NCBI GenBank assembly: GCA_040218735.1
Contig: JAVJQW010000018.1
Span: 96,001 to 160,000 of the forward strand
From: Deltaproteobacteria bacterium
GTDB lineage: Bacteria; Myxococcota; Kuafuiibacteriia; Kuafuiibacteriales; Kuafuiibacteriaceae
Reading direction: 5' to 3'
Length of the DNA stretch: 64,000 bases
Shown here: piece by piece, positions 1-64,000 of the stretch
Position numbering within the stretch: position 1 is the stretch's first letter
Layout of the letters: each line of letters begins with the position of its first letter
Translations under genes and position numbers: made by a program
Notes under the pieces: model-generated
The model's input: the letters and a program-made list of their open reading frames with translations, nothing else
Database searches by the model: none
What the model was told of the DNA's origin: nothing

Positions 1-1
1 G

Positions 2-85
2 GCATCGAGAAAATTCCTGATGCGGATGCTCCCGAAGCGGGACGCGGTGCTGATGATGCGGACCGACTACTTCGCGGGGAGCTGA
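2..85 (+). CDS. possible 3' end of a gene entering the window
   Basis: Open frame ASRKFLMRMLPKRDAVLMMRTDYFAGS* with high-GC3 codons, stop at 83-85. Too short to identify. Confidence 0.3.
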   Translation, partial: ASRKFLMRMLPKRDAVLMMRTDYFAGS

Positions 86-136
86 GGGAACTTTCGACAC
101 CGTCCGCGAGGATCTGTTAGCGTCCGAAGACCAGCT

Positions 137-667
137 TTGAGGGGGATGGCGATCATCGGCGTCGCGGCGCTCGCTGCGGCCTGTGCGACAGAGGCGCCTG
201 AGGTGCAGGTCGAAGTCGATCGCCTCGACCGCGCCGCTGCGCAGGGCATCGCGGCCGTTCGACGCGCCGTGAAGGACCCGTCGCTGGAGTTCAACGAGCT
301 GGGCGTCGGCGTCGAGACCGTCGAGCTCGCCGCGCGTGGCCTGCGATCCCTCGCGGACGACGCCCGCATCCCGTCGGCGGTGCGGGTGTCGGCGATGCTC
401 GCGGAGGCACGTGCGTACGACGACCTCACGATCACCTTCGAGGCCACGAGCCAGGGGCAGCACTTCGTCGAGGATCAGGAGGTCCTGAACCAGATCTTCG
501 CGGACAAGGCGCTCCCGATGCGCACCTCGGCCCGTGACGCCTACGTCCGCGCGCGCGCGCTGGCGTGCCGCACGGACCTCGCCGAGCCGGCGATGATGCT
601 GGAGATCCTCGACGGCATCTCCCGGTACGTCGGGGAAGACGCCGCGACCGGGCCCTGCGCGCCCTGA
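137..667 (+). CDS. hypothetical lipoprotein
   Basis: Hydrophobic N-terminus with lipobox-like LAAAC. High-GC3 frame. True start may be ATG 146. Confidence 0.65.
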   Translation: MRGMAIIGVAALAAACATEAPEVQVEVDRLDRAAAQGIAAVRRAVKDPSLEFNELGVGVETVELAARGLRSLADDARIPSAVRVSAMLAEARAYDDLTITFEATSQGQHFVEDQEVLNQIFADKALPMRTSARDAYVRARALACRTDLAEPAMMLEILDGISRYVGEDAATGPCAP

Positions 668-712
668 TTCGACCGCGTCGCGGGGCCCAAAGTTGGGTAG
701 GCTCGCGCTCCC

Positions 713-2386
713 ATGACGGATCTGTTCGAGCGCGTGGCGGCCTACGTCGCGCGTGATGTCGATGAACACGACGCCGAGGCGCTGACGGCGCTCCTCACGC
801 TCGCACGCGACGGCGACGAGGGTGCGCGCGCGGACCTCGAAGATCGCTTCGCCGGGCCGCTCGCCTTCGGGACGGCGGGGCTGCGCGGGTTGTACGGAGC
901 GGGTGAGACGCGGATGAACCGCGCTACGGTGATCCGCGCGACCTACGGGCTCGTCACGCACGTGCTCGAAGCCGTCGAGGGCGCCGCGGAGCGCGGCATC
1001 GTGATCGGCCGCGACGGGCGCCACGGATCCGAGATCATGGCGCGCGACGCCGCGGCGGTCTGCGCCGCGCGCGGCGTGAAGGTCTGGTGGCTCGAAGGCA
1101 CGACGCCCACCCCGGTGGTTGCGTTCGGGGTGAAGGCGAAGGGCGCGGCGGCGGGCATCGTGGTGACCGCGAGCCACAACCCGCCCGAGTACAACGGGTA
1201 CAAGGTCTACTTCGACAACGGCGCGCAGATCATCCCGCCTACGGACGCCGCGATCGCCGCGGCGATCGAAGCTGCGCCGGCGTCCAACGCGATCGAGCTC
1301 GCGCCCCGCAGCGAGCACATCGTCCCCGCGGACGACCTGCGTGACGAGTACCTCGAAGCGCTCGACACGCTTCGGTTCGTCGACACCGACGTCGGTGCGC
1401 TCTCGGTCGCGTACTCCGCGATGCACGGCGTCGGGCAGGCGCTCTTGCTCGAGGCGTTCGAACGACGCGGCTTCGGCGAGGTTGCGGCGGTGCCCGAGCA
1501 GGCCGAACCGAACGGCGACTTCCCCACGGTGCGCTTCCCGAACCCCGAGGAGCCCGGTGCGCTCGACCTGGTGCTCGCGCTCGCGAAGAAGGAGCGCTCC
1601 GACGTCGTGCTCGTCAACGACCCCGACGCCGATCGGCTCGGGACCGCAGTGCGCGTCGGTGACGACTACCGCGTGCTCAGCGGAAACGAGATCGGCGCGC
1701 TGCTCGCGCACCACGTGTTGACGCACGGGTCCGGCGAGGAGCGGCTGTTCGTGACCACGGTGGTTTCGTCGCAGCGGCTGCGCGCGATGGCGAACGCCGC
1801 AAACGTCGCGTACGCGGAGACGCTCACCGGGTTCAAGTGGATCACGAACCGGGCGATGGACCTCGAGGCCGAGCGCGGCCTCCGCTTCGCGTTCGGCTAC
1901 GAAGAGGCGCTCGGCTACACCGTCGGCACCGTGGTCCGCGACAAGGACGGCATCGGTGCCGCGTTGGTGATGGCGGAGCTCGCCGCGTTCGAGAAAGCGA
2001 AGGGCCGCACGCTCGCCGACACCCTCGCGGATCTCGACGCTGCGCACGGCGCCTACGTCGGGCGGCAGAAGAGCATCACACTCCCCGGTCGCGACGGCGC
2101 CGCGCGCATCGCCGCCGCGATGACCGCGTTGCGCGCGATGACCGTCGATCAGATCGGCGAGGAACAGGTCGAGGCCACCATCGACTACCTGGAGGCCGAC
2201 GGGCCGAAGTCCAACGTCCTCCTCTACGATCTCGCGGGCGGCGGCCGTGTCGCGGTGCGCCCGAGCGGCACCGAGCCGAAGCTGAAGCTGTACCTGGAGA
2301 TCGTCGAAGCCGACGCGGCGCGCGCGACGGCGCGGCTCGACGCGATCCTCGCCGACCTCCTCACCCGGACGAAGCTGAACGACTGA
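713..2386 (+). CDS. phosphomannomutase/phosphoglucomutase (alpha-D-phosphohexomutase)
   Basis: Motifs FGTAGLRG, TASHNP, DPDADR, GYEE, RPSGTEPK. Confidence 0.95.
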   Translation: MTDLFERVAAYVARDVDEHDAEALTALLTLARDGDEGARADLEDRFAGPLAFGTAGLRGLYGAGETRMNRATVIRATYGLVTHVLEAVEGAAERGIVIGRDGRHGSEIMARDAAAVCAARGVKVWWLEGTTPTPVVAFGVKAKGAAAGIVVTASHNPPEYNGYKVYFDNGAQIIPPTDAAIAAAIEAAPASNAIELAPRSEHIVPADDLRDEYLEALDTLRFVDTDVGALSVAYSAMHGVGQALLLEAFERRGFGEVAAVPEQAEPNGDFPTVRFPNPEEPGALDLVLALAKKERSDVVLVNDPDADRLGTAVRVGDDYRVLSGNEIGALLAHHVLTHGSGEERLFVTTVVSSQRLRAMANAANVAYAETLTGFKWITNRAMDLEAERGLRFAFGYEEALGYTVGTVVRDKDGIGAALVMAELAAFEKAKGRTLADTLADLDAAHGAYVGRQKSITLPGRDGAARIAAAMTALRAMTVDQIGEEQVEATIDYLEADGPKSNVLLYDLAGGGRVAVRPSGTEPKLKLYLEIVEADAARATARLDAILADLLTRTKLND

Positions 2387-2388
2387 CA

Positions 2389-3102
2389 TCAGCAGTCCTC
2401 CACGCAGACGTCGCCGCGGTCGCGGCGCAGCCAGCGCACGAGGACGTCGGCGCGCTGCGCGACCTCCAGCCCTCGACACCCGAGCCCATACGATCGCGAG
2501 GTCACGCCGACGACGCGGCCTTCGACGAGCACCGGTCCGCCGGAGTCTCCGTAACACGCGCCCCCGTCGTCGCCGTCGTAGGTGAGCTCGCGCGCGGTGA
2601 CCTCGCCGAGTCGAACGTCGACGCGGCGCCGGGTGCCGAAGCCTTCGCCGGTCCACCCCGACGTCACGCCGAAGCCCACGACGGTGGCGCGATCGCCGAC
2701 CTCGGGCTCGGCGCCGCGCACTGGGATGGGCGCGACGTCGGGTGTGGACGCGAGGCGGAGGAACGCGGCGTCCTCCCAGTCCGCGTAGGCCTCGGGGTCG
2801 TAGCCGGGCGCGACCGAGGAGCGGGCGACGTCGAACACCGCGTCGTCCGTCGCGAACACGAGGGTGCGCGCGGTGAGCCGCCGGTCCTCGTCGAAGAGGC
2901 AGTGCGCCGCGGTGAGGACGGTGGTTGGTCCGACGAGGGTGCCCGAACAGAAGAAGGCCCAGCCGGTGTCGGTGGTCACGCCGACGAGCCCGACGGCGTG
3001 GTGGGTTCGGTCGTTGCGGCCGCCGACGATGGCGTCGGTCTGCACGCCGAGGTCGGCGCCGCCGCAGGCGGACAGCATGAGGAGGGATGTGAATCGGTGC
3101 AT
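2389..3102 (-). CDS. trypsin-like (S1) serine protease, lipoprotein
   Basis: IVGG mature N-terminus, LTAAHC, GDSGGP, lipobox LSAC. Start moved to ATG 3102. Confidence 0.9.
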   Translation of the reverse strand: MHRFTSLLMLSACGGADLGVQTDAIVGGRNDRTHHAVGLVGVTTDTGWAFFCSGTLVGPTTVLTAAHCLFDEDRRLTARTLVFATDDAVFDVARSSVAPGYDPEAYADWEDAAFLRLASTPDVAPIPVRGAEPEVGDRATVVGFGVTSGWTGEGFGTRRRVDVRLGEVTARELTYDGDDGGACYGDSGGPVLVEGRVVGVTSRSYGLGCRGLEVAQRADVLVRWLRRDRGDVCVEDC

Positions 3103-3115
3103 CGCGCCGTCGAAG

Positions 3116-3131
3116 AGCAACCGGCGGGCCA
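3116..3131 (-). promoter_or_regulatory. sigma54-like -24/-12 promoter for the protease gene
   Basis: Minus strand TGGCCCGCCGGTTGCT: GG-N10-GC, close to consensus TGGCACG-N4-TTGCW. Confidence 0.6.
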
Positions 3132-3163
3132 GCGCGCGGCGCGTGTGATGCGGGGCATTCGTT

Positions 3164-3194
3164 CGATTATCGGATCCGGCGTCCGATTATCGGA
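3164..3194. promoter_or_regulatory. tandem near-palindromic sites, candidate enhancer-binding-protein sites
   Basis: CGATTATCGGA at 3164 and 3184 (20-bp period). The second copy lies in the dyad TCCGAT-T-ATCGGA. Confidence 0.45.
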
Positions 3195-3327
3195 CGTTGC
3201 GTTCGGACGAATCGGGGCCCGGATCTGCCCATGGTTGGTGTTCACCTGGGGCCGAACCGGTGTTGCTGCACCCGATTCGTGGCGTTGCTGTGCACCTGGA
3301 TCGTGGGCCTAGGGGCGATCGAACGGT

Positions 3328-3343
3328 TGGCCCGGCCGTTGCT
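3328..3343 (+). promoter_or_regulatory. sigma54-like -24/-12 promoter
   Basis: TGGCCCGGCCGTTGCT (GG-N10-GC), about 46 nt before ATG 3390, which has an AGGAGG SD. Confidence 0.7.
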
Positions 3344-3389
3344 CTAGGGAGGAAGCGCAACCGCACTTACTTCCCAGGAGGACCCATCA

Positions 3390-4607
3390 ATGTACGGCAT
3401 CAAGAACCAACCCCCCATCAAGTCGCTGCTCTTCAACCTCGCGCAGCAGGGACAGATCAGCCCGCAAGCGCTGGGGATGGTCCTCCAGTTCATGCAGGCG
3501 CGCGCGCAGCATCGACAGATGCGCGGCGGCGGGCAGCCGGGGCAGCAGTTCGGCGCGGCGCCGCGCATGTCGCCGCAGCAGCGTCAGGCCGTGCAGCAGC
3601 TCCGCCAGCTCATGGGCAACAACTTCAACCCCTTCGTGCGCAACCTGATGCGCGGCGGACCCGGCGGCATCAACAAGCTCATGAAGCAGATCCCCGGCTG
3701 TGGCTGTGGCCCCAAGAAGGCCGCGCCCGCGATGCCGAAGGCGTGCGCGCCCCGCCCGAAGGTCTGCGCCCCGCGCCCGAAGATCTGCGGCCCCAAGGCG
3801 CAGCCCCAGCAGCCCGTCGCGCAGCAGCCGAAGGTCTGCGCGCCGCGCCCGAAGGTCTGCGGCCCCACGGCGCAGCCTCAGCAGCCCGTCGAGCTCAAGG
3901 GCAAGGAGAAGGGCGGCTGGCTCGCGGCCCACAAACACAAGAAGAAGGACGGTGACGGCTGGAAGATCACCGGCGGCGAGTACAAGGGCTGCACCGTGAA
4001 GGCGACGAAGACGAAGGGTGTGTTCGACGTCTTCGACGCGAACGGTGCGAAGAAGGGCATCTACAAGGCGCCCAAGGGGAAGAACAAGATCGCTTCGCCG
4101 CTCACCTTCGACCTCAACGGCGACGGCAAGGTCAGCACGACCGACGCGAAGAACGGCAAAAAGTTCGACATCGACGGCGACGGCAAGGCGGACCAGACGT
4201 CGTGGGCCGGCAAGGGCGACGGCGTCCTCGCGTTCGGCAAGGGCAACAGCGGCAAGGAGCTGCTCGGCAACAACACGGACCTCGGCGACGGCAAGAAGTA
4301 CAAGAACGGCTTCGACGCGCTGAAGGGCCTCGCCGAGAAGCACCTGGGCGCCGACGCGACGAAGGACGGCGTGCTCGACAAGTGGGAGCTGTCGCAGCTC
4401 GAGAAGGCGGCGAACCTCCACATGAAGGTCGACGGGCAGAACAAGAGCCTCGCCGACGCTGGCATCGCGGGCATCAACCTCGGCTACACCGAGAACGGCG
4501 CCAACGCGGACGAGAACGGCAACGAGCACCGGCAGGTCGGTGCGGGCTTCATCCGCGACAACGGCGACGTCGGCAAGGTGAACGACGTCTGGTTCCAGTA
4601 CCTGTAA
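3390..4607 (+). CDS. Gln/Lys/Pro/Cys-rich protein with C-terminal Ca-binding FrpC-SPM-like domain
   Basis: Strong SD. PKxCAPR/PKxCGP repeats. C-terminal SPLTFDLNGDG...FDIDGDG...W...DGVL...ELLG...GFDAL...DVWF. Confidence 0.8.
   Translation: MYGIKNQPPIKSLLFNLAQQGQISPQALGMVLQFMQARAQHRQMRGGGQPGQQFGAAPRMSPQQRQAVQQLRQLMGNNFNPFVRNLMRGGPGGINKLMKQIPGCGCGPKKAAPAMPKACAPRPKVCAPRPKICGPKAQPQQPVAQQPKVCAPRPKVCGPTAQPQQPVELKGKEKGGWLAAHKHKKKDGDGWKITGGEYKGCTVKATKTKGVFDVFDANGAKKGIYKAPKGKNKIASPLTFDLNGDGKVSTTDAKNGKKFDIDGDGKADQTSWAGKGDGVLAFGKGNSGKELLGNNTDLGDGKKYKNGFDALKGLAEKHLGADATKDGVLDKWELSQLEKAANLHMKVDGQNKSLADAGIAGINLGYTENGANADENGNEHRQVGAGFIRDNGDVGKVNDVWFQYL
3735..3890 (+). repeat. coding tandem repeats (PKxCAPR/PKxCGP units; duplicated block ending AQPQQPV)
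   Basis: ccgaaggtctgcgc-like 21-nt units repeated, and a longer block duplicated. Confidence 0.8.
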
Positions 4608-4632
4608 GGCGGTGGTTTCGGGAGTCGGTGCG

Positions 4633-6720
4633 CTACTCGTAGTGCACCGACTCCGCGGACGAAGTCTGCGTCGAGACAAAGGCCGGGTACACCGCGGACA
4701 CCAACGAGATCGCGATGGCCCCGAGCACCGTGTAGACCGCGTAGGGCGCGGGGAGCACGAAGTGGACGGCGAACGCCGAGACTACCTCCAACGCGCCGAT
4801 CGCCGAGAAGCCGAGCGGGACGCCGAGCACCACGGCCATGATGCCGCCGAGCAACCCGATCAGCGCCCCCTCCAACACGTACAGCCAGGCGACCTGACGG
4901 CGCCGCATCCCGAGGACGCGGTACAGCGCGACTTCGCGCCGACGCACGTGCGCGGCGAGGACGAGGTTGTTCGCGATGCCGACGGCCGCGAGGATCGCGG
5001 TGAGGAGGAGGATGACGTCGAAGATGAGGAAGTCGTCGTCGGTCTCCTTCTGGCGAGCGATCTCCTTGAGCGTGCCAATCTCGATGACCTGCGTGCTCGG
5101 CTCGAAGTTCTCTTCGCCGAGGTAGTCGACCCACGGGCCCCACGGTTCGTCGAGCCCGCCTCGAAACTTCGGATCGCGGAGCGCGTAGGCTGCGCCCATC
5201 GGACGTGCGAACGGCTTGATGAGATCGAAGTCCCCCTCCGCGATGATCCCGTACGTCCTGCTCTCGCGGTAGGAGCCGACCATCGGGACGTAACCGGCGT
5301 CCGTGATGCCGACGACCTCCAGCTCCGCGTTGCGCGCGGGGCTCTTCACGCCGAGTCTGTCGCCGATGCCGAGGCCGTACCGGCGCGCCATCATGTGCGA
5401 GAGGATCACCTTGCCCTTCGCGAGCGCCTTCAGCGGCGCGGCGTAGTCGGTGCCCATGTCCTCGGCGAAGCGCTTCAGCTGCGCGGTGTTCGCCGCCATC
5501 AGCTGCGCGGGGACCGGCGTGCGGCCGGAGTATTCGACCTTGATGACGTGCTCGGGGAGCTGCTCGATGATCTCCTTGTGCACGATCCGCTGGCGGTCGA
5601 ACACAAACACGTAGGCGTTGTCGCGGATCGTGCGACCGGCCCACGACGACACCTCGTCCTTCAGCGAGCGCGTCACGATGTGCAGCGAGAGCAGCAGCGC
5701 GAAGACGAGCATCACGCCGCTCACCGCCCACGCGAGCTCGTGCCCCGACCGCTCGATGCGCCGCAGCGTGAGGAGGCGCGGCGCGCTCTTCGTCGCGGGG
5801 AGCAGCGCGCCGACGAGACGCCCGAGCAGCCCCACGACCTGAGGCACGAGCACGAGCATCGACAGGAACCCAGCGCACACGAGCCCCGCCTCCAGCACGA
5901 AGAACATCAGCGACGGCAGCACCTCCACGAAGAACGGGCGGATGAGGATGTAGAGGAGCACCATGAAGGGCAGGGCGATCAGTGCGATGCCCGCGTCCTT
6001 CGTCGCCGGTCCGCCGCCCTCCACGAACCGCGGCCGGAGCGTGGCGCCGACGTCCAGGCGGAGGACGTCGTACAGCGGCTTCAGGATCCCGAGCAGCGCG
6101 GTGAGCGCGCCGACCGACGACACGATGAACACGAGCCGCCACGGGATCCACAGCCAGTTGAGCTGTGCGCGCCCGGTCGTGGTGATGCCCGCGCGGGCCG
6201 CGATGATCGCGAGCGGTGCCGTCGCGAGCGCGCCGATCGTCGCGCCGACGACGCCGACGATCAGCGCCTCCGTGAAGAAGATCGCCGCCACCTGTTTGGG
6301 GGTGGTGCCCAGACTCCTCAACAGCGCGATCTCGCGTTTGCGCTGCGCGACGATGACGCGGAACGTAAAGAAGACGATCAGGGCGCCCACGAGAAACGCC
6401 GAAAGCGACCCCAGCCGGGTCGCCGAGCGCATGACCTGGTAATCCTCGTGGGTCTCCTCGCGGGTGTCCTGGACGACGGTCGGCGCGCCGTCCTCGCGGA
6501 CCGGGTAGAGCGCGAGGGTGCGGGAGAGGTCGGGCTCCAGATCCGGGTTGGTCGTCCAGTCGTAGGATTCGACCTTGCGGGTGTTCACGTCGATGGTCAG
6601 GACGACGTTCACGGTGACCGCACCGAGGGCGACCCCGATGATCGCGGAGACGGTCGCGAACCAATCCGACCGGAGGTTCCTCAGGGCCAGCGTCAAGACC
6701 AGGCGAAGGGACCGGAACAC
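4633..6720 (-). CDS. FtsX/MacB-like ABC transporter permease
   Basis: Two FtsX-type motifs (QRKREIALLRSLG, RRREVALYRVLG) and many TM segments. Confidence 0.9.
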   Translation of the reverse strand: MFRSLRLVLTLALRNLRSDWFATVSAIIGVALGAVTVNVVLTIDVNTRKVESYDWTTNPDLEPDLSRTLALYPVREDGAPTVVQDTREETHEDYQVMRSATRLGSLSAFLVGALIVFFTFRVIVAQRKREIALLRSLGTTPKQVAAIFFTEALIVGVVGATIGALATAPLAIIAARAGITTTGRAQLNWLWIPWRLVFIVSSVGALTALLGILKPLYDVLRLDVGATLRPRFVEGGGPATKDAGIALIALPFMVLLYILIRPFFVEVLPSLMFFVLEAGLVCAGFLSMLVLVPQVVGLLGRLVGALLPATKSAPRLLTLRRIERSGHELAWAVSGVMLVFALLLSLHIVTRSLKDEVSSWAGRTIRDNAYVFVFDRQRIVHKEIIEQLPEHVIKVEYSGRTPVPAQLMAANTAQLKRFAEDMGTDYAAPLKALAKGKVILSHMMARRYGLGIGDRLGVKSPARNAELEVVGITDAGYVPMVGSYRESRTYGIIAEGDFDLIKPFARPMGAAYALRDPKFRGGLDEPWGPWVDYLGEENFEPSTQVIEIGTLKEIARQKETDDDFLIFDVILLLTAILAAVGIANNLVLAAHVRRREVALYRVLGMRRRQVAWLYVLEGALIGLLGGIMAVVLGVPLGFSAIGALEVVSAFAVHFVLPAPYAVYTVLGAIAISLVSAVYPAFVSTQTSSAESVHYE

Positions 6721-6783
6721 CGCGGGTCGCCTAACACGACTCGTCGTCGGTGGTCATTGCCCGGGCTCGTCCGGGCCACTACG

Positions 6784-8796
6784 ATGCCGTCCGTGACACG
6801 CTTTTGCGCTTGGCTCCTCCTCGCTGGTTCGCTCGCCGCGTGCTCGGGCGGTAGTGATGACGACGGAACGACGACGCCCGACGCGCTCGAGCTCGTCACG
6901 ACGGCCATCGCGTCCGGAGAGTTCGGCAAGGCGTACGACGAGAAGATCGCCGCGCGCGGGGGTGTTCCGCCGTATACGTTCCGGCACGTCGAAGGGGATC
7001 TGCCCGGCGGGTTGATGCTGAAGGCGGAGACCGGGCAGCTGTCCGGCGTCTTCACCGAGGCGGGGACGTTCACGTTCACGATCGAGGTCTCGGATACGGC
7101 GGACACGAAGGCCTCGCGGGAGTTGTCGATCGCGGTCACCGCCGAGCCCCTGCTCATCTCCACGGCCACCCTCCCGGACGGTGACACCGCGACCGCGTAT
7201 TCGGCTCGCCTCGAGGCGACGGGCGGCGTCACGCCGCTGACGTGGGCGACGACCGCTGGCGCGCTCCCGCAGGGGCTCACGCTGGACGGCGAAGGTCTCG
7301 TGAGCGGCATGCCCACGGAGGCGGGGACGTTCACCGTGACGATCGAGGTGACGGACGCGGACGGCACGACGGACGACCGCGAGCTCACGTTCGAGATCGA
7401 AGACGCGAGCCCGATGATCACCTCGATGCTGCTCCCGCCCGCGCGCGCCGGGGGCCCCTACAACGCGCAGATCGAAGTGACGGGCGGGACGTCGCCGTAC
7501 ACGTTCACGCTCGTCGCGGGGACGCTCCCGAACGGACTGTCGATGGACGGCGCCGGAGCGATCACCGGCCTCCCCGACGACGACGGCAGCTTCACGTTCA
7601 CCGTCGAGGTCACGGACGCCAACGACCTCACCGACTCGCTGCAGCTCATGATCCTTGCGGTGCAAGAGTTCACGATCACCACGAGCGCGCTCCCGCTCGG
7701 TTTGCTGGGCGACGCGTACGACGCCGACCTCGAGGCGACCGGCGGTGTCCCGCCGTACCGCTGGGTCCTCGTCAACGACACGCCGCTCCCGGCGGGCCTG
7801 ACGCTGAGCGACGCGGGCAAGATCTCCGGGACGCCCACCGAGGGCGGCGACTTCTTCATCCGCGTCCGTGCGATCGACGAAGGGGGCACCGGCATCCGCA
7901 GCTCGCGCGCGTACACGCTGCGCGTCCGCGACCTCCGTCAGTACAGCGCGGCGACATCGGGGGTGACGTTCCCGCCGCTCTGCACGACGTCGACCCACGT
8001 GTCCTATCAGACCGTCGAGGTCGAGGTTCCGGATTCGTTTGCGATCGCCGACGTCAACGTCACGCTCGACATCGCCTTCACGGACACGAAGGCCGGTGGC
8101 GCGAGGTTGAACGAGAAGCTCCGCGTGTTCCTCGTCTCGCCGTCGGGCCGGCAGCTCGTGGTGTGCGGCAACGGCGCGGCCATCCCGGGCGGCGTCGACT
8201 GCCCGAACGACCCGACGACGAGCGGCCCGGGGCTGGCCTCGACGTTCGGCACTCTCGGCGCGACGCCTCCGTCGCAGCCGGTCGACGTGCTCGTGGGGAC
8301 CAACGCGCAGGGCACGTGGCGCCTCCGCGTCGGCGTCGTCGAGCCCTCGACGACGGGCGGCAACTGCGACCAGGCGGGGATGATCGACGACGTCACTTTG
8401 ACGCTCGCGGCGGACAACTCGCCGGACCCGTACATCCGCGTCACGGGCTTCACGACGAACAACCTGCTCGCCTATCCGTGGGTGCGGATCAGCGGCGGCG
8501 GCATCGCGGCGCAGCAGCAGCTGTTCCTCGCCGCGACGCTGTGGGACGTCGGCGCGAACGGACGCCGCGAAGCCGGCGGCGGCGACGACGTGCCCGACCC
8601 TCGCGCCTTCACCTGGACGGGCGCCGGCCTCCCGACGGGCACCGCGATCACCCCGGACGGCCACGTGACGACCGGCGGCATCACCAGCCGCGGCATGATG
8701 CCGACGGTCACCGCCTCCGACGGCATGGGGAACGACATCACGCTCCCCATCGCCATCACCCCGCCCGACTGGAACCCCGACGTCCGAGAGTTCTAG
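6784..8796 (+). CDS. lipoprotein with putative Ig (He_PIG) repeats and proprotein-convertase P-like domain
   Basis: Lipobox LAAC after ATG 6784. Four GGxPPY...LPxGL...G.P repeats. VNVTLDI...LVSPSG...AQGTWRL P-domain pattern. Confidence 0.8.
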   Translation: MPSVTRFCAWLLLAGSLAACSGGSDDDGTTTPDALELVTTAIASGEFGKAYDEKIAARGGVPPYTFRHVEGDLPGGLMLKAETGQLSGVFTEAGTFTFTIEVSDTADTKASRELSIAVTAEPLLISTATLPDGDTATAYSARLEATGGVTPLTWATTAGALPQGLTLDGEGLVSGMPTEAGTFTVTIEVTDADGTTDDRELTFEIEDASPMITSMLLPPARAGGPYNAQIEVTGGTSPYTFTLVAGTLPNGLSMDGAGAITGLPDDDGSFTFTVEVTDANDLTDSLQLMILAVQEFTITTSALPLGLLGDAYDADLEATGGVPPYRWVLVNDTPLPAGLTLSDAGKISGTPTEGGDFFIRVRAIDEGGTGIRSSRAYTLRVRDLRQYSAATSGVTFPPLCTTSTHVSYQTVEVEVPDSFAIADVNVTLDIAFTDTKAGGARLNEKLRVFLVSPSGRQLVVCGNGAAIPGGVDCPNDPTTSGPGLASTFGTLGATPPSQPVDVLVGTNAQGTWRLRVGVVEPSTTGGNCDQAGMIDDVTLTLAADNSPDPYIRVTGFTTNNLLAYPWVRISGGGIAAQQQLFLAATLWDVGANGRREAGGGDDVPDPRAFTWTGAGLPTGTAITPDGHVTTGGITSRGMMPTVTASDGMGNDITLPIAITPPDWNPDVREF

Positions 8797-8993
8797 GCCG
8801 CGTAAGCGGCCTGTCCGAGGACTGTGCCCAGCGGGTCCGCGAAGCGAAAGCTGCGTGAAGGGCCTGAGCGGTGTCTCGCCCTCGACCGTCGGTGGGGCGT
8901 GTCGCCCACACTGAACCGAGGGTTCGGTGACACGGTCGGCGTGGATCCGCCTGTGGGCATATGTGGCATGTGCAGTGCTACTCCACGCGCCCA

Positions 8994-10616
8994 GTGACTC
9001 GACTTCGCGCGCTGCCTCTCCTCTTCGTCTTCGCCTGCACCGAGGCCCCGGCGCCCGTCGCGCGGGACGCCGGCGTGCCCGTGGTCAGCGAGGACGCGGG
9101 CTTCGACGCGGGGGTCGTCGTCGACCCGCCCGACGCGGGGTCGCGCGACGCGGGTGCGGCGGGTGAGGACGCTGCGGTGCGCGATGCCGGCCATCCGGAC
9201 GCGGGTTTCGAGCCGGTGGACTGTTCGGCGGTCGACGACGTCGCGGCGTGGACGTTGTGCGCGCAGGACGTGGCGACGTGTGAGGTGCTCTTCGAGGACG
9301 GGGCCGGGTGCCCGGCGGTCTGCGCGGCGCTCGGTTTGGCGTGCGGCGGTGCGTTCGAGAACGTCGAGGGTATGTGCGCCGCGGACTACGAGCGTCCGGC
9401 GCTGTCCTGCACCGAAGCGTCGGGGCACGGGTCGGACTACTGCGTCTGTCGCTCGGCGGAGTGCAACCCAGCTTGCGACGGTCGCTCGTGTGGCCCCGAC
9501 GGATGTGGCGGCTTGTGCGGGACGTGCGCGAGCACCGAGACGTGCGTCGACGGGACGTGCGAGGACGCGGTGCAGGAGGACTGCACGCAGTACCCGTTCT
9601 CCTCGGCGACGCTCTTGAACGAGCTCGTCGGGTTCGGGCGCAGGGCGACCGGCGGCGACCCGTCCCGCGTGTACCACGTGACGACGCTCTCCAACTCGGG
9701 CGCCGGTTCGCTGCGCAACGCGCTCGAGAGCAACGAGCCGTACTGGATCGTCTTCGACGTCGAGGGTCGCATCACTCACCCGACGCGCGTCGACGTGCGC
9801 TCCAACAAGACCATCGACGGTCGCGGCCGTGAGATCACCATCGAGGGCACGCTGCGTCTCGAGGACACACGAAACGTGATCATCTCGGACGTCGCGCTGA
9901 CGAACACGCTGGAGGGCCGGTGCGGTCAGGACGGCGACGTCATCCTCGTGACCGGCGACGGGACGACCGACCCCGCGACGTTCACCTCACGCGACCTGTG
10001 GTTCCATCACCTCGAGCTGTACGACGGCGGCGACGGTCTGTTGGATCTGCGCGGCGCGAGCCGCGTCACGATCTCGTGGAACCACCTGCACACCCACAAG
10101 AAGGCGATGCTCATGTGGCAGAACCAGGACGGTCAGGCGGTCCCCGGGATGCGCGTCACGATGCACCACAACTTCTTCGATCGCACGACGATCCGCGGCC
10201 CGCAGTTCATCTACGGCTGGGCGCACTTCTTCAACAACTACCACTTCGAGTGGTACGAGTACGGCGCGGGCAGCCTGGGCGGCGCGCAGATGGCGAGCGA
10301 GCACAACGTCTACGAAGCGCGCCCCGGCAACGTCTGCATCCCGGCGGCCTGCCCCGACCCCAACCCGTGCGGCGACAACGACCGACTCGTGTCGAAGCGC
10401 GCGCTCGTCACCGACTGGGCCGAGAACGGCGCGGGGGACGCGCGGAGCACGAACGACCTGCTGTTGAACGACGCGGAGGTCGAGACGCGCAACCCGACGC
10501 AGGTCTTCGACCCGGCGGCGATCTATCCGTACGTGCTGGACGTCGCGGACACCACGTTGGCGCAGCGCATCCGCGACGAGGCAGGCCCGCGCGTGGACTA
10601 CTGCCAGGGGCCGTGA
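8994..10616 (+). CDS. pectate lyase-like (PL1) lipoprotein with Cys-rich N-terminal region
   Basis: GFGRRATGG, GSLR, SNKTIDGRG, DGLLD, VTISWN, VTMHHN. CGPDGCGGLCG repeat. Lipobox VFAC. Start 8961 or GTG 8994. Confidence 0.85.
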   Translation: MTRLRALPLLFVFACTEAPAPVARDAGVPVVSEDAGFDAGVVVDPPDAGSRDAGAAGEDAAVRDAGHPDAGFEPVDCSAVDDVAAWTLCAQDVATCEVLFEDGAGCPAVCAALGLACGGAFENVEGMCAADYERPALSCTEASGHGSDYCVCRSAECNPACDGRSCGPDGCGGLCGTCASTETCVDGTCEDAVQEDCTQYPFSSATLLNELVGFGRRATGGDPSRVYHVTTLSNSGAGSLRNALESNEPYWIVFDVEGRITHPTRVDVRSNKTIDGRGREITIEGTLRLEDTRNVIISDVALTNTLEGRCGQDGDVILVTGDGTTDPATFTSRDLWFHHLELYDGGDGLLDLRGASRVTISWNHLHTHKKAMLMWQNQDGQAVPGMRVTMHHNFFDRTTIRGPQFIYGWAHFFNNYHFEWYEYGAGSLGGAQMASEHNVYEARPGNVCIPAACPDPNPCGDNDRLVSKRALVTDWAENGAGDARSTNDLLLNDAEVETRNPTQVFDPAAIYPYVLDVADTTLAQRIRDEAGPRVDYCQGP

Positions 10617-10619
10617 CGG

Positions 10620-11786
10620 CTACATGAAGTTGCGCGTGTGTAGCGACGACAGCTCCGCCGCGCGCTCGGCGTCGTAGCCGATCCGGCGCAGGCGTCGCTG
10701 CCGACCTTCGTCCATCTCCGCGACGAGCCCGAGGACCGCGTCCCACCCGTTTGCGATCGCGTCGGGCGCCCACGAGCCCGCGGCGAGGAGGACGAGCGCG
10801 TCGAACACCTCCTGGTTGAGCCCCGCGGTGTGCGCGAGCGCGTCGTGGCGACGGTGCACGGCGTTGGCCAGGCGATCGAGGAGCGCGGCGTCTTCACGGG
10901 CGTGGCGCTCGAGGTGCGCGATGCCAAACGCCACGTGGCGCGCTTCGTCCTGCGCCGCGAGCCGCATGATCGTCTCGGTCACGGAATCTGGCGCGTGGGC
11001 GTGGAGGAACCAGAGCAACGACAGGAAGCTCCCCTCGCCGAGCACCGAGAGCAGGAACGACGCGAGCTGGAAGTCCGGCTCTTCGACGATCGTCTTCAGC
11101 GATGACTGACCGCCGCTCGTCGAGAGCCCCAGTCGTCTCCGCCGCAGCAGCGCGCGCCGCGTGAACACCTCGACGTGACGTGCTTCGTCCGCCGCGTTGA
11201 TCGCGAGGAGCTGCATCACTTCGCGGAAGTGCGGGTGCACTTGCGACGCGAACCGCGCCGAGATGACCAGCGCCGCCGTCTCGTTCTCGATGAGGTAGGT
11301 GAGGATCTGGACGAGTGCGTCCTCGATCGCGTCCGGGTGCTCGAAGGGGGCCTCCCACGGGATCGCCGTGGCCGGATCCCACTGCGCCGCGACGGCCTGC
11401 GCGTAGATTCGGCCGGCCTCCTCCGTCCACACCTCACTCGCGTTCGTCAGGTTGAAGTGAACCTCGGGCCCGCCCGCTTCGACCGTCGCGCCGCGCGCGG
11501 CGAGGCCCCAGCGCGCCGGAGCCACATCGACGACCGCGTCGGGCGCGCCCGTCGACTCCGCGCCCGACCAACGCGATGAAGCGCCGACCGCGCCCCGCAC
11601 GACGACGCCGTCACCGCGGAAGCCGTGGCCCGCACTTCGGCACCACGCGCGCAGGTGCACGTCGAGCGCGGGGGCGCTGCCGATGACCTGGAGCGCCTCG
11701 CCGGGCGCGAGCCCGGACAGCGCGCGGGCCACCAGCAGGTGGCCACCGCGATCGAGTCCGAGCCCGGCGAGGTCCAGCGTGTTCAC
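10620..11786 (-). CDS. TusA/SirA-like domain fused to ferritin-like di-iron domain
   Basis: N-terminal LDLAGL...GEALQV...LRAWCRSAGH (TusA fold, no CPxP). ENE, DEARH, EG, QDEARH di-iron pattern. Confidence 0.8.
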   Translation of the reverse strand: MNTLDLAGLGLDRGGHLLVARALSGLAPGEALQVIGSAPALDVHLRAWCRSAGHGFRGDGVVVRGAVGASSRWSGAESTGAPDAVVDVAPARWGLAARGATVEAGGPEVHFNLTNASEVWTEEAGRIYAQAVAAQWDPATAIPWEAPFEHPDAIEDALVQILTYLIENETAALVISARFASQVHPHFREVMQLLAINAADEARHVEVFTRRALLRRRRLGLSTSGGQSSLKTIVEEPDFQLASFLLSVLGEGSFLSLLWFLHAHAPDSVTETIMRLAAQDEARHVAFGIAHLERHAREDAALLDRLANAVHRRHDALAHTAGLNQEVFDALVLLAAGSWAPDAIANGWDAVLGLVAEMDEGRQRRLRRIGYDAERAAELSSLHTRNFM

Positions 11787-11799
11787 GGTGCGCGCCCGC

Positions 11800-12624
11800 T
11801 CACGCGAAGGTTCCGAACCGTTCGACGGCGCGCGCGAGCATCGCGTAGCCCTCCGTGCGACCCGGCTTCCAGACCTTGAGACCCTCGAGATCGAGGAGGT
11901 GACGCACCGCCTCGTCCTCGTAGCGCATCGACATCAGCAGCTCCGTGAAGCGTCGAATCGCACCGGCCGGTGCGGAGGACGCGCCCTCGAAGATGGTGAA
12001 GTTGCAGTGGTCGTACGTGTCCGTTTGCAGCAGCACCCGCGTCGCGCCCGCACCGAGTGTGCCTTCCTTCCCGAACAGCAGGTGGTTGCCGTCGATCAGG
12101 CAGACGGCGTCGACCTCTCGGGCCATCAACGCCTTCGCCGCGTCACGTTCTCCGCCGATGTGATCGCCGTGTTTGCCGACGAGCCGATCGAAGCGGCGCA
12201 CTTGGAAGTCCTCGTGCGGCTCCACACCCGCTTCGGCGAGCGCGAGGAGCGGGATGAGCGTGGCCTGCGGAGAGTCACTCGCGCCGACGCCCACCGTCTT
12301 CCCCTTCAGATCTGCGACGCTGCGAATGTCTGAGTCCTCACGCACCACGACGAGGCTCGTCAGATCCTGGTCCGTGTCGCGCATGGCGATCGCCTTCGCG
12401 TTCCGCCCGACGGTCTTGCCCATGCGCTCCGCCTGCAGCCACGCGAGTGGCGAGTTCCAAGCGACGTGGAAGTGTCCGCCCACGTGCGCCTCCACCTGGC
12501 GCTCGTAGTTCGAGTAGAGGACGAAGTCGAAGTCGAGGTCGTTGGCCGCGAACCAAGTCTTGAACCCCTCCCAGATCGTGACGACCTTCGGGTCGTAGGC
12601 GACAGCGCCGAGGAGGAGCGTCAT
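11800..12624 (-). CDS. PhnD/SsuA-family periplasmic-binding-fold protein without signal peptide
   Basis: AWNSPLAW, VVREDSDIRSVADLKGKTVGVGASDS. ATG 12624 overlaps the upstream stop (TGATG). Confidence 0.8.
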   Translation of the reverse strand: MTLLLGAVAYDPKVVTIWEGFKTWFAANDLDFDFVLYSNYERQVEAHVGGHFHVAWNSPLAWLQAERMGKTVGRNAKAIAMRDTDQDLTSLVVVREDSDIRSVADLKGKTVGVGASDSPQATLIPLLALAEAGVEPHEDFQVRRFDRLVGKHGDHIGGERDAAKALMAREVDAVCLIDGNHLLFGKEGTLGAGATRVLLQTDTYDHCNFTIFEGASSAPAGAIRRFTELLMSMRYEDEAVRHLLDLEGLKVWKPGRTEGYAMLARAVERFGTFA

Positions 12625-13742
12625 CAGAACACCTCCATTCCGCAGATCGCCTTGCCGATGAAGTCGTAGAGCTGGTCGGTCGTCGGCGCCATGACCGTCC
12701 CGGCGCGCGCGTCGCGGAAGCGACGCTCCACGCCGACGTCGCGGCGGAAGGCCGCGCCGCCGCACACGCGCATCGCGGTGTCGAGGACGACGGTGGCCGA
12801 CTCCCCCGCGGCCGCTTTGGATTCGAGGACCCGCAGCATGACGTCTTCGCGACCGGTCTCCATCGCGGTGATGGTGTCGTCGACGAGCGTTCGTGTGCGG
12901 TCGGTGTCGATGCGCATGCGCGCGAGGTACGCGCGGATGGTCGGCAGCTCGGCGAGCGCCGAGTCCAGGTGCTCGTAGCGTGTGCCGCCGGCGTGGGCAC
13001 ACGCGGCCTGCGTCGCGCCCTCCATGAGCCCGACGCCGACGCTCGCGGTCATCACGTTGAAGATGGGCAGGACGGTCTCGAGCATGACCTTCAGGCCTGC
13101 GCCGTCCTCGCCGAGGCGATTCGCGGCGGGCACTACCACGCCCTCCGCGACGACCGGGACGGAGTCGTTGCCGCGCAGGCCGAGGCCGTCGAAGCCGCCA
13201 CCGGGCGTGAGGCCCGGCGTGGTGCGCGGCACGAACCAGATCGTGCTGGCGCCTTCTGCTTCGGCGGGGCCGCTCGACCATACGTAGAAGTCGGCGTGGT
13301 TCGCGGAGGTCACCCAGCTCTTCTTGGCGTCGAGCCGAACGTCGTCGCCCTGGCGCTTCGCGGTCGAGACCGGCGCCCAGAAGTGGCTGCGCGAGCCGGA
13401 CTCGGAGAACGCGAGCGTGCCGAGGTGGCCGTCTTCGACGATCGCGCGCCGGTGCGCTTCGGTGCCGAACGCTTCGACGACCGCGGTCGCCGCGTAGTGC
13501 ATGCAGGTGATCATCGCGGTGGAGCCGCACTCGCGCGCGAGGCGCTCCACGACGTGCGCGGCGGCGCGCGGGCCTTCGCCGTGCCCGCCGACCTCCTTTG
13601 CAGAGATGAGCTTCAGGAGTCCGCGCTCGCGGAGCGCATCCACCGCGGCTCGCGGGAACGCTCGGGAGCGGTCAACTTCGGTTGCGTTGTTCGCGACGAC
13701 GGTCGTCGCGATCTCTTCTAGGGTCTGTCGGTAGTCGTACAT
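12624..13742 (-). CDS. acyl-CoA dehydrogenase-fold flavoprotein
   Basis: LAFSE.GS, K.WVTS, GLRG, GG.AF...ERRFRDA. MAPT replaces the usual YEGT. Confidence 0.9.
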   Translation of the reverse strand: MYDYRQTLEEIATTVVANNATEVDRSRAFPRAAVDALRERGLLKLISAKEVGGHGEGPRAAAHVVERLARECGSTAMITCMHYAATAVVEAFGTEAHRRAIVEDGHLGTLAFSESGSRSHFWAPVSTAKRQGDDVRLDAKKSWVTSANHADFYVWSSGPAEAEGASTIWFVPRTTPGLTPGGGFDGLGLRGNDSVPVVAEGVVVPAANRLGEDGAGLKVMLETVLPIFNVMTASVGVGLMEGATQAACAHAGGTRYEHLDSALAELPTIRAYLARMRIDTDRTRTLVDDTITAMETGREDVMLRVLESKAAAGESATVVLDTAMRVCGGAAFRRDVGVERRFRDARAGTVMAPTTDQLYDFIGKAICGMEVF

Positions 13743-13745
13743 CGA

Positions 13746-13874
13746 TCCTCCCCGGTGCGCACACGCGCCCGAGGAGGAGTGCCCCTCAGCGTGCCGCCCG
13801 GTCGAAAGCAGGGTCCGGAACCTCCGGACGCGTCAGAGCTCAAAGGCAAAACATGACGCTGCGGTTCGACCGCA
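13746..13874 (-). promoter_or_regulatory. structured leader with short uORF (MFCL-UGA), SECIS-like hairpin and SD-sequestering stem
   Basis: ATG 13854 TTT TGC CTT TGA. Hairpin GTCCGGA-GGT-TCCGGAC at 13829-13813. Stem TCCTCCTCGG/CCGGGGAGGA covers the SD. Confidence 0.4.
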
Positions 13875-13904
13875 TCCGCGGGCGGCGGTCAAGGGAGCCC
13901 GGGC

Positions 13905-15515
13905 TCAGGCTCGAGCGAGGCCTTCGAAGAGGCGGGCCACGGCCTCGGCGCCGGGGTCGTTGTGTCCGGCGAGCTGCGCTTCGGCGACGTAACTCGCGCG
14001 GCCGGCCTTGGCGCGGGTGATCGTCGCCGTGTGATCGGCCCCCGCGCGCGCCGCGCGCGCAGCGGCGGCGATGCCTTCGGGGAGGGCGTCGAGCGCGGGG
14101 CCCAGCGCGTCGATCATCGTCCGGTCGCCCGGACGTGCGCCGCCGACCTGTTGCATTCGCTCGAACCCCGCCTTCAGCGCGTCGCCGTCGGCCGCAGCAT
14201 CACCCGCGGCGGCGAAGAAGATGGCGAGCAACACGCCGGACGAGCCGCCCATCGCTTGGCTCAACGTGTCCGCCACCGCGCGGTAGAGCGCCGCGCGGTC
14301 GGCGAGCGGGAGGCGGTCGCGCGCTTCGAGGAGCGCCCGCGCCGCCGTGGCCAGCGTCGTGCCGGTGTCGCCGTCGCCGGACTTGGCGTCGAGCGCGTCG
14401 AGGTCCGCCTCGGCGGCGGCGAGGATCTCGCAGCTTCGTGTGATGAGGTCGGCCATCGCTTCGTCGTGGGAGGGGGGCGGCGCCGGCGGCGCGAGCCCCT
14501 CCGGGAGTGGCAGGATCCGAACGGGCTCGACGCGCTGACACCCCGGCCACGCGGGCGGGCTCGCGGGCGCCGCGAGGGCGGCCTCGAGCTCGGCGTCGAC
14601 CGGGAGGAACGAGACGGAGAAGCCGCGCATGTCGAGCGAGGTCATCAACGGCGCAGGCCCGATCATCCACCGGATGCGGTCACCGAGCTTGGATGCGACG
14701 AGCTCTTCGGCCAACACCGCCATCTCCAGCGGCGTCGCGCCGCCGAGGTTGTTGAGGAGGACGGCGTGGGGGCCGTCGCCGACGTGGGGTGTGAGTCGAT
14801 CGACGACGAGCGCGATGGCTTCGCGCGCACCTTCGAAGCGCACCTGCTCGGCGCCGGGCTCGCCGTGGATGCCGAGCCCGAGCTCTGCCATGCCGGCGTC
14901 GATGCGATCCTCGCGCACGGAGCCGGGGACGGTGCAGGTCGTGAGCGACATGCCGATGGAACCGATGCCGTCGACGACACGCTGGGCGGTGGCGCGGATG
15001 GTCTCGAGGTCGGCGCCGCTTGCGGCGAGCGCGCCCGCGATCTTGTGGACGAACAACGTGCCCGCGACGCCGCGCGGTTGGGGGAGGTCGGGGAGCGCGA
15101 CGTCGTCGTCGACGAAGACCATCTCAACCTTCGAACCGAGCGCCCGTGCGCGCTCGGCGGCGAGCCCGAAGTTGAGGCGGTCGCCGGTGTAGTTCTTCAC
15201 GATGAGCAGGCACCCCGCTTCGCCGGTGACCGCCCGGATCGCGGCGAGCACCGCATCGACCGAGGGGGACGCGAAGACCTCGCCACACACGGCGGCGGTG
15301 AGCATCCCTTCACCGACGAAGCCGGCGTGGCTGGGTTCGTGTCCGGAGCCGCCGCCGGAGATCAGCGCGACCTTGGAGGCGTCCCAGTCGGTGCGCACGA
15401 CGACCTTGATGTGCGGGTAGCCGTCGAGGCGGGCGAGGGTGCCGCCCGAAGCGCGGAGCGTGCCGTCGATCGCTTCGGTGACGAGGGTGTCCTTGGTGTT
15501 GATGAACTGCTTCAT
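13905..15515 (-). CDS. dhaK: dihydroxyacetone kinase, fused DhaK-DhaL (DAK1/DAK2)
   Basis: SGGGSGHEP, KNYTGDRLNF, GIHGEPG, GDGDTG, GRASY, DPGA. Start MKQFIN at 15515. Confidence 0.92.
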   Translation of the reverse strand: MKQFINTKDTLVTEAIDGTLRASGGTLARLDGYPHIKVVVRTDWDASKVALISGGGSGHEPSHAGFVGEGMLTAAVCGEVFASPSVDAVLAAIRAVTGEAGCLLIVKNYTGDRLNFGLAAERARALGSKVEMVFVDDDVALPDLPQPRGVAGTLFVHKIAGALAASGADLETIRATAQRVVDGIGSIGMSLTTCTVPGSVREDRIDAGMAELGLGIHGEPGAEQVRFEGAREAIALVVDRLTPHVGDGPHAVLLNNLGGATPLEMAVLAEELVASKLGDRIRWMIGPAPLMTSLDMRGFSVSFLPVDAELEAALAAPASPPAWPGCQRVEPVRILPLPEGLAPPAPPPSHDEAMADLITRSCEILAAAEADLDALDAKSGDGDTGTTLATAARALLEARDRLPLADRAALYRAVADTLSQAMGGSSGVLLAIFFAAAGDAAADGDALKAGFERMQQVGGARPGDRTMIDALGPALDALPEGIAAAARAARAGADHTATITRAKAGRASYVAEAQLAGHNDPGAEAVARLFEGLARA

Positions 15516-15526
15516 GCCGGCCTGGT

Positions 15527-16780
15527 TCAGGCCGCCTCTTCTACCATCACCTCGCTCGGCTCGGACTGCGACAGCATGACGATCGCCCGCGTCGCCACCA
15601 CGCCGGCGATCGCGCCGAACGCGAGCGCCCCGTACAGGTAGCGGTGCCCCGCGGCGCCCGGGAACGTGTCGAGCAGCCACCCCGTGAAGATCGGCATCAC
15701 GATGTCGGGCGTGTAGCCGATGATCGACACGAAGCCGACGGCGGTGCCGGTGAGGTAGACGGGCACGCCGCCCTCCTCGAGGAGCGCGTAGTAGACGCCG
15801 CGCAGCGCGTAGACGGCGATCGCGACGACGGCGATGTCGATCCACAGCAGCCACAGCGCGCTCGCCGCGGTGGGGATTGCGGCCATCGCGCCGTAGGCGA
15901 CGACCAACGTGAGGAAGCCCGCGGTGACCGCGCGGCTCGGCTTGATCTTGTCGGCGAGGAAGCCGGCGGTGATCGCGGCGACCGGGCGGATGAAGTTACG
16001 AGCGTTCGCGAGCTCCGCGCCGAAGGCGTCGGACTGGCCGAATGCGTCCGTCGCAAACGCGGCGATGTCGAACGTGCCCCAGTACGCGAAGTACGCGAAG
16101 AGGATGACCAGCGCGTGTGCCCATACGACGGGCATCTTCGCGACGATGCCGAACTGTTCGAGGCTCACCGCGGTAGAGGCTTCGTCGCCCTTCGGCTCGG
16201 GGATGAAGAACCACGCGAGCACCCCTCCGACGATCGTCGCGACGGAGTAGGTGACGATGACGCCCTGCAGGCCCGCGACGCGGTTGGCGAACTGGCCAAA
16301 GACGAAGATCGCGACGAGCCCGACGCCGCCTTCGATCAGGCCGCGCCCGCCGTCGAGGAAACCGAACGCCTTGCCTTGTTCGTCGGCGGTGCCCCACGCG
16401 CGCGTCGCTTTGATCAGGGCGGCCCAGTACGTGAGGATCGTCGTGACGCCCCACAGCGCGTGGAGCGCGATCAGTATGGGGTAGGGCGGAAGCGCCGCGA
16501 ACGCGAAGCCGGTCGCGCCCGTCACGAGCATCGAGACGGTGAGCAGTTTGCGCGCGGAGACCTTGTCGGCGACCCAGCCGCCGGGCAGGTAGCAGATCAG
16601 CGCGAGCACCCCGAACGACGAGTTGAGCCACCCGAGCTCCTGGTTGGTCACCCCGAGGGCCTCCAACATCGTCGCGTGGAAGGCCTGCCGGAGGTACGGG
16701 AGCGTGTAGATGGTGCCGCCCGTCAGGACGAGGGCGAACATCACGATCCAGCGCCGGTTCGTTCTACCAGACACGGGCAC
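15527..16780 (-). CDS. MFS transporter
   Basis: About 12 hydrophobic segments, GGWVADKVSARK motif A. Adjacent to the DAK gene. Confidence 0.9.
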   Translation of the reverse strand: MPVSGRTNRRWIVMFALVLTGGTIYTLPYLRQAFHATMLEALGVTNQELGWLNSSFGVLALICYLPGGWVADKVSARKLLTVSMLVTGATGFAFAALPPYPILIALHALWGVTTILTYWAALIKATRAWGTADEQGKAFGFLDGGRGLIEGGVGLVAIFVFGQFANRVAGLQGVIVTYSVATIVGGVLAWFFIPEPKGDEASTAVSLEQFGIVAKMPVVWAHALVILFAYFAYWGTFDIAAFATDAFGQSDAFGAELANARNFIRPVAAITAGFLADKIKPSRAVTAGFLTLVVAYGAMAAIPTAASALWLLWIDIAVVAIAVYALRGVYYALLEEGGVPVYLTGTAVGFVSIIGYTPDIVMPIFTGWLLDTFPGAAGHRYLYGALAFGAIAGVVATRAIVMLSQSEPSEVMVEEAA

Positions 16781-16850
16781 GTTCAGGGTTACATGTGGTT
16801 GTCAATCACACCATGGTCGGATCCGCGGACAGGGGATCCCTGGCTTCGAC

Positions 16851-19049
16851 TCAAGCGGCGCGGCGGCACCACGACGCGAGCACGCGGTAGAGCTCGTCGA
16901 GCCGAATGGGCTTCGCGATGTGATCCGACATGCCCGCCGCAAAACAGCGCTCGCGCTCCGCGCCGAGCGCGCTCGCGGTCAACGCGATGATCGGGATGCG
17001 TGCGTAGTGCTCGTCGATCTGCCGAATCGCGATGGTCGCTTCGTAGCCGTCCATGCGCGGCATCTGACAGTCCATGAGGACCGCGTCGTAGCGCTGCTTC
17101 TTCGCGGCCTCGACGGCCTCGGCGCCGTCCTCTGCGATGTCGACGACGACCCCGATCTTCGCGAGGAGCCGCCGCGCGACGAGCTGGTTCACGCCGTTGT
17201 CCTCGGCGACGAGCACTCGGAGGTCGAGCGGAGCGTAGATGGCGGACGTCATCGGCGGAGCGTCTTCACCGACCGCGGCATGCAAGGCACGTTGCAGCTC
17301 GTTCGAGAGCACCGTGCGCCCGAGCGGAATGCCGGCCGCCGTGATGTCCTCGCCGACGCGCGACAAACCGATCAGCGGCACGGGGACGTCGCGACGGCCG
17401 AGTGTGTTCACGGCGCGCACGACGCCCTCGCGCCCGTCGACGAACACGACGTCGGCTTCGCGCGGAACCTCCGAAGGTTTGTTGACGGCGAGGGCCCGCG
17501 CGCCAGACGCGACGAGCCGTCGTGCGATCGGGAGCGCGACGTTCGGTGGGATGTCGACGAACGCGGCGCACCGCACGAGTCGTTCGGGCGGCGGCGGGGC
17601 CTCCGGATCCTCGCAGGGGAGCCGGAGCGTGAAGTGACTCCCGACGCCGAGCTCGCTGCGCACGAAGAGGTCGCCGCCCATCAGCTCGGCGAGTTGCTTG
17701 GAGATCGAGAGGCCGAGCCCCGTCCCGCCGTGGTGTCGGGTCGTCGAGTCGTCCGCCTGTACGAAGGCTTCGAAGAGATCGGCGAGGCGATCCTCCGCGA
17801 TCCCCTTGCCTGTGTCGTAGACCGCGAAGTCGAGCGCCGGTGCATCGTGCGCGACCGAGACCTCGACGTGCACCGCGCCCTCGGTCGTGAACTTGATGCC
17901 GTTGCCGATCAGGTTGAAGAGCACCTGTCGCACGCGCGTCGGATCGCCGATGACGATCGCCGGCACGTCTTCGTGAACGTCGACCGTGACGTCGAGGTTG
18001 CGCCGCGCGCCGGCTTCGCTGAGCAGACGCGTGACGTCCTCGGTGACGTCGCGCGGCGAGAACTCGATGTGCTCTACGCCCATGCGGCCGGCTTCGATCT
18101 TCGAGAAGTCGAGGATGTCGTTGATGACGGAGAGGAGGGTGTTGCCGCTGCTGCGGATGAGGTCCATCGCTTCGCGCTCGCGCGGTTGGAGCGCCGACGG
18201 ATCGATGGACTCGATCATCCCGAGCACGCCGTTCAGCGGGGTTCGGATCTCGTGACTCATGTTCGCGAGGAACCGCGACTTCGTGCGCGACGCTTCGAGC
18301 GCGGCTTCGTGCGCGCGCTCCAACGCTTCCTCGCTGCGTTTGCGTTCGGTGATGTCGGTGATGACGCCGACCAACACACGCTCTTCGTTCGGGAGCTTCG
18401 CGATCGTCTTCTTCGTGAACAGCCAGCGTGTCGCCCCATCGCTGACGGTGATCGGCTCTTCGACCTCGATGCCGACGCCTTGTTCGAACACCTCGTCGTC
18501 CATCCGTACGAAGTGATCGGCTTGGTCCTCCGGGAGGAAGTCGTGATCGCGGTGGCCGAGGATCTCGTTCACCGGGCGTCCGAGCATTGAAGCAAACGCT
18601 TGGTTCGCACCGATCCACCGGTGCTCGCGTTCATCCTTCACGAAGACCGGGTTCGGCAGCGCGTCGAGCACGGTCTCCGCGAGCCCGGGCGACTGGGTCG
18701 TCTGCGTGACCCAACCCGACAGGCGAACGATCGTGTCTCCGTCGCGCTCGACGAGCGCGGTCGCTTCGAAGTGTCGATCGTTGACGCGGAAGCGGAAGAC
18801 GAATCGTGGCGCGTCGTCGGTGGCGAGCTCGGCGAGGGCGTGACGGAGCCGCTCGCGGTCTTCGGGGTGGACCCGCTCGGCGAGTGACGCGGTGTCATCG
18901 GATTCGATCTGCGCGAGCGCGAGGCACGACGGCGACAGGGTCAGGACGTGGCCGTCGAGGCGCCAGTCCCACATCCCCACCGGCGCACTCTCGAGTGCGG
19001 GCTCGAAACGACCCTGGTCGGTCGCGACTTCGATCGCAGGCGCCTTCAT
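16851..19049 (-). CDS. PAS-domain hybrid sensor histidine kinase/response regulator
   Basis: FLANMSHEIRTPLNG, NLIGNGIKFT, DTGKGI, GGTGLGL, receiver LMDCQMP...KP. Confidence 0.95.
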   Translation of the reverse strand: MKAPAIEVATDQGRFEPALESAPVGMWDWRLDGHVLTLSPSCLALAQIESDDTASLAERVHPEDRERLRHALAELATDDAPRFVFRFRVNDRHFEATALVERDGDTIVRLSGWVTQTTQSPGLAETVLDALPNPVFVKDEREHRWIGANQAFASMLGRPVNEILGHRDHDFLPEDQADHFVRMDDEVFEQGVGIEVEEPITVSDGATRWLFTKKTIAKLPNEERVLVGVITDITERKRSEEALERAHEAALEASRTKSRFLANMSHEIRTPLNGVLGMIESIDPSALQPREREAMDLIRSSGNTLLSVINDILDFSKIEAGRMGVEHIEFSPRDVTEDVTRLLSEAGARRNLDVTVDVHEDVPAIVIGDPTRVRQVLFNLIGNGIKFTTEGAVHVEVSVAHDAPALDFAVYDTGKGIAEDRLADLFEAFVQADDSTTRHHGGTGLGLSISKQLAELMGGDLFVRSELGVGSHFTLRLPCEDPEAPPPPERLVRCAAFVDIPPNVALPIARRLVASGARALAVNKPSEVPREADVVFVDGREGVVRAVNTLGRRDVPVPLIGLSRVGEDITAAGIPLGRTVLSNELQRALHAAVGEDAPPMTSAIYAPLDLRVLVAEDNGVNQLVARRLLAKIGVVVDIAEDGAEAVEAAKKQRYDAVLMDCQMPRMDGYEATIAIRQIDEHYARIPIIALTASALGAERERCFAAGMSDHIAKPIRLDELYRVLASWCRRAA

Positions 19050-19100
19050 GCGGAACCGTGAGTGTCGATCCGATCGGCTTTTCCCGCGAGGTCTAAACCC

Positions 19101-20859
<1,759 letters not shown>

Positions 20860-20908
20860 AAGGTCGTCTCGATCGGAACGCAGAGCCGTGTTAACGCCCT
20901 GCGGCGAG

Positions 20909-22330
20909 ATGACCCCCAAGGAAGCACTCGAATTCACCAAAGAGCACCGAATCCAGATGGTCGACCTGAAGTTCGTCGACCTCTTCGGCATCTGGCAGCA
21001 CTTCACGTTCCCGATCGAGGAGCTCGAGGAGTCCACCTTCGAGGACGGCCTCGGCTTCGACGGCTCGTCGATCCGCGGCTGGCAGGCGATCAACGCCTCC
21101 GACATGCTCGTCATCCCGGACGCGACGAGCGTCCAGCTCGACCCCTTCATCGACACGGTCCCGACGATGTCGGTCATCGCGAACATCGTCGACCCGATCA
21201 CCCGCGAGCCCTACTCGCGTGACCCGCGCTTCGTCGCGCAGAAGTGTGAGAACTACCTCAAGTCCACGGGCCTCGGAGACACGATCTTCATCGGCCCGGA
21301 GCCGGAGTTCTTCATCTTCGACGAGATCCGCTACGACAACGCGCCGAACCAGACCTTCTACGAGATCGACTCGTCGGAGGGCGCGTGGAACGCCGGCCGT
21401 GACAGCGACCGCTCCGCGAACCTCGGTTACACGGTCCGCAACAAGGGCGGTTACTTCCCCGTGTCGCCGACCGACAGCGTCCACCCGCTCCGCATCCAGA
21501 TGGTGCAGGTGATGAACGCGGTCGGGATGCAGGTCGAGCGCGAGCACCACGAGGTCGCGACGGCCGGTCAGTGTGAGATCGACTTCCGCTTCGCGCCGCT
21601 GGTGAAGTGCGCCGACTACGTGATGTGGCTGAAGCACATCGTGAAGAACGTCGCCGCGCAGAACGGCAAGACGGCGACCTTCATGCCGAAGCCGCTCTTC
21701 AACGACAACGGCTCGGGCATGCACGTGCACCAGTCGATCTGGAAGGACGGCGAGCCGCTGTTCGCGGGGGACGAGTACGCCGGGATGTCGAAGCTCGCGA
21801 TGCACTACATCGGCGGCGTCCTGAAACACGCGCCGGCGATCTGCGCGTTCACGAACTCCACGACGAACAGCTACAAGCGGCTCGTGCCGGGCTTCGAGGC
21901 GCCCGTGAACCTCGCCTATTCGTCGCGGAACCGTTCGGCGTCGATCCGCATCCCGATGTACTCGCCTTCGCCGAAGGCGAAGCGCATCGAGGTTCGGTTC
22001 CCCGACCCGCTCGCCAACCCCTACCTGGCGTTCTCGGCGCTCGCGATGGCGGGCATCGACGGCGTGCTCAACAAGATCGATCCGGGCGATCCGCTCGACA
22101 AGGACATCTACGGCCTCTCGCCCGAGGAGCTCGCGGACGTCCCCACGTGCCCGTCCAGCCTCGAAGGGGCCCTCGACGCGCTCGAGCAGGATCACGAGTT
22201 CCTCCTCAAGGGCGACGTGTTCTCCAGCGACCTGATCGAGACCTGGATCGACTGGAAGCGGACCAACGAGATCGACGCGCTCCGTAAGCGCCCGCATCCC
22301 TTCGAGTTCTCGCTCTACCACGACGGTTGA
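20909..22330 (+). CDS. glnA: glutamine synthetase type I
   Basis: FDGSSI, GPEPEF, HHEVA, FMPKP...[31 protein letters not shown]. Confidence 0.98.
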
Positions 22331-22399
22331 GCATCGACCGGGGGGCTTCACTCCTCGGTAGACAATTCGGAAATCATTGCCCAATCTCTGTCGCCGAAC

Positions 22400-25300
22400 A
22401 TGCGACAGCTTCCTCGTTTTCTCCCTCTCCTCGGTCTCACAGTCGCCGCGACGCAGCTGGCCTCGCCCCTCGACGCCCAGGCGCAGTCGATCATCCAGTC
22501 CACGTCGTCGATCACGTACGCGGACCTACCGAACCCGGTCGTCGTCTATACGAACGTCGACGACGGCGCGACGCAGGTCACGATCCCGTTCCCCGTCACG
22601 TACTTCGGGAACACGTATACGAGCGTGATGTTTGGTGCGAACGGCGCGATTGCCTTCCCGCCGAACACGAGCGTCAGCCTCGGTAACGCCACACCCGGCA
22701 CCGGGACGCCGCAGAACTACATCGCGCCGTTCTGGGACGATATGCGTCTGTACCCGACGCCGAACCCCGCGGCGCGAATCGCGTACGAGGTGCAAGGGAC
22801 GGCGCCGAACCGGACGATCACGTTCGAGTGGAAGAACATCTCGCGTTGTTGCACGACGGGCGGCGCGGACCTTTCGTATCAGATCCGGTTGTTCGAGGGG
22901 CCGGCGATGCGGGTCGAGATCGACTACGGCCCGGGCTCCGTGACGACCTCGGTCTTCACGGCCACGATGGCGCTCGAGGACGACACCGGCGGCACCTTCT
23001 TCTTGTTCGCGCCGAGCATGTGCACGAACAACTGCACGATCACCGACTTCCAGGCGATGACCAACACGCGCGTCCTGATCATCAACGCGCCCAACCCCGA
23101 GCTGACCGCGCGCTTCGACGCGACCTTCCCGCCCGGGGCGCTGCCCGGCTCGACGTCGACCGCCGACGTGATCCTCACCAACCTCGGCACGCAGACCGCC
23201 AACAACGTCGCGGCCAACCTCTACCTGTCGACGGACGCCACGCTCGACGCCTCCGACATCCTGATCGGCAGCGCGACCGCCACCCTCCCGCAGGGCGACA
23301 ACGTGGTGACGTTCCCCGTGAACATCCCGGCGATGCAGCCGGTCGCGATCTACACGCCGATCGTCGAGGTCGATCCGGCCAATGCGTTCACCGAGATCAA
23401 CGAGGTGGACAACGTGGTCACGGGCCCGCCCTTCGCGACCGGTTACGAGATGGAGCCCACGGACGTCATCGTGACGAACCCCGGTGCGCTCGCGCCCGGG
23501 ATGCCGGTCAACTTCGACATCGAGGTCACGAACAACGGCGCCCCGTTCGCCGGGACGATGATGGTGGAGCTGTGGCTCTCCCTCGACGACACCCTCGACG
23601 CCGGTGACGCCCTGGTCGGCACCGCGCAGGTGACGGCCGTCGGCGACGCCGTCGAGGTGGTCTCCGCGTCCGGCACGATGCCGACGCTGCCGGTCGGCAA
23701 CTACCGCCCCGCGGTGGTCCTCGACCCGATGAACGACGTCGTCGAGGGTGACGAGACCAACAACAGCTTCGTCGGTCAGCCGCAGGTCATCAGCGGGAGC
23801 GACTTCACGGTGACGATGCCGTCGTCGACGCCGGCCGTCGTCGAGCTCCGCGACACGCTCACCGTCACGGCGAACATCCTCTCGCGCGGCATGCCGTTCA
23901 CGGGCACCGTCGACTACGGTGTGTACCTGTCGGCGGACAGCACGTTCGACCCGGGTGACCAGGCCATTCACCGGGACGTCGCGTCGTTCGCGAGCGGACC
24001 GGACGTCACGCTGAACCTGTCGATCCCCGTCGCGGCGCTCCCCGGCGAGCCGCAGCTCGGTCCGGGGGCGTACACGGTGTTCGTCGCGGTCGATCCGATG
24101 AACACGGTGATGGAGGCGCTCGAGGGCAACAACGTCGGCGAGGCCGGCCCGATGGAGCTGCTCGGCGCGGACATCATCGTCACGGACATCACGTCGGCCG
24201 CGGTGGGCTTCATCGACGGTCCGTACGAGATCTCGTTGACCCTCGAAAACGTCGGCGTGGGCGCGGCGCGTGCATTCAACTACGCGTACTACCTGTCGAC
24301 GAACGACATCATTCGCGTGACCGACCAGCAGATCTTCGTCTCGCAGACGGCGACGATCGCGGCCGGCGCCCGCCAGACCTTCACGGACACGGTGGTGCTG
24401 CCGACCTTCACGTCGACGCAGACGCTGTACCTCGGGGTCATCGCCGACATCTTCTCGTCGGTGCCCGAGACCTCGGAGTCGAACAACACGCGGCGCCGCA
24501 CCGACCCGATCAGCATCGTATTCCCGATCCCCGACCTCGTCGCGCAGGTCGTGGGCACGGCGACCTCGGCGGCGGCGGGCGAGGACCTGTCGGTCACGCG
24601 CATCATCGAGAACATCGGCGTCGCGCCGTCCGGCTCGTTCGAGTACGCGTACTACCTGTCGACCGACTCGCAGATCGACCCGGCGGTGGACCTCCGCATC
24701 GGCACGTTCCAGGGGACGCTCAACACGGGTGAGGATCAGTACGGCATCGACACGATGTTGATCCCCTCGACGATCCCGGCGGGCGACTACTACGTCGGCC
24801 TCCTCATGGACCCGGCGAACGCCGTGGTCGAGGTCGACGACACCAACAACGCGGCGACCACCGTCGGCACCATTCCGGTGTTCGAGGCGGCGATTCAGTT
24901 CACCACGGTGAACCTCCCGCGCGGCACGGTCGGTGTGCCGTACGAGGTCGGCCTCTACGCGCAGGGCGGCCCGCTCGGCATCACCTGGAGTGTGTCCGGC
25001 GGCGCGCTGCCCGACGGCCTGACGCTCGACGCCGCCTCCGGCATCATCAGCGGCACGCCGACGCGCGAGGGAGTGTTCGACGTTCGCTTCCGCGCGAGCA
25101 GCGGCACCGCCTCGACGGACGCCGAGTTCTCGATCCGCGTCGTGCCGCCGACGGTGGCCCTCACGGTCGCGACGCCGGCCCTCCCGGCCGGTCTGACCAG
25201 CCGCCCGTACGCGGCGCAGCTCCTCGCGGTCGGCGGTGTCCCGCCGTACACGTGGAGCGCGATGGGGGCGCTCCCGCAGGGCCTCGTGTTCACCGAGGAC

Positions 25301-26095
25301 GGCGCCATCACGGGCACGCCGGTCGCGCTCGGCGACTTCGCGGTGCGCTACACGGTGACCGACGACCTCGAAGCGACGGCGACGAAGGAGCTCGTCATCA
25401 AGGTCGTCTCCGGCGGTGAGTCGCTCCAGATTCGTCAGCTGCCGCTGCCGGACGCGACGCTCGGCGAGGAGTACTGCAACCCGGTGCCGGAGACGCTCCA
25501 GGCCAACAACGGTACGGAGCCGTACTCGTGGTCGATCGTCGGCGACGGCGTGCCCGGGATGACGCTGTCGCCGTCGGGTGAGCTCTGCGGGGTGCCGACG
25601 CGCGCTGGGGACTTCCGGTTCGTGGTGCGTGTGCAGGACGCGTCGCTCATCTACGACACGTCGCTGTTCCTCCTGACGGTGAACGACGGCAACGAGCTCG
25701 CCATCTCGACGACGACGCTCGACCCGGGCCAGGTCAACGAGGCGTACACCGCGCAGGTCACCGCGATCCTCGGGGCTGAGCCGTACGTGTTCTCGCTCGT
25801 CGAGGGTTACGGTGAGCTGCCGCCGGGGCTGACGGTCTCCGAGTCCGGTCAGATCGCCGGGACGCCGACCGAGGCCGGCAACTTCGCGTTCGCCGTGCAG
25901 GTCGTCGACGACGCCAACGCGGTCGACATCCAGGCGATGTCGCTGCTCATCGCGCCGGCGCCGCAGTCGCTCGACGGCGGCGGTGGTGACGGCTGCAGCT
26001 GTGCGGCCGACGCGTCGACGCCGCGTGACGCGCCGTGGGCTTCGCTCGCGTTGGTGGCGTTGCTCGGGCTGGTCCTCGTCCGTCGTCGCCGCTGA
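22400..26095 (+). CDS. large surface protein: CARDB-like and He_PIG repeats, MYXO-CTERM-like tail
   Basis: Signal peptide, repeated YLS.D...D..N...E..E.NN units, GG.PPY Ig repeats, GCSCA...hydrophobic...RRRR end. Confidence 0.85.
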   Translation: MRQLPRFLPLLGLTVAATQLASPLDAQAQSIIQSTSSITYADLPNPVVVYTNVDDGATQVTIPFPVTYFGNTYTSVMFGANGAIAFPPNTSVSLGNATPGTGTPQNYIAPFWDDMRLYPTPNPAARIAYEVQGTAPNRTITFEWKNISRCCTTGGADLSYQIRLFEGPAMRVEIDYGPGSVTTSVFTATMALEDDTGGTFFLFAPSMCTNNCTITDFQAMTNTRVLIINAPNPELTARFDATFPPGALPGSTSTADVILTNLGTQTANNVAANLYLSTDATLDASDILIGSATATLPQGDNVVTFPVNIPAMQPVAIYTPIVEVDPANAFTEINEVDNVVTGPPFATGYEMEPTDVIVTNPGALAPGMPVNFDIEVTNNGAPFAGTMMVELWLSLDDTLDAGDALVGTAQVTAVGDAVEVVSASGTMPTLPVGNYRPAVVLDPMNDVVEGDETNNSFVGQPQVISGSDFTVTMPSSTPAVVELRDTLTVTANILSRGMPFTGTVDYGVYLSADSTFDPGDQAIHRDVASFASGPDVTLNLSIPVAALPGEPQLGPGAYTVFVAVDPMNTVMEALEGNNVGEAGPMELLGADIIVTDITSAAVGFIDGPYEISLTLENVGVGAARAFNYAYYLSTNDIIRVTDQQIFVSQTATIAAGARQTFTDTVVLPTFTSTQTLYLGVIADIFSSVPETSESNNTRRRTDPISIVFPIPDLVAQVVGTATSAAAGEDLSVTRIIENIGVAPSGSFEYAYYLSTDSQIDPAVDLRIGTFQGTLNTGEDQYGIDTMLIPSTIPAGDYYVGLLMDPANAVVEVDDTNNAATTVGTIPVFEAAIQFTTVNLPRGTVGVPYEVGLYAQGGPLGITWSVSGGALPDGLTLDAASGIISGTPTREGVFDVRFRASSGTASTDAEFSIRVVPPTVALTVATPALPAGLTSRPYAAQLLAVGGVPPYTWSAMGALPQGLVFTEDGAITGTPVALGDFAVRYTVTDDLEATATKELVIKVVSGGESLQIRQLPLPDATLGEEYCNPVPETLQANNGTEPYSWSIVGDGVPGMTLSPSGELCGVPTRAGDFRFVVRVQDASLIYDTSLFLLTVNDGNELAISTTTLDPGQVNEAYTAQVTAILGAEPYVFSLVEGYGELPPGLTVSESGQIAGTPTEAGNFAFAVQVVDDANAVDIQAMSLLIAPAPQSLDGGGGDGCSCAADASTPRDAPWASLALVALLGLVLVRRRR

Positions 26096-26103
26096 GCCCG
26101 TGG

Positions 26104-26127
26104 GCCACGCGGTTCAAGCCGCGTGGC
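26104..26127. terminator. inverted repeat between convergent genes
   Basis: GCCACGCGG-ttcaag-CCGCGTGGC. No U-tract. Confidence 0.35.
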
Positions 26128-26506
26128 TCTCCCCCCGCCTTCGCCGCTCCCGCGCGTAGGCCTCCCGCGTCCGAAGGACGGCGTCCCGCACATAGGCCAC
26201 GGCCGGTTCGACCTGCTCCCGCACCTTCAGGAGGAGGGTCGCCGAACCCGTCCCGGTCGCGATGCGTATCGAGGCTTCGCGTTCGACACACCACAACCCC
26301 GAGACGTCGATGCGCACCGCGCCGCGGCGGCGGAGCGGTCGCACGTACACCAGCGCGCGGCCGTCGCAGTCGATGCGGCGGTAGGGCGCGCGGTCCTGCG
26401 CGGTCATGACCTGGCCTTCGGTCGTGCCGGGGACTTCGGCGAGGAGGGCACAAATCACGGTGTCGAGGAGGTGAGCGGTGGGGAGCGGTGTCTCGTAACG
26501 GCGCAC
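26114..26506 (-). CDS. small hypothetical protein
   Basis: Protein-like C-terminal part of ORF 26114..27340 that fills the gap. Start uncertain. Confidence 0.35.
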   Translation of the reverse strand: MRRYETPLPTAHLLDTVICALLAEVPGTTEGQVMTAQDRAPYRRIDCDGRALVYVRPLRRRGAVRIDVSGLWCVEREASIRIATGTGSATLLLKVREQVEPAVAYVRDAVLRTREAYARERRRRGESHAA

Positions 26507-26711
26507 GTGGGTGAAAGAAGCACGGTGTGGGCCACGCGCCGAACGTTCGAATTTCATTGCGCGTTTCATCCGTGTTCGTCCGAGCGTCCGAAAAGTCCGG
26601 CGCGGGCCGTCATCGACGACGCCGATCGGGCCGAATGACGTCGGCGGAGCGACCGCGGCCGGCTGCGCGACATCCGGAGCGCCTCGTGTGACGATGACCG
26701 CCCTGAGCGCG

Positions 26712-27731
26712 ATGAACGACGATAAGCGCCGCTCGCCCCGCGTGCCGATCGAGCTGTGGGTGATGGTGGAGGGCGTCGACGACTTCATGGTGAAGCGTCG
26801 GGGTGACCTCAGCTCCACCGGCGTGTCGTTCGAGGCGGACCGCAGGCTGGCCGAGGTCGGGTCGCTCGAATACCTCCACCTCGCGCTCGGCGATCGTTCC
26901 GAAGCGGTCACCGTCATGGGGCAGCTTGTTCGGGTCATGAGCATCGAGGACGAGGGCGTCGGTCGCGTCGCGCACGCGTTCGAGCTGTTCCCGCAGAACG
27001 AAGACATCCGCGCGCACCTCGACCGGTTCGTGGAGAGCGCGGGCGGTGTTCCGCTCCTGAAGACGATCGATCTCACCGACGACGTCCGACCCGCCGACGG
27101 TGCGGTCTTCCGCCTGAACATCGACAAGCTCGCGTTCGAGGCGACGTGGCCGGTGGCGGTGGGCACCAAGGTGCAAGTTGCGTTGACATCGCCGGACGGA
27201 CGCACCCGCATCCCGTTCGAGGGTCTCGTCACCGAGGTTCGACCCGACGGTGCGATGCACCACGTCGACGTGGCGGTTTCGGAGCCGGGCGTCCGGTCGG
27301 CGCCGGCGGTGTCGACGTTGACCAAGGCCAAGTCGATCACGGGGTCGATCGACCTGCTGTTCAGCGAGTGGATCGCGAGCCAAGATCTCTCCGCGTCGCC
27401 GCGTCAGCACCTCGTGGGGCAGCTCGACCGCGTGCCACTGAGCGGTTTGCTCACGTTGTTCGACATGGAGCGAATGTCGGGTGAGCTCGCGATCGGCCTC
27501 GATGCGCAGGACTACACGCTGTTCCTCGCGGAGGGGAAGCTGCTCGACATCGAACCCGCGCCGACCGAAGCCGAGATGCGCGAGGCGCTGCATCGGATCT
27601 CCAGCACGGTGTCGGGCACGTTCGAGTTTCGGGCGTGCGCCGTCGAGCGGGACGACCGCATCCAGCAGAGCACCACCGCGCTGCTCCTCGACCTCGCGCG
27701 CGAACGCGACGAGGGCGTCTGGTCAGACTGA
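26712..27731 (+). CDS. PilZ domain + DUF4388/PATAN-like domain protein
   Basis: RRSPR (RxxxR) and DLSSTG (DxSxxG). C-terminal GQL...LSGLL...SGEL...LF...G...GTFEF...LLLD. Confidence 0.8.
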   Translation: MNDDKRRSPRVPIELWVMVEGVDDFMVKRRGDLSSTGVSFEADRRLAEVGSLEYLHLALGDRSEAVTVMGQLVRVMSIEDEGVGRVAHAFELFPQNEDIRAHLDRFVESAGGVPLLKTIDLTDDVRPADGAVFRLNIDKLAFEATWPVAVGTKVQVALTSPDGRTRIPFEGLVTEVRPDGAMHHVDVAVSEPGVRSAPAVSTLTKAKSITGSIDLLFSEWIASQDLSASPRQHLVGQLDRVPLSGLLTLFDMERMSGELAIGLDAQDYTLFLAEGKLLDIEPAPTEAEMREALHRISSTVSGTFEFRACAVERDDRIQQSTTALLLDLARERDEGVWSD

Positions 27732-28016
27732 TCAGACCTTCCAGCGCGGGTCGTTCAAATCCACGAAACCGCCGGACGACTGGCGCTGCTCGAGTGCGCG
27801 CATCGCGGCGTCGGTGGCGTCCGTTCCGCGCACTCGGCCCGTCATGCGCGCGACCTCGCCGCCGTCTTGTCCGGGGAGGATGAGGCCACCGCCGTCCTTG
27901 GGTTGGATGAGTTGGGGTGGCGTGAGTCGTTTGTCCCGCTCCGGGAGCTGCAACCCATCGGGGCGGATGAGTTGGGGGCCCTTCGGGACGATGAGTTTCT
28001 GCGACATTCGACTCAC
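27732..28016 (-). CDS. small disordered protein with five LxxP repeats
   Basis: KLIVP, QLIRP, GLQLP, QLIQP, GLILP. GTGA overlap with the upstream gene. Confidence 0.6.
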   Translation of the reverse strand: MSRMSQKLIVPKGPQLIRPDGLQLPERDKRLTPPQLIQPKDGGGLILPGQDGGEVARMTGRVRGTDATDAAMRALEQRQSSGGFVDLNDPRWKV

Positions 28017-28972
28017 TCCAGCTCGAGGGCCGCCGTCGTCCCTGCGCCGATCGACTCGACGAGCCCGTGGTTCTCGGGGACCTCGACGGTGTTCTTGAAC
28101 ATGTTCCGCTTCACCTGTGCGGCCTCCTGACCCACCGCCAGGCCGGCCGGGGTGATCTGCGCGCGGCGCGCGGCGGACTCGAGCGGACGGAGGCTCGTCT
28201 TGGGTTTCTCCGATTTCGCGAGCATCAACGCCATGGGGCCGGAGCCGACCGACGTCTTCATCATCTTCGTCGCGAGCTCCATCATTCCTGCGTCCGCGGG
28301 TTCACCCGCGACGTTGCGGAACTTGTCCTCGATCGACCACTTGGCGAGCTTCTCGTCGAGCCACGCACGGTCGGTGATGTCGGGGCGCTCCTTGCGATCC
28401 TTGAACTTCCCGAAGGTCTCGATGACCGACGCTCGATCGGCGAGGCCGTCGGGCGGCGTCACCTCGCGGAGAGGGATGAGGTCGTCGTCATACGCGATCA
28501 GGCCGTAGGAGGCGCCGAGCGAAGTTGCGACTTCTTGGGCGACGGTCATCGCGTCCTTGAGGAGATCGATCTCGCGGTTTTCCTTGAGGAAGGCGGTGGG
28601 TTTGTACTGACAGCCCTCGCGCCCGCAGAACGCACACACCTCGCCGGCCTCGCCGCTGATGTCGAACGAGTAGATGATTCTGAAATCCGACGGGTCGAGA
28701 CCTTCGCGCGTTGCGACGCCGCGCACCGCTGACGCTTGTTTGTCGATCAGCGGTTGCAGTCGCGCGACGCGTTCGGGGTAGGTCTCTTTCTTCGCCGCGG
28801 TCGCACCGATCACCTGCGCGATGCGAACTCGATCGGGTCCTTCGCGAACGACGTTGCCTTCGACTTCGCGAACCGGTTCGCGCTCGAGGCTGACCTCGCG
28901 CTGCCGCTCCGCTGCGGGCGCCGCTGCAGGCTGGCTTGCAGAGGGGAAGAAGCCGGTACCACTGCTCTTCAT
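28013..28972 (-). CDS. hypothetical protein with degenerate vWA (CobT/NorD-like) domain and Cys cluster
   Basis: IIYSFDISG strand, helix, YGLIAYDD strand, late D, MALMLA strand, AGLAVG...F. CAFC...C insert. Confidence 0.6.
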   Translation of the reverse strand: MKSSGTGFFPSASQPAAAPAAERQREVSLEREPVREVEGNVVREGPDRVRIAQVIGATAAKKETYPERVARLQPLIDKQASAVRGVATREGLDPSDFRIIYSFDISGEAGEVCAFCGREGCQYKPTAFLKENREIDLLKDAMTVAQEVATSLGASYGLIAYDDDLIPLREVTPPDGLADRASVIETFGKFKDRKERPDITDRAWLDEKLAKWSIEDKFRNVAGEPADAGMMELATKMMKTSVGSGPMALMLAKSEKPKTSLRPLESAARRAQITPAGLAVGQEAAQVKRNMFKNTVEVPENHGLVESIGAGTTAALELE

Positions 28973-29063
28973 GTTCGGCTTATCGGAAGGGCCCTTCGGT
29001 CGGTGTGTAAGTTTTTGGGAGCATATGTCTCAGGAATTGTCATGATTCGGGACAACTTCCCAC

Positions 29064-29090
29064 GAAACACTACAATCGAGACGGCGATAC
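29064..29090 (+). promoter_or_regulatory. weak sigma28-like promoter match
   Basis: GAAA-N15-GGCGATAC versus TAAA-N15-GCCGATAA, 9 nt before ATG 29100. Confidence 0.25.
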
Positions 29091-29099
29091 AGAGGACGT

Positions 29100-31493
29100 A
29101 TGCGGATGTACGCTCCTCGGGTACAGAAGGACCCCACGACTCTCTTCACCGCTCCCGACCAGGCGCGCATTGCAAGCCAGGTTGCAGCGGAGCACGGGAC
29201 GCTCAACGCGGAGACGCTCGCGCAGTGGGCCGCGAACCACCGCGGCGGCGCGGACTCCTCGGTGCTCGAGAACATGTTCTCCGTGCTGCAGACGGGGGCA
29301 GCGCCCGCACCGCAGCGCGGTGAGCTCGGCGCCCGCACGAAGAACTCGCGCCTCGCGGAGAAGACGGAGGCGATCGAGACCGAGTTCAAGTCGGCGTTCG
29401 GTCAGTTCGTCATCGGCCAGAAGCACGCGGTCGGTCGCCTCGCGCAGAAGATGGCGGCGCGTCGGCTGCGCGAATCGGACGACCCCACGCCGATGAACAT
29501 GGCGCTCCCGGGACCTCCCGGCGTCGGCAAGACCGAGTCGATCAAGGCGATGGCGCACGCCATCCACGGCGACGCGAACATGTTCATCGAGATCAACTGC
29601 TCGACGTTCCAGAAGCCGGAGGACCTCGCGAAGCTGATCGGTGCGCCTCCCGGCTACGTCGGCTCGGGTCAGACGGCCGACTCCTCGCCGATGTCGATGA
29701 AGAACATCCAGGCGAAGTTCGGCGACAAGCGGCCCATCCTCATCCTCTGGGACGAGGTCGACAAGATCGGTGGCGGCAACACGAAGGTGCAGGAGGACTT
29801 CTTCAAGATCCTCGGCAACTTCATGCAGTCGGGGAAGTTCCAGTTCAACGACAACTGCCCGAACACCGAGGTCCCGGACGTCATCAACTTCTTCACGTCC
29901 AACTCGGGCATGGAGTCGGCCGCGGGCCTGAAGGGCAAGTCGCTGCGCGAGCACTACATCAAGTCGATGCGCACCGTCCTCCCGCAGCACATCCAGAGCC
30001 GTATCGCGTCGAACTTCATCGGGTTCGATCCGCTCACGACGACGGACCGGATGGACATCGCGCGGCTGAAGATCGGCAAGAAGCTGCGCGCCGCCGAGAA
30101 GCGGACGGCGGACGACCGCGGCTTCAGCATCAACCTCGACGTGAACGACGACGTGCTCCGTCTCTTCGCGGAGATCACGGGCAGCGACCTGTTCGGTGCG
30201 CGTCCGCTCGAAGACCTGATCCGTGACTACGTCGAGCCGCTGATTCCGGACGTCCGTCGTCGCGCCCAGGCCGGCGAGGTCTGGCACCTCGTGATGAAGA
30301 AGACCGACGTCGACAGCGAGGGGAACGAGCGCGAGATCAGCCGCGTCGAGATCAACAAGCTGAAGCGGGCGTTCCTCGACTCGCTCGAGACGGGCAGCGC
30401 GCCGGAGGGCGTCGACTTCTCGACCTTCCCGATCGAGTTCAAGTGCCTGAACCCGAAGCGCCGGCTGTTCCCGTACGACGGCGTCGTGCCGCGGACGCCG
30501 GGCGCGGAGATGTTCCCCCTAGGCGCGGGCGCCATCGGTGGCCAGCGCTTCTTCTTCACGAACCAGGGCGGGATCCACGACGGCAACCAGCTCTACATCA
30601 TGAAGCCGGGGCTCACCGAGATCGAAGACCGCTTCGACGCCGTGAAGATCCCGGACGAGCTCGCCAACGCGAACACCTACGCGCGCGGCGCGCAGATCGA
30701 CGACGACCACGCGATCTTCTACGCGGTCAACGCGCCGGAGAAGGGTGACGAGGCCGAGATCGCCACGTTCCTCGCGACGGCGAAGGGGCGCTCGATCGAC
30801 TTCGAGAAGGTGCCCTCACCGGGGTCCGCGGTGGACTGGCCGGAGCTCGCGCTCGTCGGACCGGCGCTGGTCGGCGCCGAGGGCAAGGCGCTGCTCTGGG
30901 GCGGTCGCCGCATGGAGAAGCTCTCCGACGGCGACTGGAGTGTCTCTCCGGATCCGGCGCGAATGATCGGCGAGCCGATCGAAAACGGCGCCTACCTCTT
31001 CGACGTCAAGGCGAAGACGTGGACGCACATCGAAGACGCGCCGGCCAGCGGGCGCATCGGGGCCGCGGTGACCGTCCACGACGGCAAGGCGTTCCTGATC
31101 GGCGGCGAGGAGATCAAGCGCGACGACCACCAGCGGGTCGACACTTCGCAGTCCTCGACCGCGGTCGACATCTTCGACTTCGACACCCAGACGTTCACGA
31201 AGGGCACGCCGCTGCCCAACGCAGTCCAGTGGGCCTCCGCGTTCGCGGAGCCGAGCGGACAGGTGTCGGTGGTCGGCGGCCTGCAGCTCTCCGAGGGCGG
31301 TCGGGTTCCGAACTTCACGAAGGTGATGCGGATGCTCGGCGCCAACGGCGAGTGGCTCGAGGAGCCGATCGAGAAGCTCGGCGTGAACGTCGCGATCATC
31401 CCGCACGTGGACGGCGACCAGATCGTCGGCCCGTTCGGCGAAGACGGTGAGTTCCTCATCCGTCGCCCGGCGCGAGAGGACGAGGAGCTGTAA
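29100..31493 (+). CDS. single ClpB/ClpA-NBD2-like AAA+ ATPase fused to Kelch-like repeats
   Basis: VIGQ, GPPGVGKT, KLIGAPPGYVG, LWDEVDK, TSN, Arg finger SRI, FGARPL. LLWGG/FLIGG/VVGG...YLFD..KTWT Kelch pattern. Confidence 0.85.
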   Translation: MRMYAPRVQKDPTTLFTAPDQARIASQVAAEHGTLNAETLAQWAANHRGGADSSVLENMFSVLQTGAAPAPQRGELGARTKNSRLAEKTEAIETEFKSAFGQFVIGQKHAVGRLAQKMAARRLRESDDPTPMNMALPGPPGVGKTESIKAMAHAIHGDANMFIEINCSTFQKPEDLAKLIGAPPGYVGSGQTADSSPMSMKNIQAKFGDKRPILILWDEVDKIGGGNTKVQEDFFKILGNFMQSGKFQFNDNCPNTEVPDVINFFTSNSGMESAAGLKGKSLREHYIKSMRTVLPQHIQSRIASNFIGFDPLTTTDRMDIARLKIGKKLRAAEKRTADDRGFSINLDVNDDVLRLFAEITGSDLFGARPLEDLIRDYVEPLIPDVRRRAQAGEVWHLVMKKTDVDSEGNEREISRVEINKLKRAFLDSLETGSAPEGVDFSTFPIEFKCLNPKRRLFPYDGVVPRTPGAEMFPLGAGAIGGQRFFFTNQGGIHDGNQLYIMKPGLTEIEDRFDAVKIPDELANANTYARGAQIDDDHAIFYAVNAPEKGDEAEIATFLATAKGRSIDFEKVPSPGSAVDWPELALVGPALVGAEGKALLWGGRRMEKLSDGDWSVSPDPARMIGEPIENGAYLFDVKAKTWTHIEDAPASGRIGAAVTVHDGKAFLIGGEEIKRDDHQRVDTSQSSTAVDIFDFDTQTFTKGTPLPNAVQWASAFAEPSGQVSVVGGLQLSEGGRVPNFTKVMRMLGANGEWLEEPIEKLGVNVAIIPHVDGDQIVGPFGEDGEFLIRRPAREDEEL

Positions 31494-31496
31494 GTC

Positions 31497-33644
31497 GTGC
31501 CACTCGCGCTGCCCAAGGTGACGGCCAACCCCGTCATCCCCATCGATGAGTTCCCGCTCGAGCGGCGGGACATCGAGTGGTTGACGAAGGAGCTCGGCGA
31601 GCGCCCGACGCTCGACGACGTCGATCGTTTCGCCAACAAGTTCACGCGCAAGGCGATCGACGACGACGAGCAGCGCCGTCGCCTCTCCGTGCTGACCGGC
31701 TTGCAGGAGTCCGTACGCGGCAACTTCGTCGTGCGCGGCGACAAGTCGATCAGCGCGGCGGGCAAGATGCGTCTGTCGGAGCTCCAGCTCCTGGCGCTGA
31801 CCGGCGCGCGCCCCGTGAACGGCGAGCTCGACAAGGCGGTCGAGGTGAAGGAGGGCATGGAGCCCTTCCTCATCGGGCAGCAGCACCTTCGGCAGAAGTT
31901 CGCCGACTTCTACGCGTCGACGCAGGCGCCCGGTCGGCGCACGGCGCCGGTGATGGTGCTGGCGGGGCCCGACGGGCACGGCAAGGCGCAGGCGATCGAA
32001 GGTTACGCGGCGACGGCGCACAGCGGCTTCGTTCACCGCGTCGACCTGGCCGGGCTCACTGACCGCGACGCGCCGGCGATCCTCGGCGGACCGTTGTCGA
32101 TCGATCAGCTGCGCGACGTCGCGAAGAGCGGTGGCGTGGTCTGGCTCCAGGGGTTGGAGGCGATGAATTCGCCGAAGCTCGCCACTGGAATCGCGGCGCT
32201 CCTCAACATGCCGAAGCTGACCGGGAACACGAAGCTCCCGTTCTTCCTCGACTTCGAAGTGAAGTCCGAGGACCTCGAGGACGACGAGCGCGGCGAGATC
32301 ACGCGGCAGCTCGCGAAGGCGCTCGACGTCGCCGGCCTCCGGACCAAGGCGACGCAGGGAGCGATCAAACCCCTCGGCCCCGACGCGATGCTCGTCTACG
32401 CGGAGTCGGTGCTGAAGGAGCTCATGGCGGCGGAAGGGCTCGAGGACGTGCACATCGCGTTCGACCCGGACGCTCGCGCGTTCCTCGGTGAGCTGCTCGC
32501 CACGCCGCACAAGCCGCTCGTGGAGCTGGAAGCGCGCTTGCGCGAGCTGATCGTTCGGCACCTCGACACGCAGACCTCGGTGTACCGCAAGGGCGGCTTC
32601 ATTCGCATCGCGCTCGGCAAGCCGTTCCAGGACGACCCCGCGCTCCGCGAGCGGCTGATCTCTCGTTTCTCCGAGAAGTACGTCGACCTGTTCGAAGGGC
32701 ACGCGGCGTTCGAGCCGCTGGAGACCGGACGCATCGTCGACCGGAACGACCTCGCCGAGGAGCTCATCGAGACCTCGACGAAGTACGCCCACCTGTTGCG
32801 CTACTTCGGTCAGAGCCTCGAGCTCGGCGAGCCGGTTCAGGTCGTCGACGACGTGGTCGAGGCCTCGCACGGGCTCGCCGAGGTGCTCCAGCGCGTCGAG
32901 GCCGACCTCGAGCGCGGCGCCAAGACCCGCGTGAAGAAGAAGCTGGGCGCGGTGAGCGAGGACCTGTTCCGTGAGCTCGAGAAGGCGGCGCAGACCTACG
33001 CGACCTCGGTCACGCAGGCGTCGGCCGAGCCGATGCTCGTGCTCCCCGAACAGCTGAAGACGAGCGTCGCGCTCCGGCAGCAGCTGTACGAGCTCGTCGA
33101 CATGTACGGGGCGGGTGCGCCGATCAAGCCGCAGCAGGTCCCGGCCGCGGGGCGCCTCGCCGGACAGTTCGCACAGGCGTTCCAGGCGCACGGTGACCAG
33201 GTCGCCCAGTCGGAGCCGGGCCGGCGCTTCACGAACCTACGCGTGGGCGTCGAGGCCCTCGCGGCGGTCGTGGACATGGCGGCGATGGCGGCGAACGCCA
33301 ACATCGAGGAGATGCAGATCGACATCATCCGCCGCGACGACGCGAAGGCGTGTCGCGAGGCGCTCGAGCAGGCGCGCTCCATCCTGGTGCCGTACGCGCT
33401 CGACAACGTGTTGCGCTACGGGCCGCTCGTGGATGCCGTCCACATGGCGGGCTACGACGAGCGCGCGCCGCTGCTGATGAAGATGGTCGACATGGCGAAG
33501 GACCTGCTCGAAGCGATGCAGGGTGAAGAGGAAGAGTCGGCTCGCGAGCGCTCGGCGCTGGCGGTGTCGGTGCTCCGCGACTTCTTGAACGAGACGCTCG
33601 CGCCGCACCTCGAAGAGGACAAGGACAATGACGATCAAGGCTGA
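31497..33644 (+). CDS. degenerate ClpB-NBD2-like AAA+ (pseudo-ATPase) with helical C-terminus
   Basis: LIGQ, GPDGHGKA, VVWLQG at the Walker B position, KPL...IAFDPDARAFL small-domain pattern. Confidence 0.7.
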   Translation: MPLALPKVTANPVIPIDEFPLERRDIEWLTKELGERPTLDDVDRFANKFTRKAIDDDEQRRRLSVLTGLQESVRGNFVVRGDKSISAAGKMRLSELQLLALTGARPVNGELDKAVEVKEGMEPFLIGQQHLRQKFADFYASTQAPGRRTAPVMVLAGPDGHGKAQAIEGYAATAHSGFVHRVDLAGLTDRDAPAILGGPLSIDQLRDVAKSGGVVWLQGLEAMNSPKLATGIAALLNMPKLTGNTKLPFFLDFEVKSEDLEDDERGEITRQLAKALDVAGLRTKATQGAIKPLGPDAMLVYAESVLKELMAAEGLEDVHIAFDPDARAFLGELLATPHKPLVELEARLRELIVRHLDTQTSVYRKGGFIRIALGKPFQDDPALRERLISRFSEKYVDLFEGHAAFEPLETGRIVDRNDLAEELIETSTKYAHLLRYFGQSLELGEPVQVVDDVVEASHGLAEVLQRVEADLERGAKTRVKKKLGAVSEDLFRELEKAAQTYATSVTQASAEPMLVLPEQLKTSVALRQQLYELVDMYGAGAPIKPQQVPAAGRLAGQFAQAFQAHGDQVAQSEPGRRFTNLRVGVEALAAVVDMAAMAANANIEEMQIDIIRRDDAKACREALEQARSILVPYALDNVLRYGPLVDAVHMAGYDERAPLLMKMVDMAKDLLEAMQGEEEESARERSALAVSVLRDFLNETLAPHLEEDKDNDDQG

Positions 33645-34665
33645 CAACGCACCGGATCCGGTTCGCCTCGCGAACGAGATGCTCGCGCAGTTCCAGTCGA
33701 ACGTGGCGCGCGCCGGCGTGAAGGGCAAAGACCCCGACGCGATGACGTTCGACAAGGACGCGTTCGAGATCGTGGCGAGCAGCGTATCGCCGGAGTTCGC
33801 GGAGCTTCGGAGTGTGCTGGGCGCGCGGCTCGACCTGTACGACCTGGAGGCCTCCGCCGTCCCGAACCCACGCGGCGGTGGTTGGTTCCTTCGGCTCGAA
33901 GACGCCAAGGGGCAGCAGGTCGACTTCCGCGTGGACCGCGGAGACCTCTCGGAGATCCGCGGGTTCCTGCACGACCACGCGGGCCTCGGCTACATGAATG
34001 TGGAGCTCGACAACGAAGAGGGCATCCAGCAGCTCGCGCGACTGATCGCGACCGCGACGGTGAGCCCGGACTTCAAGGCCAAGGTGCCCCTCGCGGCGCG
34101 TTACGTCGGTGACGTTCGTCGTGCGCTCGTTCCGTCGGCCAAGAAGCAGACGGCGCGCGCGGTGCTCGCGCTGAACAACGCCCTCCAGGGGGCGGCGCAG
34201 GGCAGTGCGGCGGACATGGAGAAGCTGATTACCGCGTACATCGAGCTCGGGTTCAGCTTCCGCAAGTTCAGCAAGGTGTACGGGGACTCGGACAAGGAGT
34301 CGCTCTCGATCGAGTTCGCCGACAAGAACGGCAACGAGGTTCGCTTCGAGGTCGAGGCGGTCATGGACGACGAGAACGACCGCGTGAAGGGCCACGAGTG
34401 CAAGATGTCCTGGTCGGTGCGTGAGCAGAAGAACAACGCCACGGCGCCGAACAACGCGAACCAGATCAACGAGTGGATCCGCGAGTTCGGCATCAAGGAC
34501 GCCGGCAGCAACAACAACTCCAACGGCACGCGCGAGGGTGAGCGTTCGCTCGACCGCGCCAGCGAGAAGAAGTTCGTCGTCGAGCTGATGCAGTACGCGA
34601 AGAACCGCAAGTGGATCACGATCGACACGTCGAAGGGTAGCCTCGGGAGGCACCTCAAGCTGTGA
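33628..34665 (+). CDS. hypothetical protein, divergent member of the family of the next two genes
   Basis: AVPNPRGGGWFLRLEDAKGQQVD...HDHAGLGY...LARLIATA matches both downstream proteins. Overlaps both neighbours. Confidence 0.75.
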   Translation: MTIKADNAPDPVRLANEMLAQFQSNVARAGVKGKDPDAMTFDKDAFEIVASSVSPEFAELRSVLGARLDLYDLEASAVPNPRGGGWFLRLEDAKGQQVDFRVDRGDLSEIRGFLHDHAGLGYMNVELDNEEGIQQLARLIATATVSPDFKAKVPLAARYVGDVRRALVPSAKKQTARAVLALNNALQGAAQGSAADMEKLITAYIELGFSFRKFSKVYGDSDKESLSIEFADKNGNEVRFEVEAVMDDENDRVKGHECKMSWSVREQKNNATAPNNANQINEWIREFGIKDAGSNNNSNGTREGERSLDRASEKKFVVELMQYAKNRKWITIDTSKGSLGRHLKL

Positions 34666-36197
34666 CCCGCATCGACGACAGAGCCGCGCCGAAGACTCCG
34701 GTCGACGCCCCCGACGAACCCGCGCCGGCGACGCCGAGCGCGGACGTCGTGGACCGCGCGACGCGGATTCAGGATCTGCTCGGCGGCCTGTCGGTCCCCT
34801 TCTCCGCGAGTGACATCCCGGACGGGTTGATTCGTGCGCCGGAGCGTCGGGACATCGAAGTGCGTCGACGCGAGCAACCGCGGTTGCGGTCGGAGGGGCC
34901 CACGCTCGACCCGCGCAGCTTCGACGTCATGAACCGCATGGTGGTCGCGAACACGCACTACCTGAAGCGAGAGCTCGGACGTCGCTTCGAGTTCGTCGGC
35001 GCGGTCGCGGACGCGGTCCGCACGCCGTCCGGACGTTGGTACTTCCAGGTCAAGGACCCGACCGGGCAGAAGATGGACGTGCTCTTCGGCGACGGCGTGA
35101 AGGCCGCCGCGAAGTTCATGATGCACCAGCACGCCGGTCGCCAGGGGTACTCGGACGAGCTGTCGCCCGAGGCGACGTTGGAGCTCGCGAAGCTCGTCAG
35201 CACCGCGCGGCTGCGCCCGGCGCCGAAGAAACAAGTCTCGGAGTTCGTGGTGGACGACGAGGAGGAGCTGCCGGAGGACCGTGAGGAGCTCGCGAAGGAA
35301 GAGTACCGCGCCGAGGACCACGCGGCTGCGAAGCAGTACCTGAAGGAGATGGTGGACCGCACGCCGAAGCGCCTCCCGCCGCTGTTGCGCGAGCTGGCGC
35401 GCAAGGAGGCGGCGGACCTCGCGGAGGCGGATCTCGATCGGCTGATCGGGACGATCGCGGGCAAGCCGATCATGCTCCGTGCGTTCGAGCTCGACACGTA
35501 CGACGGCAACACGTTGCGCCTCGCGCGGACCGACGCCGCCGGCAACGTCTCACTGATCGAGCTGATGATTCAGGAGTTCGAGGACCGCGAGCCGGGCGCC
35601 ATGCTCCGCGTGGCGATCCCGCCGGAGGACCCGCCGGCCCGGGAGTTCGATCCGGACCTCGCGAAGAACCTCCAGATCATGGACGACGTCGACGACGACC
35701 TGCTGACGCCGACGTTCGAGGTCACGTCTTCCTCGCTCGGGCTCGCGCTGTTTCGGTTCGCGACCGACAAACTCGCGTACCCCCCGGTGGAGGTCGACCA
35801 GCACGACGAGCTGCTGAAGTTCGTGGATCCGAAGCGTGAGCACATCGTCGCGGACGAGATCGACCCGGAGGACCTCGACGATGACGAACGCGCGGCGCTC
35901 GAGAAGCCGTTCACCACGGCCGAGACGCGCAAGTTCCGGCAGGCCTTGAAGTGGTTGGACGCGAACTGGGACGGGCTCATCTCGACGGGCCTGTTCAACA
36001 ACAACGGCATCCAGACCGGCTACCTGACGTACTACGGCGACAACGCCAACCAGGAGTTCGCGAAGCTCAAGCAGGTCTGCGGGCTGCTCGCCTCCGACAA
36101 ACGCTTCGTGATGGCGATGTCGCAGCCGTCGTACATCAACCGCGAGGTCATCCAGACGACGCTCGAGAAACTCGAGAACCAGGCGGAGGCCGCCTAA
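34662..36197 (+). CDS. hypothetical acidic protein (paralog A)
   Basis: Long high-GC3 ORF, GTGA-coupled, clearly homologous to 36208..37698. Confidence 0.8.
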   Translation: MTRIDDRAAPKTPVDAPDEPAPATPSADVVDRATRIQDLLGGLSVPFSASDIPDGLIRAPERRDIEVRRREQPRLRSEGPTLDPRSFDVMNRMVVANTHYLKRELGRRFEFVGAVADAVRTPSGRWYFQVKDPTGQKMDVLFGDGVKAAAKFMMHQHAGRQGYSDELSPEATLELAKLVSTARLRPAPKKQVSEFVVDDEEELPEDREELAKEEYRAEDHAAAKQYLKEMVDRTPKRLPPLLRELARKEAADLAEADLDRLIGTIAGKPIMLRAFELDTYDGNTLRLARTDAAGNVSLIELMIQEFEDREPGAMLRVAIPPEDPPAREFDPDLAKNLQIMDDVDDDLLTPTFEVTSSSLGLALFRFATDKLAYPPVEVDQHDELLKFVDPKREHIVADEIDPEDLDDDERAALEKPFTTAETRKFRQALKWLDANWDGLISTGLFNNNGIQTGYLTYYGDNANQEFAKLKQVCGLLASDKRFVMAMSQPSYINREVIQTTLEKLENQAEAA

Positions 36198-36207
36198 GGC
36201 GCACACC

Positions 36208-37698
36208 ATGAGCGTTCGAGCACGGGGTCGAGGTGAGGTCGCGTACACGCCGTCCGCCGACGTCGTGGATCGTGCGACGAAGATCCAGGAGCGGCTCGGC
36301 GCGATGTCCGTTCCGTTCGCGGCGAGCGAGATCCCGGACGGATTGCTCCGCGTGCCGGAGCGTCAGTCGCTGGAGGTCCGGCAGCGTCGCCTCGGCGGAA
36401 CGGAGACAGCGGCGTCGGTGCTCGACGCACGGAGCTTCGACGTCCTCAACCGGATGACGGTGATGAAGACCCAGCACCTCAAACACGAGCTGGGTCGTCA
36501 CTTCGAGTTCGTGGGCGCGAACGCCGACGCGGTGCGCACGCCGTCGGGGCGCTGGTACTTCCGCGTCACGGATCCGCGCGGACAGAAGATGGACGTGATC
36601 TTCGGCGGTGGGCTGTGCAGCGGTGCGCGATTCATGATGCACGCCCACGTGGGACGCCAGGGGTACTCGGACGAGCTGAGCCCGGAGGCGACCCTGGAGC
36701 TCGCGCGGCTGGTGTCGACGGCGCGGCTGCGTCCGGCGCCCAAGAAGCAGGAAGACGAGTTCGAGGTGCAGCTCGACGACGACGAGCAGCTCCCCGAGGA
36801 CGCGGAGGGCCTCGCGAAGGAGGAGTACCGCGCCGAGGATCTGCGCGACGCCAAGGCGTACCTGAAGCACCTGGTGGACCGCGTGCCGGCACGTCTGCCG
36901 TCGTTGCTGCGGGAGGTCGCGCGCAAGGCGCCCGAGGACTACGTCGAAGCGGATCTGGATCGGCTCCTCGGGATGATCGCGGACGAACCGATCATGCTGC
37001 GTGCGTTCGACGTCGACAGCTACGACGGCAACTCACTCCGCCTGTCGCGGACCGACAGCGAGGGCAACGTCGCGCTGATCGAGCTGATGATTCAGGAGTA
37101 CGAAGATCGCGATCCGGGTGCGCTCTTGCGCGTGGCGATGCCGCCCGAGGCGTCCGCGCAGCGGGCGTATCAGCCGGACCTCGAGAACGACCTGAAGATC
37201 ATCGACGACATCGACGACGACCTGCTCACGCCGTACTTCGAGGTCACCAACGCGTCGCTTGGTGTCGCGCTCCTGCAGTTCGCCGCGGACCACGCGGACC
37301 CGCCGATCTCCGTCGAGGACAAGGACACCCTCGTCGGCTACCTCGACTTCTCGAAGCGCCCCGCGCCCGAGCCGGACCCGGAAGAGGTCGACGACGAGGC
37401 CCCGGTCGCCAAACACACCCAGCCGCTGAACAAACAGGAGATCCGCACGCTCCGCCGCGCGCTCGGGTGGCTCGACGCGAACTGGGAGGAGTACCACAAG
37501 GGCAACCTGCGGAACGGCCCGCAGTTCGGGTACCTCGCGTACACCGCGGACAACTGCCGGGTGCCGAAGCTCGCGGAGTGTTATCGCGTGGTGGAGTCGG
37601 ACCAGCGCTTCAAGCAGATGCTGATGGCGCACCACCGCACGTACATGACTCGGGACACGGTGCAGGCCGTGCTCGGGGAGCTGAAGGCGATGCGCTGA
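36208..37698 (+). CDS. hypothetical acidic protein (paralog B)
   Basis: Shares DAVRTPSGRWYF, GRQGYSDELSPEATLELA, LIELMIQE, DDDLLTP, WLDANW with paralog A. Confidence 0.8.
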   Translation: MSVRARGRGEVAYTPSADVVDRATKIQERLGAMSVPFAASEIPDGLLRVPERQSLEVRQRRLGGTETAASVLDARSFDVLNRMTVMKTQHLKHELGRHFEFVGANADAVRTPSGRWYFRVTDPRGQKMDVIFGGGLCSGARFMMHAHVGRQGYSDELSPEATLELARLVSTARLRPAPKKQEDEFEVQLDDDEQLPEDAEGLAKEEYRAEDLRDAKAYLKHLVDRVPARLPSLLREVARKAPEDYVEADLDRLLGMIADEPIMLRAFDVDSYDGNSLRLSRTDSEGNVALIELMIQEYEDRDPGALLRVAMPPEASAQRAYQPDLENDLKIIDDIDDDLLTPYFEVTNASLGVALLQFAADHADPPISVEDKDTLVGYLDFSKRPAPEPDPEEVDDEAPVAKHTQPLNKQEIRTLRRALGWLDANWEEYHKGNLRNGPQFGYLAYTADNCRVPKLAECYRVVESDQRFKQMLMAHHRTYMTRDTVQAVLGELKAMR

Positions 37699-37701
37699 GG
37701 C

Positions 37702-38328
37702 TCACCCGTGGGTGAGGCCCTTCTCCTTCGCGATACCGGCGTTGATCTCGTTCGCCTTGATGAGGCCCGGGCGTGCGTTCAACCGTTCGAGGTACGCCAT
37801 GTACTCGGGGCGCTTCTCCAGCATCCCGAACTGCGTCATGAACCGAACCGTGCCGCCGAACACGACGTCGGCCATCGTGAACTGCTCGCCGCACAGGAAG
37901 GGCCCGTCGCCGATCGCACCGGTGATGGTGTCGAGCATCTCCTCGTAGGTGCCCCAGCCGATGCGGCTCGGTTCGAACGCCCACTCGGAGGAGTGCGCCG
38001 CGCAACCCGGCTCGATCACGGACGGTGCGTAGAAGGACCAACGTAGGTAGGCGGCGCGCTCGGGTGCGTCGTGTGCGGGGGCGAGGCGTCCGAGCGCATA
38101 GCGGTCCGCGAGGTACAACGCGATCGCCGCGGCCTCGGTGACGATCGTGTCGCCGTCGATCAGCGTCGGCAGCTTGCCCATGCGGTTCTTGTTCTTGATG
38201 TCGGGCTGCTTGTGCTCGCCCTTCATGATGTCGACGTAGACGAGCTCGTACGGCTCGCCCACCTCTTCGAGGGCCCAGACGGTCCCGCCGGCGCGCGTGA
38301 ATGGGTGGTGAAGGAGCTTCAGTGTCAC
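37702..38328 (-). CDS. glutathione S-transferase family protein
   Basis: N.MGKLPTL...TEAAAIALYLA, FLCGEQFTMADV. Confidence 0.93.
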   Translation of the reverse strand: MTLKLLHHPFTRAGGTVWALEEVGEPYELVYVDIMKGEHKQPDIKNKNRMGKLPTLIDGDTIVTEAAAIALYLADRYALGRLAPAHDAPERAAYLRWSFYAPSVIEPGCAAHSSEWAFEPSRIGWGTYEEMLDTITGAIGDGPFLCGEQFTMADVVFGGTVRFMTQFGMLEKRPEYMAYLERLNARPGLIKANEINAGIAKEKGLTHG

Positions 38329-38352
38329 GCGCCGGACGATAGCGCCGCGGTG

Positions 38353-40950
38353 TCAGCGGGCGCCATGGCACTTCTTGAATTTCTTGCCGCTCCCGCAGGG
38401 GCACGGATCGTTGCGCCCGACCCCGCGGAAGTCGGGCGCGGCGCCCTCGGGGGCCGCCGGCGCGTCGTTGGCCGGGCGCTGCTGCTGTTGCCGCGCGGCC
38501 ATCTGCGCTTCGTACATCGCCTTCATCTCCGACAGCTTCTCGTCGCGACGGCGACGCGCCGCGGTGAGGTCGACGGTGAAGTCCTCGGGGAGCTTCGCGC
38601 CGAAGGTCTCGAGCTCGACGACGTAGTCCTCGAGGTGCTGGACCATCGCAGCGCGATCGTCGGTGTCGTACAGGCGCACGTCCTCACCGGCGGCGTCGAG
38701 GTGCGCGAGCGCCTGGGTCGCCCACTTCGCGGCTTCGTCGTGCTCGCCGGAGCGGAAGCGGAGCGTCGCGCGCATCGCCATCGCTTCGACCGACGTCGCG
38801 TCCGTCGCGAGGACCGCGTCGAGGTCTTCGTCGACGTTCGGGCGCTCCAGCAGCAGGAGCAGCCGCGCGCGATGCAGGCGCGGTCGAATGCCGTCGGGCG
38901 ACGCTGCGATGTCCCCCTCCAACGTTCGGAGCGCCTCCGACAGGCCCATCTTCTTGGCGCCGACGCTCGTCTGCGCCGGCGTCACGAGCGGATCGAAGTC
39001 CACGTTCCCGCGCTGCGCCGCCTGGAGGAACTGCATCATGTGCTGCGTGAGGATTTGACCGCCCTCGGGGGTGGGCTTGAGTTTGTCCGCCGCGCCGCAC
39101 GCCTTGCAGCGCGGGTCACCGACGAACGCCGGATCGCCGAGGTCGTCCTTCGCGTCCACGTCGAGGTAGACGCGCTTGTACGTGTACCAGAGCGTCTCCT
39201 TGCAGCGCTCACACTCCAGCGGCAAGCGTACTTGCGGTGCCTCGCGCTCCTCCGGCTCGCGCGCGGCCATCGTGCGATCGATCGCGGCCTTCAGCTTGTC
39301 GTCCATCTCGGCGCCCGTCGCGAGCGCGAGCACCGCCCACGCGACCTCTTCCGGCTCATCCGCGAACGCGCGGCTCGCGAGCACCGGGAGGAGGCGCGGA
39401 TCACCGACGCGCAGGAGCGTCCGCGACAAAGCGCTGCGCCCGTGCGGCCGCAGGTCGAGGAAGCGGCGCCCACACACCAGACCGATGCGCTCGGTGCGGA
39501 GCTCCTCGGCGCAGGCGAGGGCGAGCGTGGTGGCGCGTTCGTCGAGGGGGATGCGCCCGAGCACCTCGAGCACCGCGGCCTCGCCCTTGTCGCGCGCCTT
39601 CGATACGGCGCGCACGACGGCGGCGTGCACGGAGGGTTCGTCGACCTCGGCTGCCGCGTCGACGAGCGCCTCGCCGTGACCGCCGTGCAGGACGGCGGCG
39701 AGGAGGCGCTCGATCGTGCGACCGCGCAGGAAGGTCTCGCGGACGATCACCGACAACACCCGACGCATGTCGCGCGGCGCGGTCTGTTCGAAGAGCTTCG
39801 TCAGCGCGGCCTCGTCCATCGCGGCGAGGGCCGCGGCGTCGTGTTCACCGCCGAGGGTCTTCGCGAGCGCGATCATGCCGGCGCTCTTGGATTCGTCGCC
39901 GCCGCCCGCGATGACGATGGACGCCGCCTTGGTGGCGGCCGCGACGAAGAGGCCCGCGGCGTCGAGCTCGAGACCACCGATCAGATCGGCGCGCTCCACG
40001 AGCGCCGCGACGAGGCCGCGACGACGGCGCGGCATCGAGCCCAGCTCGTGCGCTTCGTCCGAGGTGTCCTCCACCGGCGGGTCGACCTCGAGGATCGGCG
40101 CGAGCGCGTGCAGGATGGCGCCCGCGTTCTTCACCTTCATCGCTTCGGTCAGCGCGGTCGCCTGCTCGCCTTCGAGGAGCGGGACGACGTCGGCTTCGAG
40201 CGTCTCGCGCGCCATGTCGAGCAGCTCGAGCCCGGCCTCCTTGCGCGAGTAGGGGATCGGGACGCCCGTCACGACACACAGCGCGGCGCGCGTCGGGAAC
40301 GACGCGTTCTCCGGCTCGTCCTCCTTGGAGTCACCGATCGCGTTGCCGATGACCCGCCCCGCGAGGCCCTGGTTGCCGGAGAGGAGCGCTGCCCCGTAGA
40401 GCGCGCCGCGGCGATCGGGCGACAGCGCGCCGGCGCGGTTGAGCGCCTTGTCGAGGAACGCGACGACCTCGTCCGAGCCGATGATCGCGAGCGCGGTCGC
40501 GGTGGCCGCGTACGCTTCGCCGTCGAGGCGGCCGCGTGCGCGCACCGCTTCGAGGAGTGTGTCTGGGGCGAGGTGCCCGAGCGCGCTCGCGAGCTGCGCG
40601 GCGAGGTCGCCGGTGGCTTCCTCGAAGCGCTTCTTCATCGCATCGACGGCGCCCTTGGCGTTCTTGCGTTCGAGGAGCCCGATCGCTTCCATCGCGACGA
40701 GCGGATCCTCGTCGGCGACCTTGGCGATCGCCGCTTCGACGAGGTCGTCGTCGCCGCGCACGCCGATCTGCTCGATCGCAAACGTGCGCACGATCGGGTT
40801 GTCGTGATCGAGGAGCTCGCGGATGCGGTCGGCTTCGAGGACGAAGCGGTTCTCGGGGGCCCCGTTGGGGTGCGGGAGGTCGGCGTCGGGCTCGGGCAGC
40901 ACGTTCGCCGCGGCTTCGTCGTTGTTCGCTCCGATGATGTGGATCGCCAC
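38353..40950 (-). CDS. HEAT/TPR-like helical protein with CxxC pairs and C-terminal SEC-C motif
   Basis: GRNDPCPCGSGKKFKKCH at the C-terminus, CERC...CKAC, HEAT-like N-terminal repeats. Confidence 0.85.
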   Translation of the reverse strand: MAIHIIGANNDEAAANVLPEPDADLPHPNGAPENRFVLEADRIRELLDHDNPIVRTFAIEQIGVRGDDDLVEAAIAKVADEDPLVAMEAIGLLERKNAKGAVDAMKKRFEEATGDLAAQLASALGHLAPDTLLEAVRARGRLDGEAYAATATALAIIGSDEVVAFLDKALNRAGALSPDRRGALYGAALLSGNQGLAGRVIGNAIGDSKEDEPENASFPTRAALCVVTGVPIPYSRKEAGLELLDMARETLEADVVPLLEGEQATALTEAMKVKNAGAILHALAPILEVDPPVEDTSDEAHELGSMPRRRRGLVAALVERADLIGGLELDAAGLFVAAATKAASIVIAGGGDESKSAGMIALAKTLGGEHDAAALAAMDEAALTKLFEQTAPRDMRRVLSVIVRETFLRGRTIERLLAAVLHGGHGEALVDAAAEVDEPSVHAAVVRAVSKARDKGEAAVLEVLGRIPLDERATTLALACAEELRTERIGLVCGRRFLDLRPHGRSALSRTLLRVGDPRLLPVLASRAFADEPEEVAWAVLALATGAEMDDKLKAAIDRTMAAREPEEREAPQVRLPLECERCKETLWYTYKRVYLDVDAKDDLGDPAFVGDPRCKACGAADKLKPTPEGGQILTQHMMQFLQAAQRGNVDFDPLVTPAQTSVGAKKMGLSEALRTLEGDIAASPDGIRPRLHRARLLLLLERPNVDEDLDAVLATDATSVEAMAMRATLRFRSGEHDEAAKWATQALAHLDAAGEDVRLYDTDDRAAMVQHLEDYVVELETFGAKLPEDFTVDLTAARRRRDEKLSEMKAMYEAQMAARQQQQRPANDAPAAPEGAAPDFRGVGRNDPCPCGSGKKFKKCHGAR

Positions 40951-40988
40951 GCGGGGGGCTTAGCCAACGCGTCGATGCGAGGCAAAGA

Positions 40989-42323
40989 CTATCGGAGGGC
41001 GCCGAGGATCTCGCGGGCGCGTTCCGTCTCGTCCGGATCCACGTAGACGCGCGTCAGGTGCACGGCGCCCGAGTACCGCCGGTAGAGCGGCGTGTACGCC
41101 TCGACCAGGAACGCGTGGCCCTCGTCCACGATGTACAGCTCGTGGTCCTTGGCGGGCATGGGGGGCTGGCTCCCCGTCGCGAAGTACTTCGACAGGCGGC
41201 CCTTCACCTGGTGCACGATCGAATCGATCCCCGCGGCGTCGAACGCGGCGGCCACGTCTGCGGCCGGAGGCAGGGGCGCCGCGACGTTCGGGCTCGCCTC
41301 GCCGACGACCTCGCGCGCTTCGAAGACCATGCGGAACGCGCGGCGCTCCACGATGCGGCGCGCCCACGGGTTCTTCGACGAACGGAGGAGGCCGTGCAGG
41401 AAGACGTCGTCACACGCGAGGTAGGCGTCGATGTCCGAGGGGAGGGCGAGCTCGCCGTCGCTCGTGTCGTGGTACTGCTCCAACATCACCTCGTAGCCGA
41501 TCGCGACGTGGTGAAAGTAGACCGACATGAACATGTGGTAGCGGCTCAGGAGGTAGTCCTCGAAGCCGAAGCTCGCGCGTGCGTTGAGGCCGAGCGACAC
41601 CGCGCCGTTCTGCTCGACGGGGAGCAGGTTCTCGAGCAGCCATTCGTGATCGTAGCGACCGTACGGGACCCCCGCGAAGTACGAGTCGCGGAGCAGGTAG
41701 TCCATGCGGTCGGCGTCGAGCTCACTCGACACGCACTGCCTGAGCGCGGGGAACCAGTCGACGCCGTTCACGACGAAGCGCCGACGGATCGCATCGTTCG
41801 GCGCGCGCCCCGCGACGAGCAGCGCGATGTCGGTGGGGTGCACGCCGTGCGGCGCCGCGTGGCGTTCGAGCAGCGCGGTCAGCGGTGAGTCGGTCACGAT
41901 CTTCAGCGTGTAGTCTTCGTGGTTCGCGATGCGTTCGCGTGGCCCGAAGAACCAGTCGCCGAGCCCGAGCGAGCCCGCGGGGGGCATGAAGCGCTCGGTG
42001 GTGTGGGAGAGCGGCGCGTGGCCGAGGTCGTGGAAGATCGCCGCGAGGCGCACCGTCTTCTCGAGGCGTCGGCGGTCGGCGTCGTCGAGCGCGTAGTCCT
42101 TCGACAGCACGTCGAACATGCGCGATGCGATGTGCATCGTGCCGAGCCCGTGGGCGTAGCGGGTGTGGGTCGCGCCGGGGAACGCGAGGTCCGCGAACCC
42201 GAGCTGTTTGATCATGCGCAGCCGCTGGAACGCGCGGTGGTCCACGAGCGCGATCTCGTCTCGGCTGAGCTGGATCGTCCCGTGGATCGGGTCGCGGATG
42301 CGGACGTTGGCCGGAGTGCTCAC
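40989..42323 (-). CDS. HD-domain phosphohydrolase (SAMHD1/dNTPase-like)
   Basis: RDPIHG, RLRMIKQLG, HTRYAH, HDLGHAPLSH, DADRMDYL. GTG start 42323. Confidence 0.9.
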   Translation of the reverse strand: MSTPANVRIRDPIHGTIQLSRDEIALVDHRAFQRLRMIKQLGFADLAFPGATHTRYAHGLGTMHIASRMFDVLSKDYALDDADRRRLEKTVRLAAIFHDLGHAPLSHTTERFMPPAGSLGLGDWFFGPRERIANHEDYTLKIVTDSPLTALLERHAAPHGVHPTDIALLVAGRAPNDAIRRRFVVNGVDWFPALRQCVSSELDADRMDYLLRDSYFAGVPYGRYDHEWLLENLLPVEQNGAVSLGLNARASFGFEDYLLSRYHMFMSVYFHHVAIGYEVMLEQYHDTSDGELALPSDIDAYLACDDVFLHGLLRSSKNPWARRIVERRAFRMVFEAREVVGEASPNVAAPLPPAADVAAAFDAAGIDSIVHQVKGRLSKYFATGSQPPMPAKDHELYIVDEGHAFLVEAYTPLYRRYSGAVHLTRVYVDPDETERAREILGALR

Positions 42324-43651
42324 TGCTTCTTTTCGGCGCCGAGCCCGAAGAACTCGAACACGAGCCCGTAGGCCGTGAGCGCGCCCGTCGCGTCGCGCGG
42401 CGGTCCGAGGACCCACCGCAACGTCTGCGTCACGCTCCCGTCCGTGCTCGGCACTGCGATCTCCGGGCGTTCGCCCACGCGGAGGCGTAGCGTGTTCGTC
42501 AGCAGGAGGCGATCGTCGAGCTCGGAAAAATCGATCGCCGCGAAGTCGCCGTTGAGTTTCTCGAGCCGGAGCGTCGCCGCCATGCTGCGGATGCCGCGGC
42601 GTTCGTAGGGCTCGACCTCGGCCTCGACGCGTTCGAGGTAGTCGAGGATCGCGTCGATCACCTGCGTGTACGGGTCCACGTAGACCACGGGTTGTTCGTA
42701 GACGTAGCGCTCGCGGTCCGAGACGGCGGCGAGGTACGTCGCGCGGTGGTAGCGCAGCGCGACGGTGATGCGGGTGGAGTCCACGAGCACCGCGACGGGT
42801 TTGTTCGTGCTCTTCGCGAGGCGTCGGTACAGCTCGCTGTCCTTCATGGCGCGCTCGAACGCGGCGAGGAGCTCGGGGCGGATCCCCTCGTTGATGAACT
42901 CGACGCCGAACTTCGCGGTCTTGTCGTTGCGGATGGCGCGCTCGATCCGCAGGCGTCGTTGGCAGCGCTTCCAGCGGCGCTCCGATTCGAGCTTGGAGCC
43001 GAGCCCGGTGATCGTCTGGGGCGTGCCGTCGTAGTAGCGCTCGTAGAGTTTCACGGCGTGGGCGCAGGCGTTGCGGTCCGCGAGTTTGTCGGCGGCGGTC
43101 ATCGGATCGAGGGGCGGCGCGGCGCCGGGGTCGGTCCAGACCTTCGAGACCTTGTCGACGAGGAGGTCCGCGAGGCGCTTGGCCTTGGGGCGCCCTTTTC
43201 GCTTCGAGGCGAGCTTGTTCAGCTTCGCCTCGCTGACCACGGACAGATCCGCGAGCGCGACGACGACGGCCTGCGCGCCGATGGGGCCGTCCTCGCGTTC
43301 GAACGGCTGAAAGCGCGTGATGAGCACGTCGTCGACGTCGGCCTCGACGAAGGTCATGTACAGCTCCGGCGGGATCGAACGGACCGGCCCGGGGAGGCGG
43401 TACAAGACGATCTTGGTTCGGTACACGGTCCGCAGACGCTTCGCCAGGCGGCGCTCGAGCTGCTCGAGGTAGGCGGCCGGCTCGTTGCCGCCCTCCCACT
43501 GGACGATCAGACCCAGGTTGCGGTTCGCGAGCTTGATGAAGGGGCGGTCGGGCCCGCGGCGGGGATCGTCTCGGGGCGGCGGCGCCGACTGGCACGCGGC
43601 GAGGGCCAACGCGAACAGCGGCGGCGCGAGGCGTCTCACAGGGATGCGCAT
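42320..43651 (-). CDS. hypothetical lipoprotein
   Basis: MRIPVRR...LALAAC lipobox. GTGA overlap with the HD gene. Confidence 0.7.
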   Translation of the reverse strand: MRIPVRRLAPPLFALALAACQSAPPPRDDPRRGPDRPFIKLANRNLGLIVQWEGGNEPAAYLEQLERRLAKRLRTVYRTKIVLYRLPGPVRSIPPELYMTFVEADVDDVLITRFQPFEREDGPIGAQAVVVALADLSVVSEAKLNKLASKRKGRPKAKRLADLLVDKVSKVWTDPGAAPPLDPMTAADKLADRNACAHAVKLYERYYDGTPQTITGLGSKLESERRWKRCQRRLRIERAIRNDKTAKFGVEFINEGIRPELLAAFERAMKDSELYRRLAKSTNKPVAVLVDSTRITVALRYHRATYLAAVSDRERYVYEQPVVYVDPYTQVIDAILDYLERVEAEVEPYERRGIRSMAATLRLEKLNGDFAAIDFSELDDRLLLTNTLRLRVGERPEIAVPSTDGSVTQTLRWVLGPPRDATGALTAYGLVFEFFGLGAEKKQ

Positions 43652-43843
43652 GGGGGGCCGTCGGCGGCGAAGTCGAGGATCGTCGAGGCACAAAAGTGTG
43701 TCAAACGGGCCTCAGGTAGCGGTTTTTTGGCCTTTTTGCCGGTTCGGGGCTACCCACACCCAGCCAGGATCCGATAGCTTGGCAAGTCTGCGGTCGAGCC
43801 TCGTAGGGAGGCCGGCGCTGCAGGGGGAAGGGGAGATGGCCGG

Positions 43844-44830
43844 ATGGCCTCAGCCAGGAAGCGAACCATCCTCGCGCACATTACGGACGCGCACGTCGCG
43901 CCGAATGGGCGGCCGACCGCCATACTCAAACATCGAAGCGAAGCGATCCTGAGCGACCTCGTGGATCAATGCCTCGAGCGCGGCGCGGACAGCGTCGTGT
44001 TCGGCGGCGACAACATCGACAACCGCGGTCACGGTACCGCCGACCTCGACGCCTTCGTACGTATCACCGAGCGCCTCCCGCACTGCTTGTGCATCGTCGG
44101 CAACCACGAGGCCGCCTCCTTCGAGCCCGGACGCATTACCAAACACGTCTTCGCGGAGCGCATGGCGGGACGGGGGATCGGCGCGGCGCGGTTCACGTTC
44201 TCCGAAGTGGTCGGCGACGTCCGCGTCATCGGGATCGACACGACCCTCCAGGGCACGCCGGGCGGCTACGTCGCGCCGGCGACGATGGCCTTCCTCGCGC
44301 GCGAGCTCGCGAACGCGGAGGAGAACCACATCGTCGTGGTCGGGCACCACCTGCTGCACCGCGCGTGGGAGCCGCACTTCCTCCAGTCCTGGGACCAGGA
44401 GTACCTCGTTGCGAACCGCGAAGAGGTCACCGCCTTGCTCGCGAGTCACCCGCGCGTGCGCGCGTACCTGTGCGGGCACCACCACGCGTCGCGCATCCAG
44501 CGGATCAAGAGCCGCGGGCACGCGGGCGGGTTCTATCACGTGCTCACGAGCTCCCCGACGGCGTACCCGCACTCGGCGCGCCTCCTCGCGTTCGAGGACG
44601 ACGGCATCCACGTGGCGCGGCTGATCCCGCGCATCGAGGGGCTCATCGACGAAGGCCGCGAGGCGGTGTTGCACGGTCGGAAGGCGCGTCGTTTCGCCAC
44701 GCTCGGTGCGCGCCGTTCGTTCCTGCAGTACGTCGAGGGTCGACAGAGCGACAACGACGTCATCCTCCCGTACGACGCCGCGCCGGTCTCCGAGCGCATC
44801 GGCGTCGCCGTCGAACGTCGCGCCGTTTGA
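43844..44830 (+). CDS. calcineurin-like metallophosphoesterase (CpdA-like)
   Basis: DAH, GD..D, GNHE, GHH, CGHHH motifs. Confidence 0.9.
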   Translation: MASARKRTILAHITDAHVAPNGRPTAILKHRSEAILSDLVDQCLERGADSVVFGGDNIDNRGHGTADLDAFVRITERLPHCLCIVGNHEAASFEPGRITKHVFAERMAGRGIGAARFTFSEVVGDVRVIGIDTTLQGTPGGYVAPATMAFLARELANAEENHIVVVGHHLLHRAWEPHFLQSWDQEYLVANREEVTALLASHPRVRAYLCGHHHASRIQRIKSRGHAGGFYHVLTSSPTAYPHSARLLAFEDDGIHVARLIPRIEGLIDEGREAVLHGRKARRFATLGARRSFLQYVEGRQSDNDVILPYDAAPVSERIGVAVERRAV

Positions 44831-45702
44831 GACGTCTCGCATCGTTGTGGCTGTGCCTCGCGAGCACGGGGTGCCTCGCTGCGCGCGCGCTCGCGCCGGA
44901 TCCGATGCCCGCGGGCGGGCGCGTGGTGCACGACCTCGCGTACCGCGAAGTGTCCTTCGCCGACGACGCGCGCCGCCTCGACGTCTTCGTCCCGCCTGGC
45001 GACGGCCCGCACCCGGTGGTGGTGTTCGTGCACGGCGGCTTCTGGGTGAGCGGCGGGCGCAAGGCAGCTTTCGGGGTCTACGAGCGGCTCGGGCACCGGC
45101 TCGCGCAGGCGGGGGTGTTGGGTGTGGTGATCTCGTATCGCCTCGCACCGGCGCATCGGCACCCGGCGCAGATCTCGGACGTCGCGGCGGCGATCGCGAC
45201 CGCGTTCGACAACGTGGTGCAGTACGGCGGGGATCCTCAGCGGGTGTTCGTGATGGGGCACTCCGCGGGGGCGCACCTGGCGCTGCTGGCGGCGTTGGAT
45301 CGTCGGTGGCTCGCGGCGGAGGGGGCCTCGCCGCGTCGGCTCGCGGGGGTGATCGGGTTGTCGGGGGTCTATGACCTACCGGACCTCGCGACGCGGGGCC
45401 GCGGGAAGGTGCGGGTGCCGCAGGTCTTCGGTTCGAGCACGGAGGTCTGGAAGCGCGCGTCACCCGTCACGCACGTCGCGAAGCGGACGCCGAGGATCCT
45501 GCTCGCGGACGGTGACGAGGACTATCTGGTGGTGCGCGAGGAGACGGCCTGGCTCCGGGAGGCGCTCGTGAAGGCGGGAGCGCCGGTCGAGTACTTCCGC
45601 GTGAACGAGCGCAATCACGAAGAGGTGATCGTGCGGTTCGGCGAGGACGAAGATCCGCTCGCGGCGCGGGTGTTGGCGTTCGTCAGTGGTTCGTCACGCT
45701 GA
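44827..45702 (+). CDS. alpha/beta hydrolase (esterase/lipase, HSL-like)
   Basis: FVHGGFW, SYRL, GHSAG, late D and H. TTG start overlaps the previous stop. Confidence 0.88.
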   Translation: MRRLASLWLCLASTGCLAARALAPDPMPAGGRVVHDLAYREVSFADDARRLDVFVPPGDGPHPVVVFVHGGFWVSGGRKAAFGVYERLGHRLAQAGVLGVVISYRLAPAHRHPAQISDVAAAIATAFDNVVQYGGDPQRVFVMGHSAGAHLALLAALDRRWLAAEGASPRRLAGVIGLSGVYDLPDLATRGRGKVRVPQVFGSSTEVWKRASPVTHVAKRTPRILLADGDEDYLVVREETAWLREALVKAGAPVEYFRVNERNHEEVIVRFGEDEDPLAARVLAFVSGSSR

Positions 45703-46243
45703 AGCTGAACGGGAAGCTCGCGTTGACCACCTCTTGGGTGATGCCTTCGTCGGTCTCTCCCGTGAACTCCGGGAAGCGCCAGGTGGGGACGCTGCTCATG
45801 AGGCACTTGCCGATCGTCGCGCGGCGGACGCGGCCGGGGCTGACGTCGACCTCCGCGACCCGGCCGGTCTTCTTCACGGCGAGGTCGAGGATCATATCGT
45901 CGGCCCACTCGGGATCTTCGTCGAGCTGCTTCTTGTAGCAGACGCGGAGGTCCTTCATGTGCTGGCCGACCACGGTCTGGATGTCACCGACGCTGATCAG
46001 CGGCGGCGTGTAGATGCCCATGCGATTGTTGGCGACGAGGACGGGACCGGAGGGGGCGTCGCCGGTGACGGGGACGACGTTCGGGTCTTCCTTCGGAGAC
46101 ATCGCGATCTGAAAGACCTTGGTGTCCTTCTTCTTCTTGAGCTGCGCCATGCGCTTCTCGAACGTCTTGTCGTCGTCGGCCGCGACCGCCGGCGAGGCGG
46201 CGGCGAACAACGCGACGAGGGCGAGAGCCAAGAGCGATCGCAT
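45683..46243 (-). CDS. exported protein with AgmX/PglI (TonB-C-like) domain
   Basis: Signal peptide. LRVCY...L...P...TGRV...KCL...WRFP...FPFSF. Confidence 0.75.
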   Translation of the reverse strand: MRSLLALALVALFAAASPAVAADDDKTFEKRMAQLKKKKDTKVFQIAMSPKEDPNVVPVTGDAPSGPVLVANNRMGIYTPPLISVGDIQTVVGQHMKDLRVCYKKQLDEDPEWADDMILDLAVKKTGRVAEVDVSPGRVRRATIGKCLMSSVPTWRFPEFTGETDEGITQEVVNASFPFSFSVTNH

Positions 46244-46332
46244 GGCGTCAGTCTAAGGTCGCCGGGCGGGGTCGGCAAAGGTGTGAAGCGCTTGCGCGCG
46301 GTCACCTGCGCGGAGGGCCCCGTGATCGCGGT

Positions 46333-47769
46333 ATGCTGGGAGAATCCGTGCGTATCGCGGCGTTCATCACGGCCCTTTGTCTCAGTGCGTCGACCGCCTA
46401 CGGACAGATCGGCGGGGACGAGGCGACGGCGCTCGCGGACGCGGAGCGCTCGAACCTCCCGCCGGATTCGATCGGCGGGGACCTGTCGCTGGGGAAGGTC
46501 GGGGAGGACTGGTTCCTGACGTTGGGGCTCGGTATCACGATCGAGCGGGACCTGTGGGGCTTCGGCGCGCGCGTGCCGCTGCGGTTCAGGATCTTCGATC
46601 GCGACCCGGACAACCCGAGCGACCCGGGCGGGCTGCGTCGGGAGGATTGGGATCAGCCGTCCGACTTCCTGCGTGTGTTGCGGTTCGTCTACGTCGGTCA
46701 GCGCGACAAGAAGGGGCCGTACTACGTGCGCGCCGGGCAGCTGTCGTCGCTGGGGATCGGCTACGGGACGATCATGCACCGCTACCACAACGGCCTCGAC
46801 GCGGCGCGCTTCCACGCGGGGATCAACGCGGCGGTGAACATCGACGCCTACGGAGGCGAAGCGATGATCGGCGATCTGCTGTCGCCGTATCTGTTCGGCG
46901 GGCGGTTCACGGTGAGGCCGCTGCAGGTCGCGTGGGGCGAGGGGTACTGGGATCGATTGGTCACCGGCTTCTCGTTGCTCACCGACGTGACCGCGCCGTT
47001 GCAGCTGACGTCGTCGATGGATCGGGTGGTGACGAACGAAGGCATCCCTTCGGTGGAGCGCGATCGTGCGTTGGTGATCTCGGGGTTGGACGTGGGCTTC
47101 GAGGTGGTGACGCTGCCGTTCCTGACGATCACGCCGTACACCGCGCTCAACAAGATGAGCGTCGTCGACCACGGGCTCGGCTGGCACGCGGGTGTGTTGT
47201 GGCGCGTCACGGTGCCGCTGGTGCTCGACACGTTCGAGGCGGACCTGCGCACCGAATACCAGCGCGTCTCGGGTGACTACCGCGGCCCGTACTTCAACAC
47301 GGTCTACGAGATCGAGCGCTACCAGGTGCTCGCATCGAACGGCGGCTCGCGCCGCACGAAGCTCGGCGTCCTGTGCGGCAACCTCGCCGACTGCTCGCAG
47401 GGCAACCCGGGCGCGAAGAACGGTGTCTTCCTGGACCTGCGCGCGGGCTTGCCGAACTGGATCTACGTCGGCGGCGAGTACCTCAACTACGACGGCGGCC
47501 GCGACGAGGGCACGCTGCGTTTGTCGCTGGAGGTGCCGGCGCTCGAGTTCGTGGAGTTCTCGGCGTTCTACTTCCGCATCAACATCACCGGCACGGACGA
47601 CCTGTTCGCGATCGACGACCGCTCCGCGATCGTCGCCCAGGCGACGGTCCCGATCGCGTGGGTCCTGAGCGCCCAGGCGCGCTGGTGGCGCGTGTGGCAG
47701 GCGACGGATGACGGGTATATGTCGGTGGATGATTGGAGCGTGGGCGTGGGCGTGAACCTGACGCTGTGA
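46333..47769 (+). CDS. hypothetical outer-membrane beta-barrel protein
   Basis: Signal peptide, amphipathic beta strands, terminal WSVGVGVNLTL. Confidence 0.7.
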   Translation: MLGESVRIAAFITALCLSASTAYGQIGGDEATALADAERSNLPPDSIGGDLSLGKVGEDWFLTLGLGITIERDLWGFGARVPLRFRIFDRDPDNPSDPGGLRREDWDQPSDFLRVLRFVYVGQRDKKGPYYVRAGQLSSLGIGYGTIMHRYHNGLDAARFHAGINAAVNIDAYGGEAMIGDLLSPYLFGGRFTVRPLQVAWGEGYWDRLVTGFSLLTDVTAPLQLTSSMDRVVTNEGIPSVERDRALVISGLDVGFEVVTLPFLTITPYTALNKMSVVDHGLGWHAGVLWRVTVPLVLDTFEADLRTEYQRVSGDYRGPYFNTVYEIERYQVLASNGGSRRTKLGVLCGNLADCSQGNPGAKNGVFLDLRAGLPNWIYVGGEYLNYDGGRDEGTLRLSLEVPALEFVEFSAFYFRINITGTDDLFAIDDRSAIVAQATVPIAWVLSAQARWWRVWQATDDGYMSVDDWSVGVGVNLTL

Positions 47770-47786
47770 GGGGGTAGGGAGCGGAG

Positions 47787-47900
47787 TCCGATTCCGTGTC
47801 CGCATCCGAATCCGTGTCCGAATCCGAGTCCGAGTCCGAATCCGAGTCCGAATCCGAGTCCGAATCCGAGTCCGAATCCGAGTCCGCATCCGAGTCCGAT
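47787..47900. repeat. intergenic hexamer tandem repeat (TCCGNN)x19
   Basis: Units tccgag/tccgaa/tccgtg/tccgca/tccgat, contiguous over 114 bp. Confidence 0.95.
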
Positions 47901-47983
47901 CCCCGCGTTCGACGATCCCCTCACCTGGCGCGGGTATTTCTCCGCACCGCCATCGCCACCCTCCGTGTTACCCACCACCCCCG

Positions 47984-48856
47984 ATGCCCCTGCGACACCT
48001 CCGGCGCGGCCCGCTGCTCATGGCGCTCGCCGCGCTCGCGTTCACGGTGATGGCGGGCGCCGTGAAGGTGGCGCGCTCCGAGATGTCGCCGTTCGAGGTG
48101 ATCACGTTTCGGTGCATCGTTTCGCTGCCGTTCTGCGCGCTGTACTGCGCCGTCGGCAGCGGGACGTTCGTCGTGCACGGCAAGCGCATGATCCTGTTGC
48201 GCTCGCTGCTCGGGTTCTTCGCGATGGTCGGGCTCGTTACGGCGACGAAGTCGCTGCCGCTCGCGGACCTCACGCTGATCACCAAGCTGCAGCCGTTGAT
48301 CGTCGCGCTCGGCGCGCCGCTGTTGATGGGGGCGACGGAGCGCGTCGGGCCGGTCGTCTGGGGCGGCCTCGTGCTCGGGCTCGCCGGGTGCGCCGTGTTG
48401 ATCGGGCCGCAGCTCGCCGCCGGGACGCCGTTCGGGCTCATCGCGCTCGGCGCGACGTGCCTCTCCGCGGGCGCGCACCTCGCGGTGCGGCGGATGGGGA
48501 AGTCCGAGTCGCCGCAGGCGATCGTGTTCTGGTTCCAGCTGACGCTCCTGCCGCTCGCGATCCTCGGGCAGCTCGCGTTCGACGGGACGCTCCCCCGTAT
48601 CCCGCCCGCGCACCTCGTGGGGCCCGTCGTGCTCGTGGGGATCGCCTCCACGTTCGGGCAGGTCCTGATGACCAACGCCTACCGCCACGACCGCGCCGCG
48701 GTGGTGGCCGCGGCCTCGTACAGCTCGCCGGTCTGGGCCGTCATCGCCGACGTCCTCGTGTTCGACCTCCTCCCCACCGCGCGCGTGTGGATCGGCGGCG
48801 CCCTGGTGATCCTCGCAGGGCTCCTCGTCGTCTATCGCCGCAACGCGGCGAACTGA
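47984..48856 (+). CDS. EamA/DMT family transporter
   Basis: About 10 TM segments, LLRSLLG, LPLAD, ERVG, GQVLMTNAYR. Confidence 0.9.
   Translation: MPLRHLRRGPLLMALAALAFTVMAGAVKVARSEMSPFEVITFRCIVSLPFCALYCAVGSGTFVVHGKRMILLRSLLGFFAMVGLVTATKSLPLADLTLITKLQPLIVALGAPLLMGATERVGPVVWGGLVLGLAGCAVLIGPQLAAGTPFGLIALGATCLSAGAHLAVRRMGKSESPQAIVFWFQLTLLPLAILGQLAFDGTLPRIPPAHLVGPVVLVGIASTFGQVLMTNAYRHDRAAVVAAASYSSPVWAVIADVLVFDLLPTARVWIGGALVILAGLLVVYRRNAAN

Positions 48857-64000: not shown

Follow-up and report, generated by a model that had tools for sequence, protein, structure and literature searches.

In the pairs CbbQ/CbbO, NorQ/NorD and RavA/ViaA, MoxR AAA+ motors act with vWA adaptors, and the classic role of AAA+/vWA pairs is the maturation or remodelling of specific client proteins. 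A second arrangement, found in Torsin-LAP1/LULL1 and in the Mg-chelatase BchI-BchD, pairs an active AAA+ protein with a paralogous module unable to hydrolyse ATP; BchD ends in a vWA/integrin-I domain. In the single-ring protein Skd3 (human CLPB), the repeat domain is of the ankyrin type.

In the MoxR-vWA ternary conflict systems, as described in the parts of the article drawn on here, an AAA+ chaperone is combined with a vWA co-chaperone and with a further component bearing a variable region or effector; the systems show enrichment in multicellular bacteria, beta-propellers occur in some subtypes, and some of the vWA domains lack the MIDAS aspartates (Kaur, Burroughs, Iyer, Aravind, eLife 2020, PMC7159879). 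The locus analyzed in this study, which lies within a 64,000-nucleotide stretch of DNA (hereafter the window), resembles these systems: it encodes an AAA+ protein and a propeller, together with a vWA-like protein whose MIDAS is incomplete and a third protein that carries a hypervariable tail. It differs from them in that (i) the ATPase is of the ClpB-NBD2 type with a threading pore loop, and not a MoxR protein, (ii) the propeller forms part of the ATPase instead of the vWA protein, and (iii) a pseudo-ATPase paralogous to the motor takes the third position, in place of VMAP, iSTAND or FtsH. In the text of the article the word "Kelch" does not occur, and "ClpB" occurs once, within a reference.

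Organization and genomic site of the locus

The ORF listing and translations confirmed the coordinates and the two divergent arms of the seven ORFs given in the original prediction:

27732..28016, minus strand: P0001 (94 aa), soluble peptide with LIxP repeats (ORF and translation)
28013..28972, minus strand: P0002 (319 aa), core component with a vWA-like predicted fold (ORF and translation)
28973..29099, no strand: divergent intergenic spacer of 127 bp, GC 0.504
29100..31493, plus strand: P0003 (797 aa), core component, predicted ClpB-NBD2-type AAA+ protein with a Kelch-like propeller
31497..33644, plus strand: P0004 (715 aa), core component, predicted Clp-D2-derived pseudo-ATPase
33628..34665, plus strand: P0005 (345 aa), accessory, distant paralog of P0006/P0007
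34662..36197, plus strand: P0006 (511 aa), accessory, acidic, of no known family
36208..37698, plus strand: P0007 (496 aa), tandem paralog of P0006

The spacer is lower in GC than the whole window (0.688), and both arms are tightly packed, with overlaps of 4, 17 and 4 nt and gaps of 3 and 10 nt; the start of P0001 overlaps the stop of P0002 by 4 nt. On the plus strand of the spacer (29049-29076) we found a sigma-70-like site, GGGACA-16-TACAAT (9/12 matches), which is a consensus match only (one site found, 0.2 expected). The hydropathy scan classed all of the locus proteins as soluble and cytoplasmic: no 19-residue Kyte-Doolittle window scored 1.6 or more (maximum 1.52) and no N-terminus was hydrophobic, in agreement with the predicted lack of signal peptides and TM segments.

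The locus genes have intact frames in the window and a high GC3 (0.80-0.93 in their stated frames, 0.80 for P0001), similar to that of the flanking genes. This fits the native codon usage originally proposed; however, the label "native" has to be qualified, since the seven genes constitute an indel of approx. 10 kb relative to G001, a genome of the same genus. In G001, the PilZ gene directly meets the GST gene in a tail-to-tail overlap; in the window this site is filled by the seven genes, which leave 0 and 3 nt unoccupied. The island boundaries lack an integrase, a tRNA and flanking repeats, and loss in G001, instead of gain here, may therefore apply.

The conserved trio: motor, pseudo-ATPase and vWA-like protein

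Genes for the AAA-Kelch protein, the pseudo-ATPase and the vWA-like protein are adjacent in five other genomes of the phylum (G011, G148, G348, G046 and G434), and the homologs are therefore not scattered. The trio occurs in four different gene orders, one of which is a single operon of all three genes. Of the seven-gene machine originally envisaged, this part recurs as a set, whereas the other four genes were not found at the other triad loci; the conserved unit is thus three genes, not seven.

P0003 consists of an AAA+ unfoldase module (approx. residues 95-400) and a C-terminal Kelch-like beta-propeller (approx. residues 440-797). Judged by its motifs, it is a complete single-ring motor of the ClpB-NBD2 type, in agreement with the Clp-NBD2 type originally proposed. 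The module matched Pfam AAA_2 (45.1 bits, cut-off 27) and ClpB_D2-small (23.5 bits, cut-off 21.9), and Pfam Kelch models matched residues 626-710 slightly below their cut-offs. Alignment revealed that P0003 has the same pore loop, LIGAPPGYVG, as ClpB NBD2, and that Walker A, Walker B, sensor-1, the Arg finger and sensor-2 are in register with it. Walker A (GPxGVGK), Walker B (D218/E219), sensor-1 (N268), the Arg finger (R301) and sensor-2 (GxR368) are invariant in all six family members, five of the six retain the pore-loop aromatic, and the GG doublets and Trp of the propeller are conserved in the same alignment. An assignment of P0003 to the MoxR type was rejected on the AAA_2 score, the ClpB-identical pore loop and the finding that no MoxR-type Pfam model exceeded its cut-off (AAA_5 reached E 0.0058 at best).

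P0003 therefore shares with the Hsp100/Clp unfoldases (ClpB NBD2, ClpV/TssH, ClpC/ClpA D2) the AAA_2 and D2-small regions, the pore loop and all catalytic motifs, and like Skd3 (PDB 7ttr, 8zr0, 7us2) it joins a single NBD2-type ring module to a repeat domain. Unlike these unfoldases, it has one NBD, no Clp_N in the Pfam search, no detected M-domain and a C-terminal Kelch region, and it is obligately linked to pseudo-ATPase and vWA-like genes.

P0004 is best described, from its motif states, as a pseudo-ATPase, as originally suggested, and is derived from Clp D2. The Clp-D2-derived part (approx. residues 117-400) has GPDGHGKA at the Walker A position and is followed by a variable helical C-terminal region. 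Profile comparison (hhalign) related it to P0003 with 90% probability (E 1.5e-6), and a profile of eight family sequences matched the D2 of ClpC1/ClpC (E 1.4e-6). The family has kept the P-loop (GxxGHG invariant, Lys in 7/8) and lost sensor-1 and sensor-2; it lacks the Walker B acid, which is replaced by an invariant Gly, and the pore loop, and it has ATPHxPL in place of GARPL. An Arg is found at the position equivalent to the Arg finger in five of the eight members. The C-termini cannot be aligned between loci. The tail of the G011 homolog contains HECLH and resembles Pro-Pro endopeptidase and ATLF zincins (PDB, E 0.0012); in Pfam it scored 24.3 bits, below the 27.4 cut-off, and such a peptidase-like tail was seen in that genome only. 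G046 encodes five tandem pseudo-ATPase paralogs (44-62% identity).

The combination of AAA+, dead AAA+ and vWA-like protein resembles, in architecture, that of BchI-BchD, although the vWA-like protein of the locus is encoded by a separate gene, unlike the domain of BchD. In contrast to Torsin, P0003 retains its own Arg finger.

For P0002, the predicted vWA identity held only at the level of predicted structure; the sequence tests were negative or marginal. No Pfam vWA match was obtained, one of five family members gave a VWA match (E 0.14), a PF00092 search of its own genome yielded 27 vWA domains that did not include P0002, and comparison with the own-genome vWA profile (hhalign) gave probabilities of 0.15% and 0.9%. 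By contrast, all 10 of the listed structural neighbours of its ESM Atlas model (pTM 0.68) are vWA clusters (TM 0.49-0.56), among them DUF58 and NorD (TM 0.54); the AF2 model, with a pLDDT of 40, could not be used. The predicted structure thus supports a vWA-like protein. Homologs were identified in three metagenome proteins (62-69% identity) and in four genomes of the phylum (28-34%). V112, C113, C116, G117, D162 and D227 are invariant in the family, position 121 is C or H, and H302, near the C-terminus, is present in all seven full-length rows. The CxxCG...(C/H) insertion carried by the family may, together with this His, form a putative zinc site (CxxC...(C/H)...H). The MIDAS is incomplete: DxS/T is present in 7/8 members and the fifth-position Ser is absent from 8/8.

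As in CbbQ/CbbO, NorQ/NorD and RavA/ViaA, an AAA+ motor and a vWA-like gene share one neighbourhood. Nevertheless, P0003 comes from a different AAA+ clade, P0002 is distinguished from adaptors of the CbbO/NorD/ViaA type by its short length (319 aa), Cys/His insertion and incomplete MIDAS, and no conserved metabolic client gene lies near the triad loci.

Distribution and accessory genes

Triad loci were confirmed in five of the 401 sampled genomes of the phylum, own genome included, and matches were found in 2/208 genomes of another family. PADLOC recognized no known defence family in the locus, only generic AAA matches, and a search of Pfam/NCBIfam and the literature returned no described system with this layout, in line with the original prediction; the trio is rare and apparently undescribed. 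The loci are surrounded by ordinary signalling genes and do not lie in defence islands. Accessory genes of the triad loci differ even inside one genus: G348 has two downstream paralog pairs not found in the congeneric G434. In G348 the AAA-Kelch gene is divided between two reading frames, so that at least one copy may be decaying or mis-assembled.

P0005-P0007 and the repeat peptide P0001 are lineage-specific accessories, since neither homologs of the former nor a peptide similar to the latter were found in the five other loci. The proposed homology of the three larger proteins was substantiated: P0006 and P0007 are 59% identical (76-79% nucleotide identity in the duplicated segments), and P0005 is homologous to both over 212 columns (98% probability, E 7e-14). 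P0006 has a net charge of −28 and a poor AF2 model with a pLDDT of 43; it had four matches among 1.84 billion representatives and was carried by none of 60 relatives. A P0005 homolog (P0134, 40% identical) is present in a metagenome and, from equal contig size and source, appears to lie with a 50%-identical P0004 homolog on one 6.8-kb contig. P0001 does contain the predicted repeats (four LIxP, at residues 8, 16, 36 and 45). On one strain contig that is 99% identical, loss of a single nucleotide at 27765 alters the last 11 residues of the peptide, and the same contig has seven substitutions in the 285 nt, which leaves the standing of P0001 as a functional gene moderate.

Possible role of the trio

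The best reading of these data is that the trio represents an Hsp100-based form of the AAA+/vWA chaperone theme, and that it probably has variable client or effector proteins under its control. P0003 would assemble into a hexameric ring by which polypeptide is gripped and threaded, its propeller would provide a platform for docking or recognition, and P0002 may be a co-chaperone or adaptor, like the vWA partners of MoxR-type ATPases. P0004 could be either a regulatory partner docked on or in the motor ring, or a dedicated client. The payload would be its variable tail, and P0003 would switch, assemble or release it. P0005-P0007, three acidic paralogs, and P0001 would most likely be extra clients, adaptors or antidotes.

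With moderate confidence, we favour a self-contained accessory island of approx. 10 kb, built around a three-protein ATP-driven remodelling core and serving biological conflict (defence or antagonism) inside the cell. A conflict role is favoured by the rarity and patchiness of the module taken together with its status as an island, the expansion of paralogs, the variability of the tails and the genus-level turnover of accessory genes. Patchiness and variability would likewise be expected of any dispensable accessory chaperone.

An unlikely alternative is a housekeeping-type assembly or repair chaperone, comparable to CbbQ/CbbO or NorQ/NorD, that matures or reactivates P0005-P0007 and has no part in conflict. 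This is the classic use of an AAA+/vWA pairing, and the NorD clusters among the structural neighbours of P0002, the soluble, cytoplasmic nature of every locus protein, the ordinary neighbour genes, the host-like GC3 and the lack of a PADLOC defence match all agree with it. However, no homologs of the putative clients turned up at the five other loci, accessory genes vary within a genus, 396 of the 401 sampled phylum genomes and the same-genus relative lack the module, and P0003 is built with a threading pore loop instead of a MoxR-type architecture.

We consider it distinctly improbable that P0003 is a ClpV- or EccA-like unfoldase handling effectors for export or prey killing, with the tails and paralogs as toxins that are unfolded or recycled for a secretion apparatus encoded elsewhere. 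The top NCBIfam match of P0003 is indeed the T6SS ATPase TssH/ClpV (2e-24), about equal to ClpB (8e-23), the pseudo-ATPase tails are variable (one being peptidase-like), and the 11.6 Mb host genome and the flanking PilZ/DUF4388 protein would fit a presumed predatory lineage. Nonetheless, the TssH match spans only the NBD2 part of the model and scores 86 bits where the cut-off is 885 (48-86 bits against 885-1900 for the NCBIfam matches), P0003 is without Clp_N, and signal peptides, TM segments and secretion genes are absent from all six loci.

Coupling to ClpP for degradation, with the Kelch and vWA-like parts selecting the substrates, is very improbable: ClpA/ClpC NBD2-type modules dock ClpP, both proteins are among the PDB and NCBIfam matches of P0003, and P0003 and P0009 have a common G-L dipeptide, a putative ClpP-loop motif, in the loop past sensor-1, but this dipeptide is not conserved (2/6 in the family alignment) and, the peptidase-like tail of G011 excepted, no triad locus contains a protease gene.

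Equally little credence is given to a decaying, functionless cassette maintained by drift, as might be suggested by the split G348 gene, the frameshifted end of P0001 in one strain and the extreme rarity of the module, because the catalytic residues of the P0003 family are invariant in copies only 27-33% identical, the frames in the window are intact with high GC3, P0002 is 62-69% identical to its metagenome homologs, and the entire locus is present at ~99% identity, with one indel, on a 24.5-kb contig of another study.

Layout of the locus and its conserved core

All seven ORFs that the original prediction had placed between 27732 and 37698 were present at their coordinates, as judged from ORF calls and translations. 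They form two divergent arms.

Genes of the locus (positions in the window)
27732-28016, minus strand: ORF of P0001, repeat peptide, 94 aa
28013-28972, minus strand: ORF of P0002, probable vWA-like protein, 319 aa; its stop overlaps the P0001 start by 4 nt
Plus-strand arm: genes of 797, 715, 345, 511 and 496 aa (P0003, AAA-Kelch motor; P0004, pseudo-ATPase; P0005 to P0007, accessory paralogs); junctions in order: 3-nt gap, 17-nt overlap, 4-nt overlap, 10-nt gap

The intergenic spacer from which the arms diverge has the lower GC content noted previously (127 bp, GC 0.504 versus 0.688 for the window), and contains one sigma-70-like site, identified by consensus match only, 24 nt upstream of the 797-aa gene. 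Codon usage is indeed native-looking, GC3 in the called frames (0.80-0.93) being like that of the flanking genes. In none of the seven proteins did we find a hydrophobic N-terminus, and the highest 19-residue Kyte-Doolittle value was 1.52; therefore all of them are predicted to be soluble, in agreement with the claimed lack of signal peptides and TM segments.

P0002 is the best-conserved protein of the locus, and so its alignment was used to search 401 genomes sampled across the phylum. Matches were obtained in six of these, including the source genome of the window; one genome (G308), with a weak N-terminal match, was left out of the locus comparison. A tblastn comparison of every window protein with the four strong loci gave the same result each time: an AAA-Kelch homolog (nearly full-length, 27-32% identity), a pseudo-ATPase homolog (26-30% identity over the N-terminal ~360-440 residues) and a P0002 homolog (29-34% identity) lie side by side. 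G434, a congener of G348 that carries the same trio, was added when 208 genomes of another family were searched.

Gene order of the trio (P2, P0002 or its homolog)
G011, G348 and G434: AAA, pseudo-ATPase, P2
G148: AAA, P2, pseudo-ATPase
G046: P2, AAA, five tandem pseudo-ATPase paralogs; P2 is split across two contig ends
Window: P2 diverging from AAA, pseudo-ATPase

A conserved neighbourhood with shuffled gene order is standard evidence for functional coupling. The trio neighbourhood is kept and its order is shuffled, which argues for functional coupling of the three genes and ties together the two divergent arms of the window. It is nearly certain that a three-gene module exists. Of the seven genes originally grouped as one system, the AAA-Kelch, pseudo-ATPase and P0002 genes were thus found to be linked, but P0001 and P0005-P0007 were not detected in the other trio loci.

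Several local features of these loci were recorded. The two halves of the G046 P0002 homolog share 18 identical residues at the contig ends. In G348 (L039, contig C12, 5785-8234) two overlapping frames, 5785-6945 and 6237-8234, together make up the AAA-Kelch homolog; frameshifting, pseudogenization or faulty assembly could explain the split, and the gene is intact in the congener G434. Around the loci lie ordinary genes for signalling, encoding histidine kinases and Ser/Thr kinases, and G148 has Zur and a zinc transporter in addition. In the window, a hybrid histidine kinase (PAS, HisKA, HATPase_c and receiver) is encoded at 16851-19049 (minus strand), and similar kinases occur beside the G046 locus; this probably reflects the abundance of such genes and not linkage.

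Proteins of the core

The ATPase was correctly predicted to be of the Clp-NBD2 and not the MoxR type. The best family of P0003 is AAA_2 (45.1 bits versus a curated Pfam cut-off of 27), and ClpB_D2-small also exceeded its cut-off (23.5 versus 21.9); in the Pfam test for the MoxR clade, AAA_5 remained below threshold (E 0.0058, 17.1 bits versus 22) and AAA_3 gave no match. The solved structures that aligned to P0003 were NBD2 of ClpB, Hsp104 and ClpC as well as human CLPB, a single-ring protein. Walker A (GPPGVGKT), Walker B (LILWDEVDK), sensor-1 (TSN) and sensor-2 (GARP) are in register with ClpB NBD2, the pore loop (LIGAPPGYVG) is that of ClpB letter for letter, and an Arg is matched to the ClpB arginine finger. 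These motifs, including the aromatic pore loop, are hallmarks of Hsp100/Clp NBD2. In all six AAA-Kelch sequences Walker A (GPxGVGK), the D-E of Walker B, the sensor-1 Asn, the finger Arg and GxR of sensor-2 are invariant, and the pore-loop aromatic residue is kept in five of the six.

ClpB, ClpV (TssH), ClpA and ClpC proper have two tandem NBDs and an N-terminal Clp_N domain. P0003 is not one of these proteins, and scored 48-86 bits against NCBIfam cut-offs of 885-1900. The TssH/ClpV, ClpB and ClpA models match it through their NBD2 part only (e.g. positions 558-832 of 852), no Pfam Clp_N domain was found in it, and PHROGs yielded only a generic Clp-like match. Unfoldases that partner ClpP (ClpA, ClpC and ClpX) have a conserved hydrophobic-Gly-Phe/Leu docking loop after sensor-1. 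Such a loop was considered for the AAA-Kelch family and dropped, since a G-L dipeptide follows sensor-1 in only two of the six sequences and no tripeptide is conserved.

The C-terminal part of P0003 appears to be Kelch-like. Six Kelch-type Pfam models match residues 626-710 just under their cut-offs (e.g. Kelch_6, 23.9 versus 25.3), the PDB search matched a designed Kelch propeller (E 1.6e-5), and the P0003 homolog P0009 carries precomputed Kelch_1 and NANM annotations. Each blade of a Kelch propeller typically has a GG doublet together with Trp or another aromatic residue. Three GG doublets (GGR and GGE among them) and two Trp residues are invariant in the propeller of all six sequences.

P0004 matched no Pfam family. 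Its proposed status as a pseudo-ATPase related to P0003 was borne out by alignment of the P-loop region and by profile-profile comparison (90% probability, E 1.5e-6); the pore loop of P0004 is deleted. A profile of the family matched D2 of ClpC1 and ClpC in the PDB (E 1.4e-6). Motif states were scored on the N-termini of eight sequences. GxxGHG is invariant and is followed by Lys in seven; the next residue is S/T in five of the eight, and nucleotides may therefore still be bound. Where Walker B should have its acid there is an invariant Gly, the pore loop is absent, ATPHxPL stands at the site of the sensor-2 GARPL, and Arg occupies the finger position in 5/8.

The N-terminal half of the pseudo-ATPases is conserved and, beyond approximately residue 400, their C-termini are unalignable between loci. 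The tail of the G011 protein (L036, contig C1, 7281-9989; residues ~700-902) contains HECLH. It weakly matched structures of the Pro-Pro endopeptidase Zmp1/PPEP (E 0.0012), with the active-site motif aligned, and scored 24.3 bits against the Pfam ATLF zincin family, below the cut-off of 27.4. In the case of G046, five tandem paralogs (637-1088 aa, 44-62% identical) lie downstream of the AAA-Kelch gene, and their tails contain repeated helical modules of the "EADTAIAxLA" type.

Pseudo-ATPase paralog array and split P2 of G046
L040 (contig C26), 903-11172
L038 (contig C22), 13862-14647

The description of P0002 as a vWA protein failed at the level of sequence and held only for the neighbours of its predicted structure. 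P0002 matched neither PF00092 nor PF13519 in Pfam, and one of five family members matched VWA (E 0.14). A PF00092 search of the source genome listed 27 vWA domains, the P0002 gene not being among them. Comparison by hhalign with a profile of 11 of the genome's own vWA domains gave 0.15% probability, and a deeper P0002 profile 0.9% (E 0.059, collinear over 114 columns). PDB sequence searches with P0002 and with three alignments used as queries (A7, A1 and A4) returned nothing meaningful. Our own AF2 model (pLDDT 40.4) was too poor for use. However, the ESM Atlas holds a model of the exact protein (pTM 0.68, pLDDT 0.67), and all ten of its listed neighbours are vWA clusters, including NorD and DUF58-type proteins (TM 0.49-0.56 over residues ~60-319, with predicted models on both sides of the comparison). 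All of these structural neighbours are vWA despite the negative sequence tests, and therefore we call P0002 vWA-like, an assignment which, resting on modelled folds, is probably correct.

A complete MIDAS reads DxSxS ... T ... D. It is absent from all eight P0002-type sequences, in which the fifth position is E, R, K, D or V and never S. D-x-S/T is present in seven of the eight and is followed by a CxxCG insertion. V-C-x-x-C-G is invariant; a Cys/His stands five residues further along and a His close to the C-terminus, a pattern which suggests a putative zinc site. In the G148 genome (45% GC, 2.8 Mb) the trio adjoins genes for a Fur/Zur-like regulator (recognized by eye) and an ABC-3 (ZnuB-type) transporter (L037, contig C48, 5732-7350); beside the putative zinc site this is curious, and may be a coincidence. 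A palm-domain polymerase, considered on account of a "YDDD" motif, was dropped, since the structural neighbours are vWA and the motif varies (YDEE, YDEQ, ADDT). A modelled complex of P0003 (95-797) with P0002 (60-319) scored 0.01 against a mark of 0.32, which gives no verdict either way.

Rarity, known systems and a possible mechanism

Relatives of the window proteins were sought by word-indexed searches of 5.8 billion proteins. Beyond near-identical strain copies, one full-length relative of P0003 was found among the matches listed (P0009, 34% identity including the propeller); the others were all Clp proteins with two rings, and they covered 30-46% of the query. P0004 had one relative (P0129, 50% identity) and P0002 three (62-69% identity). 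An exhaustive HMMER search with P0006 of 1.84 billion representatives returned four proteins, and P0006 was found in none of 60 relatives. A 354-aa protein from one of the P0006-match clusters shares 40% identity with P0005; judging from matching source and contig size, and not from DNA, it appears to lie on the same 6.8-kb contig as P0129. Pattern scans of genome contigs (alignments A1 and A3), metagenome contigs (A3 and A4), viral contigs (A5) and plasmids (P0002) gave no match. The AAA-Kelch alignment (A9) hit 17 loci in viral contigs through the AAA part only (residues ~80-385, 24-59% identity), and a propeller was found in none of the 17. Four families with almost no database members (P0002, the pseudo-ATPase, AAA-Kelch and P0005-P0007) are defined by the locus and represent clean structural and genetic targets.

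To our knowledge, partnerships between AAA+ and vWA proteins are almost confined to MoxR-type ATPases, which do not thread substrates. In the module described here, an Hsp100-type threading motor and an inactivated paralog whose tail is swappable are combined with a vWA-like partner and a probable Kelch propeller. A remodelling mechanism is likely. The motor would form a ring and thread or remodel protein, the propeller and the vWA-like protein would supply recognition, and the pseudo-ATPase would either join or cap the ring as a regulator or be a client whose tail is the payload; the acidic paralogs and the repeat peptide of the window may be extra clients, adaptors or antidotes. Torsin-LAP1 and BchI-BchD are pairs of active and dead AAA+ proteins, and if the module works as proposed, it would be a compact bacterial pair on the same theme.

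Searches of PADLOC-DB 2.0 returned no system-specific match: P0003 gave generic AAA-region hits only (PDC-M37B, 7e-12; DolB, 1e-10), and the other six proteins none at E <1e-3. We found no publication joining vWA, Kelch and AAA+ in Myxococc*, and none describing the layout. The original prediction had recognized no described system with this arrangement, and we likewise found none in PADLOC or the literature; the source-data tables of PMC7159879 may list relevant AAA+/vWA variants. In the portion of that paper available to us, the MoxR-vWA ternary conflict systems include subtypes with propellers and subtypes whose vWA domains lack the MIDAS aspartates (PMC7159879). These represent the closest described logic, but our module differs in motor clade, in fusion pattern and in its third component. 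As a third component with a variable region, the pseudo-ATPase appears analogous to, and not homologous with, the VMAP or iSTAND of those systems (PMC7159879).

If the module works as proposed, it would bring a different class of motor into the chaperone/co-chaperone/effector scheme known from prokaryotic conflict systems. A role in conflict is plausible, if somewhat doubtful. The fullest version of this proposal, which we consider unlikely, is a new ATP-dependent class of intracellular conflict (immune or suicide) system, in which a threading unfoldase of the Hsp100 type, equipped with a Kelch sensor platform and assisted by a zinc-binding vWA-like co-factor, would use mechanical force to activate or release the effector tails of pseudo-ATPase copies. 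Were it true, it would amount to a design of "motor plus decoy-subunit payload", undescribed for any defence system.

Accessory genes, island boundaries and strain copies

The three unknown proteins of the plus arm are homologous, as had been claimed: P0006 and P0007 are 59% identical, and P0005 is homologous to the pair across two domains (E 6e-11 by BLASTP; 98% probability over 212 columns by hhalign). The AF2 model of P0006 was too poor (pLDDT 43.0), and a wide VIA-align fold search with it gave generic helical matches only (residues 415-511, Z at most 6.0). P0001 does carry repeats, four of the LIxP type; its interpretation as a RiPP precursor was dropped because no modifying-enzyme family is adjacent and the peptide is not conserved. 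Other trio loci have accessory genes of their own: two paralog pairs (43% and 39% identity) lie downstream in G348 and are absent from the congeneric G434, and G011 has a protein pair sharing an N-terminal segment and an alpha/beta hydrolase. That such genes are distant homologs of P0005-P0007 was rejected, the hhalign probability being at most 1.6% in 16 of 16 comparisons.

The seven genes are tightly bordered. On the left, a PilZ/DUF4388 gene ends at 27731, flush with the P0001 stop; this flank (22400-27731) encodes a 1231-aa CARDB/He_PIG repeat protein and the PilZ-DUF4388 protein. On the right, 3 nt separate the P0007 stop from the end of a GST gene, which lies on the other strand. The only other genome of the genus (G001, 75% complete) carries orthologs of the CARDB (81%), PilZ (71%) and GST (75%) genes on one contig; in it, the 3' ends of the PilZ and GST genes overlap and no sequence separates the two. 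The seven genes thus represent a presence/absence difference of approximately 10 kb. No tRNA was found within the window, no Rfam match in 26000-39000, no integrase at the island boundaries and no boundary-spanning repeat among those listed, so the island may be a gain or a loss. Further right, at 40989-43691 (minus strand), lies a 900-aa ORF with HD and HD_assoc_2 hits and atypical codon-position GC (0.81/0.57/0.70); its called start or part of its frame may be wrong.

Near-identical copies of the locus were found in public runs (nine studies), six of 21 rows containing at least half of the sampled words; none of the runs listed for the locus was of RNA. All joints in the strain contigs had sides of <30 letters and were taken as noise. 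A 24.5-kb contig from another study contains 25000-41000 in one piece, ~99% identical, with 137 substitutions and one 1-nt deletion. The deletion (at 27765) frameshifts the last 11 residues of P0001. Among the differences listed for this contig, P0001 has at least seven substitutions in 285 nt, versus at least four in 960 nt for P0002. In the same contig, changes at 27757 and 27758 would convert Leu87 of P0001 to Pro.

Follow-up and report, generated by a model that had tools for sequence, protein, structure and literature searches.

Hsp100/Clp machines are, in the textbook account, two-ring or ClpP-coupled unfoldases. To our knowledge, metazoan Skd3 is the known single-ring example of the NBD2 type with a recognition domain of its own. 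Its single NBD2-type ring is reported to disaggregate alone. Other AAA+ machines work with an inactive partner. The Mg-chelatase BchI/BchD combines an active AAA+ protein with an inactive AAA+ and VWA protein, and CbbQ/CbbO, NorQ/NorD and Mg-chelatase I/D are activases that remodel one specific client complex. The MoxR-vWA ternary conflict systems consist of an active AAA+ protein, an inactive NTPase-fold partner and a vWA adaptor, together with variable effector-like parts, and occur preferentially in multicellular bacteria (Kaur et al. 2020, PMC7159879). The gene described here, P0001, lies in a stretch of 64,000 nucleotides of bacterial DNA, which as a whole is called the window below. What is new is a bacterial family in which a single Clp-type ring is joined to a Kelch propeller, which is linked to a pseudo-ATPase paralog at all six loci examined, and which carries a variable-payload signature as in conflict systems.

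Architecture of P0001

The product of P0001 is confirmed to consist of three parts, a helical N-domain, a single AAA+ module and a C-terminal Kelch propeller. The gene and its features are as follows.

29049..29076, + strand: sigma-70-like promoter match GGGACA-16-TACAAT, a consensus match only, in the 127-bp divergent intergenic region
29100..31493, + strand: AAA+-Kelch gene P0001, open, 797 aa as an ORF; likely start ATG 29106, giving 795 aa
29100..29384, + strand: N-terminal helical domain, residues 1-95, AF2 helices at 19-32, 37-46 and 53-65; common to the dead paralog
29385..30299, + strand: single Hsp100 D2-type AAA+ module, residues ~96-400, with large subdomain and ClpB_D2-small
29511-29534: Walker A GPPGVGKT, residues 138-145
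29640-29663: pore loop GAPPGYVG, residues 181-188
29748-29765: Walker B WDEVDK, residues 217-222, within ILILWDE 213-219
29895-29903: sensor-1 TSN, residues 266-268
30000-30002: arginine finger R301
30195-30209: sensor-2 GARPL, residues 366-370
30432..31469, + strand: six-bladed Kelch beta-propeller, residues ~445-790, from AF2, Foldseek, VIA-align and Pfam across the family

With a GC content of 0.93 at the third codon position (GC3) and of 0.43 at the second, the frame is taken as the real coding frame. ATG 29106 is the likelier start, because it is preceded at a distance of 9 nt by a GAGGA box and because P0004, a database protein almost identical to P0001, has a length of 795 aa.

An earlier note on this DNA had read intact Walker A, pore loop, Walker B, sensor-1, arginine finger and sensor-2 motifs, and all of them are present. 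Motif conservation was counted over the 27 sequences of the family alignment (A1). The Walker A Lys, the sensor-1 Asn (N268) and the arginine finger (R301) are found in 27/27 sequences, the Walker B Asp and Glu each in 26/27, the sensor-2 Arg (R368) in 24/27 and a pore-loop Tyr or Phe in 22/27. Pfam AAA_2 matched residues 133-302 (E 1.5e-11; 45.1 bits, cut-off 27) and ClpB_D2-small matched residues 327-382 (E 5.9e-05; 23.5 bits, cut-off 21.9), the latter being found in 22 of the 27 family members. AAA_5, the Pfam family of the MoxR-type ATPases, gave a weak match of 17.1 bits, below its cut-off of 22. In fold, Foldseek aligned the module with the ClpB C-terminal domain 4fcv_A at a TMt of 0.77. 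The protein shares with the NBD2 of ClpB, Hsp104, ClpA and ClpC the large and small AAA+ subdomain fold, Walker A and B, a GYVG-type pore loop, sensor-1, the arginine finger and the GAR sensor-2; its identity to the NBD2 of ClpB is about 28%.

Unlike ClpB and Hsp104, P0001 has one ring module only, without Clp_N, NBD1 or the coiled-coil middle domain. Pfam and NCBIfam found no NBD1, Clp_N or AAA_lid_9/middle domain in it, and about 95 residues precede the module, so that the absence claimed in the earlier note holds, residues 1-95 being a small helical domain. The NCBIfam ClpV, ClpB and ClpA models align to the protein via their second-ring part only; the ClpB model does so over positions 561-824 of 853, with 80.7 bits where the cut-off is 1232.1. 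PDB chains of ClpB and Hsp104 (E 1e-17 to 1e-19) likewise align through NBD2 alone. P0001 was on these grounds rejected as a ClpB/Hsp104 disaggregase proper. The best NCBIfam match was to TssH/ClpV1 (E 2e-24), as might be expected of a ClpV-like secretion ATPase. This match, however, reaches 85.9 bits where the cut-off is 884.95, covers model positions 558-832 only and is barely above that of ClpB, and no secretion-system or T6SS genes were seen near P0001 in the window or at the other scanned loci. With a sub-cut-off second-ring match and no T6SS neighbours, a TssH/ClpV identity was rejected, and a role in secretion is extremely improbable.

The comparison with Skd3, also known as human CLPB, had been proposed before, and as a working likeness it is a fair one because each of the two proteins combines one ring of the NBD2 type with a repeat domain, which is presumed to handle substrates. 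Skd3 chains matched P0001 in sequence at E ~1e-11 and in fold by Foldseek (7tts_C, 7ttr_C). The likeness does not extend to membership. Whereas the ankyrin repeats of Skd3 are N-terminal, P0001 is bacterial, carries its Kelch repeats at the C-terminus and is paired with a dead paralog. Pfam found no ankyrin repeats in P0001, and there is no sign of direct descent between the two.

A short linker joins the AAA+ module to the propeller. The Kelch-like region of about 330 C-terminal residues suggested earlier was borne out as a propeller of about 345 residues, and structure prediction, named then as a check, does model the C-terminus as a beta-propeller. The AF2 model of the C-terminal 373 residues has a pLDDT of 87.7 and a pTM of 0.85, and Foldseek matched it to Kelch domains at E ~1e-12. 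VIA-align gave Z scores of 25.6 for ESP, 25.4 for YjhT, 25.2 for KLHDC3 and 24.9 for KLHL12, with 259-309 residues aligned. KLHL12, KLHL17, Keap1, YjhT and ESP, whose Kelch domains have six blades, score Z 24-26 over model residues 28-370. The domain search for AAA_2 together with Kelch came out in part: AAA_2 is above its cut-off, but Kelch_6 in P0001 alone reached 23.9 bits, under the cut-off of 25.3. Among the family members, 21 of 27 match Kelch_6 at E ≤0.01 (best 4.5e-12). Given these family-wide matches and the propeller model, the Kelch signal in P0001 is real, though below the cut-off. GGR 601-603 and GG 668-669 (27/27 each) as well as G726 are invariant in the propeller, W613, W641 and G727 are nearly so, and E670 is kept in 25/27 sequences. 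As modelled, then, the C-terminus of P0001 is a Kelch propeller. It is reasonable to suppose that the propeller may pick substrates.

Family and distribution

With a word-indexed search P0001 looked like an orphan, as only the P0004 cluster was returned, followed by two-ring ClpB, ClpC and TssH-type proteins of about 28% identity. This was overturned by an exhaustive search of 1.84 billion representatives, which gave 31 matches at E ≤1e-30. Full-length AAA-Kelch relatives make up 26 of the 31; they are 769-817 aa long, align end to end and are 29-37% identical to P0001. Database names for them are generic, such as 'AAA family ATPase', 'SpoVK/Ycf46/Vps4 family' and 'DNA polymerase III delta prime subunit'. 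The family was found in 7 of 401 genomes of the phylum and, within its own order, in 2 of 20; it was not found in a 75%-complete genome of the same genus. A search with the patterns GPPGVGKTE and [IV]L[LWF]DExDKIG gave at least 80 loci, including Chloroflexota and Pelagibacter records; the matches listed all correspond to the ATPase core only (query residues 79-417), with no family member among them. A search of titles and abstracts, with subscription journals and supplementary files outside its scope, found no paper on a ClpB-type AAA+/Kelch fusion. P0001 belongs to a rare, previously unnamed bacterial family. The genome of P0001 carries separate two-ring Clp/Hsp100 genes. Because the AAA-Kelch distribution is rare and patchy, a role in general proteostasis is disfavoured.

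The dead paralog P0002

The gene directly downstream codes for a paralog of the N-domain and the AAA+ module.

31497..33644, + strand: P0002, catalytically dead paralog of 715 aa; N-domain and degenerate AAA+ (~10-400), then a variable helical C-terminal half

Comparison of the P0002 family (A3) with the P0001 family (A1) by hhalign gave a probability of 99.1% and an E value of 1.3e-18 over 369 columns, in an alignment that begins at about residue 10 and covers residues ~10-400 of both. The P-loop of P0002 is degenerate (GPDGHGKA, 31965-31988). Among the eight sequences of the P0002 family, seven retain the P-loop Lys and five have an Arg at the site of the finger, while all eight read x-Gly at Walker B. 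The segment of the pore loop is deleted, and the sensor-2 arginine is lost.

The start of P0002 lies 4 nt after the stop of P0001, and the P0001 gene is, as read from the sequence, translationally coupled to it. A P0002 homologue was found at the AAA-Kelch gene in 5/5 other loci examined. It follows this gene directly in L013, L019, L020 and L021 and stands one gene further in L022; L021 has four tandem copies of the P0002 type with different C-termini. The AAA-Kelch and P0002 families co-occur in the same 6 of the 401 phylum genomes, a count made with a P0002-family profile built from those same genomes, so that divergent partners elsewhere may escape it, and the gene context is that of six loci. 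This pairing and co-occurrence bear on the view in the earlier note that P0001 is a stand-alone unfoldase, that is, a homo-hexameric unfoldase or disaggregase with neighbours unrelated in function and a propeller that picks substrates. All motifs that a ring would need to thread substrates by itself are there and are conserved, the exhaustive search showed that single-module AAA_2 proteins of 300-420 aa are many in the databases, and the single NBD2-type ring of Skd3 reportedly disaggregates unaided. The constant presence of the dead paralog, its 4-nt distance and the rare, patchy distribution of the family count against it. 'Stand-alone' is therefore doubtful, and we regard a lone homo-hexamer as clearly unlikely; paralog linkage together with the patchy distribution also led us to reject P0001 as a general disaggregase. 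From the pairing and co-occurrence it follows that P0001 probably works within a multi-protein module.

The C-terminal half of the P0002-type proteins varies among lineages. In one partner (G011) it holds an HExxH region with a match to Pfam ATLF (24.3 bits, E 2.9e-05), under the Pfam cut-off, and matches to Pro-Pro endopeptidase/Zmp1 chains at E 0.002-0.01. The M34/PPEP-like character of this region would fit a two-part AAA+ protease, in which the active ring unfolds and the peptidase of the dead paralog degrades, as in FtsH or ClpAP but in separate proteins. However, this partner is the only one of eight with a recognisable enzyme-like C-terminal domain, its Pfam score is below the cut-off, and the C-terminus of P0002 in the window is helical with no peptidase signal in Pfam. 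The IGF/IGL ([LIV]-G-[FL]) ClpP-docking loop of ClpA, ClpC and ClpX falls in the segment after sensor-1. In P0001 this segment is residues 270-279 (...AAGLKG...) and, on a by-eye reading of A1, varies across the family, which may also speak against a protease. We consider a two-part protease very unlikely. A complex prediction of P0001 1-400 with P0002 1-400 scored 0.00 against a mark of 0.32; it was run without controls and has no bearing on binding.

Neighbouring genes

Four further genes belong to the surroundings of the pair.

28013..28972, - strand: P0279, 319 aa, possibly VWA-like, divergent from P0001; GC3 0.82-0.83
33628..34665, + strand: P0124, 345 aa, first of three locus-specific paralogs, overlapping the end of P0002 by 17 nt; GC3 0.91
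34662..36197, + strand: P0125, 511 aa, second paralog, overlapping P0124 by 4 nt; 59% identical to P0126
36208..37698, + strand: P0126, 496 aa, third paralog and operon end; the next gene is a convergent GST

Homologues of P0279 were found in L013, L022 and L020 (BLAST E 1e-58 to 7e-31), which is three of the five other loci and four of the six overall. The Atlas model of P0279 (pLDDT 0.67) resembles VWA-domain clusters at a TM of 0.49-0.56. D104, C113 and C116 are invariant in the four sequences, and a D-x-[ST]-x-x motif is present without the second Ser, which leaves the classic DxSxS incomplete. Neither a PDB profile search nor Pfam at E up to 10 gave sequence support for a VWA domain, and the modelled VWA-like fold is a lead only.

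Along 29100-37698, successive genes overlap or leave 4 nt between stop and start codon. P0124 shows weak similarity to P0125 and P0126 (E 1e-9 to 8e-12) and has no Pfam, NCBIfam or PADLOC match. The accessory paralog arrays are locus-specific; profile comparisons (A7 vs A8, A7 vs A9, A7 vs A3) detected no homology between the neighbour arrays of different loci. The flanking genes are housekeeping genes that differ at each locus, and no integrase, phage or defence genes were seen in the scanned flanks.

These genes make it conceivable that P0001 and P0002 form a dedicated assembly or activation chaperone for one client complex, such as the neighbouring paralogs, without any role in conflict. 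An active AAA+, a dead AAA+ and a VWA-like protein together resemble the activases mentioned above, the three co-transcribed proteins P0124-P0126 could be the clients, and the flanks are of the housekeeping kind. The putative clients, however, differ by locus without homology at the profile level, the partner C-termini vary, and one genome has four tandem partner copies. Because of this variation a machine with a fixed client is disfavoured, and we judge a dedicated chaperone rather unlikely, though it keeps some weight.

P0001 was also compared with models of defence systems. Its matches to the PADLOC models DolB (Dodola) and PDC-M37B, with E values from 1e-10 to 7e-12, are confined to the ATPase core (residues 83-272; positions 120-206 of 375 in DolB and 130-297 of 390 in PDC-M37B). 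Both are ClpB-like single AAA+ proteins like P0001, but their models have no Kelch region. The Dodola and PDC-M37 partner models gave no match among the neighbours of P0001, and four of the five neighbouring proteins had no PADLOC match of any kind. The sole family match of P0125 is a weak one to CARF1--CARF_HEPN (E 0.0039, 14.2 bits, residues 200-246), which we do not rely on. P0001 was rejected as a Dodola or PDC-M37 member because the ATPase match is partial and the partner gene is absent among its neighbours. That defence-system models match the ATPase core only, apart from the weak CARF_HEPN match in P0125, stands against a conflict reading, and so does the lack of integrase, phage and defence genes in the scanned flanks.

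With the MoxR-vWA systems the module of P0001 has its logic in common, whereas its ATPase is of the Clp/Hsp100 group and not of the MoxR/BchI group. Membership was rejected because the ATPase is of the AAA_2/Hsp100 type, the AAA_5 match is weak and P0279 has no VWA sequence match. The text of Kaur et al. 2020 (PMC7159879) has no 'Kelch', and 'ClpB' occurs once, in a reference.

A possible remodelling machine

We propose that the active/dead AAA+ pair forms an accessory machine for protein remodelling, which may be a conflict system and in which P0001 would be the ATP-hydrolysing subunit and not a lone chaperone; we give this reading, drawn from sequences and structure models, a probability of about one half. 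P0001 would form a hexameric ring that threads polypeptide via its pore loops. The top face of the Kelch propeller, with the invariant R603 and the near-invariant E670 beside the GG doublets, may recruit a target or an adaptor. P0002 might join the ring or dock onto it via the common N-domain and AAA+ surfaces and so bring a variable output domain to it, and P0279, possibly VWA-like, could be one more adaptor. Such a machine would follow, on a Clp/Hsp100 scaffold, the logic of the Mg-chelatase BchI/BchD or the MoxR-vWA ternary systems, in which an active AAA+ works with an inactive AAA+ and a VWA protein.

The patchy family, the variable partner C-termini, the tandem partner copies and the locus-specific arrays make an inducible conflict role (immunity or antagonism), or another specialised remodelling role, in our view the most likely function for such a machine rather than general proteostasis. 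More tentatively, and with the odds against it, the module may represent a new class of NTP-dependent conflict system built on a Clp/Hsp100 ring. The AAA+-Kelch subunit would then sense or grip a target, and the co-assembled dead paralog would carry diversifying effectors, a PPEP/M34-like peptidase in one lineage. Unfolding by the ring would release or activate the effectors, and the VWA-like adaptor and the lineage-specific paralog arrays would complete the system. The module might be a new defence or antagonism system in multicellular bacteria of the Myxococcota type. If P0001 and P0002 co-assemble, the result would be a naturally occurring hetero-ring of active and dead subunits, built on a Clp scaffold, and with it a workable system in which to study how AAA+ threading motors are tuned by inactive subunits.

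Traces of expression

In the metatranscriptomic run X1, 6% of the sampled words were present. Contigs of 151-410 nt with 90-99% identity fall on parts of the operon, with depth in 26 of 30 bins; the bins that lack it carry no meaning. Since 0.96 of the X1 sequence placed on the operon continues into unlike sequence and the library may include DNA, the run is a hint of the operon of a close relative and not proof of transcription. The promoter match before P0001 occurs as 1 site, as compared with a mean of 0.0 in 50 shuffles.

Single-ring ATPase joined to a Kelch propeller

The features considered here are as follows.
28013-28972, minus strand: P0279, a 319-aa protein, divergent from the operon
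29049-29076: sigma-70-like promoter match (consensus match), GGGACA-16-TACAAT, upstream of P0001
29100-31493, plus strand: P0001, the AAA+-Kelch protein
31497-33644, plus strand: P0002, its degenerate paralog
33628-37698, plus strand: P0124-P0126, the remaining three operon proteins

The reading frame of P0001 is uninterrupted over 797 codons. Its GC content at codon positions 1, 2 and 3 (0.64/0.43/0.93) is the pattern of a real gene in a genome of 69% GC. A GAGGA box lies 9 nt 5' of the second in-frame ATG (29106) and P0004, the sole near-identical database protein, has 795 aa, so the true start is probably at 29106. Judged by GC3 and spacing (gaps or overlaps of 4, -17, -4 and 10 nt), the five genes of 29100-37698 appear to form one operon. 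Short metatranscriptomic contigs from one library, 90-99% alike, cover parts of it, which is at most a hint that an operon of this type is expressed in a close relative. The P0001 gene is single-copy in its 11.6-Mb genome, and separate two-ring Clp/Hsp100 genes are found elsewhere there. Outside the window, the same genome holds another unusual Clp-like cluster (G000:C58:19408-28501), where three adjacent ORFs of 842, 1313 and 1139 aa each carry an Hsp100 D2-type module, the 1139-aa ORF with one strong AAA+ match only.

P0001 joins one Hsp100 D2-type module, conserved and with a complete set of motifs, to a Kelch propeller. The Walker, pore-loop, sensor and Arg-finger motifs that the earlier note had listed are all present, and the single NBD2-type ring it described is borne out by domain searches. 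In Pfam, AAA_2 (residues 133-302, E 1.5e-11) and ClpB_D2-small (residues 327-382) are both above cut-off. The full-length TssH, ClpB, ClpA, ClpG and ClpK models of NCBIfam match over their second-ring portion only and far under their cut-offs; the ClpB model scores 80.7 bits against a cut-off of 1232, over model positions 561-824 of 853. PDB chains of ClpB, Hsp104, ClpC and Skd3 likewise match over NBD2 (E 1e-19 to 1e-10). The full-length AlphaFold2 model, computed from a 27-sequence family alignment, has a mean pLDDT of 87.1 and a pTM of 0.72. By Foldseek its first half superposes on ClpC, ClpB and Skd3 structures, with a TM of 0.77 by target for the isolated ClpB C-terminal domain 4fcv_A. 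Clp_N, NBD1 and the middle domain are absent, as had been claimed, and residues 1-95 are modeled as three short helices and a long linker helix.

Kelch Pfam models score slightly under their cut-offs in P0001 alone. The C-terminal domain is nevertheless a six-bladed Kelch propeller, in agreement with the Kelch-like repeats noted earlier, because Kelch_6 matches 21 of 27 family members at E <= 0.01 (best 4.5e-12) and the structural evidence points the same way. A separate model of residues 425-797 is all-beta (pLDDT 87.7, pTM 0.85) and matches the Kelch domains of NS1-BP, KLHDC2 and KLHL12 at E ~1e-12 in Foldseek. VIA-align against 48,161 chains, covering model residues 28-370, also returned Kelch proteins, with sialidases and other non-Kelch six-bladed folds lower (Z 17-18). 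Within the family propeller GGR 601-603 and GG 668-669 are invariant; E670, W613 and W641 are nearly so.

Table. VIA-align matches to the P0001 propeller model (chain, Z, residues aligned)
ESP 5gq0, 25.6, 309
YjhT 2uvk, 25.4, 298
KLHDC3, 25.2, 297
KLHL12, 24.9, 259

A small, conserved family

In a word-indexed search with P0001, the sole hit ahead of two-ring ClpB, ClpC and TssH-type proteins (~28% identity) was P0004. When 1.84 billion representatives were searched exhaustively with HMMER, 31 proteins matched at E <= 1e-30; 26 of them are 769-817 aa long and align over nearly the whole query at 29-37% identity. These full-length relatives rule out P0001 as an orphan. The rest of the best 35 matches (P0127-P0161) consist of fragments, pieces from either terminus and two-stretch matches. 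The family alignment comprises P0001 and the 26 relatives; P0147 (611 aa) and all entries from P0154 onward were excluded. The Walker A Lys, sensor-1 Asn and Arg finger are conserved in 27/27 members, the Walker B Asp and Glu in 26/27 each and the sensor-2 Arg in 24/27; the pore loop has Tyr or Phe in 22/27. Conservation of these catalytic and pore-loop residues argues that selection maintains a functional, threading ATPase in this family, and we regard its members as predicted Hsp100-type unfoldases that have a single ring and carry a recognition domain of their own. Many proteins of 300-420 aa match residues ~95-395 only in the exhaustive search; single-module AAA_2 proteins are common, and what is rare is their fusion to Kelch.

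A search with the C-terminal 397 residues gave matches at E <= 1e-8 in 7 of 401 sampled genomes of the phylum, one of these matches being a 263-aa fragment only. Matches occur in 2/20 genomes of the window's own order; none was found in the genome from the same genus (75% complete). Database names of family members are generic, and no paper on the fusion family was found in the literature searched, outside subscription journals and supplementary files. The 263-aa ORF (L023 9614-10405, G092:C17) resembles propeller blades only (query residues 533-736, E 5e-19), with neither ATPase part nor partner gene seen nearby; it could be a remnant or a partial propeller that exists on its own. In the G348 assembly, a frameshift shortly ahead of the sensor-2 motif interrupts the orthologue (L020 8785-11174, G348:C12), which marks either a pseudogene or an assembly error.

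Linkage to a degenerate paralog

The AAA-Kelch gene is tightly linked to a catalytically dead paralog whose C-terminus is variable. P0002 has no Pfam match, and its BLAST likeness to P0001 is weak (E 6e-04, around IGQ and the P-loop region). A P0002-family profile of eight sequences matches the AAA-Kelch profile at 99.1% probability (E 1.3e-18, 369 columns) from ~residue 10 to ~400 in both families, which makes P0002 a paralog of the N-domain and AAA+ module. This module is degenerate in the P0002 family. Its P-loop follows G-x-x-G-H-G-K-x, where Lys occurs in 7/8 and Thr/Ser is not fixed; the Walker B positions hold x-Gly (8/8), and neither the pore-loop segment nor the sensor-2 Arg remains. 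The finger-position Arg is kept in 5/8.

A P0002 homologue (E 1e-15 to 1e-49 over the first ~400 residues) lies beside the AAA-Kelch gene in all five other loci with a full-length copy (L013, L019, L020, L021, L022). The earlier note had proposed a stand-alone unfoldase; it is right on the architecture but, given this constant neighbor, probably incomplete on the autonomy. The partner-family profile matches 6/401 genomes; these coincide with the six that have a full-length AAA-Kelch gene, and the profile was itself built from them. After residue ~400 the partners diverge in sequence and in length (535-927 aa in total). The C-terminal 262 residues of the G011 partner (L013 10201-10986) place an HExxH region on the dead AAA+ module; it matches Pfam ATLF weakly (24.3 bits, under the 27.4 cut-off) and Pro-Pro endopeptidase/Zmp1 chains at E 0.002-0.01. 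At L021 1-9172 (G046:C26) one AAA-Kelch gene is followed by four tandem dead-paralog genes, three complete (637, 927 and 766 aa) and a fourth of 722+ aa ending at the locus edge; they have the N-terminal ~400 residues in common and differ in their C-terminal regions.

P0124-P0126 are mutually paralogous (P0125 and P0126 59% identical). Relatives of them were not detected in the other loci, which carry their own paralog arrays in their place; at L020 13721-19302 four lineage-specific paralogous genes follow the module. P0279 has homologues within the module in L013, L020 and L022. Its Atlas model resembles VWA-domain clusters (TM 0.49-0.56), its MIDAS-like motif is incomplete and sequence searches gave no VWA support, so a VWA assignment is a model-based lead.

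Possible mechanism and role

P0001 may form a threading hexamer, and its propeller may bring in a target or an adaptor. The dead paralog would co-assemble with it or dock on it through the common N-domain and AAA+ surfaces and supply a lineage-specific output domain; the Arg it keeps at the finger position would fit a role in stimulating the ATP site of a neighboring subunit. P0279 could be a further adaptor. Mg-chelatase BchI/BchD is a machine of active AAA+, inactive AAA+ and vWA parts, and the P0001/P0002/P0279 arrangement may be likened to that layout. By analogy it also recalls the MoxR-vWA ternary conflict systems described from multicellular bacteria (PMC7159879); in the text of that paper "Kelch" is absent and ClpB appears in a reference only. 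A conflict or otherwise specialized remodeling role is more likely than general proteostasis because of the rarity, variable payloads, tandem partner copies and locus-specific arrays. The flanks scanned hold no defense island or mobile-element gene, and the module has no full match to any known defense-system model.

Flanking genes

The flanks are ordinary and different at every locus (glutamine synthetase, GST, trehalose synthesis, SAM synthetase, acetate kinase). In the window, a 1231-aa protein (22400-26095, plus strand) has five CARDB and three He_PIG Ig-like repeats and a terminal MYXO-CTERM sorting signal (20.5 bits, cut-off 20). The signal suggests an organism of Myxococcota type, and Myxococcota is probably the phylum. 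Just upstream of the module, a 406-aa protein (26511-27731, plus strand) with PilZ (E 1.5e-10) and DUF4388 (E 2.9e-11) domains is possibly a c-di-GMP-linked regulator. On the minus strand, an 865-aa protein with HEAT repeats and a SEC-C zinc motif at its end (38353-40950) lies next to a glutathione S-transferase (37702-38328). G011 likewise has a GST homologue (E 1.8e-14), ~2 kb past the module (L013 15022-15687), and therefore the two genomes may share an insertion site.
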